This document shows, in pieces, positions 1 to 36,037 of a stretch of DNA of 36,037 bases. The notes beneath the pieces are model-generated. The model searched no databases, was not told the origin of the DNA, and saw nothing but the letters and a program-made list of their open reading frames with translations. The position numbers were made by a program, and so were the translations under genes. Within the stretch, counting starts at the first letter, position 1, and every line of letters starts with the position of its first letter. The stretch lies in the NCBI GenBank assembly GCA_041572275.1, contig JBFFSQ010000004.1, positions 1 to 36,037 of the forward strand, in the 5' to 3' direction. This DNA is from Gammaproteobacteria bacterium (lineage in GTDB: Bacteria; Pseudomonadota; Gammaproteobacteria; SZUA-229).

Positions 1-5
1 CTTTT

Positions 6-1229
6 TTAATCCAGCACATGGGATACCAGTCCATCAGCCAGCTTCGGTTCAAACCAGGTAGACTTGGGTGGCATCACTTCATTGGCATCTGCCACTGCCA
101 TCAATGCCTCCATACTGGTCGGGTATAAGGAAAATGCTACGGCCATCTCACCGGAATCCACACGTTTTTCCAGCCCGGCAAGACCTCGTATCCCACCAAC
201 AAAATCGATGCGTGGATCGGTACGCGGGTCAGCAACTCCGAGCACAGGTTCCAGTAAATTATCAGCCAGCAATGCCACATCCAGACTGGCAACTGGGTCA
301 TCTGGAATCAAGCTGGCCTGGATATTTAATCGATACCATTCACCCGCAAGGTACATACCAAACTCAGTCGCTTTTGAGGGTTTCACTGGTGCATTTTCTT
401 TACTGCACTCAAAACGCTCTGCAATTTTATTTAAAAACTCATCCTGACTCAGGCCATTCAGGTCAGTCACCACACGATTGTAATCGAATATTTTCATCTG
501 ATTATGAGGAAAAATCACTGATAGAAAATAATGACTCATCTGCTCATCGGAGCCTCCAATGGCTTTAGCCACCCGTGATGCCGAGGCCGAACGATGATGA
601 CCATCGGCAATATAAATCGCCGGCATGGCATCGAAACCGGCGCTTAGTTTCTCGATCGTCATTGTATCATCCACCACCCAGAAGGTATGTCCAATACCAT
701 CATCCGCCTGCAAGTCATAGACAGGTGCTGACTCAGTCACCTGTTCCAGTATTGCATCAATTTCAGCATCTGATTTATAGGCCAGCAACACAGGGCCGGT
801 CTGCGCATTTAAGGCTTCGATCTGACGGACGCGATCATCTTCCTTCGCTGGACGGGTAAATTCATGTTTACGAATACGATTGCTATCATAATCCTTCACT
901 GACGCGGCGGCCACCAGGCCTGTTTGCACATGGTCACCCATGGTGAGCCGATACACATAATAACGCGGCTCAGGATCACGCATTAATACACCATTGGTAA
1001 CCAGTGTATCCAGGTTCTCAGCCGCCTTGGCATACACAGCTGGATCATAGGGATCGGTACCTTCTGGCAAATCAATTTCTGCTTTTGAAATATGCAGAAA
1101 ACTCATGGGTTTGCCGGCGGCACGCTCTCGTGCCTCAGCGCTATTAAGCACATCATAAGGTGGCGCAACCACATCTTCAGCATGTTCGGGGACAGGACGT
1201 AATCCAGCAAATGGGCGTATCAATGGCAT
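6..1229 (-). CDS. DUF1015 family protein (ParB/Srx-like nucleotide-binding motif)
   Basis: 407-aa ORF. N-terminal RPFAGLRP, APPYDV, RKHEFT, YIADGHHR and C-terminal MPPKSTWFEPKL motifs are typical of DUF1015. Confidence 0.85.
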   Translation of the reverse strand: MPLIRPFAGLRPVPEHAEDVVAPPYDVLNSAEARERAAGKPMSFLHISKAEIDLPEGTDPYDPAVYAKAAENLDTLVTNGVLMRDPEPRYYVYRLTMGDHVQTGLVAAASVKDYDSNRIRKHEFTRPAKEDDRVRQIEALNAQTGPVLLAYKSDAEIDAILEQVTESAPVYDLQADDGIGHTFWVVDDTMTIEKLSAGFDAMPAIYIADGHHRSASASRVAKAIGGSDEQMSHYFLSVIFPHNQMKIFDYNRVVTDLNGLSQDEFLNKIAERFECSKENAPVKPSKATEFGMYLAGEWYRLNIQASLIPDDPVASLDVALLADNLLEPVLGVADPRTDPRIDFVGGIRGLAGLEKRVDSGEMAVAFSLYPTSMEALMAVADANEVMPPKSTWFEPKLADGLVSHVLD

Positions 1230-1505
1230 GGCTTGTCTCTTTGTGTTTGATCTAATGGATAATATATTCTGACGCCATTATCTACCACAGAGCAGAGACA
1301 GATACAGGACTTAAATCAATCCTCTTCTAAAAACACTGCACTGACATTAATTACTAACTCGCTTAATCATATCTAGCTTGATCGTCCATCGACCTTGTTT
1401 TGTGTCACCCCAATCTACTATTTTTTCTCCAGTGGCCAGCCATACATGTAAAATATGTCTACACTTCTATAAATTGATAATTTTTTTGCACGTGAAAGCC
1501 ACATC

Positions 1506-2405
1506 ATGCCACATCAGAACGATCTCAGACTCCCCCTCAACACGCTCCGGGCTCTCGGTGAACTTAGTACCGCACTCACCAATCACACCATCTGGACCAA
1601 GAGCATTCACCGGACACTAATCTGTGGTAGCAAACCTGCATCCAAAAACCTGTGCAGCTCAGCACATCATTTGTGTCAATTCGGACAATGGTATTACGGC
1701 AATGTCGATGCAATACTTAAAAAAATGGAGCTATTTTCAGTTATCGGCGAATTACATGTCAGCTTACACGACAAAGCCCGTGATCTGCTCGAGATCAAAA
1801 TGCAACATCGAGAAATCACACCCCAGCAATATGATGACTTTATCAATTCAGTCCACAGCTTCCGCATGGCCATACAGGACCTGGAACTCGACTTAATCAA
1901 CAAAGCCTGCTCCATTGACCAGTTAACCGGTGTCTGGAACCGTTATGCGATGTATAACAAGCTGGCTCATGAACATGAACGCCTGCGACGCCATGGCAAC
2001 CCGTGCGTCATTGCCTTACTAGATTTTGACCACTTCAAGGAGATCAACGACGCACACGGACATTTGGCCGGCGACCACGTCTTAAAAGCCAGCATGCAAT
2101 TTATTCGTGAGAATATCCGTAGCAATGACATGATCTTTCGCTACGGTGGTGAAGAGTTTCTGATGGTATTGCCTGAAGCGAACCTCAGTGAGGCCACTGA
2201 CTTGATGAACAGACTACGGACAGATCTCAAACAGTTAGCAGTGGTATACAAAGACAAGACGATTCATTTTACTGTTTCAGTTGGACTCGCTGCTATGAGT
2301 GCCGATATCGATGAGCATGACACTATTGAGCTGGCAGATCACGCCATGTTCAAAGCCAAGATGGCCGGCCGCGACTGTGTTGAAGTGGCCGAAACAGTGA
2401 TTTAG
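1506..2405 (+). CDS. Diguanylate cyclase with N-terminal CZB zinc-binding domain (DgcZ/YdeH-like)
   Basis: CZB motifs [14 protein letters not shown] and [14 protein letters not shown] domain with [23 protein letters not shown], an RSND I-site and the RYGGEEF active site. Confidence 0.9.
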
Positions 2406-3352
2406 AAAAGCCCCTGAGCCTGCAAATCGGCATGATATGACGAGCGAACCATGGGGCCACTGGCCACATGACTGAAACCCATTTTCTTGCCGACTTCGGC
2501 CAGATGGTCGAATTCTTCCGGTTTAACATAGCGTGCCACTGGCAGATGATGCACACTGGGCTGCAAATACTGGCCCAGTGTCAACATATTGACCTGATGC
2601 GCCCGCAGGTCTTTCATAACCTGAATAACTTCCTCCATTTCCTCGCCCAAGCCCAGCATAATACCTGACTTGGTTGCCACATCGGGGCATTGAGCCTTGT
2701 ACGCCTGCAGCAACTCCAAAGACCCTATATAGTCCGCACCCGGTCGGGCCTGGGCATATAAACGCGGTACCGTTTCCAGGTTATGATTAAACACATTGGG
2801 TGGAGTCTGTTTCAACAGTTCAATCGCTGTGTCGACCCGTCCCCGAAAATCTGGCACCAATATTTCCACCTGAATATCAGGATTGAACGCCCGGGTTTTT
2901 TCAATACATTGCACAAAATGGCCAGCCCCACCATCGCGTAGATCATCACGATCAACCGAGGTAATGACGACATATTTAAGTCCCATAGCCTGAATGGTAC
3001 GGGCCAGGTTATCGGGCTCCTGTTCATCCAGTGGCAATGGACGACCATGACCAACATCGCAGAACGGGCAACGCCGGGTACAGATTTCTCCCATAATCAT
3101 GAAAGTAGCTGTGCCATGTCCAAAACATTCACCCAGATTCGGGCAGGCCGCTTCCTCGCATACAGTAAACAGCTTATTGTCACGCAATACCTGTTTCAGG
3201 CGCTTAACTTCCGGGTGGCTCGGCGTTTTCGCACGTATCCACTCAGGCTTACGCAGCAGCTTTTCTGTTTTCGCTACTTTCACCGGAATGCGGGCCACTT
3301 TTTCAGCGCCGCGCAGTTTTTCACCCGCTACAACTTTCTGTTTTTCACTCAT
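2402..3352 (-). CDS. lipA: Lipoyl synthase (radical SAM)
   Basis: [12 protein letters not shown] auxiliary-cluster motif, CTRRCPFC radical SAM motif, C-terminal VRSSYHA. Directly downstream of lipB. Confidence 0.98.
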
Positions 3353-3977
3353 GAATATGGTTTATCTCATCAATTCCAAATTGCTGGCACAAATAAGGCA
3401 AATACAGTACCTCGACCTGCGCAGTCGTCAATTGTTGCCCCAGTTTAGCCATACTGGTGGCTTTTAAACCCTCGTAACCACAAGGATTAATACGCTCGAA
3501 GGGCTGCAGATCGAGATCGACGTTCAGGCTCAGACCATGGTAGCTGCCACCCTGTTTCACACGCAGCCCCAGGGCCGCTATCTTTTCTTCATCCACATAC
3601 ACGCCTGGTGCCTGACGTTTTGACTCAGCTACTATGCCCTGGTCCGCCAGGAAATCAACCACCGACTGCTCCAGGCGTGTAACCATCTCGCGCACACCCA
3701 GTTTACGGCGTTTGATATCGAATAACAGATAGGCAATTAACTGGCCCGGGCCATGGTAGGTTACCTGTCCACCCCGATCTGTTTCTACCAGGGGGATAGT
3801 GCCAATATCGAGCAGGTGTTCACGCTTGCCATTGAGACCCAGGGTAAAAACCGATGGATGTTGCAGTAACCAGATTTCGTCCGCTGTGGTTTTATTACGG
3901 TTCTGGTTGAATTGCTGCATCTGCTGCCAGGTCTGCCGGTAGTCCTGCACACCCAGGTGACGAATGTTGACGCGCAT
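3345..3977 (-). CDS. lipB: Lipoyl(octanoyl) transferase
   Basis: [33 protein letters not shown] and INPCG motifs. Overlaps the lipA start. Confidence 0.97.
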
Positions 3978-3994
3978 TATAACCCGGTGATTAG

Positions 3995-4273
3995 CTAGAT
4001 GGCATAAAGCACATGTTCACACTGGGTCAGCTCCATGTAGATACCGTCCAGGTGAGATTTGCTCTGCGCCGTGATCGTGATTGTAATACTGGTATAGTTA
4101 CCACCCTTGCTCGCATTCAGCCTGATAGCACCTTCCGTCAGGTCCGGTACATGGCGGTTGATAATCTCCAGAACAGCCAGCTCCAGAGCAGGACCTGACT
4201 TTCCCATTGCCTTAATAGGAAACTCACAGGGGAACTCAAACAGGGTTTCGTCTTCAGGATTCTGTTCACTCAT
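3995..4273 (-). CDS. ybeD: YbeD/DUF493 family protein
   Basis: [12 protein letters not shown] and [10 protein letters not shown] motifs. Canonical position upstream of lipB. Confidence 0.92.
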
Positions 4274-5139
4274 AATTGCTCGCCCTGCCTCAGCTTAACT
4301 TTATAGGCCTGATATATATCGATCATAGTTTCCCATATGGGGCCGGATTGACCATTTCCAACCGGTTCGCCATCCAGTTCGACCACTGGCACGATCTCCC
4401 GGGTTGAACTGGTAATCCAGATTTCATCTGCCGCCTTCAATTCTGCAACTGAGATATCCCGTTCCAGGCAGTCAATATCCTGATTACGTGCCAGCTCCAG
4501 TACCAGATCACGGGTCACTCCTGGTAGCAGCAATGGACTGACCGGGGGTGTAATCAATTGCGATCCCTGTACTACAAACAGGTTGCTTGCGGTCCCCTCT
4601 GTCACCTGGCCATCTCTTACCAACAAGGCCTCTGCCGCGCCTTCATCCTTGGCCTGCTGCTTTAACAGGCTATTCACCAGCAACGTGGTCGCCTTGATAT
4701 GACAGGCACGCCAGCGAATATCTTCCAGGGTGATAGCCGACACCCCCTTCTCAAGCGCTTGTCTGGATACCGATAACAAAGGACTCACCATGACAAACAC
4801 CGTCGCCGTCGCATCATCACTGAACGTGTGCTCACGTTCAGCCACCACCCCTCTGGAAATGTGCAAATAAACACACTGATCTTCTGCCGGATTTTGTTCC
4901 AGCAACTGTTGCATGATATCCAGCCATTGTGACTGGTTCAGTGGGTTATTCAGGCGAATGCCGTCCAGACTGTTCTGCAGACGTTGAAGATGCTCAAACG
5001 GACGTAACAAATGACCACCATAGGCCGGGATCACTTCGTAGACGCCATCACCAAATAGAAAACCTCGATCCAGCACAGAAATGTGTGCCTGGCTAACGGG
5101 TAAAATTTGACCATTCAGATATACGATGGGTTCAGACAT
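4270..5139 (-). CDS. dat: D-amino-acid aminotransferase (PLP fold-type IV)
   Basis: VYLNG, DRGFLFGDGVYEV, HIKATTL and EGTASNLF motifs. Start moved to the ATG at 5139 (MSEPIVYLNG), because the longer ORF extension runs through a hairpin. Confidence 0.85.
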   Translation of the reverse strand: MSEPIVYLNGQILPVSQAHISVLDRGFLFGDGVYEVIPAYGGHLLRPFEHLQRLQNSLDGIRLNNPLNQSQWLDIMQQLLEQNPAEDQCVYLHISRGVVAEREHTFSDDATATVFVMVSPLLSVSRQALEKGVSAITLEDIRWRACHIKATTLLVNSLLKQQAKDEGAAEALLVRDGQVTEGTASNLFVVQGSQLITPPVSPLLLPGVTRDLVLELARNQDIDCLERDISVAELKAADEIWITSSTREIVPVVELDGEPVGNGQSGPIWETMIDIYQAYKVKLRQGEQL

Positions 5140-5153
5140 AAATACCAAAATAT

Positions 5154-5179
5154 AAAGCCGGGCTAAGCCCGGCTTTTTT
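5154..5179. terminator. GC-rich hairpin, probable intrinsic (possibly bidirectional) terminator between dacA and dat
   Basis: AAAGCCGGGC-TAA-GCCCGGCTTT inverted repeat. A T6 run follows on +, and TTTATATTTT follows on -. Confidence 0.65.
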
Positions 5180-5207
5180 ATCCTGAGAAAAGACAATCAC
5201 AGCCTGA

Positions 5208-6362
5208 TTACTGAAACAGCTGGATGACATGGTCCCGAGTTCGCTGCCACAGACTGCCTTCATCAATGGACTGCAAAGCAACCAGCGGCTTGCTCAAAAT
5301 TTCTTCCCCGTTCAGCATCACACGGACAGCCCCCATTTCCTGACCTTTCTTCACAGGTGCAGAAATTTCCTGGTTCACTTCCATAACGGCATCCAGGTAC
5401 TTGTACTGACCACGAGGAATGGTGACATGGAGGTCATCCACCAAACCCAGATTCAGATTCTCTTTCTCACCCAGCCAGATCCGTGCTTCGTTCAGCGACT
5501 CACCTGCAGCATACAAACGATTACTTTCATAAAAACGAAAACCATAACTCAGCAATGACTGGCTGATATCCGCACGCGCTTTTTCGCTACGTGTACCCAA
5601 CACTACAGCGATCAGGCGCATATCTTCGCGCAAAGCCGAAGATACCAGGCAATAACCCGCAGACTCCGTGTGCCCCGTCTTCAGGCCATCCACTGTTTTA
5701 TCACGCCAGAGCAGCTTGTTTCGGTTGTACTGTTTTATGCCGTTGTATGAATACTCCTTCTGCGCATACAACTTGTAATGATCAGGGAATTCCCTGATCA
5801 CCGCTTTAGCCAGGGTGGCAATATCTCGAGCCGTGGTTAAATGATTTTCACTGGGCCAGCCGGTGCAGTTCTCAAAATTCGTACCGCTCATACCCAGAGT
5901 CGTGGCGTACTGGTTCATATAATCAGCAAACACGGCTTCACTACCGGCGATATGCTCAGCCAGCGCCACACTGGCATCATTACCGGACTGGATAATCAAA
6001 CCTTTCAGCAAGTCTTCCACGGTGGCCTGCTTACCGACCTCAATGAACATTTTCGAGCCTTTCATACGCCAGGCTTTTTTACTGATGGTGACCTTTTCAT
6101 CCATCGTCAGACGACCTGCTTCGATTTCCTTATACACCACGTAAGCAGTCATTAACTTGGTAATGCTGGCCGGTTCGATTTTCTTGTCGATATTTTTTTC
6201 AGCCAGTACTCGGCCACTATGAAAATCAATCAGCAAATAACTCTCGGCAGCCAATTTTGGCGGCGCAGGAACCGGTGTCATCGCCGCCTGGGCTGAAAAC
6301 ATGAAAACAGCACTAAAAAACAGGAAAAGTAACTGGAAATTTTTACTCATAGACATAAACAA
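5208..6362 (-). CDS. dacA: D-alanyl-D-alanine carboxypeptidase (PBP5/6 family)
   Basis: Signal peptide, then SITK (SxxK), SGN (SxN) and KTG motifs. TTG start with GGAG 7 nt upstream; the ATG at 6356 is an alternative. Confidence 0.93.
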   Translation of the reverse strand: MFMSMSKNFQLLFLFFSAVFMFSAQAAMTPVPAPPKLAAESYLLIDFHSGRVLAEKNIDKKIEPASITKLMTAYVVYKEIEAGRLTMDEKVTISKKAWRMKGSKMFIEVGKQATVEDLLKGLIIQSGNDASVALAEHIAGSEAVFADYMNQYATTLGMSGTNFENCTGWPSENHLTTARDIATLAKAVIREFPDHYKLYAQKEYSYNGIKQYNRNKLLWRDKTVDGLKTGHTESAGYCLVSSALREDMRLIAVVLGTRSEKARADISQSLLSYGFRFYESNRLYAAGESLNEARIWLGEKENLNLGLVDDLHVTIPRGQYKYLDAVMEVNQEISAPVKKGQEMGAVRVMLNGEEILSKPLVALQSIDEGSLWQRTRDHVIQLFQ

Positions 6363-6378
6363 ACACCAACTCCGTCAT

Positions 6379-7164
6379 TTACTCAACAACTACACGGGCA
6401 TAGTCATGCCCGATATCATTCAAATCTTTCAATACACGGTAGGCCAGATCCACATTCGGGATCGGGCCAATTCGCACCCGATACAGCTTTCGGCCATCGG
6501 ACTCGATCACATGTACACGCACGCTATTGAAACGCTTATCCCGCAAGGCCACAGCCATTTTTTCTGCACTATCCGCCAGCCCAAATGCTGCGACCTGCAC
6601 GTGTATTTCACCCTCACCATTCGCTGGTTGCGGCAAGATAACAGAATCGGTATCCAGGTCCAGGTCGCCGGTATTGATGGCACGGATCTCGACCGGACCA
6701 GTTCCTGTCCCTGCAATACCCAGTTTATGAGCCGCCGCATAGGATAAATCAATAATACGGCCTTCATGAAAAGGACCACGATCATTCACTTTCACAATCA
6801 CAGACCTGCCATTTTCCCGGTGTTTCACCTCAACATACGTGGGCAACGGTAGAGTTTTGTGGGCAGCGGTCATTTCATACATATTGTAAGGCTCACCACT
6901 GGAGGTCCGTTTGCCATGGAATTTTGTGCCATACCAGGAAGCATCTCCCTGCTGGACAAATCCGCGGCTGGATTTTCTAACATGATAGGTTTTACCCATC
7001 ACCGTGTAAGACTCCGGGTTACCGTATCGGCTCAGGGGTTCATTGCTTGGCACAGCGTTGTTAATGTCCGCAACGTTCAATTTGAAGTCAGCAGGGGGGC
7101 CATCCTTGATTGCACAGGATGACAACAGCAAAATCACGGTTATAGAAAGTACTTTATCTATCAT
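6379..7164 (-). CDS. rlpA: Septal ring lytic transglycosylase RlpA (lipoprotein, DPBB + SPOR)
   Basis: Lipobox LLSSC. ASWYG, TAAHKTLPLP and NDRGPF motifs. C-terminal SPOR-like segment (VQVAAF...YRVRIGP). Confidence 0.95.
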   Translation of the reverse strand: MIDKVLSITVILLLSSCAIKDGPPADFKLNVADINNAVPSNEPLSRYGNPESYTVMGKTYHVRKSSRGFVQQGDASWYGTKFHGKRTSSGEPYNMYEMTAAHKTLPLPTYVEVKHRENGRSVIVKVNDRGPFHEGRIIDLSYAAAHKLGIAGTGTGPVEIRAINTGDLDLDTDSVILPQPANGEGEIHVQVAAFGLADSAEKMAVALRDKRFNSVRVHVIESDGRKLYRVRIGPIPNVDLAYRVLKDLNDIGHDYARVVVE

Positions 7165-7169
7165 TCCAC

Positions 7170-8153
7170 TTAACGACTTGCATAGTATTCGTTTGCCACC
7201 GCCTGACCCAGTTGATAGACCGCCATGGCATACAGGGGGCTGTGATTATAACGGGTGATAACATAAAAGTTATCCAGACCCAGCCAGTACTCCTGCCCTT
7301 TCTTACCTTCCAGCTTGAGCAGGGTCGCTTTCTTGTCCTTGCTAAAGGCCTGTAAGGGCGTCACCCCTACGGATCGGTATTCTCCTACCGCCTTATGAGG
7401 ACGCATTTCTTTACTGGCCAGTTTAATAGCCTCTTTTTTGACCGATGCTCGACTGATAATAGGCTCACCCGATTGCCAGCCATGACGACTGAAATAGTTG
7501 GCCACACTACCAATAGCATCCGCTGTGCTATGCCATAAATCTCGCTTACCATCACCGTCGAAATCCACCGCATACGCCCTGAAACTGCTGGAAATGAACT
7601 GCGGCATACCCATGGCACCGGCATAAGAGCCTTTTAAGGTACGTGGATCAAAGCTTTCTTCACGGCTCATCAGCAGAAACTGCTCCAGTTCTTTGCGGAA
7701 AAAAGCGCCACGTGGCTGGTAGTCAAACCCTAAAGTTATTAGTGCATCCAGCACCGGATAGGTTCCACTGCGCTTACCATAAAATGTTTCCACCCCAATG
7801 ATGGCCACTATAATTTCAGCAGGCACGCCATACTGTTTCTGCGCCCGAGCCAGCGTCTCAGCATGCTCACGCCAGAAGCGGACACCATTTTTAATACGTT
7901 TGGAAGTAATAAAAATGGGACGATAGTCTTTCCATGGCTTACTTTCAGCTGGGCGGGCTATGGCTTCCAACGCGGTCTTTTGCTGTTTGGCGCCCTGCAT
8001 CCAGTACATCAGCATCTGCTCATCAAAACCGTGCTTTTTGACCATATCTCCGACGAACAGACGAACATCTTCACGTTGACTATAATTTGCCAGGCTTATA
8101 CCGGGCACCATGATGCACATGGTAAGAACAATAAATTGAATGTGTCGCAACAT
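7170..8153 (-). CDS. mltB: Lytic murein transglycosylase B
   Basis: IIGVETFYG catalytic Glu, GSYAGAMGMPQF, DFDGDGKRDL EF-hand-like loop, ITRYNHS. Confidence 0.95.
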   Translation of the reverse strand: MLRHIQFIVLTMCIMVPGISLANYSQREDVRLFVGDMVKKHGFDEQMLMYWMQGAKQQKTALEAIARPAESKPWKDYRPIFITSKRIKNGVRFWREHAETLARAQKQYGVPAEIIVAIIGVETFYGKRSGTYPVLDALITLGFDYQPRGAFFRKELEQFLLMSREESFDPRTLKGSYAGAMGMPQFISSSFRAYAVDFDGDGKRDLWHSTADAIGSVANYFSRHGWQSGEPIISRASVKKEAIKLASKEMRPHKAVGEYRSVGVTPLQAFSKDKKATLLKLEGKKGQEYWLGLDNFYVITRYNHSPLYAMAVYQLGQAVANEYYASR

Positions 8154-8188
8154 CTAAATTTCCCAAACGATTATTGATTTGCCACTCG

Positions 8189-9322
8189 TTATTTCGACCA
8201 TAAACGCCGATGCGAGTTGATTGACATTAAAATTCCAAATCCAGCCATCAAGGTTACCATTGAGGTACCACCGTAGCTAATCAGGGGCAATGGTACTCCA
8301 ACCACAGGTAAAATGCCTGAGACCATGCCCACATTAACAAATAAATAAACAAAAAACGTCAAACTCAGGCTACCACCCAGCAAGCGGCCATAGGTATCCT
8401 GTGCTAAAGCGGCGATCATCAAACCGCGTAATATAATGAAGCCATATAAACTCAGGAGCAATATACCGCCAATCAGCCCAAACTCTTCAGCAAATACCGC
8501 AAAGATGAAATCCGTCGACTGCTCAGGTAAAAAATCCAGATGAGACTGACTACCATTGAGCCAACCACGGCCGTAGGCACCACCGGAACCGATTGCAATC
8601 TGAGACTGAATGATATGATAACCCGAACCCAATGGATCACGCTCAGGATCCAGAAAGGTCAACACACGGCTACGCTGATAATCATGCATAACATGCCAGA
8701 GCACTGGCAACAGCGCAGCGCCACTGACTAACATACCTGCAATCAGCTTCCAGCTCATACCCGCCAGGAAAATCACAAAAAAGCCCGCTGCAAATATAAG
8801 CAGCGCAGTCCCCAGATCAGGCTGTTTTGCAATCAGTAAGGTCGGTAGCATGATAAGTACAGCTGCCACCAGCAACGATTTAAACGAAGGCGGCAATGCA
8901 CGGTCAGAAAAAAACCAGGCGATCATCATAGGCGTCGCCAGCTTCATCATTTCCGAGGGCTGGAAACGCACAAAACCGAGATCCAGCCAACGCTGAGCCC
9001 CCTTGCCCATATCACCTGCTACCAGCACCAGAATTAACAACACAACACCCAGGCCATAAATCCAGGGTGACCAGAACCGAATACCATTGGATGGCACATG
9101 GGCCAGTATCATCATCACCATAAATGCCAGTAACAGACGCGTGGTCTGGCGATTAATCAGATCAATGGATTGATCGCCAGCGCTATACAGCACACCCAGT
9201 CCTGTTGCTGTTAACAGCAAAATCCCAAATAACAACAACGGATCCATATGCAGAACCTGCAACACCCGCAAGGACAGACTCAGACTACCCTGATCGCGTT
9301 TGAAGCCACCATCACCAATCAT
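8189..9322 (-). CDS. rodA: Rod shape-determining protein RodA (SEDS glycosyltransferase)
   Basis: Multi-TM protein with GAQRW, FQPSE, QPDLGT, LPEQSTDFIF and LPLISYGGTS. Overlaps the mrdA stop. Confidence 0.97.
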   Translation of the reverse strand: MIGDGGFKRDQGSLSLSLRVLQVLHMDPLLLFGILLLTATGLGVLYSAGDQSIDLINRQTTRLLLAFMVMMILAHVPSNGIRFWSPWIYGLGVVLLILVLVAGDMGKGAQRWLDLGFVRFQPSEMMKLATPMMIAWFFSDRALPPSFKSLLVAAVLIMLPTLLIAKQPDLGTALLIFAAGFFVIFLAGMSWKLIAGMLVSGAALLPVLWHVMHDYQRSRVLTFLDPERDPLGSGYHIIQSQIAIGSGGAYGRGWLNGSQSHLDFLPEQSTDFIFAVFAEEFGLIGGILLLSLYGFIILRGLMIAALAQDTYGRLLGGSLSLTFFVYLFVNVGMVSGILPVVGVPLPLISYGGTSMVTLMAGFGILMSINSHRRLWSK

Positions 9323-11172
9323 TCAGCCTCTCCCCTGTTCAGCCAGGCGTCGATCACCTTACGTGCAATCGGCGCCGCCACACCACTACCATGACCTCCA
9401 TTCTCCGCAATCACTGCAACGGCAATTTCAGGATTCTCATAGGGTGCAAAAGCGACAAACAAGGCGTGATCACGTAGTTTTCGTGCCACTGTTTCTTCAT
9501 CATACTCGGCATCCTGGGCAATACCGAACACCTGCGCAGTACCGGTCTTACCAGCCATCCGGTACTTCAGTCCATAACCCGTGCTACGAGCGGTTCCCCG
9601 AGGGCCATGAACTACACTGTACATGCCTTTAAATATATGCTGCCAGTTACCCGTACGATTCAGTTTGATTTGTTTACCGGGTCGGGCAGTCCATAGCTGA
9701 CTCTCACTACGACCTGGACTGCGTAACTCATTGAGCAGATGAGGTGTCATTATCTGCCCCCGCATCGACAAGGTAGCTGTTGCCGACGCCAGCTGCATAG
9801 GTGTCGTCAGCATATAGCCCTGGCCAATACCGGAAATAAGGGTTTCACCTGGAAACCAGATTTTATGCCGCGTGCGTTTTTTCCATTCCCGCGACGGCAA
9901 CAATCCTGTTTGCTCGCCCACAGTATCCAGTCCTGTACGCTGACCAAAGCCAAACTGGCCGAGGAACTTATGCATATGATCAATACCCAGACGATAGGCT
10001 ATTTCATAAAAGTACACATCGCAGGACTGAGCCAGAGCCTCTTCCAGATTCGTTTCGCCATGCCCCTCTTTTTTCCAGTCGCGGTATCTGCGTTCCTCAT
10101 TTGGCAACAAATAATAACCTTCGCAATCGATTTGCTCCCGGTGGCCCATAGTTTTGTACTCCAGACCTGCTAGAGCGACAAAAGGCTTCATGGTCGAACC
10201 CGGCGGGTACTGCCCGGCCAGTGCACGATTAAACAAGGGGCGATTATCGGAATCACGCAGGCGCGTGTAATCTTTCACACTGATACCATGCACAAACAGA
10301 TTGGGATCATAGGTTGGCATACTGGCCATTGCCAGTATCTCACCGGTTTCCGGCACCATGGCCACCACAGCACCGTTGTAATCCTCCATGGCATTCTCAG
10401 CCACTGCCTGCAACTCGGCATCCAGCGACAGCACCAGATTCTGTCCCGGCTCCGGTTTCTTTTCCTCTAGCACGCGCAGTATGCGGCCCTGCACATTGAC
10501 TTCGACACTTTGGTGCCCAACCTGACCATGCAGCTCATCTTCATAGAATTTCTCCAGGCCAACCTTGCCGATATGACTAGTACCGGAGTAATTCGCCGCA
10601 TCCACTTTCTTCAGCTCATCTTCATCGATACGGCCAACATAGCCAATGACATGTACCGCCCGCTCACCCAGCGGGTAGTAGCGACTCAAGCGAGCAGTTA
10701 TATCCATACCCGGGAACCTGTGCCGGTTGACTGCCAACCGAGCCACTTCATCTTCCGATAGCTTGGTGCGTAAGGGAATGCCTTCGAAAGGATGGCTGCG
10801 TTTGACGGCTTTGCGGAATCGTTTCAGTGTCGGTTCATCCAGTGCCACTAGCTCGGCCAAGCCCTCAATGGTGGCATCCATGTCTTCCACCTGCTCCGGG
10901 GTGATCTCCAAACGATAAGAAGGAATGTTTTCAGCCAGTACCACACCATTGCGGTCGTAAATCAAACCACGATTAGGTGCGATGGCCATTAGCCTGACCC
11001 GGTTATTTTCCGACAGGGTTTTGAAATGAGCATGCTCAATCAGCTGCAAATAGACTAGGCGACTCAGCAGTACACCAATGAATAGTACACTCAGGAACGC
11101 GGCCACTAGTGCCCGCCGCTTAAACAGCAGAGCTTCCTGAAAATGATCTTTTATGAGTGAACGATAAGCCAT
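9319..11172 (-). CDS. mrdA: Penicillin-binding protein 2
   Basis: N-terminal TM segment, PNRGLIYDRNG, and STMK (SxxK), SCD (SxD, PBP2-type) and KTGTAQ motifs. Confidence 0.97.
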   Translation of the reverse strand: MAYRSLIKDHFQEALLFKRRALVAAFLSVLFIGVLLSRLVYLQLIEHAHFKTLSENNRVRLMAIAPNRGLIYDRNGVVLAENIPSYRLEITPEQVEDMDATIEGLAELVALDEPTLKRFRKAVKRSHPFEGIPLRTKLSEDEVARLAVNRHRFPGMDITARLSRYYPLGERAVHVIGYVGRIDEDELKKVDAANYSGTSHIGKVGLEKFYEDELHGQVGHQSVEVNVQGRILRVLEEKKPEPGQNLVLSLDAELQAVAENAMEDYNGAVVAMVPETGEILAMASMPTYDPNLFVHGISVKDYTRLRDSDNRPLFNRALAGQYPPGSTMKPFVALAGLEYKTMGHREQIDCEGYYLLPNEERRYRDWKKEGHGETNLEEALAQSCDVYFYEIAYRLGIDHMHKFLGQFGFGQRTGLDTVGEQTGLLPSREWKKRTRHKIWFPGETLISGIGQGYMLTTPMQLASATATLSMRGQIMTPHLLNELRSPGRSESQLWTARPGKQIKLNRTGNWQHIFKGMYSVVHGPRGTARSTGYGLKYRMAGKTGTAQVFGIAQDAEYDEETVARKLRDHALFVAFAPYENPEIAVAVIAENGGHGSGVAAPIARKVIDAWLNRGEAE

Positions 11173-11277
11173 CAGTTAATAGCAGGTATTGCACAACCAA
11201 TAATCATACCGTGATCAGACATCTGGAAATTTGCACCGCTTCTCGTCTTCACCACAAACTGCTTACCACCTAAAATG

Positions 11278-11805
11278 CTATTGATTGAAACGTCCAATGC
11301 TATCCAATATTTCCTGTTCGGCTTCCTCTACACCCACCCAGCTCTCAACCTTAACCCATTTACCGGACTCCAGTGCCTTGTACTGCTCAAAGAAGTGGGT
11401 GATCTGCCCCAGAATACCGTCATGCAGATCAAAGGGTGATTTCACATCATCATACAGCTTGGTCAGTTGATGAACCGGAACCGCCAGAATCTTATGATCC
11501 TCACCGGCCTCATCAATCATCTTCAACATTCCCACTGGTCGACAACGGATCACCGAACCACTGATCAGAGGAACCGGGGTCACTACTAACACATCGACCG
11601 GATCACCATCCTCTGACAAGGTGTGAGGCATAAACCCATAATTACAGGGATAAAACATCGCCGTACCCATGAAACGATCCACGGTCAGCGTACCACTGTC
11701 TTTATCCACTTCATATTTTACCGGCGAACCATGGGAGGGTATTTCAATTACGACATTAATATCATGAGGAACGTCTTCTCCCAGGGGGAGGTTATCAAGG
11801 TTCAT
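11278..11805 (-). CDS. ppa: Soluble inorganic pyrophosphatase (family I)
   Basis: VKYEVDK, YPCNYGF, DGDPVDV signature, [10 protein letters not shown]. Confidence 0.97.
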
Positions 11806-11981
11806 AGCATTCTTCTTTCTTTAAAAATCCACACAATTACATGAAGTCAGTCTGGGCAGACCCAGGAAACACGCTGATTATATCAACAACTGTGCAGAGA
11901 ATACTCGACATTATCTGAGCATTGATTACAATCCAGAAAACCTACGAACTGGTTCTGGACATTTTAGGGGAAACTTCAGCC

Positions 11982-13340
11982 ATGAGAATCGTTTTATTAG
12001 GAGCACCCGGCTCCGGCAAAGGCACACAGGCAAAACTGCTTGTTGAAAAATATAATGTACCTCAGATCTCCACTGGCGATCTGCTTCGCGCAGCGGTGAC
12101 AGCACAAACCCCACTGGGCAGACAGGCCAAAGCGATTATGGATGCCGGTCAGCTGGTACCCAATGAAATTGTCCTTGGCATGATCCGCGAACGCCTGAAC
12201 AATCCGGATGCCCGAAATGGCTTCATCCTTGATGGTTTCCCTCGCAACGTTGAGCAGGCTGAAGAACTCAATACTCTGCTCAGCAACATGGACAAACCCA
12301 TCGAAAAAGCGATTCTCATTGATGTCGACTTTGATGTCCTCATGCAGCGTCTCACCGGTCGACTATCCTGTGAGAAGTGTGGCGCCGTCTACAACACCTT
12401 CACCAACCCACCGGCTCTGGAAGATGAATGTGATGAATGTGGCAGTGATCTACACCACCGCTCTGATGACAATGAAGAAACCATCGGTAAACGTCTACGT
12501 GTCTATGAACAGCAAACACAGCCTGTGGCTGATTATTACAAGGCACAGAACAAGCTTGCCAGTATTGATGGCATGGGCGACATCAACGATATTTTCAAGG
12601 CAATAAAAGTCGCACTGCAAACACCTTCATCTGCCTTGCCCGTCAAAAAGACACCGGCACCCCTGCCGATTGTAAAGCAGGTTGAAGCTGAAGTTGCCGC
12701 TGCAGAAACCAAACCTGCACCCGAAAAGCCTGCCGAAACGAAAGCGGAAGCCCCAAAACCGGCCCCAGCTAAGACTGAAGCTGCACCGACACCCACTGTC
12801 GCCAAAACAGTAGAAAAACCAGCACCGACAAAGGCCCCGGCCAGTAAGCCTGCTGCCGCGAAAAAACCCGACGTGGAGAAAAAGGCCGCGGCTCAAAAAC
12901 CCACTACAGCTAAAAAAGCAGCAGTGAAAAAGGCCACTACTAAAAAGCCTGCCGCCGCCAAAAAAGCGGCCGTGAAAAAAGAAGCTGCTAAGAAACCTGC
13001 TGCTGCCAAAAAAGCAGCCGTGAAAAAAACTGCTGCTAAAAAGCCTGTCTCCGCCAAAAAAGCGGCCGTAAAAAAAGCCGTCGCCAAGAAACCAGCTGTT
13101 GCAAAAAAAGCAGCTGCGAAAAAAGCCAGGACAACAGCTAGCACCAACCCCATGCAGCAACTACGTGACCAGCTCAAAGCCATGCAGGACGAGCTCAAAC
13201 AAGTCAATGCTGAACTGAAACAGGCTGAAAGCCGCAATCAGGCACTGTTATCGGTGGAGAATCAGAAAGATGGCTTACGTAGCCGCTTCTCCAGTCAATG
13301 GGAAAAAGATCTGATGAAAATGCTGAAAAAGATTAAATAA
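11982..13340 (+). CDS. adk: Adenylate kinase (long Zn-lid type) with C-terminal Pro/Ala/Lys-rich histone-H1-like tail and coiled coil
   Basis: GAPGSGKGT P-loop, ISTGDLLR, GFILDGFPR, lid CEKC...CDEC and RSDD. Start set at ATG 11982, downstream of the SD-like AGGGGA. About 240 extra residues follow the core. Confidence 0.95.
   Translation: MRIVLLGAPGSGKGTQAKLLVEKYNVPQISTGDLLRAAVTAQTPLGRQAKAIMDAGQLVPNEIVLGMIRERLNNPDARNGFILDGFPRNVEQAEELNTLLSNMDKPIEKAILIDVDFDVLMQRLTGRLSCEKCGAVYNTFTNPPALEDECDECGSDLHHRSDDNEETIGKRLRVYEQQTQPVADYYKAQNKLASIDGMGDINDIFKAIKVALQTPSSALPVKKTPAPLPIVKQVEAEVAAAETKPAPEKPAETKAEAPKPAPAKTEAAPTPTVAKTVEKPAPTKAPASKPAAAKKPDVEKKAAAQKPTTAKKAAVKKATTKKPAAAKKAAVKKEAAKKPAAAKKAAVKKTAAKKPVSAKKAAVKKAVAKKPAVAKKAAAKKARTTASTNPMQQLRDQLKAMQDELKQVNAELKQAESRNQALLSVENQKDGLRSRFSSQWEKDLMKMLKKIK
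12894..13133 (+). repeat. Five tandem 48-bp coding repeats (16-aa unit, consensus KKPAAAKKAAVKKxxx) inside the adk tail
   Basis: Units start at 12894, 12942, 12990, 13038 and 13086: QKPTTAKKAAVKKATT / KKPAAAKKAAVKKEAA / KKPAAAKKAAVKKTAA / KKPVSAKKAAVKKAVA / KKPAVAKKAAAKKART. Confidence 0.9.
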
Positions 13341-13374
13341 AATTTTAGAGGCCACTCTAAAAACCAGCATGCAC

Positions 13375-13404
13375 AAAAAAGGCCGGGACATCCCGGCCTT
13401 TTTT
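13375..13404. terminator. Bidirectional intrinsic terminator between convergent adk and thioredoxin
   Basis: AAAAAA-GGCCGGGA-CA-TCCCGGCC-TTTTTT perfect inverted repeat, giving U-tracts on both strands. Confidence 0.9.
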
Positions 13405-13495
13405 GTTTCATTCGCTGTATCCAGTGAGGATTAGCGAGTGCACGAACCCACAAAAGCCCAATGAAAATGACTAATGGCGTTTATACACAAACACC

Positions 13496-13882
13496 TTAGG
13501 AACTGGCGTTAGCCTGTTCAGCAGCCTGTGCCTCAGCAATTTCTGCACGGACTTTGTCCATATCCAGCGTTTTGATCTGACCTATCATGTCATCTAGTTG
13601 TGGCCCTGGAACCATGCCGGCTTCAGCAAAGATAATAATCTGTTCACGGAAGACCATCAGGGTGGGGATTGAACGAATCTGAAAATGGGCAGCTATTGCC
13701 TGCTCTTCTTCAGTGTTGATCTTGCCAAAGACAATATCAGGGTGTTTTTCTGATACTTCTTCGTAAATTGGACCAAATGACTTACAGGGACCGCACCAGG
13801 GCGCCCAAAAATCAATCAGAACGATATCGTTCTCATTTACTGTGGACTCAAGATTTTGCTCGTTCAGTTCGATAGTTGCCAC
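13496..13882 (-). CDS. Thioredoxin
   Basis: DFWAPWCGPCK active site and IRSIPT cis-Pro loop. Start reassigned to GTG at 13882, preceded by AGGAG. Confidence 0.92.
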   Translation of the reverse strand: MATIELNEQNLESTVNENDIVLIDFWAPWCGPCKSFGPIYEEVSEKHPDIVFGKINTEEEQAIAAHFQIRSIPTLMVFREQIIIFAEAGMVPGPQLDDMIGQIKTLDMDKVRAEIAEAQAAEQANASS

Positions 13883-13976
13883 ATTCTTCTCCTGTTGTGA
13901 GTTTTCAGGAATACTCCTGTCAAACTCGGAGTATACAGTATTACTAAATACTAATATATGGCCGTAAGCCGGGTTT

Positions 13977-15767
13977 TCAACCCTGGCGCACTCCATAGAG
14001 TTGACGATACAGACCGTCTCGATTCACCAGCTCGTTATGACTGCCTTCGTCAATGACTTTTCCGCCATCGAACACATAGACCCGATCTGCCTGTTTCACA
14101 GCACTCAGTCGATGAGCGATAATTAGAGTCGTTCGGTTACGTAAGAAGCCCTGCAATGCCTGGTGGAGCTGATATTCAGTCTCGGCATCCAGGGCAGATG
14201 TCGCCTCATCAAGTATCACTATTTTAGGATCCATCAACACCATTCGCGCGACCGCCAGGCGCTGACGTTGGCCACCAGACAAACGCACACCGTTGCGCCC
14301 CACGATGGTATCCAGACCTTCAGGCATATCCAAGATTACCGACTTAAGCTGGGCTATTTCCAGCGCCTGCCACAGGGACGCCTCATCGATATCACGTCCC
14401 AAACAAAGATTATTCCGTACGCTGTCATTGAATAGCGCCGGATGCTGCAATACCGTCGCCACATTTTCGCGCACCACATCCAGTCCAATCTCTGTCACCG
14501 GCACCTCATCAAAATACAGTTGCCCAGATGCAGGTGGATAAAGCCCGAGAATTACCTGTACCAAGGTCGATTTACCACCACCACTGGCACCTACCAGGGC
14601 AATTTTTTCACCGGCCTGAATGGTTAGCGAAACATCATCCAGCACGGGATCACCGGGAGTATAGGCAAAGTGGATATGCTCAAGACGCATACCCACGGTG
14701 TGTTGATGTTCAAAGGGATTCTGTCTATTGGGGTACTGGGGTTCCTGTTTCAGGTGCAGCAAGCGATTAATCCGACCTAATGCGGCATTGGCCGAAAAAT
14801 AGCTATACTGGATCGACAAAATTTCCTGGACAGGCGTCATCATAAACCACAGATAGGCATAGACGGCAAACATCTGGCCGATACTGAGACTGGAAAATAC
14901 CACCATCAACATACTCACGGCCCGAAACATCTCAAAGCCCATCAGAAATACAAAGAATGACAGTTTATTGGCCGCATCACTTTTCCAGCTAAACGCAGCA
15001 GAATGGTGCTTGATACCCCGGGCCCGGTCGATCACCCGTAACAGATAATGACGTTCCCGGTTACTGGCACGGATTTCCTGTATACCGTCCAGAGTTTCAC
15101 TCAAGGATTGCTGAAACAGCTCAAACGCCGAATTTTCCTTTTTTTTCAGCTGTTTAACTTTCTTACCTAGCACCGTAGTGAAATAAATCACCAGCGGGTT
15201 CATCACCAGAATAAACAGGCCCAGTGGCCAGTGGATCAATAACAGTATCACCGCCACACCAGTGATCGTCAGCACAGCTACGATAAATTTACTCAAGGCC
15301 GTACCGATAAATATATCGATGGCTTCAACATCAGTAACCATATGTGATGCCACCGTGCCACTACCCAGGGTTTCATACTCCGCCATGGAGACTCGTTGTA
15401 GCCGCTCCAGCAGGCCTCTGCGAATGCGATAGGTAATTTCCTTGGCCACCTGGGTAAAGGTACGTGTCTGCCAGACAGCCAGGGTGATGGCCAGCGCCCG
15501 TAACAACATGGTTACCAGCATCATGACAAGAATATACAGTACGGCACTATGCCAGCTGTCAGGAAACACCGCATTCATCGTTGCCACCAGCGTCCCTGGC
15601 TGCTGTAGCAACACCTCATCAACTAACAAAGGCATCAGCAGGGGAACTGGCGCACTCACCAGTGCCGCAAAAATCGCAATGATATTGGCATACCACAGGG
15701 TTCGCTTATGCTGCAGTGCAATCTGTCGAATATAAGACCAGCTATATTGGAGTGTATGTTCAGACAT
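13977..15767 (-). CDS. ABC exporter, fused permease/ATP-binding protein
   Basis: N-terminal TM domain, Walker A GASGGGKST, signature LSGGQ, Walker B ILDEATSALD, switch IAHRLS. Confidence 0.93.
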   Translation of the reverse strand: MSEHTLQYSWSYIRQIALQHKRTLWYANIIAIFAALVSAPVPLLMPLLVDEVLLQQPGTLVATMNAVFPDSWHSAVLYILVMMLVTMLLRALAITLAVWQTRTFTQVAKEITYRIRRGLLERLQRVSMAEYETLGSGTVASHMVTDVEAIDIFIGTALSKFIVAVLTITGVAVILLLIHWPLGLFILVMNPLVIYFTTVLGKKVKQLKKKENSAFELFQQSLSETLDGIQEIRASNRERHYLLRVIDRARGIKHHSAAFSWKSDAANKLSFFVFLMGFEMFRAVSMLMVVFSSLSIGQMFAVYAYLWFMMTPVQEILSIQYSYFSANAALGRINRLLHLKQEPQYPNRQNPFEHQHTVGMRLEHIHFAYTPGDPVLDDVSLTIQAGEKIALVGASGGGKSTLVQVILGLYPPASGQLYFDEVPVTEIGLDVVRENVATVLQHPALFNDSVRNNLCLGRDIDEASLWQALEIAQLKSVILDMPEGLDTIVGRNGVRLSGGQRQRLAVARMVLMDPKIVILDEATSALDAETEYQLHQALQGFLRNRTTLIIAHRLSAVKQADRVYVFDGGKVIDEGSHNELVNRDGLYRQLYGVRQG

Positions 15768-15942
15768 AATGGTATTCGGGCTGGCTCCTGCAGTTTGCTG
15801 TCAGACGACTAACATTAATCATACACTGTCAAAGCAAAATTTCGGTAGCTGTGGCAACTGCCAACTCATCTATACTTTAATCAATAACATTTTGGGCAAA
15901 CAATTTTCCCCAACCAGTCAGGACAAACAGCCGGGTATCATC

Positions 15943-17346
15943 ATGTCATCTATTCTGGTAATCGATCAGGGCACCCATGCCAGTCGGGCAATGCTGTTTT
16001 CTGGTGATGGCCAGGTACTGGCCCAGGCTGAACAGACCATTGCCCTGCAGCGGCGTAGCCCAGAAGAGATCGAACAGGACCCTGCTGAAATACTGGCCTC
16101 AGTCCAGCAGGTTATACAACGACTGCCCCAAAACTTACTCAGACAGGCACAACATTGCTGCCTGACCAGCCAGCGCTCGACTGTACTGGCCTGGCATGCA
16201 CAGACCGGTAAGGCCCTGTCCCCAGCCCTCAGTTGGCAGGACCGACGCAGTCTGCACGACCTGCAACAATTTCATCCCCTGAACAGCCGCATCAGGGCGA
16301 TTACCGGGCTACCCCTGTCTCCGCATTATGGGGCTGGCAAGTTCCGCTGGTTACTGCAACACTGCCCGCCGGTTCAACAGGCCCTTGAGGATGGACAGTT
16401 ACATCTGGGTATGCTGGTCAGCTACCTGCTACATCACCTGCTCGAGCAACCTCGGCACCTGATTGACCACAGCAATGCCCACCGCAGCCTGCTGTTTGAT
16501 CTGCATCGTCTGGACTGGTCAGCGGAACTCTGTCAGCTATTTGCAATTCCCCAACATTGCCTGCCTGAATGCCTGCCCATGCAATATGATTACGGGCAAC
16601 TGAAAGACTATGGCATTCCAATCACCACGGTCTGTGGCGACCAGAGTGCGGCCCTGTTCGCTCAGGGCCCAATATCATCCGGGGTCGCTCATATCAATAT
16701 TGGTACAGGTGCATTTATTCTCGCACCTTGCGAAGCCCCCATCACCGAGACTGATCTGCTATGCGGGATTGCCCTCAGTGATCAACACCAGCACGGTTAT
16801 CTGCTGGAAGGCACCGTCAATGGCGCCGGTGCCGCATTGAGCTGGGCCCAGCAGCAGTTCCCGGTCGAACAACTCTTCCAGCACTTGCCAGGCTGGCTCG
16901 CCAATACCGACACGGTTCCCTTGTTCGTCAATACCATCGGTGGTCTTGGCTCACCCTGGTGGAAAGATGGTGGACCGGCCCATTTCACGGATGATTGCCC
17001 GTTATCGACACCACAACGCTATGTCGCCATCGTGGAAAGCGTAGTCTTTTTACTGCAGCACAACCTTGAACAGATGCAACAGCAGCTCGACATTCAGCAC
17101 ATCCAGGTCGGTGGTGGCCTGTCAAAACTTGATGGCCTGTGTCAGAAACTAGCCGATCTCAGCGCACTACCGGTTCAGCGCCCACGGCAAACCGAGGCCA
17201 CGGCACGAGGTGCCGCCTGGCTGGCAGCTGGTCGTCCGCAACACTGGTTCTCTCAAGCCATGCCCACAACATTTACGCCACACCAGCAGCCCGGTCTGCA
17301 ACAACGTTACCGGAACTTTATCGACGTCATTCGCGATTTACCATAG
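15943..17346 (+). CDS. FGGY-family carbohydrate kinase (divergent glycerol-kinase-like)
   Basis: IDQGTHASR, EQDP, WQDRR, GDQSAA, GTG and GLGSPWW motifs. Start reassigned to ATG 15943 (MSSILVIDQG). Confidence 0.85.
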   Translation: MSSILVIDQGTHASRAMLFSGDGQVLAQAEQTIALQRRSPEEIEQDPAEILASVQQVIQRLPQNLLRQAQHCCLTSQRSTVLAWHAQTGKALSPALSWQDRRSLHDLQQFHPLNSRIRAITGLPLSPHYGAGKFRWLLQHCPPVQQALEDGQLHLGMLVSYLLHHLLEQPRHLIDHSNAHRSLLFDLHRLDWSAELCQLFAIPQHCLPECLPMQYDYGQLKDYGIPITTVCGDQSAALFAQGPISSGVAHINIGTGAFILAPCEAPITETDLLCGIALSDQHQHGYLLEGTVNGAGAALSWAQQQFPVEQLFQHLPGWLANTDTVPLFVNTIGGLGSPWWKDGGPAHFTDDCPLSTPQRYVAIVESVVFLLQHNLEQMQQQLDIQHIQVGGGLSKLDGLCQKLADLSALPVQRPRQTEATARGAAWLAAGRPQHWFSQAMPTTFTPHQQPGLQQRYRNFIDVIRDLP

Positions 17347-17394
17347 ATTCACTACAATCATAATAAGAATCAAAAACAATAAAGAGATAAAAAA

Positions 17395-18153
17395 ATGACG
17401 ATACCGCATCTGGTTGCCCATCGTGGACAGATGGAACACTACCCAGAAAACACCCTGGTGGGACTGGAAGCCGCCCTCCAGTGTGGCGCCTGCTATATCG
17501 AGTTCGATATACAGGCCACCGCAGACGGTGAACTCGTGGTATTCCACGACACGGAACTGGAGCGCACCACCGGCATCAAGGGTCGGCTCTTCGACAGTCA
17601 GCTGAGTGATTTACAAAATATACGGGCTCACGAACCGCAGCGATTTTCACTGGCTTTTTTCAAACAGCATATTCCGCAACTGTGCGAAGTGGTTCAGCTG
17701 TTGCAACGCTATCCCAAAGCTACCGCGTTTGTCGAAATCAAGGAAGAAAGCCTGGAACATTTCGGCATCGAAGCCATCACTTCCAAACTACTTCGGGAAC
17801 TGGATATCGTACAGCAGCAATGCATCATCATTTCCTTCCTGCCCGAAGCCATTCGCTACCTGCAAAACCATAGTTCGGTACCGACGGGCTGGGTGCTACA
17901 TGCCTATGACGAGAACAGTCATCAAATGGCAGAACAGCTCAAGCCCGATTACCTGATAATCAACCATCGGAAAATTCCAGTCAATGAAGAACCCTGGCCC
18001 GGTCATTGGCACTGGATGGTCTATGATGTGACCGATCCAGAACTGGCCCTGCACTATGCCAGCTACAACATCCCTCTCATTGAAACCCGCAACATCTGTA
18101 GCATGCTTGAGCACCCAGTTCTCACACTCAACGCCTGCGACCATGATCTATGA
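17395..18153 (+). CDS. Glycerophosphodiester phosphodiesterase (GDPD) family protein
   Basis: VAHRG, PENT, IEFDIQATADG, VFHD..L.RTT and VEIK motifs. Confidence 0.9.
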   Translation: MTIPHLVAHRGQMEHYPENTLVGLEAALQCGACYIEFDIQATADGELVVFHDTELERTTGIKGRLFDSQLSDLQNIRAHEPQRFSLAFFKQHIPQLCEVVQLLQRYPKATAFVEIKEESLEHFGIEAITSKLLRELDIVQQQCIIISFLPEAIRYLQNHSSVPTGWVLHAYDENSHQMAEQLKPDYLIINHRKIPVNEEPWPGHWHWMVYDVTDPELALHYASYNIPLIETRNICSMLEHPVLTLNACDHDL

Positions 18154-19297
18154 CCTGATCATTCTCGGCGCTGGCATCCACGGCGCCGCCTGCGCCCAGG
18201 CGGCGGCAGCCCAGGGCTATTCCGTACTGGTACTGGAAAAAAAACCTCAGCCGGGACTGGCCACATCAAGTAAGTCGAGCAAACTGATTCACGGCGGTTT
18301 GCGCTATCTGGAATCCGGGCAGTTCAGGCTGGTTCGGGAATGCCTTAACGAACGCCGCTATCTGTTACGCAATGCACCGGCACTGGTCAAACTGGTGCCA
18401 TTCCATATTCCCATCTATCGTAGCACCCATCGGCGTCCCTGGTTAATTCATCTTGGGCTCATAATCTACAGTCTGTTCAGTGGTACCTCATTTCGACGTC
18501 TTTACCGTCACAACTGGGGCCCATTAGATGGTTTAAACCAGCAGCAACTACAAACTGTATTTCGCTATTTCGATGCCCAGACCGATGACCAGCGCCTGAC
18601 ACAGGCGGTGATGGCATCTGCCGAGTCGCTAGGAGCCACCTGCCTGACCCAGGCCGAGTTTATTCACGCTGACTGTACGGCCGAAATCTGCCAACTCCAG
18701 TATCGACAGCACAGCGAGACTCATACCGTGAGTGGACGACTACTAATCAATGCAACCGGCCCCTGGGCCAATGAAGTACTGCAACATATCAGCCCGTCCC
18801 CTGTACCGCTGTCCATGCAACAGGTACTCGGCAGCCATATCCTGGTACCACGAACACTGCAGCAGGGCATGTACTACCTGGAAGCGCCTCAGGATCAACG
18901 CGCTGTGTTTATCATGCCATGGGGTGAACAAACGCTAATCGGCACAACGGAAACACCATTCAATGGCTCCCCCGACCATATCGATGTCCCCGAGACAGAT
19001 ATCGACTATCTGCTCGCGGTCTACAACCATTATTTTGAACATAGACTCACCCGAGCTGATGTCATCAACGCTTTCGCCGGCCTCAGGGTGCTACCATCGA
19101 GCCCAGGCAGGGCCTTTTCTCGCCCTCGGGATACCATTATCCATCAACATGAAGGTGCTGCTGGCGTGTTTACACTCTATGGCGGCAAACTCACCGCCCA
19201 TCGAGCCACCGCCGAACAGCTCATGGCTCGAATCCATCCCCTGCTACCCTCTCGCAACGCCATTGCCGACACCCGCTATCTGAAACTACCGGTATAA
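18143..19297 (+). CDS. FAD-dependent glycerol-3-phosphate dehydrogenase/oxidase-like protein (short form)
   Basis: GAGIHG dinucleotide-binding motif, TSSKSSKLIHGGLRYLE, NATGPW, IGTTE, AGLRVL and GGKLT. Start reassigned to ATG 18143, overlapping the GDPD end. Confidence 0.85.
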   Translation: MIYDLIILGAGIHGAACAQAAAAQGYSVLVLEKKPQPGLATSSKSSKLIHGGLRYLESGQFRLVRECLNERRYLLRNAPALVKLVPFHIPIYRSTHRRPWLIHLGLIIYSLFSGTSFRRLYRHNWGPLDGLNQQQLQTVFRYFDAQTDDQRLTQAVMASAESLGATCLTQAEFIHADCTAEICQLQYRQHSETHTVSGRLLINATGPWANEVLQHISPSPVPLSMQQVLGSHILVPRTLQQGMYYLEAPQDQRAVFIMPWGEQTLIGTTETPFNGSPDHIDVPETDIDYLLAVYNHYFEHRLTRADVINAFAGLRVLPSSPGRAFSRPRDTIIHQHEGAAGVFTLYGGKLTAHRATAEQLMARIHPLLPSRNAIADTRYLKLPV

Positions 19298-19367
19298 CGT
19301 CTGTCCAAAGAACGCCACATTCGATAAAATAGTGTGTTTTGACCCCCCCAAACTGAAAGCGGAACAC

Positions 19368-20132
19368 ATGAATACACTTCAAGCACTGATATTTGATGTA
19401 GATGGCACTCTTGCTGACACTGAACGTGACGGCCACCGCGTGGCATTCAACATGGCCTTTGAAGAATTTGGCCTGGACTGGTACTGGGATGAGGACCTCT
19501 ACGAAAAACTACTGGACGTCACCGGTGGTAAAGAACGTATGGCGTACTACCTGGACAAGTTCAATAACGAATACCCTCAGGATGACAATACTCCAGAACT
19601 CATCAAACAGCTACACCAGGCCAAAACCCGCCATTACACTGAATTACTGGCCAAGGGTGCAATACCACTTCGCCCGGGTGTAAAACGCCTACTGGAAGAA
19701 GCCCGTGGAAAGGGCATACGCCTCGCTGTAGCCACCACGACGACCCCGGAAAACGTCACTGCGCTGCTCGAACATGCCCTGGCTCCCGGCTCAAGCGACT
19801 GGTTTGAGGTCATTGCAGCCGGCGATATTGTCCCTGCAAAAAAGCCCGCACCGGACATTTACGACTATGCACTGGAAAAAATGAACCTGCCCGCGGACGC
19901 CTGCCTGGCCTTCGAGGATTCTGAAAATGGCATCAAATCATCCATGGGTGCAAACTTAAAAACCATCGTAACCGTCAATGGCTACACTGAAAATCACAAC
20001 TTTGAGGGTGCAGCCTTAGTACTGGATAACATGGGCGAACCCGAACACGGTTTTAACACCCTAAGCGGGAATAATTTTGGCCACAATTACATCAACCTCG
20101 ACATGCTAGAGGATATATTCAGGTCAGCATAA
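19368..20132 (+). CDS. cbbY: CbbY-type HAD phosphatase (probable xylulose-1,5-bisphosphate phosphatase)
   Basis: ALIFDVDGTLADTERDGHRVAFN, GLDWYWD, VTGGKERM, KKPAPDIY and EDSENG. Start reassigned to ATG 19368. Confidence 0.82.
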   Translation: MNTLQALIFDVDGTLADTERDGHRVAFNMAFEEFGLDWYWDEDLYEKLLDVTGGKERMAYYLDKFNNEYPQDDNTPELIKQLHQAKTRHYTELLAKGAIPLRPGVKRLLEEARGKGIRLAVATTTTPENVTALLEHALAPGSSDWFEVIAAGDIVPAKKPAPDIYDYALEKMNLPADACLAFEDSENGIKSSMGANLKTIVTVNGYTENHNFEGAALVLDNMGEPEHGFNTLSGNNFGHNYINLDMLEDIFRSA

Positions 20133-20549
20133 ATGGTATTCCAGCACACCTTAACCCTGTCCACTCTTGGTCGTGGCACCTCGAATATCACACGCCAGGT
20201 CGAGGAAGTGATTGACCAGTCCGGTATTAGCACCGGGCTGGTCAATATCTTTGTTCACCATACCAGTGCATCGTTAATTCTGTGCGAAAATGCCGATCCG
20301 GATGTACGCCATGATCTGGAATCCTTCATGAAAAAAATCACCCCGGATGGTGACCCCATGTACCGCCATCAGGATGAAGGTCCCGACGATATGTCGGCCC
20401 ATGTTCGCACGATACTCACGGATAGCAGCCTGACCATCCCGATTAATCAGGGCCGCACCCTGTTGGGCACCTGGCAGGGCCTTTATTTTTGGGAGCATCG
20501 CACCCACCCGCATAACCGCCGCATCACAGTCACTATCTACGGTGATTAG
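20133..20549 (+). CDS. yjbQ: YjbQ family (secondary thiamine-phosphate synthase) protein
   Basis: HTSASL, ENADPDV, H..EGPDDMSAH and LGTWQG motifs. The start abuts the cbbY stop (TAAATG). Confidence 0.92.
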   Translation: MVFQHTLTLSTLGRGTSNITRQVEEVIDQSGISTGLVNIFVHHTSASLILCENADPDVRHDLESFMKKITPDGDPMYRHQDEGPDDMSAHVRTILTDSSLTIPINQGRTLLGTWQGLYFWEHRTHPHNRRITVTIYGD

Positions 20550-20605
20550 AGAATTCCCTGTTTTGTGCCATAATTAGGTCACACTAAAAACAACAGGGAT
20601 CATCC

Positions 20606-20953
20606 ATGACAAACAAGACTCCCGAAATAAAAGACTGCCCCATGTATCGTCTTCTCAGAGAGGGCAATATCAAAGACTTCAATGCCAAGAAAGCGGCAGG
20701 AGCCAGCTGTGACCTGACCGGTGCCGACTTTCGAAGCGTTAGCCTGGTCGGGATCGATGCCGAGGGACTGGATTTCAGCAATTGCTACTTCCGCATGTGC
20801 AATTTACGCGGCGTTGACCTAAGAAATGCCAATTTACGTGGTGCCAGCATTCACGGTGCCCAGATTTCCGGCGCTTATTTCCCTGACGAACTGAGTGCCC
20901 AGGAAATAGAGCTTTCCCTGGAACACGGCACCCGCATGCGCTATTCCAGCTGA
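20606..20953 (+). CDS. Small pentapeptide-repeat protein
   Basis: Run of A/C-D/N-L/F-x-x units (CDLTG ADFRS VSLVG IDAEG LDFSN CYFRM CNLRG VDLRN ANLRG ASIHG AQISG). Confidence 0.9.
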   Translation: MTNKTPEIKDCPMYRLLREGNIKDFNAKKAAGASCDLTGADFRSVSLVGIDAEGLDFSNCYFRMCNLRGVDLRNANLRGASIHGAQISGAYFPDELSAQEIELSLEHGTRMRYSS

Positions 20954-21024
20954 GCGATCCAATCGACACCCGGCAGACGGTCACTACAACCGCCTGCCTT
21001 TCAGCTTGCGTCTAGCTTCTAGCC

Positions 21025-22230
21025 ATGCCCGTTAAACTCATTCAGATTACTGACACCCACATCCACGACCTGCCGACAACCGAGTTTTACCAGGGCAGGC
21101 CCGATCAATCGCTACAACGCATCGTCCGTCATGCCAAACACTGTGCTCCCGATATTGATGCGGTGATTGTCACCGGTGACCTCACCCATGATGGTGGCGC
21201 ACAGGCCTGCCAACATTTACAAACCCTGCTGGCCGATTTTGACTGTCCGGTCTATGTTACCCTCGGTAACCATGATGTCGGCACAACCATCCGGCAGCAT
21301 CTGCTAAACCAGCAGATCAGTCAGCCGACTTCGGTAACAATTGGACACTGGCAACTCCTGTTTGCCGACAGCCATGTTGATCATCAGGTTAGCGGCTGGG
21401 TAGACCCTGCACGTCTTGATGAGATCAATCAGCATCTACTCCACTCGCCACAACCGGCGATGCTGTTCACCCATCACCCACCGGTCAATATCCAGTGTCA
21501 GTGGCTGGATCGTATAGGCCTCGATAACGGTGATGTTCTCGTGCAACAGCTGCTACCCTTCAAACAGCTTAAAGCCATTGTGTTTGGTCATATTCACCAG
21601 GCCTTCTCTGCTAATATCGAACACCTGCAGCTGCTGGGCACGCCCTCGTCCTGTATCCAGTTCAAGCCCAACAGTAAGAACTTTGCACTGGATACCCGTG
21701 ATCCGGGCTACCGGATCATCGAACTGGAAGACAATGGTGACTGGCATAGCCAGGTCCAGCGTTGTCCGAACCAGCTAAAGAAAATTATCTCCGGTGGACA
21801 GACTGGCGTTGACCGCGCCGCACTGGACATCGCCATCGAACTGGCCATTCCCCATGGCGGCTGGTGTCCACAGGGACGCCGAGCCGTTGATGGTGTCATC
21901 GATGAAAAATACCAACTCATGGAAACTGAATCAGCAGATTATCCTGTGCGTACCGAATGGAATGTCCGCGATGCAAATGGCACACTGGTGCTCAGCTGGG
22001 GTCAGCCAGATGGTGGCACCGCCCTCACTATCCGCATCGCTGAACGTCTGCAAAAACCCGTGCTGGTGATCAACCTCCTTGACCCTGTCGACGCCGAGAG
22101 CTTCTGGCAATGGTTACAACAACATAATATTGAAATTCTCAACATAGCCGGCCCCCGACATAGCAAAGCCGAAGCTCTCACCTCTACAGCTCAATCCTGC
22201 CTGCTAAAATTACTCTGCCACAACGCTTGA
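21025..22230 (+). CDS. CpdA/Icc-like metallophosphoesterase fused to a C-terminal cpYpsA-type SLOG ('putative molybdenum carrier') domain
   Basis: N-terminal DTH, TGDL, GNHD, HHPP, FGHIH, PSSCIQF and PGYR motifs. From 21781: KIISGGQTGVDRAALD, GGWCP, RTEWNVRD, GGTALT and LNIAGPR. One open frame. Confidence 0.88.
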   Translation: MPVKLIQITDTHIHDLPTTEFYQGRPDQSLQRIVRHAKHCAPDIDAVIVTGDLTHDGGAQACQHLQTLLADFDCPVYVTLGNHDVGTTIRQHLLNQQISQPTSVTIGHWQLLFADSHVDHQVSGWVDPARLDEINQHLLHSPQPAMLFTHHPPVNIQCQWLDRIGLDNGDVLVQQLLPFKQLKAIVFGHIHQAFSANIEHLQLLGTPSSCIQFKPNSKNFALDTRDPGYRIIELEDNGDWHSQVQRCPNQLKKIISGGQTGVDRAALDIAIELAIPHGGWCPQGRRAVDGVIDEKYQLMETESADYPVRTEWNVRDANGTLVLSWGQPDGGTALTIRIAERLQKPVLVINLLDPVDAESFWQWLQQHNIEILNIAGPRHSKAEALTSTAQSCLLKLLCHNA

Positions 22231-22293
22231 AAACCACGCATTTCTCTACCAGACTCCTAGCAATAAAAATATTTTTTCAGTGGTGATGAATTT

Positions 22294-23133
22294 ATGGATA
22301 CGCAGTTCAAATCAGAATTTGAACAGCTCATCAATCAGCCTGACACCAGCATCAACCTGGCGGAAGCGGCTCTGATGATCGCACGTCTGGAGTACCCGGA
22401 ACTCAACATTGCCATCTACCTGGAACAGATTGAGACACTGGCCGAGGAAATACGCAACCGACTACCGGCGCAACCAACAGCCAGCGAGATTCTGCATCGA
22501 CTGAATCAGGTGCTCTTCATTGAAAAAGGCTTTGAAGGCAACGCTGACCATTACTATGACCCACGTAACAGCTTTCTCAACGATGTTCTCGATCGCAAGC
22601 AGGGCATACCCATCAGTCTGTCCATACTCTATATCGAACTGGGTAAACAGCTAGGTCTACCACTGTCCGGTGTTTCCTTCCCCGGCCACTTTCTGGTCAA
22701 GCTGGATATCCATGATGGAGCCATCGTCCTCGACCCCTATTTTGGTGGTATTTCACTGTCAGAGCAGGATCTGGAACAACGGCTACTGGATTATTATGGT
22801 GATACGCTCAGGAAACAACACCTCATAAGCATGCTCGACAGCAGCAGTAACCGTGACATCATTTTGCGCGTGCTACGGAATCTACGAAATCTGTACATGC
22901 AAGATGATGACTGGTACAAAGCGCTGGAAATGGCAGACTGCATCCTCGAAATCGAGCCGGAAACAACTGAGGCAATCAAGGCCCGAGCCGTCATCTATGA
23001 CAAGCTGGAATGTCACACCCCTGCGCTGCACGATTATCAGCGTTACCTGTTATTAAAACCCGGGGCCAGGGACATCCATTCCATTCGTAAACGGATCATG
23101 GACTTGTCTCAACTCTGTCGACAGATTAACTAA
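22294..23133 (+). CDS. SirB1-family transglutaminase-like protein with C-terminal TPR
   Basis: YYDPRNSFLNDVLDRKQGIPISL, FPGHFLV, DPYFGG and ILRVLRNL, followed by TPR-like helices. Confidence 0.88.
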   Translation: MDTQFKSEFEQLINQPDTSINLAEAALMIARLEYPELNIAIYLEQIETLAEEIRNRLPAQPTASEILHRLNQVLFIEKGFEGNADHYYDPRNSFLNDVLDRKQGIPISLSILYIELGKQLGLPLSGVSFPGHFLVKLDIHDGAIVLDPYFGGISLSEQDLEQRLLDYYGDTLRKQHLISMLDSSSNRDIILRVLRNLRNLYMQDDDWYKALEMADCILEIEPETTEAIKARAVIYDKLECHTPALHDYQRYLLLKPGARDIHSIRKRIMDLSQLCRQIN

Positions 23134-23176
23134 GCCTGTGCTGGCGACAGTCTGTGTGACAGAGTAAGATGTCGCC

Positions 23177-23737
23177 ATGAACGACAAGCAAGACCTTATT
23201 CGCCATTATCACTGGCTCAGACAATACGGCTATAACGATTCCCACAGTGGCAACGCCTCAATCAGAGAACAACAGCGTTTCTGGGTGACGCCCACTGGGG
23301 CCTGTGCTGATCTATTAAACGCTGACCAGTTAATCCCCTGTGCTGTTGATGGTGAGCTGGGTACAGGTGCATCACTGGATGCCGGTCTGCATCAACTGGT
23401 GTACCAGAAAAACCCCAAAGCCAACGCCATACTCCACAGCCATGGTGCCTACAGTGTGGCGCTGACAATGGACGGCAATGATTTCCAGCCGATGGATTTT
23501 GAAGGCCAGTACTACTTTAACACCATTCCGGTCATTAGCATTCCCTATGAGCGCTACCTGGAACAGGCCGCCACAGCAGTGTCCGATGCACTGGCCAAGC
23601 ATCCTGTGGTCGTGGTGCGTGGCCACGGCGTCTATGTCCAGGCTGAAAGCCTGAACCTGGCCTACAAATGGACCTGTTCATTTGAACTTTCGGCCAAGAC
23701 CTGTTTTATTGCCCGCCAGGCTGGCACCCTGAAATGA
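23177..23737 (+). CDS. Class II aldolase/adducin family protein
   Basis: SGNAS and VTPTG motifs, plus metal-ligand motifs ILHSH and VRGHG. Confidence 0.88.
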   Translation: MNDKQDLIRHYHWLRQYGYNDSHSGNASIREQQRFWVTPTGACADLLNADQLIPCAVDGELGTGASLDAGLHQLVYQKNPKANAILHSHGAYSVALTMDGNDFQPMDFEGQYYFNTIPVISIPYERYLEQAATAVSDALAKHPVVVVRGHGVYVQAESLNLAYKWTCSFELSAKTCFIARQAGTLK

Positions 23738-24516
23738 AACCAGTAGTGTTATGCTTTTCAGGCCTGGACCCAACCGGTGGTGCCGGTATCCAGGCGGACA
23801 TTGAAGCCATCGCGGCTCAGGGTGGGCATGCGGCCAGTATTATCACGGCTGTTACCGTGCAGGATAGCCATAACGTCAAAAGCTTCCAGACCCTGGCTCC
23901 CTCCCTTATCACCGCCCAGGCCCAGACCGTTCTTGATGACATGGCAGTAGCTGCCATCAAGATTGGTATGCTGGGTAGTGTTGATGTGGCCACTGCTATC
24001 GCCGCCATCATTCAGGCGCGACCATCCATTCCGGTTATTTTCGACCCGGTTCTGGCTGCTGGCGGTGGCACTGACCTGGCGGGGGACATGCTTGTAGATA
24101 CCATCAAGACGAATATAATCCCCAACTGTCGACTGATTACCCCAAACATCCCGGAAGCTGAACGCCTGTGTGCTCAGCCTGCACCTTCCAGCACAGCCCT
24201 GCTCAATCTGGGCGCCGATGCCATCCTGCTCACCGGCACCCATGCCGACACCGAACAGGTTGAACACCAGCTGATCGATTCATCTCAACCGCTGCAACGG
24301 TTCCATTACCAGCGTCTGCCCCATGATTACCACGGCTCAGGCTGTACCCTCAGCGCCAGTATTGCCGCCTTGATCGCAACCGGCTTACCCCTATTAGATG
24401 CTGTACAACAAGGACTGGATTACACCTACCAAACATTACAGCAGGCCCAAGCTCTGGGGCAGGGCCAGCTCATTCCCAACCGATTCCCCGCTAGCCAGCC
24501 GAGCACTTCATCATGA
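23734..24516 (+). CDS. thiD: Hydroxymethylpyrimidine/phosphomethylpyrimidine kinase
   Basis: GLDPTGGAGIQAD, IKIGML, DPVL, ITPN..E and HGSGCTL motifs. ATGA overlaps at both ends. Confidence 0.88.
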   Translation: MKPVVLCFSGLDPTGGAGIQADIEAIAAQGGHAASIITAVTVQDSHNVKSFQTLAPSLITAQAQTVLDDMAVAAIKIGMLGSVDVATAIAAIIQARPSIPVIFDPVLAAGGGTDLAGDMLVDTIKTNIIPNCRLITPNIPEAERLCAQPAPSSTALLNLGADAILLTGTHADTEQVEHQLIDSSQPLQRFHYQRLPHDYHGSGCTLSASIAALIATGLPLLDAVQQGLDYTYQTLQQAQALGQGQLIPNRFPASQPSTSS

Positions 24517-25130
24517 AACGTCTGCACGGTCTGTACGCCATTAGCCACAGTCAACTGATCCCAGATGATGATTTTACCAATGTCATTGAACAGGCCCTGA
24601 TGGGCGGCGCCCGCATCATCCAGTACCGTGACAAAAGCGATGATCACAACCGTCGCCTGCAGCAGGCCCGCATAGTGGCACAACTATGCAATCGTTATGC
24701 GGCTATCAGCATTATCAATGATGATATCGAGCTCGCTATAAACGTCGATGCCGATGGCGTACACATTGGTATGGATGATATTCCCCTTCACCAGGCTCGC
24801 CGCGCACTGGGTAGCAACAAACTCATCGGTGTATCGTGCTACAACCGCTTTGAACTGGCACAACAGGCCAGTTCAGAGGGTGCTGATTACATTGCCTTCG
24901 GTAGTTTTTTCCCCTCCAGTATCAAACCCGATGCCCCACGAGCACAACCCGATCTGTTACCACGGGCGAAACAGGAACTGGATATCCCCGTCTGTGCAAT
25001 TGGCGGTATCAACGCCAACAATGCCGCTCAACTAATTACAGCGGGCAGCGATATGCTGGCGGTCATCAGCGAAGTATTTGCCAGTAAAGATATTCAAGCG
25101 GCCAGCCGTAAACTCAGCCAGCTATTTTAA
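24513..25130 (+). CDS. thiE: Thiamine-phosphate synthase
   Basis: GLYAI, QYRDK, IINDD, DGVHIG, GVSCY and AIGGI motifs. Confidence 0.95.
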   Translation: MKRLHGLYAISHSQLIPDDDFTNVIEQALMGGARIIQYRDKSDDHNRRLQQARIVAQLCNRYAAISIINDDIELAINVDADGVHIGMDDIPLHQARRALGSNKLIGVSCYNRFELAQQASSEGADYIAFGSFFPSSIKPDAPRAQPDLLPRAKQELDIPVCAIGGINANNAAQLITAGSDMLAVISEVFASKDIQAASRKLSQLF

Positions 25131-25238
25131 AATCCCTTCTATTTTTTCGTAATTAAGCCAGGTCGAGCTTATTACCCATTTTGCATTAAGCTCATTTTCA
25201 TCGACTATACTTTCTAAAAAACAGGGTGAGAAAACCAC

Positions 25239-26093
25239 ATGGAATCCCTTTCTGATCAGCAAACACTGGATGAGGTCGAGAAAACCATTTTGCTGGTAGA
25301 TGATGAACCCAATATCATCAAAGCACTTAAACGGCTGTTGCGTCGAGACGGCTATACCATACTCACAGCCACTGATGGACGCACTGGGCTAGACATGCTC
25401 GCGCATAACAAGGTTGGCGTTATCCTGTCGGACCAGCGCATGCCTGAAATGTCCGGTGTCGAATTTCTCAGCCAGGTCAAAGAACTGTACCCGGATACGG
25501 TGCGAATGGTCCTGAGTGGTTACACCGACCTGAATACAGTCACTGATGCAATCAACCAGGGGGCGATTTACAAGTTCCTAACCAAACCCTGGGAAGATGG
25601 GCTGCTAAGAGCAAACATCAAAGATGCCTTCCAGCATTTCAGACTGGTCAGAGAAAACAGACGCCTGCATGCAGAACTTAAGAAACTCAATCAGCTCCTG
25701 GAAAATCGTCTTGATGAACAGAATCGTCTATCCAAGATTGAGTTGCACATGCTCCAGCTAAACCAGGCTGTTCTCGATAACCAGCCGGTAGCAGTTCTTG
25801 GTATCGGGGATGATCAAATGATTGCTGTCGCCAATAATCGAGCCCATGAACTTCTAAATGTTCAAGCCGGCAGCCTGCTCACGGCCTTTGCCAACCAGGT
25901 CTTGCCACAGGAGATCCAGGATGCCTACACCAGGATTGACGATGACACTGAGGAAGTCTGCACAGTCATTCGTTTGAACAAAATTGATTACCAGATCATA
26001 TGCCGACGATTAACAGCTCCTTCAGGCCCACAGGGCTTAGTCATCACACTATTCCCCCGCTACGCAAGCCAAATCAGGCAACTGGACACATAA
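25239..26093 (+). CDS. Response regulator: receiver + coiled coil + degenerate PAS-like domain
   Basis: LLVDDE, SDQRMP (phospho-Asp), LSGYT and TKPW. C-terminal VLDNQPVAVLGIGDDQMIAVANNRA is PAS-like. No HTH. Confidence 0.85.
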   Translation: MESLSDQQTLDEVEKTILLVDDEPNIIKALKRLLRRDGYTILTATDGRTGLDMLAHNKVGVILSDQRMPEMSGVEFLSQVKELYPDTVRMVLSGYTDLNTVTDAINQGAIYKFLTKPWEDGLLRANIKDAFQHFRLVRENRRLHAELKKLNQLLENRLDEQNRLSKIELHMLQLNQAVLDNQPVAVLGIGDDQMIAVANNRAHELLNVQAGSLLTAFANQVLPQEIQDAYTRIDDDTEEVCTVIRLNKIDYQIICRRLTAPSGPQGLVITLFPRYASQIRQLDT

Positions 26094-26094
26094 C

Positions 26095-26412
26095 ATGAAA
26101 CATAAAATAACAATTGAGTTGCCATCGGCCATTGAAGGCATGCAACTGGCCACTGATGCCATCGACGATAAAGGCGTTTGCCTCATAGTTGCCGGTGCCA
26201 CTCTGACAGAAGCATCAATACAAGGTCTAGCCAAGCGCAACATTAAGAGCATTGAAATTTATCAACAGGAACAGCTCACACCCAAGCAGGCACAACAACG
26301 TCGTGCAGAAATCAAAACCCAACTTGACTATTGCTTCAGCAAAACACAAAGCAAGCCATTAATGAGCGATTTAAAACAAATTTTTTACAATTACAGAACT
26401 CTGGACCTTTAA
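26095..26412 (+). CDS. Small hypothetical protein carrying a GMxLAxD...G..L...G..LT...I..L module
   Basis: 105-aa ORF packed 1 nt from both neighbours. The motif EGMQLATDAIDDKGVCLIVAGATLTEASIQGL resembles accessory modules of HD-GYP/HDOD proteins. Confidence 0.75.
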   Translation: MKHKITIELPSAIEGMQLATDAIDDKGVCLIVAGATLTEASIQGLAKRNIKSIEIYQQEQLTPKQAQQRRAEIKTQLDYCFSKTQSKPLMSDLKQIFYNYRTLDL

Positions 26413-26413
26413 C

Positions 26414-27250
26414 ATGCTCAGCCAACAGGAACTCGAACAGGGCATCAAAGACATCCCCCCTCTATCACCTGCCATAGTTGATATTCTCAACATGTTGAAT
26501 GCAGATACTGATGTGGATTTCAGGCTACTGGAGAAAAAACTCCTTCAAGATCCAGGACTGACTGGGCGCGTGCTGGCACTGGCAAACTCACCTTTCTTCG
26601 GTATGGCGGGAGAAGTGAGCCGCGTTAAAGATGCCTGCCTGATTTTAGGGATTAATGCCATCCGAAACCTGGTCATCTCGACTGCCATGATGAAACAATT
26701 TTCATCAAGCTCGGCCAGCAACCTGGATATACAAGGACTCTGGCGTCATTCTATTGCCAGCGCCTCTGCGGCTATAAGCCTGTCACGACACACCAAAATT
26801 GACCAGGACCAGGCATTTACCGCCGCCCTGCTCCATGACATCGGTAAAATGGTGCTCGATATACACTTTCCAGAACATTACCTGCAGGTCATTAAATATC
26901 AACAGGAACAGCAATGCCTCATTCGTGAAGCTGAAGAACACATACTGGGCTGTGACCATAGCGAAGTCGGTGCTCTGGTGGCCCAGAAATGGAAATTACC
27001 CAACGAAATCATTAACACCATCAGAGACCATCATGACCGCGCCGATCCAGAAACAACCGTATTATCAGACCTTGTTAATTTATCCGACATTGTCAGCCGT
27101 GGCCTCGCCCTCGGTAATCCAGGCGATGGTTTTATACCTGAGTTAAACGTGAATATACCGCTCAGACTAAATATTAGCTTAGAGGACATTGCAGACAGCC
27201 TGGCCGAAATTGAAGCACTGTATGACAGCTTCGTCAGCCTGATTGAATAA
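26414..27250 (+). CDS. HDOD domain protein
   Basis: IPPLS, QDPGLTGRVLALANSPFFG, LWRHS, AALLHDIGK, DHSEVG..VAQKWKLP and HH motifs. Confidence 0.92.
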   Translation: MLSQQELEQGIKDIPPLSPAIVDILNMLNADTDVDFRLLEKKLLQDPGLTGRVLALANSPFFGMAGEVSRVKDACLILGINAIRNLVISTAMMKQFSSSSASNLDIQGLWRHSIASASAAISLSRHTKIDQDQAFTAALLHDIGKMVLDIHFPEHYLQVIKYQQEQQCLIREAEEHILGCDHSEVGALVAQKWKLPNEIINTIRDHHDRADPETTVLSDLVNLSDIVSRGLALGNPGDGFIPELNVNIPLRLNISLEDIADSLAEIEALYDSFVSLIE

Positions 27251-27357
27251 GAGAAAATATTGACCTATACATTAATTAATGATGTGTGCATAAACCCGAT
27301 CAGTTAGGCCGTAATCATGATGATATCTTCCACACTCCTAATCAGGCGAACTCGAAC

Positions 27358-28923
27358 ATGAACACCCCGGATATCACACAATGCATGAGTAATTTAAAAG
27401 CGGCAATTAACAGCATGCATCACGCCGGCACTTCAGCGCCAGAGTCAATCGCTGAACAGATTGATGCTGAACTAGATAGTTTAACCAGGGCTGTAGATGA
27501 TGCGTGTAAACAATCTAAACTGGAATCCTCGTCACTAAGCCGAGCCAATGTCAGCATGGTCTTACTTATCGATGCCATGGCTGAATGGCAAACCGCCGAC
27601 ATCGAACGCCAGAAGTCAACTGATAGCCAAAACCTTGAGCTGTTTAAACCAGCACTGGTCGATTTAATGAATGCCACAGATGCACAATTCTCAGTGCTTA
27701 AATTCTATTCCGACAATCACGAAACAAACGGTTTCTATGGCGTTGACACCAGCACAGGCACAACCAAGACTATTACTGACGAATCGGAATTAAGAGGCCT
27801 TGTGCAGTTACATCTGAACTCAACGGTAGTCGAGAAAATTAACGATCTAAGCCACAATGCTCGCACCTGTGATCGGATCGATAGTCTTCAAGGTATTCAT
27901 AACCTGCTCAGCCTGCCACTCATATCAGGCCCCACCATCAAAGGGAAAATATTCATTGCCAATAAAAAAAATGGCCAGGTATTTGATGAGAATGATGTGA
28001 TTATTTGCCGACTATTTAAAACGGCCATATCCCATATCATGGAACGTGACGACCTGCTCATTCAGATCAACCAGGAAAAGGAAGAGCACAAATTATTAAC
28101 CGAAAAAATACACAAGGCTCAAAACCAACTCCTGCAATCTGAAAAAATGGCTTCTATTGGCTCCTTGGCGGCTGGTGTCGCCCATGAAATAAATAACCCG
28201 GTGGGATACATCAACTCGAATATCAGCAGCCTTAAAAATTATATTGCCGATGTATTTCAGATCCTGAATAAATACAATGAACTCGAACCCTCACTAAGCA
28301 ACCAACAAATAAAAGACATAAAAGAACTAAAAGACCAATTAGATATTGATTTCATAAAAGACGACATTATCGAATTGGTCAGCGAATCAGAAGAAGGCGT
28401 AAAGCGAGTCAAGCAAATTGTCCAGGACCTCAAAGACTTCTCTCATGTCGATGAAGCTGAATGGCAATGGACAAATATACATAACGGTATAAACAGCACA
28501 TTAAATATTGCGCATAACGAAACCAAATACAAAGCTGAGGTTATCAAGGAATTTGGCGACATACCCGACATAGAATGCATTATTTCACAACTTAATCAGG
28601 TATTCATGAACCTGATCGTTAATGCCGCCCAGGCAATAGATGACAAAGGCACCATTACCATAAAAACAGAAGCCATCGACACAAACAGGATTCGAATTAC
28701 AATCTCAGACACTGGCAAAGGAATATCAGAAGACAATCTAAATCGAGTATTCGATCCATTCTACACCACCAAACCAGTAGGTAAGGGCACCGGCCTTGGC
28801 CTTTCACTATCTTTTAGCATCATAGAGAAACATCATGGCACAATTGACTTAACCAGCCAGGTAGGCAAAGGAACCATATTCACCATCGAACTTCCCATCC
28901 AGCAACCCGAACCTGCTGCCTGA
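27358..28923 (+). CDS. Cytoplasmic GAF sensor histidine kinase
   Basis: GAF-like segment, H-box SEKMASIG.LAAGVAHEINNP, N-box QVFMNLIVNA, DTGKG, FDPFYTTK and GTGLGL. No TM segment. Start uncertain (GTG 27286 or ATG 27358). Confidence 0.9.
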   Translation: MNTPDITQCMSNLKAAINSMHHAGTSAPESIAEQIDAELDSLTRAVDDACKQSKLESSSLSRANVSMVLLIDAMAEWQTADIERQKSTDSQNLELFKPALVDLMNATDAQFSVLKFYSDNHETNGFYGVDTSTGTTKTITDESELRGLVQLHLNSTVVEKINDLSHNARTCDRIDSLQGIHNLLSLPLISGPTIKGKIFIANKKNGQVFDENDVIICRLFKTAISHIMERDDLLIQINQEKEEHKLLTEKIHKAQNQLLQSEKMASIGSLAAGVAHEINNPVGYINSNISSLKNYIADVFQILNKYNELEPSLSNQQIKDIKELKDQLDIDFIKDDIIELVSESEEGVKRVKQIVQDLKDFSHVDEAEWQWTNIHNGINSTLNIAHNETKYKAEVIKEFGDIPDIECIISQLNQVFMNLIVNAAQAIDDKGTITIKTEAIDTNRIRITISDTGKGISEDNLNRVFDPFYTTKPVGKGTGLGLSLSFSIIEKHHGTIDLTSQVGKGTIFTIELPIQQPEPAA

Positions 28924-28948
28924 CACGCACTTAAACACATGAACCATC

Positions 28949-30265
28949 ATGACCACAAACAACCCAGCATCTACCATTGAAAAAGCCAGCTTGCTTTTCG
29001 TCGACGATGAAAAAAATATATTATCGTCATTAAAACGACTGTTCCGCAGCGAAGGTTACACTATACACCTGGCCAACAGCGGAGCCGAAGGATTGGACAT
29101 CCTTACAACACATAAAATCAATCTGGTCATATCAGACATGCGCATGCCGGAGATGAATGGTGCCGAATTTCTGGAAAAAGTCGCTACCACATGGCCTGCC
29201 GTAACTCGAATACTACTAACCGGATATTCTGAAGTATCCTCAACTATTGACGCCGTAAACAAAGGCAACATCTACAAATACATTAGCAAGCCATGGGAAG
29301 ACAATGACATTAAATTAACTGTCAAGCACGCACTCGAAGCCCAGGCAATTGAAATAGAACGCGACAAGTTACTCGCGCTAACCCAACGTCAAAATGAAGA
29401 ACTTAAAGACTTCAATAGCAAACTAGAAGACATGGTCAAGACACGCACTGCAGAACTCGACCAGACCATGGCCATGCTGGAACGTGCTTATGAGACACTA
29501 AAGGATAGCTACTCGACCACTATACAAGTTTTCTCCAACCTCATTGAACTAAGAGAAGATAATCTTCAAAGCCATTCTAAACAGGTCGCCCAACAGGCCT
29601 ATGATCTGGCATTAACCGTGGGCATGACTGACGACACTGCAAAACAGATTTCTTTTGCCGGACTGTTACGAAATATTGGAAAAATCGGATTCGCAGACAG
29701 CATAAACAGGAAATCTGTTGATGACATGACTCCTACCGAAGCAATTCAGTACAAAAAACACCCGATCCTAGGCTCAAGTATTCTTATGGCCTTAGAACCA
29801 CTGCAAACTGCCGCCTCACTTATCCATGGCTACTGTGAACAATATGATGGCCATGGCTACCCCGATCAACTAGCTGGTGAGAACATCCCCCTTGGCTGCC
29901 GAATCCTCAACGTGGTTAGCGATTTTCATGCATTACAGACGGGCACTCTCATACCAAAAAAACTAGATACCGAGCAAGCAAGAGATTATTTATTATCACA
30001 ACGCGGCAAACGCTACGACCCCAACATTGTCAATGCCTTTATCAATGAACTCATCAAAAATGAACAGCATGACAACATACAAAAGGAAACACTGATTTCT
30101 GCCCATCAGCTCAAAATCAACATGAAACTAGCAAGAGACCTTGTAACCAAAGATGGCATTCTATTGCTATCTGAAGGCCACTTGCTTGGTGAACATATGA
30201 TTAAACAGATAAATAAACTTGAAAAATCACTGGATGAAACACTACAAATTTATATTCACTCTTAA
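28949..30265 (+). CDS. Response regulator with degenerate HD-GYP domain
   Basis: Receiver motifs FVDDE, SDMRMP and SKPW. HD-GYP-like region with LLRNIGKIG in place of LLHDIGK, KKHP, and GYCEQYDGHGYP. Confidence 0.88.
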   Translation: MTTNNPASTIEKASLLFVDDEKNILSSLKRLFRSEGYTIHLANSGAEGLDILTTHKINLVISDMRMPEMNGAEFLEKVATTWPAVTRILLTGYSEVSSTIDAVNKGNIYKYISKPWEDNDIKLTVKHALEAQAIEIERDKLLALTQRQNEELKDFNSKLEDMVKTRTAELDQTMAMLERAYETLKDSYSTTIQVFSNLIELREDNLQSHSKQVAQQAYDLALTVGMTDDTAKQISFAGLLRNIGKIGFADSINRKSVDDMTPTEAIQYKKHPILGSSILMALEPLQTAASLIHGYCEQYDGHGYPDQLAGENIPLGCRILNVVSDFHALQTGTLIPKKLDTEQARDYLLSQRGKRYDPNIVNAFINELIKNEQHDNIQKETLISAHQLKINMKLARDLVTKDGILLLSEGHLLGEHMIKQINKLEKSLDETLQIYIHS

Positions 30266-30279
30266 TATTGAGAACCACC

Positions 30280-30819
30280 ATGTACCAAATAATGTTAGTA
30301 GATGATGAAGAAAACATTCTTAAAGCATTAAAACGTGTGCTCGCCGTCAAAAAAGACTGGAACATAGAAGCTTTTACCTGCGCAGAAGAAGCACTTGCAC
30401 GTGCAACCAAAAAAACATTTGATCTCTATTTATCCGACTATCGAATGCCCAAAATCGATGGTATCAGCTTCCTCACTGCCACCAAAAGCATACATCCTAA
30501 CGCTATGAGAATTGTCCTTAGCGGCTATACAGATTATGACGCTCTCATGGGCGCTATTAATCAAGCCGAAATATTTAGATTCATTACCAAACCCTGGAAT
30601 GACGAGTACCTGATAAATGCAATAACTCAGGCACTGACCTATAAAGACACCTTAATTGAAAATCAGCGACTAGCTGACCAGGTCAGAGCCCAACAAGTTC
30701 AACTTAATAAACAAAAACAAATATTTGAAGACTATAAATCTAAACACCCTGACCTATTTAATGTTGAGTGGGCTGCCGATGGCTCAATAATTATTAACGA
30801 TGATACAGATACAGACTAA
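30280..30819 (+). CDS. Receiver-domain protein with C-terminal coiled coil
   Basis: LVDDE, SDYRMP, LSGYT and TKPW motifs. Short helical tail ending VEWAADGSIII. Start set at ATG 30280. Confidence 0.88.
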   Translation: MYQIMLVDDEENILKALKRVLAVKKDWNIEAFTCAEEALARATKKTFDLYLSDYRMPKIDGISFLTATKSIHPNAMRIVLSGYTDYDALMGAINQAEIFRFITKPWNDEYLINAITQALTYKDTLIENQRLADQVRAQQVQLNKQKQIFEDYKSKHPDLFNVEWAADGSIIINDDTDTD

Positions 30820-30898
30820 GCTGCCATGGTAGTTTCTACCTAAGTCAAAACAAATTCACAATAACTCTTATCACAAGTTTTTCTATGAGATCTTAATA

Positions 30899-32272
30899 TT
30901 GACAGTGAAAATCAACACCACATGGATCTATAACCTTTACCGACTCGGACAGAAGGCCGCTTCTGCTCATGCTAAAGAATCAGCAAGAGAAGATTTCCTA
31001 AGATATATCATTTCAGCCTTTAATGCTGACTCAGGATCATTAGCGCAATCATTGGCCGATGACAAAACTCTCATGATTGTTGCTGGCATTGACATCCCAA
31101 GACAGGCTATTGGTAGCACAATCAAATTCGGCTCAGCCGTTCTTGGCTGGGTTGCAGAAAACAAAAAACCCTTATTGATTAATGGCAAAATATCCAGTGA
31201 TAGCGAATTCAGTAAGCAATTCAAGAACAAACAAGCCAACAAGGAAAAATCATCCATGTGCTGGCCTTTGTTGATCGACAAACAAGTAGTAGGAGTCATC
31301 AGCATCAATAAAAACATGGACAATGGACAATTCACTCAAGATGATCTCAATCGCGGCAATAACTTAATGCACTTCGTCGCACTCGCTGTAGAAACGGCAC
31401 GATCCCATGATCAAACCGAACAATTACTTCAAGATCAAATCAAGCTAAATAAACGGCTTGAAGAGGCACAAAATCAGCTATTACAATCAGAAAAAATGGC
31501 CTCAATTGGTCAATTAGCTGCCGGCGTTGCTCATGAAATCAACAACCCTGTCGGCTACATAAACTCTAATCTTTCAACTCTTGCCAGCTATATCAACAGC
31601 ATATCCAAAATGCTACAGTTGTATGCTGACACTGCTGATCCTGTACTTAAACAAACACCTGAGCATTACAAAAAAATAAAAGATCACAAAAATGATATTG
31701 ACCTTGAATTCATTATGGAAGACCTGCAATCACTCATTGCAGAATCCATGGAAGGCGTTACCCGTGTTAAAAAAATTGTTCAGGACCTAAAGGACTTTTC
31801 CCACGTAGATGAATCAGAATTTAATTGGGCTGATATCCATGGTGGCATCGATAGCACGCTCAACATAGCCCATAATGAAATCAAATATAAAGCCAACGTT
31901 ATCAAAGAATATGGTGACATACCGGAAGTTGAGTGCATTGCATCTCAAATTAACCAGGTATTTATGAATATTCTGGTTAATGCTGCCCATGCTATTGAAG
32001 ACCAAGGAACCATTACCATAAAAACTGGCCGCGGTGATGACGACAATATCTGGATTATTATCCGTGATACTGGATCAGGCATACCCGAGAAGAATCTAAA
32101 GCGAATATTCGATCCTTTTTTTACATCTAAACCGGTTGGACACGGCACCGGCCTTGGGCTGTCCTTATCGTATAGCATTATCGAGAAACATAAAGGACGA
32201 ATAGAAGTTGACAGTACACTTGGGCAAGGTACTGAATTTACAATCTGGCTGCCTATTCAACAACCATCATAA
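30899..32272 (+). CDS. Cytoplasmic GAF sensor histidine kinase (paralog of 27358-28923)
   Basis: GAF segment (GSAVLGWVAENKKPLLI...SMCWPL...VGVISINK), H-box AHEINNP, and N, G1, F, G2 boxes. TTG start. Confidence 0.9.
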   Translation: MTVKINTTWIYNLYRLGQKAASAHAKESAREDFLRYIISAFNADSGSLAQSLADDKTLMIVAGIDIPRQAIGSTIKFGSAVLGWVAENKKPLLINGKISSDSEFSKQFKNKQANKEKSSMCWPLLIDKQVVGVISINKNMDNGQFTQDDLNRGNNLMHFVALAVETARSHDQTEQLLQDQIKLNKRLEEAQNQLLQSEKMASIGQLAAGVAHEINNPVGYINSNLSTLASYINSISKMLQLYADTADPVLKQTPEHYKKIKDHKNDIDLEFIMEDLQSLIAESMEGVTRVKKIVQDLKDFSHVDESEFNWADIHGGIDSTLNIAHNEIKYKANVIKEYGDIPEVECIASQINQVFMNILVNAAHAIEDQGTITIKTGRGDDDNIWIIIRDTGSGIPEKNLKRIFDPFFTSKPVGHGTGLGLSLSYSIIEKHKGRIEVDSTLGQGTEFTIWLPIQQPS

Positions 32273-32283
32273 ACCCATACATA

Positions 32284-33063
32284 TTAATCTCCGACATATG
32301 ATTCAACGTTATCCGGTTTTCGCTCTAACCAATTCAATTCATGTGGGTTAAAACCATGCTCAATGGTTAGTTTTACAATCTGGAAATAAGGTGAGACATC
32401 GAAATCCCGTGGCGTTATCAGGGTATGATGGCGAGGTAATAACGCTTCTTCATAACACTCCAGGCCTCCAGGCCCGGTTCCAGCATGCACTATTACATCA
32501 GGTAAAATCGGATACCCAACAGACTGGAAGGCCTCTGCAATCATGGACGAACAAATTGCCCGGGTCGGATCTCCACTACCCAGTGACAATAACTGGCGAC
32601 GCCAGCGATTAGGAACAGGAGGTGTTTGAATTAGATAACGGACCAAATCAATAATATTTTTCAGATCATACTGATGCCCCATACGTGACATGGCGTGAGC
32701 TAGCAGGCGCTCGATTTCCGCTTCTTGCAAACCTACGGGACGACAGATACGGGTACCCATGGCAGCATAATGACTCAACGGCATCAATCGTACGCCCTCA
32801 ACGACATCTGCCTCTATTAACCAGTGCCGATTTTCAGACTGGCCACTCAAGGCTCCAACATAGAGAGCAGCATGGGACCAATTGGACTGGGTGATAAATT
32901 TAATGGCCGCACTAATTCGACTGTTACCATCCACTAACAGCACATCACCCTTTTGAATAGTTGTGGACAACACCTCCAACCCACAACTAGAGGCTACCGA
33001 CTCCGGTAATCGCGGCCTCGATAAATAGCGTGCCAGTAATCGCCCAACAGGTTCGAGTATCAC
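32284..33063 (-). CDS. YiiX/YebB-like permuted papain (NlpC/P60) family protein
   Basis: GDVLLV, His motif WSHAALY placed before Cys motif AICSSMIA (permuted order), ITPRDFD. Confidence 0.8.
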   Translation of the reverse strand: MILEPVGRLLARYLSRPRLPESVASSCGLEVLSTTIQKGDVLLVDGNSRISAAIKFITQSNWSHAALYVGALSGQSENRHWLIEADVVEGVRLMPLSHYAAMGTRICRPVGLQEAEIERLLAHAMSRMGHQYDLKNIIDLVRYLIQTPPVPNRWRRQLLSLGSGDPTRAICSSMIAEAFQSVGYPILPDVIVHAGTGPGGLECYEEALLPRHHTLITPRDFDVSPYFQIVKLTIEHGFNPHELNWLERKPDNVESYVGD

Positions 33064-33219
33064 AAGCGCTGATCCTGATCGTCATTGATACTACTATTGG
33101 ACCATAACTGCAGCCATTGATTCTGCAGATCCCCCTGATCTACACTCCAGTCAGCACTGTAATCACCAGCTATGGCCAGTCACACCTGGAGCAAAGCACA
33201 TCTAACACACCTTTACAGC

Positions 33220-33798
33220 TTAACGCTCCGTCTGACTACCATGGTATCTAAAGCATCCCTGGGTATGATCATTAACCAGGCCAACCGCTTGCATATAGGC
33301 ATAACAGATCGTCGGCCCAACAAACTTGAAACCGCGTTGCTTTAAATCCCGACTCATCATCTCCGAGATAGGTGTTGAAACCGGTATCTCATTAATTGTC
33401 CGCCAGCGATTCAGTACCGGTTCACCATCGACAAATTGCCAGATATAGTCGGCAAATGTGGAATATTCATCCAGTACTTTCAAATAAGCGCGTGCATTGA
33501 CCACTGCCGCATTGACTTTAAGTTTGTTGCGAATAATGCCGGGATTCTGTAACAGCTGATCAATTTTTTTGGGACCAAATCGTGCCATCTTTTCCGCAAC
33601 AAAACCGGCATACGCTTTACGATAATTTTCACGTTTTTTAAGAACGGTCAGCCAGCTGAGTCCTGCCTGCGCCCCTTCCAGGACCAGCATCTCAAACAGA
33701 TGTGCATCATCATAACTAGGCACACCCCACTCCTCATCATGATAGGTAATATACAGTGGCTCATCAGTCACCCATTCACAACGTTTTAGCTCATTCAT
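33220..33798 (-). CDS. tag: DNA-3-methyladenine glycosylase I
   Basis: RCEW, YHDEEWG, LEGAQAGLSW, IIRNKLK, GFKFVG and NDHTQGC motifs. Confidence 0.97.
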   Translation of the reverse strand: MNELKRCEWVTDEPLYITYHDEEWGVPSYDDAHLFEMLVLEGAQAGLSWLTVLKKRENYRKAYAGFVAEKMARFGPKKIDQLLQNPGIIRNKLKVNAAVVNARAYLKVLDEYSTFADYIWQFVDGEPVLNRWRTINEIPVSTPISEMMSRDLKQRGFKFVGPTICYAYMQAVGLVNDHTQGCFRYHGSQTER

Positions 33799-33959
33799 CT
33801 CTTGGTCCTTGTCTCCACAACGACTGCTAGTACATCATTAAACACCAATGCCTGCCAATTAGCCTATCCTCACACACTCTACTCCCCTGTATTTTCGCGT
33901 GCCCCCATTTTAAGGTAAAATCCCCAGCCTTAATTCATAAGTAACATCAGGATCACCCC

Positions 33960-35240
33960 ATGAGCCAAACTGAACAGTTCCAACAAGCCCAATCTGTCAT
34001 TCCCGGCGGCGTTAACTCCCCAGTCCGGGCATTTAAGGGTGTCGGTGGTGATCCGGTGTTTATCGACAGGGCTGCAGGTGCTTATTTCTGGGATACCGAT
34101 GGCAAACGTTATATCGATTATGTGGGCTCCTGGGGTCCAATGATTCTGGGCCATGCTCACCCGGATGTCATCCAGACCGTTAAGGATACTGCCGAAAAAG
34201 GCCTGAGTTTTGGTGCTCCAACAGTCATTGAAACTGAAATGGCTCGTAAAATTTGTGAGCTGGTGCCCTCGATTGAATTGGTACGCATGGTCAGTTCCGG
34301 CACTGAAGCCACCATGAGCGCGATACGTCTGGCACGCGGTTTCACCGGTCGTGACACGATCGTCAAGTTTGAAGGTTGTTACCATGGTCACTCTGATTCC
34401 CTGCTGGTCAAAGCCGGTTCTGGCGCCCTTACCCTGGGCGTTCCCAGCTCGCCAGGTGTACCCGCTGCGCTTGCTGAACAAACCCTGACACTGACCTATA
34501 ACGACATCGACCAGGTCCGCGAGGTCTTTAAACAACAGGGGGAAAAAATTGCCTGCATTATCGTAGAACCGGTAGCAGGTAATATGAACTGTATTCCCCC
34601 CGTACCTGGCTTTCTTGAAGGGCTACGTGAAGTCTGTGATGAATACGGCAGCGTGCTGATTTTTGATGAAGTGATGACCGGCTTTCGTGTTGCCTTAGGC
34701 GGTGCCCAGTCTGTATACAACATTAAACCTGACCTCACCACACTGGGTAAAGTTGTTGGGGGTGGCATGCCAGTCGGCGCCTTCGGTGGACGCCGTGACA
34801 TTATGGAGCACATTGCACCGCTGGGACCTGTGTACCAGGCTGGCACACTTTCCGGTAATCCAATAGCTATGGCTGCAGGCCTTAAAACCCTGGAACTGAT
34901 CTCAGCCGACGGTTTTTATGATGCACTGGCCGCCAAGGTCAATACGCTAGTCGATGGCATCATGGCGAAAGCCAAAGAAGCCGGCATTCCCATGACCGCC
35001 AACACGGTTGGCGGCATGTTTGGTCTGTTCTTCACCGAGGCTGACACAGTAAGTAATTTCCAGCAAGTGACTGAATGTGATGTCGCGCGTTTCAATAGTT
35101 TCTTTCACGGCATGCTAGATGAGGGCATTTACCTCGCGCCCTCGGCCTATGAAGCCGGTTTTGTGACCAGCACCCACAGTGCCGAAGACATCCAGGCCAC
35201 CATTGATGCCGCAGCCAAAGTACTGGAGACGCTGTCATGA
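33960..35240 (+). CDS. hemL: Glutamate-1-semialdehyde 2,1-aminomutase
   Basis: [41 protein letters not shown] (PLP Lys) and [10 protein letters not shown]. Confidence 0.98.
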
Positions 35241-35536
35241 GTCACGTCAACTGTTATATCTACCGTTGCTCAGCAAAACCTGACATGTACATTTACCTGG
35301 CTGAAAAAGATCAGTTCGATAAGATTCCTGACCAGTTATACAGCAAACTGGGGCGTATTGATTTTGCGATGGAGCTGGAACTGAACAAAGATAAAAAACT
35401 AGCCAAGGAAGATACTGCACAGGTAATGGAAAACCTGAAAACCCAGGGTTTTCATTTACAAATGCCCAGTAACACCTCTGTGGATGACTTACTTGAAAAA
35501 ATTGCGGCCGATCAACTCAAACAATACCATGACTAA
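35237..35536 (+). CDS. ycgL: YcgL domain protein
   Basis: CYIYR.S.K..MYIY, KKLAKED and QGFHLQMP motifs. ATGA overlap with hemL. Confidence 0.88.
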
Positions 35537-35662
35537 ATTCCACCAGGCTGATTTTGTTGTAAAAATATTATAAAATCACCAGCTTAGCCATACAGGTTAC
35601 TATAGACTTTAGGACAGCTTCACTTTTTTTACACACACGTCCTGTTTGGCCAAACTATAAAA

Positions 35663-35692
35663 AAACCTCAACAAACTAGAGGTTTATTTTTT
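35663..35692 (+). terminator. Weak terminator-like hairpin downstream of ycgL / upstream of the csp-like gene
   Basis: AAACCTC-(9 nt)-GAGGTTT followed by ATTTTTT. Confidence 0.4.
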
Positions 35693-35734
35693 CCATACTT
35701 ATTTTTTAACAATTTACAGTGAGAAAATGACACC

Positions 35735-36037
35735 ATGAACAAAGCCGTTATTATCCGTGGCCTTATTACAAGTACAATTATTTCAGTTATTGCAACCTAC
35801 GTTTCTATTCAAATCCTAAAAACAACTGAGTTATCATCAACCGCCGGAATGGCAACACTGTTTGCTTTATTTATCACCACCGCCATGATTGCCGTATTAG
35901 TTTCTACTAATGCGATTACTGGGAATAGTTCACGAATTAACCAGCCAGGACCATTAATTGGGGACAATTCACGTGAAACTGGTACTGTTAAGTGGTTTAA
36001 TACCAACAAGGGCTTTGGCTTCATTACTCGCGATAGC
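35735..36037 (+). CDS. Membrane-anchored cold-shock-domain protein (3'-truncated by window end)
   Basis: Manual translation: MNKAVIIRGLITSTIISVIATYVSIQILKTTELSSTAGMATLFALFITTAMIAVLVSTNAITGNSSRINQPGPLIGDNSRETGTVKWFNTNKGFGFITRDS. Two hydrophobic segments are followed by the CSD start GTVKWFN and RNP-1 KGFGFI. Confidence 0.9.
   Translation, partial: MNKAVIIRGLITSTIISVIATYVSIQILKTTELSSTAGMATLFALFITTAMIAVLVSTNAITGNSSRINQPGPLIGDNSRETGTVKWFNTNKGFGFITRDS

Follow-up and report, generated by a model that had tools for sequence, protein, structure and literature searches.

Adenylate kinase (Adk) is usually regarded as a housekeeping enzyme that is small, soluble and monomeric. Tails resembling histone H1 have been described on other bacterial proteins. 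The tail of AlgP (AlgR3) from Pseudomonas aeruginosa binds DNA, and the protein is located on polyphosphate (polyP) granules, as excerpts of the source state (PMC9239181). The PhaF phasin of Pseudomonas putida forms tetramers by means of a short coiled coil and links its cargo to the nucleoid through a DNA-binding tail of H1 type, according to passages of PMC3574117. A literature search outside the subscription journals turned up no description of such a tail on an Adk.

The window analyzed here, which comprises positions 1 to 36,037 of contig JBFFSQ010000004.1 from the assembly of an uncultured, environmental gammaproteobacterium (GCA_041572275.1; GTDB lineage SZUA-229), encodes such a protein, termed the long Adk below. 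An Adk core is followed by an Ala/Pro/Lys/Thr/Glu spacer, Ala-Lys repeats with a net charge of +31, and a 62-residue C-terminal helix (Table 1). What is new here is the lineage-specific tailed paralogue, the helix domain, its stand-alone relatives, and the separate origins of basic tails on Adk.

Architecture of the long adenylate kinase and its locus

The long adk gene is a single intact reading frame, free of internal stops when translated. The ATG at 11982 is its start: all 35 aligned homologues open with M(R/K)(I/L)VLLGAPG, and the AGGGGA of Table 1 precedes it by 10 nt. The core is covered from aa 1 to 213 by NCBIfam NF001380 (303.1 bits, cut-off 251), and the long Adk also matches TIGR01351 (261.3 bits, cut-off 168), Pfam ADK (PF00406; 193.1 bits, cut-off 26.8) and, over aa 127–162, Pfam ADK_lid (50.1 bits, cut-off 26.6). 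Residues 7–15 fit the P-loop pattern GxPGxGKGT. The six arginines listed in Table 1 and D162/D163 are invariant across the 35 aligned long Adks, and these positions are presumably catalytic, a role carried over from E. coli Adk. The CxxC...CxxC lid places the protein in the Zn-lid-type (Cys4) subtype. The core has the lowest dN/dS (0.02–0.11). The long Adk is most likely a Cys4-lid adenylate kinase able to catalyze AMP + ATP <-> 2 ADP.

Table 1. Features of the long adk gene and its surroundings, in window positions.
Feature	Position	Strand	Basis or remark
Inorganic pyrophosphatase gene (ppa), divergent from long adk	11278..11805	-	synteny conserved
Candidate sigma-70-like promoter TCGACA-16-TACAAT, ppa/adk divergent intergenic region	11905..11932	+	10/12 matches, consensus only
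Shine-Dalgarno-like AGGGGA, 10 nt 5' of the long-adk ATG	11966..11971	+	read off the sequence
Long adenylate kinase CDS	11982..13340	+	452 aa plus stop; translation, homologue search, alignment
Adk core, aa 1-213; P-loop GAPGSGKGT, Arg36/88/123/127/160/171	11982..12620	+	profiles, alignment
Four-cysteine lid (C130, C133, C150, C153)	12369..12440	+	invariant in 35 aligned long forms
Ala/Pro/Lys/Thr/Glu spacer, aa 214-289, mostly disordered by prediction	12621..12848	+	AlphaFold2, composition
Polycationic Ala-Lys repeats, aa 290-385, net +31, 48-nt (16-aa) units	12849..13136	+	Tandem Repeats Finder, composition
Conserved helical domain at the C-terminus, aa 386-452; homologue of the P0122 helix	13137..13337	+	alignments, profiles, AlphaFold2
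GC-rich hairpin between A-run and T-run	13373..13406	.	-26.1 kcal/mol, z -6.4
Thioredoxin-family gene (trx), convergent with long adk	13496..13996	-	synteny conserved

The initial annotation had described an intact Adk core fused to a basic tail, and had named a stop or frameshift after the core as the mark of an artefact. The fusion is genuine and no artefact of assembly: the frame is open, contigs from three studies span the core-tail junction (12620/12621) with 0–1 differences and zero indels, and a homologue search listed 120 metagenomic protein clusters of 332–468 aa, most of which match 100% of the long-Adk query; the same architecture is seen in more than 100 clusters.

The spacer consists of 23.7% Ala, 21.1% Pro, 15.8% Lys, 11.8% Thr and 10.5% Glu. 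AlphaFold2 predicts in it one short helix of low confidence (aa 230–241), and pLDDT stays mostly below 50 over aa 221–387. Within the repeats that follow, Tandem Repeats Finder reports a 48-nt unit in 5.8 copies with 71% matches (12846–13127). The initial annotation had counted five KKPAAAKKAAVKK repeats, which is roughly the correct number; four are clean 16-aa units of the form KKPAAAKKAAVKKxAA, at aa 321, 337, 353 and 369, and the rest are degenerate copies upstream. The H1- and AlgP-like composition that it had ascribed to the tail is borne out by this Ala-Lys-rich stretch.

The proposed heptad-patterned end helix of roughly 60 residues also holds up. AlphaFold2 places a single helix at aa 390–451 with a pLDDT of 88–94, and its hydrophobic residues follow 3/4 heptad spacing over 391–425 and form an i+4 stripe over 432–451. 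In the 6 of 11 pairs with unsaturated dS, the dN/dS of the helix is 0.06–0.34 versus 0.02–0.06 for the core, and the helix domain is under purifying selection. A complex prediction with two copies of the helix scored 0.05 against a mark of 0.42, a result that weighs neither way. A profile search of the PDB returned no solved relative, its best matches being designed coiled coils, the Rad50 coil and the like (best E 0.019). In the ESM Atlas, the best score for the helix was 0.78, to a 149-aa cluster of hypothetical proteins, which is under the level that counts.

The order ppa/adk/trx is kept in related genomes, with ppa at 21 of 30 loci and trx at 27 of 30 when loci are cut at about 3.2 kb. 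The hairpin downstream of the long adk is likely a bidirectional terminator common to this gene and the convergent trx. A terminator scan also called 11 minus-strand terminators in the repeat region, which were rejected as artefacts because their poly-T runs sit opposite AAA lysine codons. A metatranscriptomic library contains one 182-nt contig identical to 12351–12532, within the core only and possibly due to DNA carry-over.

Distribution of the enzyme and of its tail module

A second, plain adk, which the initial annotation had suggested looking for, is present in the same assembly (contig C197). Most of the 24 sampled genomes of the family hold 2–3 Adk genes by PF00406, and a single genome can carry up to three kinds: a canonical form, a plain Cys4-lid form and the long Cys4-lid form. 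The long open frame, 327–484 aa, occurs in 22 of these 24 genomes. In a tree of 68 Adks, the 28 long forms make up a clade of their own (SH-aLRT 86), as do the plain Cys4 forms (SH-aLRT 100), and the E. coli-like forms join the single Adks of other families (SH-aLRT 98); this tree is midpoint-rooted only, and the tool warned of long branches that come together between the clade of E. coli-like forms and that of plain Cys4 forms. The long Adk is an extra, lineage-specific paralogue. A search of genome contigs for related loci gave its best matches in metagenome-assembled genomes of Gammaproteobacteria; the others were ordinary Adks of unrelated phyla, found through core patterns. In other genera of the family the tail differs in sequence and is always strongly basic, with 31–86 Lys and Arg residues. 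The helix is dispensable in principle, because the tail of one genus (G021) has no recognizable helix.

The C-terminal part, when searched alone as had been proposed, proved to be a conserved domain that also occurs in stand-alone small basic proteins. One of them, P0122, is a Lys/Ala-rich protein of about 160 aa encoded in the same genome, and its helix is homologous to that of the long Adk (BLASTP E 8e-10). Comparison of the two groups by hhalign, 20 sequences against 21, gave 95.7% probability (E 9e-9, 54 columns), and the joint alignment is gapless over about 58 columns; homology rests on this helical segment of 54–58 columns, whose composition may inflate the scores. The shared pattern, E..R..K..F..W..K, is located after the polycationic region. 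Four positions, E23, R30, K41 and F48 as counted along the 64-aa C-terminal domain, are shared by 90% or more of the aligned rows, and most rows also retain a Trp four positions past F48. A homologue search with the whole of P0122 gave 4 matches only, dominated by low-complexity words, and the IF3_N domain found on one of them is attributed to chance or a fused fragment.

A profile of the helix family scores 93.9 bits in the same genome and, with the stand-alone form counted too, matches 92 of 97 family genomes and all 44 of high quality. Among 1.84 billion representative proteins, only 52 match at E<=1e-3: long Adks, basic proteins of 120–250 aa, fragments, and three coiled-coil proteins of 574–783 aa that match weakly in several stretches. 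Small stand-alone forms, annotated solely as hypothetical proteins in their sources, are present in 12 other families, and the Adk fusion was found only in the family studied here. In distant stand-alone members, repeated AT-hook-like motifs, (R/P)GRPPK, replace the Ala-Lys repeats before the same helix; Pfam AT_hook scores them at 13–16 bits, below its cut-off of 17.4. Pfam and NCBIfam gave only sub-threshold coiled-coil families for the helix and for 11 stand-alone members. The helix family is one without a Pfam or NCBIfam model, and it always stands behind Lys/Ala or AT-hook-like repeats of DNA-binding type. It is a candidate for a new class of nucleoid-associated proteins in Gammaproteobacteria of the sulfur cycle and sediments.

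Where the tail may hold the enzyme

The sequence evidence suggests that the long Adk is probably anchored to the chromosome or to another negatively charged polymer. The main reading, given a probability of about 0.5, is that it is an active Cys4-lid Adk, present as an extra paralogue and held at the nucleoid by an H1-like module shared with the stand-alone protein. The flexible spacer of about 75 aa would link the core to the cationic module, whose Ala-Lys region would bind a polyanion, most likely chromosomal DNA, while the helix of about 60 aa may self-associate or co-assemble with the stand-alone protein. Together, this binding and assembly would keep part of the cell's Adk activity on the nucleoid, where it could recycle AMP and ADP from DNA and RNA transactions, beside the divergently encoded pyrophosphatase. 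DNA is favored over polyP as the ligand because the distant stand-alone relatives bear AT-hook-like repeats; the composition of the tail by itself cannot tell apart DNA, polyP and RNA. For AlgP and PhaF, parts of the respective sources state that the KPAA-type tail binds DNA (PMC9239181, PMC3574117). A more speculative proposal, and a doubtful one, would make the long Adk an enzyme of bacterial chromatin that co-assembles with its H1-like paralogue via the helix and binds DNA via the repeats. If true, there would be a nucleoid-bound, possibly condensate-like layer of adenylate buffering, and the helix domain would define a new family of gammaproteobacterial nucleoid-associated proteins able to recruit cargo enzymes.

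The same AT-hook-like motifs, being DNA-type binders, weigh against two other ligands. It is unlikely that the tail binds polyP and thereby sets Adk beside PPK, making ATP from AMP and polyP as a local polyP:AMP phosphotransferase system. Such a system has precedents: portions of the sources describe AlgP, whose KPAA tail is of like composition, as sitting on and spacing polyP granules (PMC9239181), and PPK1 overproduction together with Adk as giving polyP:AMP phosphotransferase activity in E. coli (PMC3163519), while a title cited in PMC8776046 has PAP and Adk regenerating ATP from polyP and AMP. PolyP should be available, because the genome carries one PPK1 and two PPK2 genes, but ppk genes are absent from the neighborhood of the long adk. 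Association with RNA or ribosomes is less probable still. There the tail would bind rRNA or mRNA, and AMP would be recycled where aminoacylation and translation spend ATP; Lys/Ala-rich extensions are known on ribosomal proteins, according to a section of PMC548281. The gene of an independently tailed Adk, the PRK13808-type, immediately follows secY and closes a ribosomal-protein operon. This adjacency says little, because it is the ordinary position of adk in many bacteria, and the long adk itself lies outside any ribosomal context.

Slightly less probable again is a nucleoid protein tuned by energy charge, in which the open and closed states of Adk would alter how the tail and helix engage DNA during H1-like compaction. 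The tail module copies a presumably architectural stand-alone protein, and the plain Adks of the same genomes could do the housekeeping catalysis. However, the invariant catalytic residues and the low dN/dS of the core are what a working enzyme would be expected to show. Allosteric coupling between core and tail is moreover unlikely because the predicted disordered spacer lies between them, and the helix is not docked on the core in the AlphaFold2 model (pTM just 0.48). It is very improbable that the tail is a neutral low-complexity expansion, that it serves solubility, or that it stems from faulty annotation or assembly. Repeat DNA with a 48-nt unit can grow by slippage, and the length and sequence of the tail are highly variable among genera, but its presence in nearly all sampled family genomes, the purifying selection on a helix found, within the long Adk or in the stand-alone form, in every high-quality genome, and the identical junction DNA from three studies speak against these explanations. 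A whole bacterial family retains an extra Adk joined to a histone-like module. Another lineage has added a basic tail independently, and together these cases suggest a recurrent advantage in carrying out adenylate equilibration on a polyanionic scaffold, be it the nucleoid, polyP or RNA.

Comparison with known systems

The initial annotation had likened the tail to AlgP and PhaF. The likeness in composition stands, and the tail is no relative of the AlgP N-terminal or PhaF phasin parts: neither family is matched in Pfam or NCBIfam, and the module fits the stand-alone proteins of P0122 type. AlgP, like the long Adk, joins disordered H1-like Lys/Ala/Pro repeats to an alpha-helical domain, but its helix is N-terminal and its units are 4-aa KPAA, whereas the long Adk has a C-terminal helix and 16-aa units in place of the 4-aa KPAA/AAKP repeats and AlgP N-terminal or phasin domain that mark the AlgP/PhaF type. 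AlgP also lacks an enzyme domain and has no sequence family in common with the long Adk in Pfam or NCBIfam. PhaF shares the three-part logic of head, coiled coil and H1-like tail. Its head, however, is a PHA-binding amphipathic helix and not an enzyme, and its coiled coil precedes the basic tail, the opposite of what is seen in the long Adk. PhaC_N was not found in the genome, and Pfam and NCBIfam returned no phasin or related family for the whole long Adk or its helix.

Chlamydial Hc2/HctB (PF07382) resembles the tail in its Lys/Ala-rich repeat composition. Pfam HC2 reaches 42.0 bits on the long Adk (cut-off 40) through two low-complexity stretches in aa 240–448; the match appears compositional, with common descent unsupported. 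Hc2 is not known to have an enzyme domain or a terminal helix domain. The Burkholderia-type histone H1-like DNA-binding protein model (NF038053) scores 27.1 bits against a cut-off of 80.

The PRK13808-type Adk (NF010381), annotated as a plain adenylate kinase, also ends in a K/A/R-rich basic tail, of about 95 aa. In contrast to the long Adk, its core has a short lid that lacks the four cysteines, its gene follows secY, and it has no spacer or terminal helix. NF010381 is above its cut-off in 4 of 301 genomes of the phylum, all from one other family, and scores 205.7 bits versus a cut-off of 426 on the long Adk, over aa 1–128 only. Judged by these sequences, the basic tails of the two Adks arose independently.

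In the stand-alone family, as in the long Adk, a basic region precedes the same helix domain. These proteins differ in being enzyme-free, 120–270 aa long, and extended by a short KKRKKRK end. The tail module of the long Adk was most likely taken from, or is common to, this type of small H1-like protein, which the same bacteria also encode.

Gene and protein layout of the long adenylate kinase

Open reading frame calling places the start of the long adenylate kinase (Adk) farther upstream, at TTG 11922. The true start is the ATG at 11982 rather than this TTG, because all 35 aligned homologues begin with the N-terminus M(R/K)(I/L)VLLGAPG. The hairpin beyond the stop codon is probably a terminator common to long adk and the convergent thioredoxin gene. 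Eleven minus-strand terminator-like matches opposite the tail-coding region (12519-13142) were rejected as scan artefacts on a Lys-rich gene, because their T-runs complement AAA lysine codons. The thioredoxin gene (13496-13996, minus strand) encodes 166 aa with an N-terminal extension of about 40 aa, and scores above the cut-off of the general thioredoxin model (101.3, cut-off 96.8) and below that of the TrxC model (103.5, cut-off 125).

Features of the long adk gene and its product
Feature	Position	Strand	Details
long adk coding sequence	11982-13340	+	single open frame, 452 codons plus stop
Promoter-like site	11905-11932	+	upstream of long adk
AGGGGA	10 nt upstream of ATG 11982	+	read from sequence
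Hairpin, A-run before, T-run after	13373-13406		3′ of long adk stop; -26.1 kcal/mol, z -6.4
Adk core	aa 1-213		Pfam ADK 193 bits, ADK_lid 50 bits
Spacer	aa 214-289		A 23.7, P 21.1, K 15.8, T 11.8, E 10.5 %
Basic region	aa 290-385		A 36.5 %, K 34.4 %, net charge +31
C-terminal helix	aa 386-452		AlphaFold2 model

The initial annotation described an Adk core of about 213 aa, a Pro/Ala/Glu/Lys linker, five repeats and a heptad-patterned helix of about 60 aa, and this layout is correct except for the repeats. The core also exceeds the cut-off of NCBIfam NF001380 (303 bits, cut-off 251). The repeats, which make up the basic region, are tandem, with a unit of 48 nt (16 aa) found by TRF in 5.8 copies at 71 % matches; the count of five gives way to four clean units of KKPAAAKKAAVKKxAA plus degenerate ones. 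In the AlphaFold2 model, built on an input alignment of 35 sequences, the pLDDT is about 90 in the core and mostly below 50 across residues 221-387, and residues 390-451 form a single helix with a pLDDT of 88-94; the pTM for the whole model is 0.48, so the placement of the domains relative to each other is meaningless. Within the helix, hydrophobic residues follow the 3/4 heptad spacing at 391-425 and form an i+4 stripe at 432-451.

A conserved fusion among adenylate kinase paralogues

The long Adk fusion is real and conserved. Logan contigs from three studies were aligned to the long adk region. In run X4, which shares a study with the probable source samples though it is not itself flagged, one 3293-nt contig spans 11800-13166 without gaps and with a single difference, and another spans 13149-13423. 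Identical contigs are found in run X5 of another study (12495-12811, 12783-12971 and 13040-13299) and in run X6 of a third (12542-12947), and no insertions or deletions are listed in the contigs of these runs over long adk. An assembly artefact after the core, which had been considered initially, is thus absent: the core-tail junction at 12620/12621 is bridged three times, since contigs of X4, X5 and X6 each span it. A homologue search with long Adk scored 7999 candidates of 248-791 aa, and 3251 of them matched at E≤0.001. Those listed, 120 in number, measure 332-468 aa, cover 100 % of the query in most cases, and were assembled independently many times over, for example from hydrothermal vent samples and from an endosymbiont of a siboglinid worm.

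The genome also carries the second, plain adk whose presence had been left to check. It lies on a 2.4-kb contig, C197 (L002:290-925, minus strand), directly downstream of pgi, and encodes a 212-aa Adk with a Cys4 lid and 47 % identity to the long Adk core. The assembly comprises 306 contigs, with 100 % marker completeness and 3.55 % contamination. Contamination as the origin of C197 is ruled out, and the contig belongs to the genome's own lineage, because its Adk is 97 % identical to the copy in a relative, G007; this plain form is far more conserved than the long one.

In a PF00406 search of 40 relatives, genomes of other families mostly have one adk, and most of the 24 from the window's own family have two or three. 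Of these 24, 22 have a long frame (327-484 aa); the other two are G008, which is 57 % complete, and G005, which has a 246-aa frame that is possibly cut. The lids fall into three types: E. coli-like without cysteines, plain Cys4 (the C197 type), and long Cys4 with the signature LHHRSDDNE. In a quick IQ-TREE analysis of 68 cores, which left out L024 and L170 (start motif not found) and L027 (not an Adk locus), the long forms (n=28) make up one clade (SH-aLRT 86) and the plain Cys4 forms (n=14) a separate one (SH-aLRT 100). The E. coli-like Adks cluster with Adks from other gammaproteobacterial families, where the enzyme is single (SH-aLRT 98). The whole tree is rooted by midpoint only, and the program warns of long branches meeting where its E. 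coli-like and plain Cys4 groups join. No E. coli-like adk was found in the own assembly, in G020, or in G004, which is near-complete in 10 contigs.

Gene order is conserved as ppa <-> long adk <- trx, with ppa in 21 and trx in 27 of 30 loci, each only about 3.2 kb. The wider neighbourhood consists of chromosomal housekeeping genes, namely lipAB, dacA, rlpA, mltB, rodA, mrdA, ppa, trx, those for an ABC exporter, the glp genes and thiDE. The description that fits long Adk best is a Cys4-lid paralogue, specific to the lineage and fused to an H1-like module of basic region plus helix; this module also exists as a separate gene.

Elsewhere in the window, a FGGY-family kinase (15769-17343, plus strand) adjoins a glycerophosphodiester phosphodiesterase and glpD; it scores only 272 bits with the glycerol kinase model, whose cut-off is 590, and is a divergent sugar or glycerol kinase. 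Duplicated two-component genes form a cluster at 25239-32269. Its three receiver proteins fit the NosR-family response-regulator c-di-GMP phosphodiesterase model, one of them full-length at 533 bits, and the cluster further encodes two histidine kinases of the T2SS_HK type and one HDIG protein. GC content is 0.38-0.44 between 27 and 32 kb, versus about 0.50 elsewhere. Three frames, 9-1229 (minus), 32287-33063 (minus) and 20606-20950 (plus), of 407, 259 and 115 aa, have no NCBIfam match at E≤1e-10.

The C-terminal helix and its stand-alone relative

The C-terminal end, which the initial annotation proposed to search alone, turns out to be a conserved domain, related to a stand-alone protein. 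Used alone as the query, the last 67 aa match in 69 of 97 family genomes at E≤0.01, and many of these, including the own genome, have a second matching locus. In the own genome this locus (C1:49984-50160, minus strand; L033:3949-4425, minus strand) encodes P0122, a protein of 159 aa with N-terminal Lys/Ala repeats, then the helix, then a KKRKKRK end. Its gene has a moeA-like gene on one side and a frame of 386 aa on the other. Twenty more stand-alone members from relatives measure 154-272 aa; they are annotated in their sources as hypothetical proteins.

The Adk helix and the stand-alone helix are homologous. BLASTP aligns the Adk helix to P0122 with 33 % identity over 57 aa (E 8e-10), and hhalign gives 95.7 % probability (E 9.4e-9, 54 columns) for 20 Adk helices versus 21 stand-alone tails. 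The joint alignment has no gaps over about 58 columns; E23, R30, K41, F48 and K62 (numbering of the 64-aa C-terminal row) are at least 90 % conserved, and a Trp four residues past F48 is retained in most rows. In the 6 of 11 pairs whose dS is not saturated, dN/dS is 0.06-0.34 over the last 58 codons and 0.02-0.06 in the Adk core.

Pfam and NCBIfam hold no above-cut-off family for the helix or the stand-alone proteins, and a profile search of the PDB found no related solved structure. A profile of 41 helices matches only 52 of 1.84 billion representative proteins at E≤1e-3, and 11 at E≤1e-10. These are long Adks (445, 458 and 468 aa), basic proteins of 120-250 aa, fragments, and three weak multi-stretch coiled-coil proteins (E about 1e-4). 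From their number and kind, the profile does not act like a generic coiled-coil detector.

Within the own family, which is the whole order as sampled, the profile matches in 92 of 97 genomes and in all 44 high-quality ones, and a frame of no less than 330 aa ends in the helix in at least 42 genomes of the 97. When the class was sampled evenly (401 genomes, about 240 families), the helix was found in 17 genomes of 12 other families, always in frames of 125-212 aa; this holds without G391, an unpublished genome among the 17. Among the genomes searched, the helix-Adk fusion is found only in the window's own family. Since the other families carry only small frames, the stand-alone protein is older than the fusion and scattered in distribution. 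As a candidate nucleoid-associated protein, P0122 would stand for a family that has no name. The profile also has a third set of matches, weaker ones (E 1e-6 to 1e-8), which lies in short frames (120-176 aa) from several genomes of the family (for example, G108:C27:20563-20751, G004:C8:45149-45304 and G015:C21:211390-211545), and may represent a further paralogue.

Basic tails on other proteins and possible ligands

Within the own family, the Adk extension is always strongly basic, yet variable. In genus g15, the tail is about 160 aa and holds only the first half of the helix; in G011, the helix is followed by a further basic end; and in G021, a 215-aa tail with 86 K+R has no recognisable helix. 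Another tailed Adk is modelled by NCBIfam NF010381 (PRK13808, 335 positions), whose cut-off is exceeded in only 4 genomes, from a single family outside the window's own, when 301 are sampled throughout the phylum. One example, a 292-aa Adk directly after secY (L182:1501-2379, plus strand; G773:C108), has a K/A/R-rich C-terminal sequence of about 95 aa and, unlike long Adk, a short lid without the four lid cysteines. Its polycationic tail is of independent origin. Judged from such sequences, basic tails on Adk are recurrent, and databases already list their bearers simply as "adenylate kinase"; the literature searched contained no study of them. The Adk fusion itself is not unique in principle. 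Within the reach of the searches, neither the helix family nor the set of three paralogues has been described, and both are easy to test.

In three distant stand-alone members (P0136, P0146 and P0153), three to five (R/P)GRPPK copies stand before the same helix, in place of the Lys/Ala repeats. This motif contains the core of the AT-hook, a binder of the DNA minor groove. The likeness is taken as a resemblance and not as a family call, because Pfam AT_hook scores 13-16 bits, below its cut-off of 17.4.

Nucleoid DNA ranks first as the probable ligand of the tail module, because the plan of a head, a putatively oligomerising helix and a cationic tail matches that of studied proteins. Tails of comparable composition bind DNA in AlgP (PMC9239181) and PhaF (PMC3574117), and AlgP also sits on polyphosphate granules and spaces them (PMC9239181). 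Polyphosphate comes second: the own genome encodes PPK1 and two single-domain PPK2, and Adk together with PPK or PAP is reported to regenerate ATP from polyphosphate and AMP (PMC3163519, and a title cited in PMC8776046). RNA or ribosomes rank third. A tether to PHA granules, the role known from PhaF, is unlikely because PhaC_N was not found in the own genome, in a search that covered synthases other than class III.

With DNA as the leading ligand, long Adk would be tethered to the nucleoid through its tail module, might co-assemble with the stand-alone protein, and would recycle adenylates locally beside the pyrophosphatase. We give this mechanism roughly even odds (about 0.5). In PhaF, a leucine zipper yields a tetramer and the H1-like tail is proposed to wrap DNA, thereby linking PHA granules to the nucleoid (PMC3574117). 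PhaF and long Adk are alike in having a head, a helix (oligomerising in PhaF and putatively so in long Adk) and a cationic tail, and in long Adk the head is an enzyme.

Follow-up and report, generated by a model that had tools for sequence, protein, structure and literature searches.

A 452-residue adenylate kinase (Adk), encoded on the plus strand of the window (the whole 36,037-nucleotide stretch of gammaproteobacterial DNA analysed here), carries a polycationic tail and a terminal helix behind its enzymatic core, and we consider it about an even bet (probability roughly 0.5) that this protein is an active Adk which its tail leashes to the nucleoid. On this reading, built from sequence comparison and structure prediction, the C-terminus of the enzyme would duplicate a small basic protein specific to the lineage, in which Lys/Ala repeats are followed by a helix of ∼60 aa, and a Pro-rich flexible spacer would link enzyme and tail. 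The polycationic block would bind a cellular polyanion electrostatically, the likeliest target being the chromosomal DNA of the nucleoid, and the terminal helix would pair with itself or with the helix of two stand-alone basic proteins. A leash of about 170 residues would then hold the enzyme at this structure, where it would carry out 2 ADP ↔ ATP + AMP locally; what we infer for this protein is that it binds a polyanion, that the target is DNA, that the helix mediates assembly, and that adenylates are buffered on the spot. The energy metabolism of bacteria is commonly pictured as a well-mixed system, and the tailed Adk provides a testable case of spatially organized phosphotransfer: a housekeeping-type soluble enzyme without a nucleic-acid substrate has a conserved putative polyanion anchor, which is kept family-wide and to which a similar one arose a second time, in another Adk lineage.

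The Adk core (aa 1–213; 11982..12620, plus strand) comprises the P-loop (GAPGSGKGT, aa 7–15), the NMP-binding region, and the LID. Pfam ADK (PF00406) spans aa 5–190 (E = 3.7e-57, 193 bits against a cut-off of 26.8), NCBIfam NF001380 covers aa 1–213 with 303 bits (cut-off 251), and TIGR01351 reaches 261 bits (cut-off 168). Residues K13, R36, R88, R123, R127, R160, D162, D163, and R171, which we take to be the catalytic set of adenylate kinases, are invariant among 78 orthologues, as are the four LID cysteines (C130, C133, C150, and C153; 12369..12440, plus strand, within an ADK_lid match at aa 127–162), which presumably make this a LID of the zinc-binding type, as in Bacillus-type Adks. Because full-length Adk models score above their cut-offs and both the catalytic residues and the LID cysteines are invariant, we regard the enzyme as intact, and the tailed core is predicted to be catalytically complete and active. 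Over its whole length the core aligns with Adks of solved structure (E = 8e-71 to 2e-66, the best being 5g3y_A at 8e-71), and it is modelled by AlphaFold2 with a pLDDT of ∼90. The Zn-LID Adks of Bacillus/Geobacillus (PDB 1zin and 1p3j) and the reconstructed 5g3y resemble the core over aa 1–213, including the P-loop, the catalytic arginines, and the four-Cys LID. These enzymes stop at about 217 aa, whereas the window protein continues for 239 residues past its core, and among the 60 solved chains listed, none matches it beyond residue 213.

The anatomy proposed in the initial annotation, in which an Adk core is followed by a linker, basic repeats, and a heptad helix, was borne out by the domain, composition, and heptad analyses. 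The linker (aa 214–289, 76 aa, net +4; 12621..12848, plus strand), defined by composition, is rich in Pro/Ala/Lys/Thr/Glu (24% A, 21% P, 16% K, 12% T, and 11% E), is predicted by AlphaFold2 to be without secondary structure (pLDDT about 44–54), and changes fast in sequence among near-identical strains. It leads into a polycationic Lys/Ala repeat block (aa 290–385, 96 aa, net +31; 12849..13136, plus strand), which is marked by its composition and tandem repeat and holds 34 K+R against 3 D+E. Tandem Repeats Finder reported a repeat of 48 nt, present in 5.8 copies, over 12846–13127; read as 16-aa units the block has six, with KKPAAAKKAAVKK exact in two, variants differing by 1–3 residues in three, and a degenerate first unit as the sixth, so that the five repeats counted originally are correct once variants are allowed. 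Between core and helix, ∼176 residues are modelled by AlphaFold2 without secondary structure (pLDDT 41–54). The whole tail has a net charge of +39, and tails are net positive in all complete orthologues (23/23, range +15 to +71). When the protein is set against a strain variant with 98% identity, substitutions number 3/213 in the core and 1/62 in the helix, while 28 of them, along with 13 gap positions, fall in the middle, which indicates that the middle keeps its composition and the helix keeps its sequence.

A likeness to HctB (Hc2), also put forward at the outset, appears to be one of Lys/Ala composition. PF07382 (Hc2) reaches 42 bits in the low-complexity tail (aa 240–448), where the cut-off is 40, a match at threshold that looks composition-driven, and precomputed Pfam annotation assigns it to nine of the 120 orthologue clusters listed; NF038053, the histone H1-like DNA-binding protein of Burkholderia type, reaches 27.1 bits, below its 80-bit cut-off. 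Hc2 has similar Lys/Ala-rich repeats but neither an enzyme domain nor the terminal helix module.

This module (aa 390–452; 13149..13337, plus strand), delineated by BLASTP, alignment A1, profile search, and AlphaFold2, consists of a heptad helix followed by an F..xWEKD..K.LKKIK end. The heptad pattern over aa 391–422 places M, L, L, L, and N at the a positions and L, M, V, A, and L at the d positions, and the heptad score of the tail was reached by 0/200 shuffles. AlphaFold2 predicts a single helix over aa 390–451 (pLDDT 85–94; 85–97 for the module). Coiled-coil self-association would be compatible with this model and with the heptad pattern; a two-copy complex prediction made from alignment A1 without controls (score 0.02, mark 0.42) is evidence neither way.

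In a BLASTP comparison the helix matched a stand-alone protein, P0002, with 19/57 identical residues, ungapped (E = 1e-7). All 30 sequences of alignment A1 have W51 and K61, and conservation of R29, K40, and K53 among them is 90% or higher; the window protein has all five. The isolated 70-aa C-terminus returned no family from Pfam or NCBIfam, the sub-threshold hits being the coiled-coil look-alikes DUF3958, YabA, and DMPK_coil only, and a helix profile run against 1.84 billion proteins retrieved 83 cluster representatives. In line with the earlier proposal that the last ∼60 residues might be conserved as a domain of their own, with the P0002 match, alignment A1, and the profile search as evidence, we judge the terminal helix to be a real, rare domain of ∼60 aa that has no Pfam or NCBIfam family. 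The search for its fusion partners, likewise suggested there, yielded small Lys/Ala-rich proteins, proteins with AT-hook-like repeats, and Adks: among 15 profile hits examined, nine were small or medium-sized basic proteins, two had RGRP (AT-hook-like) repeats before the helix, four were Adk fusions or fragments, and two were spurious repeat proteins. The Pfam AT_hook model gives P0044 and P0045 scores of 15.6 and 13.2, below its threshold of 17.4, so the AT-hook-like argument rests on motifs seen by eye.

Helix carriers in the source genome include two stand-alone small Lys/Ala-rich proteins, P0002 and a paralogue of 143 aa. Orthologues of P0002 occur in 21/24 genomes of the family and in 0/16 other families. 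In a protein atlas, the best feature hit of P0002 (0.91) is a cluster that bears the automatic name “DNA topoisomerase I family protein” and lacks a common Pfam, a recognition below the reliable range and hence a lead only. Among the complete Adk orthologues, the helix-module HMM recognizes 12/23 (six of those 12 are its own training rows), and orthologue L017 has no heptad helix; the helix is thus dispensable in part of the family. The very basic proteins that share the unnamed ∼60-aa domain form a small set restricted to the lineage and are candidate new nucleoid-associated proteins. Public annotation calls the tailed Adks and the helix proteins just “adenylate kinase” or “hypothetical protein,” leaving the tail feature invisible in databases. 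A further idea in the initial annotation, that energy charge tunes what would be a nucleoid protein, is disfavoured, because conformational coupling between enzyme and helix is hard to picture across the disordered-modelled stretch that separates them.

The source genome contains an additional, plain adk (212 aa, 45% identity to the tailed Adk), the kind of second gene for which a search had been advised, and the tailed Adk is therefore an extra paralogue. The initial annotation also mentions long Adks in some related bacteria, and a long orthologue is indeed present in 24/24 genomes of the same family at the same mrdA-side position, with mrdA adjoining the gene in 20/20 loci. A quick tree with SH-aLRT support separates three Adk clades, and the tailed clade contains all 24 family sequences. 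Within the window, the gene is flanked by ppa, encoding inorganic pyrophosphatase (11278..11805, minus strand, divergent from adk; Pfam Pyrophosphatase, E = 3.6e-56), and by a thioredoxin gene (13496..13996, minus strand, convergent with adk; Pfam Thioredoxin, E = 4.2e-24) that is present at 15/20 related loci. No DNA-related genes are linked to the tailed adk in the window, where it is surrounded by ppa, trx, and cell-wall genes.

The Adks of NF010381 (PRK13808, a 335-position model) resemble the window protein in their C-terminal Lys/Ala polycationic tail. Four members exceed the cut-off; they are 284–309 aa long, with tails of 95–120 aa that hold 38–49 K+R against 1–2 D+E, and they come from another family of the phylum (4/301 sampled genomes). 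They differ in that their LID is short and cysteine-free and that both the Pro-rich spacer and the terminal helix are missing, and the window protein scores 205.7 bits with this model, below the cut-off of 426, with its best stretch covering aa 1–128 only. As the NF010381 core is not specifically related to the tailed-Adk clade, the fusion in that lineage is independent, and since these Adks also have a Lys/Ala tail, the enzyme-plus-polycation design is, judging from the sequences, recurrent in Adks. Our literature searches turned up no functional study of NF010381 Adks. The partners of the helix domain and the independent Lys/Ala-tailed lineage lend indirect support to the tether idea. A bolder version, possible but doubtful, is that a lineage of uncultured marine sulfur-oxidizer-like Gammaproteobacteria has grafted its own chromatin-protein family (basic repeats plus a conserved terminal helix) onto Adk, so that phosphotransfer would be stationed on the nucleoid or at a nucleoid-polyphosphate interface through helix pairing with free chromatin proteins, the NF010381 tail having arisen independently; a “nucleoid-stationed adenylate kinase” would then be a recurrent bacterial solution, not an oddity.

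Precedent for a tether comes from AlgP and PhaF, whose H1-like tails are described in passages of PMC11894788 as binding DNA and tethering granules to the nucleoid. AlgP of Pseudomonas aeruginosa, which the same passages place on polyphosphate (polyP) granules and describe as DNA-binding, shares with the window protein the combination of disordered H1-like Lys/Ala/Pro repeats with a predicted coiled coil; it differs in that it has no enzyme domain, carries KPAA in 54 copies, and shows the reverse order, with the coiled coil N-terminal and the repeats C-terminal. The PhaF phasin of Pseudomonas putida, the basic H1-like tail of which anchors PHA granules on the nucleoid according to passages of PMC11894788 (see also PMC3574117), shares the logic of a cargo head joined to a basic DNA anchor, although its head is a phasin and not an enzyme. 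No sequence homology between the window protein and AlgP was detected, and the N-terminal families that the Pfam scan of the window protein found were ADK and P-loop families, without any phasin. By sequence, the window protein appears to lie outside the AlgP/PhaF-type tethers, which leaves a similar mode of working unaffected. Histone-like symbiont proteins in Riftia proteomics were considered and rejected, as passages of PMC6918071 name host histones only and no adenylate kinase. Lys-rich C-terminal tails are also said (PMC3553676 and PMC7398561) to modulate DNA binding or processivity in the Ku protein of mycobacteria, with its PAKKA repeats, and in topoisomerase I of actinobacteria. These proteins likewise join an enzyme to a low-complexity Lys-rich tail, but they act on DNA themselves; Adk has no nucleic-acid substrate, so its tail could serve placement or assembly only.

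Lys/Ala tails bind any polyanion, be it DNA, RNA, polyP, or acidic lipids. It is rather unlikely, in our estimate, that the tail tethers Adk to polyP granules by binding polyP instead of, or besides, DNA, and equally so that Adk works there beside PPK/PPK2, with polyP + AMP giving ADP and 2 ADP giving ATP + AMP, in a local regeneration of ATP from polyP. The granule location of AlgP, with its KPAA repeats, predicted coiled coil, and additional DNA binding, speaks for such a tether, and so does the account, in passages of PMC3163519, that E. coli cells overproducing PPK1 had higher adenylate kinase activity and acquired polyP:AMP phosphotransferase activity. The source genome encodes one PPK1 and two PPK2 proteins, yet the window has no ppk, ppk2, or ppx linked to adk. 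The ppa gene adjoins the long adk in 14/20 related loci (in two as short pieces only) but is missing from the other 6/20, the entire deeper subclade among them. We found no sequence features that discriminate polyP from DNA as the partner; the AT-hook-like repeats on helix-module relatives, a DNA minor-groove motif, argue for DNA rather than polyP as the target.

The nucleoid tether also has to be weighed against a tail that tethers nothing and instead acts on the enzyme or the cytoplasm, through oligomers or condensates whose assembly the helix drives, as an entropic or solubility bristle, or in regulated degradation or a storage form; this we regard as improbable. Fast turnover with composition kept over ∼176 disordered-modelled residues is typical of bulk-property regions, and in the related lineage L159 the tail is kept despite a degenerate P-loop, which hints at a role beyond catalysis. 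However, unless a polyanion is bound, it is difficult to see why every complete orthologue has retained a positive charge (+15 to +71) and why the NF010381 Adks have a Lys/Ala tail of independent origin, and a pure bristle needs no sequence-conserved helix common to other basic proteins. More improbable still is an association with RNA or ribosomes, in which the basic tail would bind rRNA or mRNA and place Adk at the translation machinery: Lys/Ala-rich disordered tails generally bind RNA as well as DNA, and the tail charge of +39 is compatible with this, but ribosomal or translation genes are absent from the neighbourhood and the 15 examined helix hits, comprising only small basic, AT-hook-like, and Adk proteins, include no RNA-binding domain.

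The chance that adk and a gene for a small basic protein were wrongly joined by a frameshift or chimera is negligible, for although the source assembly is fragmented (306 contigs), the tail DNA is repetitive, and the tail module also occurs stand-alone, the junction is covered by contigs of three other studies (12495–12811, 12542–12947, and 12579–12761) in which neither a difference nor a gap occurs, 23 other genomes or loci supply 23 complete long orthologues, and each of the 120 best protein clusters in the public-data listing has a length of 332–468 aa. The stop or frameshift after the core that the initial annotation had feared is thus missing from contigs that cross the junction without an indel. 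Together with the long orthologues in every family genome, the constant mrdA neighbour, and the uniformly positive tails, these contigs establish that the core-tail fusion is real and old.

The coding sequence (11982..13340, plus strand) runs from an ATG through 452 codons to its stop with no internal stop, inside an ORF (11922..13340, plus strand) that opens at an upstream TTG; the ATG at 11982 corresponds to position 1 of the adk models, and orthologues likewise begin MR(I/L)VLLG. Minus-strand terminator-like hits within the tail and antisense ORFs at 12627–13160 and 12893–13237 were taken for by-products of the AAA/GCN repeats. RNA-library contigs amount to one of 182 nt on the core (12351–12532) and zero on the tail, too little to infer expression or a single transcript. 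Upstream, a consensus scan picked out a candidate sigma-70-like promoter, TCGACA-16 nt-TACAAT (11905..11932, plus strand; 10/12 matches, a pattern only), and inspection revealed a Shine-Dalgarno-like AGGGGA (11966..11971, plus strand) with the ATG 10 nt downstream. Inspection of the downstream region identified a candidate intrinsic terminator, GGCCGGG-ACAT-CCCGGCC followed by TTTTTT (13381..13404, plus strand). This hairpin is absent from the pattern-scan list, perhaps because the A-run and the T-run lengthen the stem there; with the A-run ahead of its stem, it is possibly a bidirectional terminator.

We defined the architecture of the 452-aa adenylate kinase (Adk) encoded at 11982..13340 (+) by profile searches and structure prediction. 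In agreement with the intact Adk core of about 213 aa proposed in the initial annotation, residues 1–213 match PF00406 (E 3.7e-57), with ADK_lid at 127–162, and NF001380 (303 bits, cut-off 251). Solved zinc-LID-type Adks align with this core end to end (best 5g3y_A, E 8e-71), and none of the 60 solved chains listed matched residues past 213. The core is followed by a linker (aa 214–289; A 24%, P 21%, K 16%, T 12%, E 11%; net charge +4), a basic block (aa 290–385; K 34%, A 36%; net +31) with a 48-nt repeat in 5.8 copies (12846–13127), and a terminal helix (aa 390–452), which has a heptad pattern at 391–422 and continues as an amphipathic stretch to the end, F..xWEKD..K.LKKIK. The heptad score of the helix was reached by none of 200 tail shuffles. 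An AlphaFold2 model of the full protein, computed from an alignment of 78 orthologues, displays the Adk fold in the core (pLDDT about 90), no secondary structure for residues 214–389 (pLDDT 41–54), and a single helix spanning 390–451 (pLDDT 85–94); the C-terminus modelled alone gave the same single helix (mean pLDDT 90).

The fusion of core and tail is not an assembly artefact, a possibility raised beforehand. Logan contigs from three other studies span the junction (X5 12495–12811, X6 12542–12947, and X7 12579–12761) with 0 differences and 0 gaps. Long Adks had also been expected in relatives, and a long orthologue is indeed present in all 24 genomes of the same family (open frames of 327–484 aa), where 23 complete sequences were extracted and one was truncated by a contig end. 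Gene position is kept as well: at the 20 loci examined, mrdA flanks the long adk in every case, trx is found at 15, and ppa at 14, two of these with short pieces only. These two loci (L005 in genome G009 and L007 in G007) carry just ppa-matching pieces of about 40–60 aa at the site, next to mrdA, that a complete ppa occupies elsewhere, and the gene may be decaying there. Public protein collections contain many further examples: among the clusters listed, the top 120 are without exception Adks of 332–468 aa. Where the source supplies a name, for entries from hydrothermal-vent metagenomes, a tubeworm endosymbiont, or Gammaproteobacteria MAGs, it is only “adenylate kinase.”

A check for a second, plain adk in the genome, as proposed beforehand, found one; its 212-aa product shares 45% identity with the tailed Adk and also has a four-Cys LID. 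In a tree built quickly from 61 Adk cores, with SH-aLRT support only, a tailed clade takes in all 24 family sequences, a plain clade is specific to the family (support 99), and a third Adk type clusters with the sole adk that other families in the class carry (support 99). This third type resembles the canonical gammaproteobacterial gene and occurs in at least 10 genomes of the family. It was not found in the genome carrying the window, an assembly rated 100% complete in 306 contigs, where PF00406 has just two matches, the tailed Adk and the plain Adk specific to the family. Across 78 tailed orthologues no variation occurs at the P-loop lysine, at the catalytic arginines and aspartates, or at the four LID cysteines, so the tailed Adk is under selection as an enzyme. 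At one locus (L162, genome G031), an Adk core makes up the C-terminal 217 aa of an open frame of 638 aa, which could be an N-terminal fusion or two genes without an intervening stop codon.

The tail evolves differently along its length. Compared with a variant 98% identical in the core, the core (aa 1–213) has 210 identical residues, 3 substitutions, and 0 gap positions; the middle (aa 214–390) has 142 identical residues, 28 substitutions, and 13 gap positions; and the helix (aa 391–452) has 61 identical residues, 1 substitution, and 0 gap positions. The middle therefore conserves composition, neither sequence nor length, and the constraint on the helix, as read from this alignment, equals that on the catalytic core. 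All 23 complete orthologues have net positive tails (+15 to +71, length 114–248 aa). Not every orthologue has the helix: a strict scan for four heptads was positive in 18 of the 23, and a hidden Markov model (HMM) of the helix recognizes one more, L006. L018 and L168 score just below the line, glycines interrupt the stretch in L012 and leave no scoreable heptad window, and the tail of L017 ends in pure Lys-rich sequence. The full module with its W-containing end was recognized by the HMM in 12 of the 23, 6 of which are rows from which the HMM was built.

By sequence comparison, the terminal helix is a domain in its own right, a point that the initial annotation had proposed to check for the C-terminus: it recurs in stand-alone proteins. 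A whole-genome search with the Adk protein identified P0002, a very basic 159-aa protein (contig C1:49948-50424 (−), equivalent to L102 2449–2925) in which Lys/Ala repeats at the N-terminus precede the same helix. Adk residues 394–450 align without gaps to P0002 residues 91–147 (19/57 identical, E 1e-7). A further stand-alone paralogue (143 aa; contig C47, equivalent to L128 2012–2440 (−)) is also very basic and likewise combines Lys/Ala repeats with this C-terminal helix. With P0002 as query, orthologues were found in 21 of the family's 24 genomes, and none turned up in 16 other families of the class. Neither stand-alone protein matches any Pfam or NCBIfam family, nor is there such a family for the helix; the two are candidate members of a nucleoid-associated protein family specific to this lineage.

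In a module alignment of 30 sequences and 63 columns, every sequence has W51 and K61, and conservation at R29, K40, and K53 is at least 90%. We scored the module profile against all 1.84 billion protein representatives and obtained 83 matches at E ≤ 0.001 (12 at E ≤ 1e-10), 78 of them shorter than 260 aa. Among the 15 matches on which classification rests, seven are basic proteins of small or medium size that have the helix at the C-terminus or close to it (four with ends apparently wrongly extended or joined), four are either Adk fusions or a piece of such a fusion, and two (P0044 and P0045) have RGRP-type repeats, four or five in number, ahead of the helix, scoring just below the Pfam AT_hook threshold (15.6 and 13.2 vs 17.4). 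None of the 15 fuses the module to another enzyme. P0046 and P0071, the other two, are unrelated repeat proteins and were taken for false matches.

Polycationic tails recur on other Adks. NF010381, an NCBIfam model of 335 positions named just “adenylate kinase,” gives a weak match to the core of the window protein, and scored above cut-off in 4 of 301 phylum genomes, all within one other family. It represents an already curated tailed family of short-LID Adks (284–309 aa) with a Lys/Ala-rich tail (38–49 K+R vs 1–2 D+E) that lacks both the Pro-rich spacer and the terminal helix. Since their cores are about equally far from all three Adk types of the window's family, we read this tail as an independent fusion. 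Divergent tailed relatives in two other families of the class have cores closest to the tailed clade (150–180 bits, vs 99–106 to the plain adk of their own genome). One, L160 (genome G035), is a four-Cys-LID Adk in a 548-aa open frame; its long, KKR-rich tail has KKR(V/A)xTKK-type repeats and lacks the terminal helix. The 453-aa Adk-like protein L159 (1242–2603 (−), genome G033), with a core closest to the tailed clade, has a degenerate P-loop (GPPGSGRED instead of GxPGxGKGT), followed past the core by an Asp/Glu-rich stretch and a Lys-rich tail, and may be a pseudo-enzyme that retained its tail.

A full-text literature search found no paper on an adenylate kinase whose tail is histone-like or rich in lysine, and database names for tailed Adks are plain and leave the tail unmentioned. 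The enzyme plus Lys-tail design is already known from the DNA enzymes Ku and topoisomerase I, and AlgP and PhaF are known H1-like tethers. What is new, from genome searches that covered samples of each taxonomic group, is the unnamed helix domain, its occurrence both on an enzyme and on basic proteins that stand alone, and the repeated appearance of polycationic tails among Adks.

The protein joins an intact enzyme to a disordered middle of strong positive charge and to a terminal helix that is conserved and also found on small basic proteins. We propose that the cationic block would bind a polyanion and the helix would mediate self-pairing or hetero-pairing, thereby stationing adenylate kinase at a polyanion structure. 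DNA in the nucleoid is the favoured target, because the other carriers of the module resemble nucleoid proteins, two with AT-hook-like repeats, and because the best-studied bacterial H1-like tails, those of AlgP and PhaF, bind DNA too (PMC11894788). Polyphosphate is the serious rival: AlgP is also reported on polyP granules (PMC11894788), a polyP:AMP phosphotransferase activity given jointly by PPK1 and Adk is reported in E. coli (PMC3163519), the genome encodes one PPK1 and two PPK2, and ppa is a frequent neighbour of the long adk. The two targets are not mutually exclusive. The suggestion that energy charge allosterically tunes a nucleoid protein seems unlikely, given the long disordered spacer between enzyme and helix.

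The open frame of the long adk spans 11922..13340 (+), and the ATG at 11982 opens a stop-free run of 452 residues. This ATG is judged the correct start because curated adenylate kinase models align from model position 1 to residue 1 and every orthologue opens with the same MR(I/L)VLLG. AGGGGA lies 10 nt upstream on the same strand, a pattern scan found a candidate sigma-70-like hexamer pair at 11905–11932 (+), and a GC-rich hairpin with a T-run follows the stop (13381–13404 (+)). In the window annotation the gene stands alone, with inorganic pyrophosphatase encoded divergently on one side and thioredoxin convergently on the other; the other genes of the region are housekeeping (mrdA, rodA, mltB-like, rlpA, dacA, and lipAB). 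Two F/G/A/C-rich antisense ORFs, 12627–13160 (−) (177 aa) and 12893–13237 (−) (114 aa), oppose the Lys/Ala repeat, and 10 of 11 minus-strand terminator-like matches fall inside them (12627–13237), with the remaining one at 12531–12519; the ORFs and all 11 matches were taken for shadows of the AAA/GCN-rich repeat. Elsewhere in the window, 21025–22230 (+) encodes a calcineurin-like metallophosphoesterase fused to a circularly permuted YpsA SLOG domain (PF12694, E 4e-55). Signalling genes occupy 25239–32272 (+), namely a response regulator, HDOD, a histidine kinase, an RR-HD-GYP-like gene (HD_5), a response regulator, and a GAF histidine kinase, and the G+C of this cluster (0.38–0.47) lies below that of the rest of the window.

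What the first reader, a model, noticed from the sequence alone, without database searches (positions are those of the whole stretch)
11982..13340. Adenylate kinase fused to a histone-H1-like polycationic tail and terminal coiled coil
Seen: an intact Adk core of about 213 aa, a Pro/Ala/Glu/Lys linker, five KKPAAAKKAAVKK repeats, and a roughly 60-aa heptad-patterned helix (MQQLRDQLKAMQDELKQVNAELKQAE...). Known: AKP-rich repeats bind polyanions in AlgP (DNA, polyphosphate granules), PhaF (nucleoid tether with a coiled coil) and chlamydial HctB. Inference: an oligomerising Adk tethered to the nucleoid or to polyP granules, buffering adenylates locally, or a nucleoid protein tuned by energy charge. 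I recall long Adks in some related bacteria but know of no functional characterisation of the tail.
Basis: partly seen in the sequence, partly recalled or inferred. Interest (0 to 1): 0.8.

Follow-up and report, generated by a model that had tools for sequence, protein, structure and literature searches.

The report
Adenylate kinase with histone-like coiled-coil tail
A real, conserved extra copy of the energy-balancing enzyme adenylate kinase carries a long lysine-rich, histone-like tail ending in a helix that it shares with small DNA-binding-type proteins, which suggests that the enzyme is anchored to the chromosome or another polyanion.

Summary
Window 11982-13340 (+) encodes a 452-aa protein with four parts:
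- an intact Zn-lid Adk core (aa 1-213);
- a near-neutral Pro/Ala/Glu spacer (214-288);
- five 16-aa Lys/Ala repeats (289-383, net +32);
- a 62-aa C-terminal helix (391-452, AlphaFold pLDDT 91-97).

It is not an assembly artefact. Contigs from four studies bridge the core/tail junction without indels. All 120 best homologues are 332-468 aa long.

New findings:
- The terminal helix is a conserved domain with no Pfam or NCBIfam model.
- The same domain ends small stand-alone basic proteins (two more in this genome). These carry Lys/Ala repeats here and AT-hooks in other gammaproteobacterial families, and usually sit beside xerD (hhalign 97.9%, reciprocal profile hits).
- The tailed Adk is an extra paralogue. 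The genome also has a plain adk, and relatives have up to three.
- The fusion was found only in one uncultured gammaproteobacterial order. A second, unrelated Lys/Ala-tailed Adk lineage (NF010381) exists elsewhere.

Best reading, inferred and not shown: an active Adk tethered to a polyanion by the cationic tail and clustered through the helix. Nucleoid DNA is the most likely polyanion; polyphosphate and RNA are the rivals. Oligomerisation could not be tested because the complex predictor was unavailable.

The parts
11905..11932 (+). sigma-70-like promoter candidate (TCGACA-16-TACAAT), about 50 nt upstream of the ATG
   Evidence: Consensus scan, 10 of 12 matches. It is a pattern match only.
11982..13340 (+). 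complete CDS of the tailed adenylate kinase (452 aa plus stop), P0001
   Evidence: The identical protein is on record as P0002. A contig of run X3 covers 12068-13420 with 1 difference and no gaps.
11982..12620 (+). Adk catalytic core, aa 1-213 (P-loop GAPGSGKGT at aa 7-15)
   Evidence: PF00406 E 3.7e-57. NF001380 303.1 bits against a cut-off of 251. pLDDT >90 for most of the core, 82-88 in four of the 10-residue blocks across the lid region. P-loop, R36, R88, R123, R127, R160, D162, D163 and R171 are invariant in 69 homologues.
12360..12467 (+). lid with four Cys (C130, C133, C150, C153), the Zn-lid type
   Evidence: PF05191 E 2.6e-13, aa 127-162. The four Cys are invariant in alignment A2. 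Zinc binding is inferred from the known Cys4 lid type.
12621..12845 (+). disordered Pro/Ala/Glu/Thr/Lys spacer, aa 214-288, near neutral (net +3)
   Evidence: Composition. pLDDT about 40-54. Mean pairwise identity 0.28 and gap fraction 0.30 in 69 homologues.
12846..13130 (+). polycationic Lys/Ala(/Pro/Val) region, aa 289-383, net +32, holding five 16-aa repeats (aa 301-380)
   Evidence: TRF array 12846-13127, period 48 nt, 5.8 copies. Repeat register, charge. PF07382 HC2 42 bits against a cut-off of 40. pLDDT 35-49.
13152..13337 (+). conserved C-terminal helical domain (CTD), aa 391-452; shared with small stand-alone basic proteins
   Evidence: Alignment A1. Single helix with pLDDT 91-97. No Pfam or NCBIfam family. 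The stand-alone profile A3 finds it in the whole genome at E 2.0e-9. hhalign A1 against A3 gives 97.9%, E 6.4e-13.
13373..13406 (+). intrinsic terminator hairpin (GC stem, ACAU loop, U tract), 33 nt after the stop
   Evidence: RNA fold -26.1 kcal/mol, z -8.1, 0 of 200 shuffles as stable. The consensus scan did not list it.

Best explanation
The gene encodes a catalytically intact, accessory adenylate kinase paralogue whose C-terminal 240 residues act as a tether.

Shown:
- The core has every Adk hallmark.
- Residues 214-389 are predicted disordered.
- Residues 289-383 are a +32 Lys/Ala repeat of the histone-H1/AlgP/PhaF compositional type.
- The last 62 residues are a conserved amphipathic helix, homologous to the C-terminal domain of small stand-alone proteins. 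The rest of those proteins is either Lys/Ala repeats or canonical AT-hooks.

Inferred:
- The cationic repeats bind a polyanion non-specifically. Chromosomal DNA is the most likely one.
- The terminal helix forms coiled-coil homo-oligomers, and possibly mixed oligomers with the stand-alone paralogues. This would raise avidity and place Adk where those proteins sit.
- The near-neutral 75-aa spacer lets the core move freely.

The result would be a pool of Adk held on the nucleoid. It would equilibrate ATP + AMP <-> 2 ADP locally, where ATP-consuming and AMP/PPi-producing DNA and RNA transactions take place. A plain cytosolic Adk paralogue would serve the bulk cytoplasm.
For: Real and intact.

Extra paralogue:
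- The genome has a second, plain 212-aa adk with 47% identity.
- 23 of 25 genomes of the family, including this one, have an Adk match in a frame of at least 327 aa. About 22 of 25 also have the plain Zn-lid type and 14 of 25 the ordinary gammaproteobacterial type.
- In a tree of 28 cores the long forms are one clade (support 99/99), separate from both plain types.

Fixed chromosomal locus: the gene lies divergent from mrdA-rodA in 8 of 8 relatives examined.

The tail is under selection for its kind. The 100 aa before the terminal domain carry net +14 to +36 (median +25) in 114 homologues. The terminal domain shows 0.47 mean pairwise identity with 2% gaps, against 0.28 and 30% gaps for the spacer.

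The terminal domain is shared with small basic proteins:
- A1 finds P0122 in this genome (E 5.9e-6).
- A3 finds the Adk tail (E 2.0e-9) and a third protein on contig C47 (E 7.2e-6).
- BLASTP gives 33% identity over 57 aa, E 1e-8. hhalign gives 97.9%.
- The domain folds as one long high-confidence helix in both models.

Pointers to DNA:
- A stand-alone homologue has 5 AT-hooks (PF02178, E 1.1e-13). P0132 is precomputed as AT_hook. L122 shows five RRGRPPGKK motifs by eye.
- XerD is the neighbouring gene in 5 loci above the cut-off, plus one partial.
- This genome's TopA (NF006451, 1378 bits) ends in a Lys/Ala tail of the same kind.
- KPAA-type peptides bind DNA according to passages read in PMC9239181 and PMC3574117.

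Convergence: an unrelated Adk lineage (NF010381) also carries a Lys/Ala tail.
Against: - No binding, localisation or oligomerisation was measured.
- The same kind of repeat sits on polyphosphate granules in P. aeruginosa (AlgP, PMC9239181) and binds specific mRNAs (PhaF, PMC12818456), so the ligand is not settled by composition.
- This genome has ppk1 and two ppk2 genes.
- Lys-rich tails here also sit on RNA enzymes: RNase R, a DEAD-box helicase and Der.
- The Adk tail itself has no AT-hook.
- Profile comparisons of coiled-coil-like helices can be inflated by shared composition. A1 scores P0122 at only 28 bits.
- A high pLDDT for a lone helix says nothing about partners.
- In some genera the second half of the domain is replaced by a Lys-rich end, or the domain is not detected, so it is not indispensable.
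- No expression data were obtained.
Confidence: 0.5

Rival explanations
1. Polyphosphate-granule tether. The Lys/Ala tail binds polyP as AlgP does, so Adk sits on polyP granules. There, with PPK1 or PPK2, it would couple polyP to AMP and so regenerate ADP and ATP (a local polyP:AMP phosphotransferase system).
For: AlgP, with the same repeat chemistry plus a helical domain, localises to polyP granules, and this depends on polyP kinases (PMC9239181, passages). The genome encodes PPK1 and two PPK2. ppa lies next to the gene here and in 4 of 8 relatives. That E. coli Adk and PPK together give polyP:AMP phosphotransferase activity is recalled (Ishige and Noguchi, PNAS 2000) and was not seen here.
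Against: The stand-alone relatives of the terminal domain use AT-hooks in other families. AT-hooks are a DNA minor-groove motif, not a known polyP motif. No polyP gene lies at the locus. ppa is a housekeeping gene and is missing from the locus in 4 of 8 relatives. AlgP's helical N-terminal domain was not compared here, because no AlgP sequence was fetched.
Confidence: 0.2
2. RNA or ribosome association. The disordered Lys/Ala region binds RNA, as the PhaF KPAA region does. This would place Adk on ribosomes, mRNA or an RNA-rich condensate, where GTP and ATP turnover is highest.
For: The PhaF KPAA region binds target mRNAs directly, and this is lost on Lys-to-Ala change (PMC12818456, passages). 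In this genome Lys-rich tails are also carried by RNase R, a DEAD-box helicase and Der.
Against: Those RNA-enzyme tails are Lys/Arg-rich without the regular Lys/Ala repeat (printout). The closest compositional matches in the genome are TopA and the small AT-hook-related family. No RNA motif lies at the locus (Rfam: 0 matches in the window), although this says little about protein-RNA binding.
Confidence: 0.12
3. No specific tether. The tail is a tolerated low-complexity expansion, acting as an entropic bristle or solubility tag, or as an autoregulatory segment folding back on the acidic core (core net charge -7).
For: The spacer and the basic region evolve fast and vary in length: the tail is 119-255 aa in 121 proteins. 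A strain with 98% identity in the core differs at many tail positions. The domain's second half is replaced by a Lys-rich end in several of the 120 listed homologues, and in some genera the domain is not detected.
Against: The net charge of the basic region is kept (minimum +14 in 114 proteins). The terminal domain is conserved: only 1 of 62 residues differs between P0001 and P0003, whose disordered regions differ at many positions. The tail is retained across the 19 genera of the order. Its terminal domain is shared with free-standing proteins. An independent Adk lineage evolved a similar tail.
Confidence: 0.07
4. Assembly or annotation artefact: a plain adk joined in silico to a neighbouring histone-like gene, or separated from it by a missed stop or frameshift.
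For: None was found. The tail is repetitive DNA, which is where assemblers do err.
Against: Contigs of runs from four studies cover the junction at 12620 with no indel: X3 12068-13420, X5 12495-12811, X6 12542-12947, X8 12579-12761. The 120 best homologues from many assemblies are 332-468 aa. 23 of 25 family genomes have the long frame.
Confidence: 0.01

Closest known systems
AlgP (AlgR3) of Pseudomonas aeruginosa
   Same: It combines a helical domain with a long disordered Lys/Pro/Ala repeat of histone-H1 composition. The repeat binds polyanions: DNA in vitro and polyP granules in vivo (PMC9239181, passages).
   Different: AlgP has no enzyme. Its helical domain is N-terminal and 124 aa long. 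Its repeat unit is the 4-aa KPAA, against a 16-aa unit here with only three exact KPAA (read by eye from the sequence printed). Homology of the helical parts was not tested, because no AlgP sequence was fetched.
PhaF phasin of Pseudomonas putida and P. aeruginosa
   Same: It has a modular design: a targeting helix, a short coiled coil that oligomerises (tetramer by ultracentrifugation) and a Lys/Ala/Pro nucleic-acid-binding tail (PMC3574117; PMC12818456). It works like the tether proposed here.
   Different: The cargo is a PHA granule, not an enzyme. The order of domains is reversed. Neither Pfam phasin model appears among the terminal domain's matches at E<=10. Neither PhaC_N nor PF05597 was found in this genome.
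NF010381 (PRK13808) 'adenylate kinase', the long Adk of another proteobacterial class
   Same: It is an Adk core followed by a Lys/Ala-rich tail of about 95-120 aa (L143-L147). It is catalogued by NCBI simply as adenylate kinase.
   Different: It is a different core lineage: our protein scores 205.7 bits against a cut-off of 426, and only over aa 1-128. It has no Pro/Glu spacer and no terminal helical domain. It was over the cut-off in 5 of 401 genomes of the phylum sample, all in one family. It is therefore a convergent case.
Chlamydial Hc2/HctB (Pfam PF07382 HC2) and Burkholderia H1-like protein (NF038053)
   Same: Lys/Ala-rich repetitive composition. PF07382 scores 42.0 bits against a cut-off of 40 over aa 240-448.
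   Different: The match is compositional and spans 209 low-complexity residues. NF038053 scores 27.1 bits against a cut-off of 80. Those proteins are stand-alone nucleoid condensers without an enzyme or the terminal domain.
H-NS/MvaT/Lsr2-type DNA bridgers
   Same: The logic is the same: a coiled-coil oligomerisation domain, a flexible linker and a small cationic or AT-hook-like DNA-binding part (PMC6936261, search listing and start of abstract only). This is the closest functional analogue of the stand-alone relatives.
   Different: There is no sequence relation (searches list no H-NS family). The orientation is reversed, with the DNA-binding repeats N-terminal. Bridging is not shown.
Lysine-repeat tails on DNA enzymes (PAKKA repeats of Mycobacterium smegmatis Ku; TopA tails)
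   Same: A Lys/Ala low-complexity tail appended to an enzyme and modulating DNA binding (PMC3553676, listing and start of abstract only). This genome's own TopA has such a tail.
   Different: Those enzymes act on DNA themselves. Adk has no DNA substrate, so here the tail would serve localisation only.

Membership tests
Adenylate kinase (PF00406 / NF001380 / TIGR01351) | Whole-protein score above the curated cut-offs over the full core | tested here: met
   PF00406 193.1 bits against 26.8. NF001380 303.1 against 251 and TIGR01351 261.3 against 168, covering aa 1-213.
Adenylate kinase (PF00406 / NF001380 / TIGR01351) | P-loop GxPGxGKGT and the phosphate-binding Arg/Asp residues of core and lid | tested here: met
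   G7-T15, R36, R88, R123, R127, R160, D162, D163 and R171 are invariant in the 69 aligned long Adks. Their roles follow from established knowledge of Adk. Activity itself was not tested.
Zn-lid (Cys4) subtype of long-lid Adk | CxxC ... CxxC in the lid | tested here: met
   C130, C133, C150 and C153 are present and invariant. PF05191 E 2.6e-13. Metal binding cannot be tested here.
NF010381 (PRK13808) long adenylate kinase | Score of at least 426 bits over the 335-position model | tested here: not met
   205.7 bits, best stretch aa 1-128 only.
Pfam HC2 (PF07382, chlamydial histone H1-like Hc2) | Score above the gathering cut-off that reflects homology rather than composition | tested here: inconclusive
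   42.0 bits against a cut-off of 40. The match runs through Lys/Ala low-complexity sequence, and only 10 of the 120 listed homologues carry PF07382 in their precomputed domains. I do not file the protein as Hc2.
NF038053 histone H1-like DNA-binding protein (Burkholderia type) | Score of at least 80 bits | tested here: not met
   27.1 bits.
AlgP/PhaF KPAA-repeat proteins | Long tandem array of the 4-aa KPAA unit | tested here: not met
   The repeat unit here is 16 aa (48 nt). There are three exact KPAA, read by eye from the sequence. The composition is alike, the repeat is not.
AlgP/PhaF KPAA-repeat proteins | Phasin (PF05597) or AlgP N-terminal helical domain | tested here: not met
   Neither Pfam phasin model appears among the terminal domain's or the tail's matches at E<=10. 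The AlgP N-domain was not compared, because no AlgP sequence was fetched.
AT-hook proteins (PF02178) | An RGRP-core AT-hook motif | tested here: not met
   There is no PF02178 match in P0001 at E<=1. AT-hooks occur only in stand-alone relatives of the terminal domain.
Unnamed family: small polycationic proteins ending in the 'KFxxKW' helical domain (A3) | A C-terminal domain of about 58-62 aa, found by reciprocal profile search and lying directly after a polycationic repeat region | tested here: met
   A1 to P0122: E 5.9e-6. A3 to the Adk tail: E 2.0e-9. hhalign 97.9%, 60 gapless columns. The placement after Lys/Ala repeats is the same. Caveat: helical, Lys-rich profiles can inflate scores.

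The most novel reading that the evidence does not exclude
The terminal helix defines an undescribed family of bacterial chromatin proteins: variable DNA-binding repeats (AT-hooks or Lys/Ala) followed by a C-terminal coiled coil, usually encoded beside xerD. One uncultured marine gammaproteobacterial order has fused this whole chromatin-binding module to a dedicated adenylate kinase paralogue. Adk would then co-assemble with the free proteins on the nucleoid. This would be a bacterial case of a core energy-metabolism enzyme built into chromatin to buffer adenylates where DNA and RNA transactions consume them.
Probability: 0.3. Interest if true: 0.8.

Novelty: new variant of a known kind. Interest (0 to 1): 0.6.

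Why it matters
Adenylate kinase is normally treated as a freely diffusing housekeeping enzyme. Here a whole bacterial order keeps, at a fixed chromosomal locus, a separate Adk paralogue. Its tail is built from the same parts as small histone-like or AT-hook proteins of the same genomes. A second lineage has independently added a Lys/Ala tail to Adk.

If the tail is a tether, adenylate buffering in bacteria can be spatially organised on the nucleoid or on polyanion condensates. That question is currently discussed mainly for polyP granules and AlgP.

The case is directly testable, because every part is small, soluble and separable: core, spacer, basic repeats, helix.

Independently of Adk, the work brings out an unannotated family of candidate nucleoid proteins. 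Sources name them 'hypothetical protein' or 'colicin import membrane protein'.

Tried and rejected
The queue was full every time, and the tool was declared unavailable. Nothing was folded, so oligomerisation is untested.
- The search for related loci with A1 failed because the alignment has no stretch conserved enough. Repeated with P0001, it mostly returned ordinary Adks and 'uncultured Gammaproteobacteria' titles, and was of little use.
- phmmer of the 62-aa domain against 1.8 billion representatives gave only 7 hits of 53-458 aa. This is uninformative about other fusions.
- The word-based search with P0122 aa 86-150 gave 1 hit. With A3 and 'longer' lengths it gave 3 hits.
- The exact look-up of 10 stand-alone proteins found none in the collection, so no source names were obtained.
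- The ESM Atlas search with aa 385-452 had a best score of 0.78, a 149-aa hypothetical cluster. This is below the level that means anything.
- The A1 profile against PDB sequences had a best E of 0.012, which is coiled-coil noise. No fold search was run, because a lone helix gives meaningless matches.
- Rfam found nothing in the window.
- PHA-granule reading: PhaC_N and PF05597 were not found in the genome. This is weak evidence, because class III synthases may lack PhaC_N (recalled).
- Parts of the gene without contig cover in X5, X6 and X8 are not evidence of absence.
- Contamination as the source of the second adk on the 2.4-kb contig C197 is rejected, because the same plain type recurs in about 22 of 25 family genomes and forms its own clade.
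Full report
**1. Is it there?**

Yes. An open frame runs 11922..13340 on the + strand. From the ATG at 11982 it gives 452 residues without a stop (P0001). A promoter-like site (TCGACA-16-TACAAT, 11905-11932) lies upstream. A strong hairpin with a U tract lies 33 nt after the stop (13373-13406, -26.1 kcal/mol, z -8.1). The gene therefore looks monocistronic. It sits between a divergent inorganic pyrophosphatase (11278-11805, PF00719) and a convergent thioredoxin (13496-13996), next to the mrdA-rodA-mltB-rlpA-dacA cell-wall cluster. The window is ordinary chromosome, and Rfam finds nothing in it.

**2. Anatomy**

- Residues 1-213 are a complete adenylate kinase: PF00406 E 3.7e-57, lid PF05191 E 2.6e-13, NF001380 303 bits against a cut-off of 251. 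The P-loop, the catalytic Arg and Asp residues and four lid cysteines are invariant in 69 aligned homologues.
- AlphaFold2 on that alignment gives pLDDT above 90 for most of the core, 35-54 for residues 214-389, and one uninterrupted helix with pLDDT 91-97 for residues 390-451.
- The disordered part has two halves. Residues 214-288 are a near-neutral Pro/Ala/Glu/Thr/Lys spacer (net +3). Residues 289-383 are a Lys/Ala region with 34 K + 1 R and net +32.
- The Lys/Ala region contains five 16-aa units, seen as a 48-nt tandem array at 12846-13127.

**3. Not an artefact**

- The identical protein is on record (P0002), and a 98%-identical one as well (P0003).
- All 120 best homologues are 332-468 aa long. 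114 of the 121 proteins match at least 50 of 62 positions of the terminal-domain profile, 2 match partly and 5 not at all.
- Logan contigs of four runs from four studies were laid on 11900-13420. One contig covers 12068-13420 with one difference and no gap. Contigs of the other three studies bridge the core/tail junction (12620) with no difference and no indel.
- These are contigs, not raw reads. X3 comes from the same study as the samples that may be the source of this DNA.

**4. The terminal helix is a domain, and it has free-standing relatives**

- I aligned 33 terminal stretches that are less than 62% identical to each other (A1). Mean column identity is 56%. The consensus is LKxLQxELKQVxAEL..TEKR...L..IE..KD..RKQFS..WEKD..K.LKK.K.
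- The conserved hydrophobic positions have a best period of 3.55 residues; 9 of 500 shuffles reach that power.
- Pfam, NCBIfam and PDB sequences give nothing significant.
- Searching the window's own genome with A1 found a second copy at the end of a 159-aa protein on contig C1 (P0122, E 5.9e-6). The rest of that protein is KKKAAAA-type repeats. P0122 has no Pfam or NCBIfam match.
- I collected this stand-alone protein from 21 genomes of the same family, including the window's own, and from 6 genomes of other gammaproteobacterial families, and aligned 26 of their terminal domains (A3).
- hhalign of A1 against A3 gives 97.9% probability, E 6.4e-13, over 60 gapless columns. A3 in turn finds the Adk tail in the whole genome at E 2.0e-9, and a third small basic protein on contig C47 at E 7.2e-6.
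- AlphaFold2 models the domain in P0122 as the same long helix, pLDDT 90-97.
- Caveat: both profiles are helical and Lys-rich, which can inflate such scores. What argues for true homology is the reciprocity, the conserved F...W...K..K.L/M pattern, and the identical position directly after a polycationic repeat.

**5. What the relatives say about function**

- Outside the window's family the cationic part of the stand-alone protein changes while the terminal domain stays. One protein has five AT-hooks (PF02178, E 1.1e-13). Another shows five RRGRPPGKK motifs by eye. A database hit, P0132, is precomputed as AT_hook. Others have KKAASKKK-type repeats.
- The gene lies beside xerD in five loci above the TIGR02225 cut-off, plus one partial. 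In the window's own genome it lies beside a moeA-like gene, identified by eye only.
- AT-hooks are DNA minor-groove binders (established knowledge). The stand-alone family therefore looks like nucleoid proteins with interchangeable DNA-binding repeats and a constant C-terminal helix.
- In this genome the only other regular Lys/Ala tail found by a whole-genome scan is on DNA topoisomerase I (NF006451, 1378 bits). Less regular Lys/Arg tails sit on RNase R, a DEAD-box helicase and Der.

**6. The tailed Adk is an extra paralogue of one lineage**

- The genome holds a second, plain 212-aa adk on contig C197 with 47% identity.
- Among 25 genomes of the family, including this one, 23 have an Adk match in a frame of at least 327 aa. 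The two exceptions are G005, with a 246-aa frame, and G008, which is 57% complete. About 22 have the plain Zn-lid type, and 14 have a third type that resembles the sole Adk of other families (types assigned by match length and score class).
- A maximum-likelihood tree of 28 cores recovers three clades: long forms (10 rows, support 99/99), plain Zn-lid (8 rows, 100/99) and ordinary gammaproteobacterial (10 rows, 100/97). The second adk is therefore not contamination, and the fusion arose once.
- The long gene keeps its place, divergent from mrdA-rodA, in 8 of 8 relatives examined. ppa lies in between in 4 of 8 and a thioredoxin gene downstream in 4 of 8.

**7. Distribution**

- With A1, 20 of 24 other genomes of the family matched at E<=1e-3, and 0 of 16 genomes of other families did.
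- The order consists of this one family: 55 of 97 genomes matched at E<=1e-4, in long frames of 366-493 aa and short frames of about 89-210 aa.
- In an even sample of the class, 8 of 397 genomes outside the family matched, all in frames of 149-212 aa and none fused to Adk. One of the eight, G391, is flagged unpublished. G343 was not scored.
- With A3, 0 of 400 other genomes of a phylum sample matched at E<=1e-5.
- The stand-alone form is thus older and sparsely spread, and the Adk fusion is specific to this order among the genomes searched.
- Names that sources give to members: 'endosymbiont of Galathealinum brachiosum', 'hydrothermal vent metagenome', 'Gammaproteobacteria bacterium'.
- The runs laid are labelled marine, mangrove and marine-sediment metagenomes.

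**8. How the tail varies**

- Across 69 aligned long Adks, mean pairwise identity is 0.78 in the core, 0.28 in the spacer, 0.40 in the basic region and 0.47 in the terminal domain. Gap fractions are 0, 0.30, 0.20 and 0.02.
- The charge of the basic region is kept: net +14 to +36 in the 100 aa before the domain, median +25, n = 114.
- Between P0001 and P0003 the disordered region differs at many positions, but the 62-aa domain differs at one.
- In some genera the second half of the domain is replaced by a Lys-rich end or by a different coiled coil. The first helix and the positive charge are the constant features.

**9. A convergent case**

NCBIfam NF010381 (PRK13808, 'adenylate kinase', 335 positions) does not fit our protein: 205.7 bits against a cut-off of 426. 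It is over its cut-off in 5 of 401 genomes of a phylum sample, all in one family with 6-9 Mb genomes. Those Adks are 284-309 aa long and end in a Lys/Ala tail (AKKAAKK...KKRAKR) without spacer or coiled coil. Lys/Ala-tailed Adks are therefore already catalogued, though only under the enzyme's name, and they arose at least twice.

**10. Mechanism**

Shown:
- an intact enzyme;
- a disordered, strongly cationic region;
- a conserved terminal helix shared with AT-hook or Lys/Ala proteins.

Inferred:
- The cationic repeats bind a polyanion.
- The helix oligomerises, with itself or with the free paralogues, giving avidity and co-localisation.
- The spacer decouples the core from the anchor.

I favour DNA as the polyanion (about 0.5), because of the AT-hook relatives, the xerD neighbourhood and the TopA tail. 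PolyP is the main rival (about 0.2). AlgP, with the same chemistry, sits on polyP granules in a polyP-kinase-dependent way (PMC9239181, passages), and the genome has ppk1 and two ppk2 genes. RNA comes next (about 0.12): the PhaF KPAA region binds mRNAs (PMC12818456, passages). PhaF also shows that a short coiled coil next to such a tail can make tetramers (PMC3574117, passages). Oligomerisation could not be tested, because the complex predictor was never available.

**11. Literature**

Five full-text searches combined 'adenylate kinase' with histone H1-like, C-terminal extension, lysine-rich, nucleoid, polyphosphate granule or AlgP, or combined AT-hook with nucleoid-associated protein and coiled-coil. 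They found no paper on a tailed bacterial Adk or on the stand-alone family. The library lacks most subscription journals, so this is not proof of absence.

**12. Verdict**

Novelty: a new variant of known kinds, namely an Adk plus an H1-like tail, with an undescribed terminal domain that ties it to a family of candidate nucleoid proteins. Interest 0.6.

Noticed in passing
own genome, contig C1:49945-50424 (-) (= L004:1462-1941 -), P0122: A stand-alone 159-aa protein: KKKAAAA-type repeats, then the same terminal helical domain as the Adk tail, then a KRRKKRK end. It has no Pfam or NCBIfam match. Relatives occur in most genomes of the family. In other families they carry AT-hooks and lie beside xerD. 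It is a candidate undescribed nucleoid protein.
   Followed up: yes
own genome, contig C47:7008-7439 (-) (L159): A third small basic protein (143 aa) whose C-terminus matches the stand-alone domain profile (A3: E 7.2e-6 genome-wide). It has an extra helical stretch before the domain.
   Followed up: partly
own genome, contig C119:3684-6155 (-) (L160): DNA topoisomerase I (NF006451, 1378 bits) ends in a Lys/Ala tail of about 55 aa (RKGRKKKVAKKKAAPKKKAAAKKK...). This is the same chemistry as the Adk tail, on a bona fide DNA enzyme.
   Followed up: partly
own genome C197:290-928 (-) (L002), and relatives: The family carries up to three adk paralogues. The plain Zn-lid type is almost invariant between genera (tip lengths 0.01-0.13) but sits on a very long stem (1.8) in the tree, which would fit acquisition from outside. 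This genome and G004 lack the ordinary gammaproteobacterial type.
   Followed up: partly
L143-L147 (genomes G651, G541, G767, G799, G773): An independent lineage of Adk with a Lys/Ala tail of 95-120 aa and no coiled coil (NCBIfam NF010381). It occurs in one family with large genomes in another class of the phylum.
   Followed up: partly
G031:C5:234395-234934, G035:C29:14823-15377, G033:C1:171539-172090: Adk-domain matches inside open frames of 638, 548 and 454 aa in other gammaproteobacterial families. These may be other Adk fusions. They were not examined.
   Followed up: no
window 12519-13142, minus strand: Eleven terminator-like hits (2.7 expected) and long antisense ORFs (12627-13160, 177 aa; 12893-13237, 114 aa) lie inside the tail-coding repeat. 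They are by-products of the GC-rich/A-run repeat (GCNGCN AAAAAA read backwards), not features.
   Followed up: partly
window 21025-22230 (+): A fusion of a calcineurin-like phosphoesterase (PF00149) with a circularly permuted YpsA SLOG domain (PF12694, E 4.4e-55). SLOG domains are nucleotide-binding (from recall). Its role here is unknown.
   Followed up: no
window 25239-32272 (+): A dense signalling cluster: a response regulator, a 105-aa ORF with no Pfam match (26095-26412), an HDOD protein, a histidine kinase, a response regulator with an HD_5 (PF13487) domain, another response regulator, and a GAF histidine kinase.
   Followed up: no
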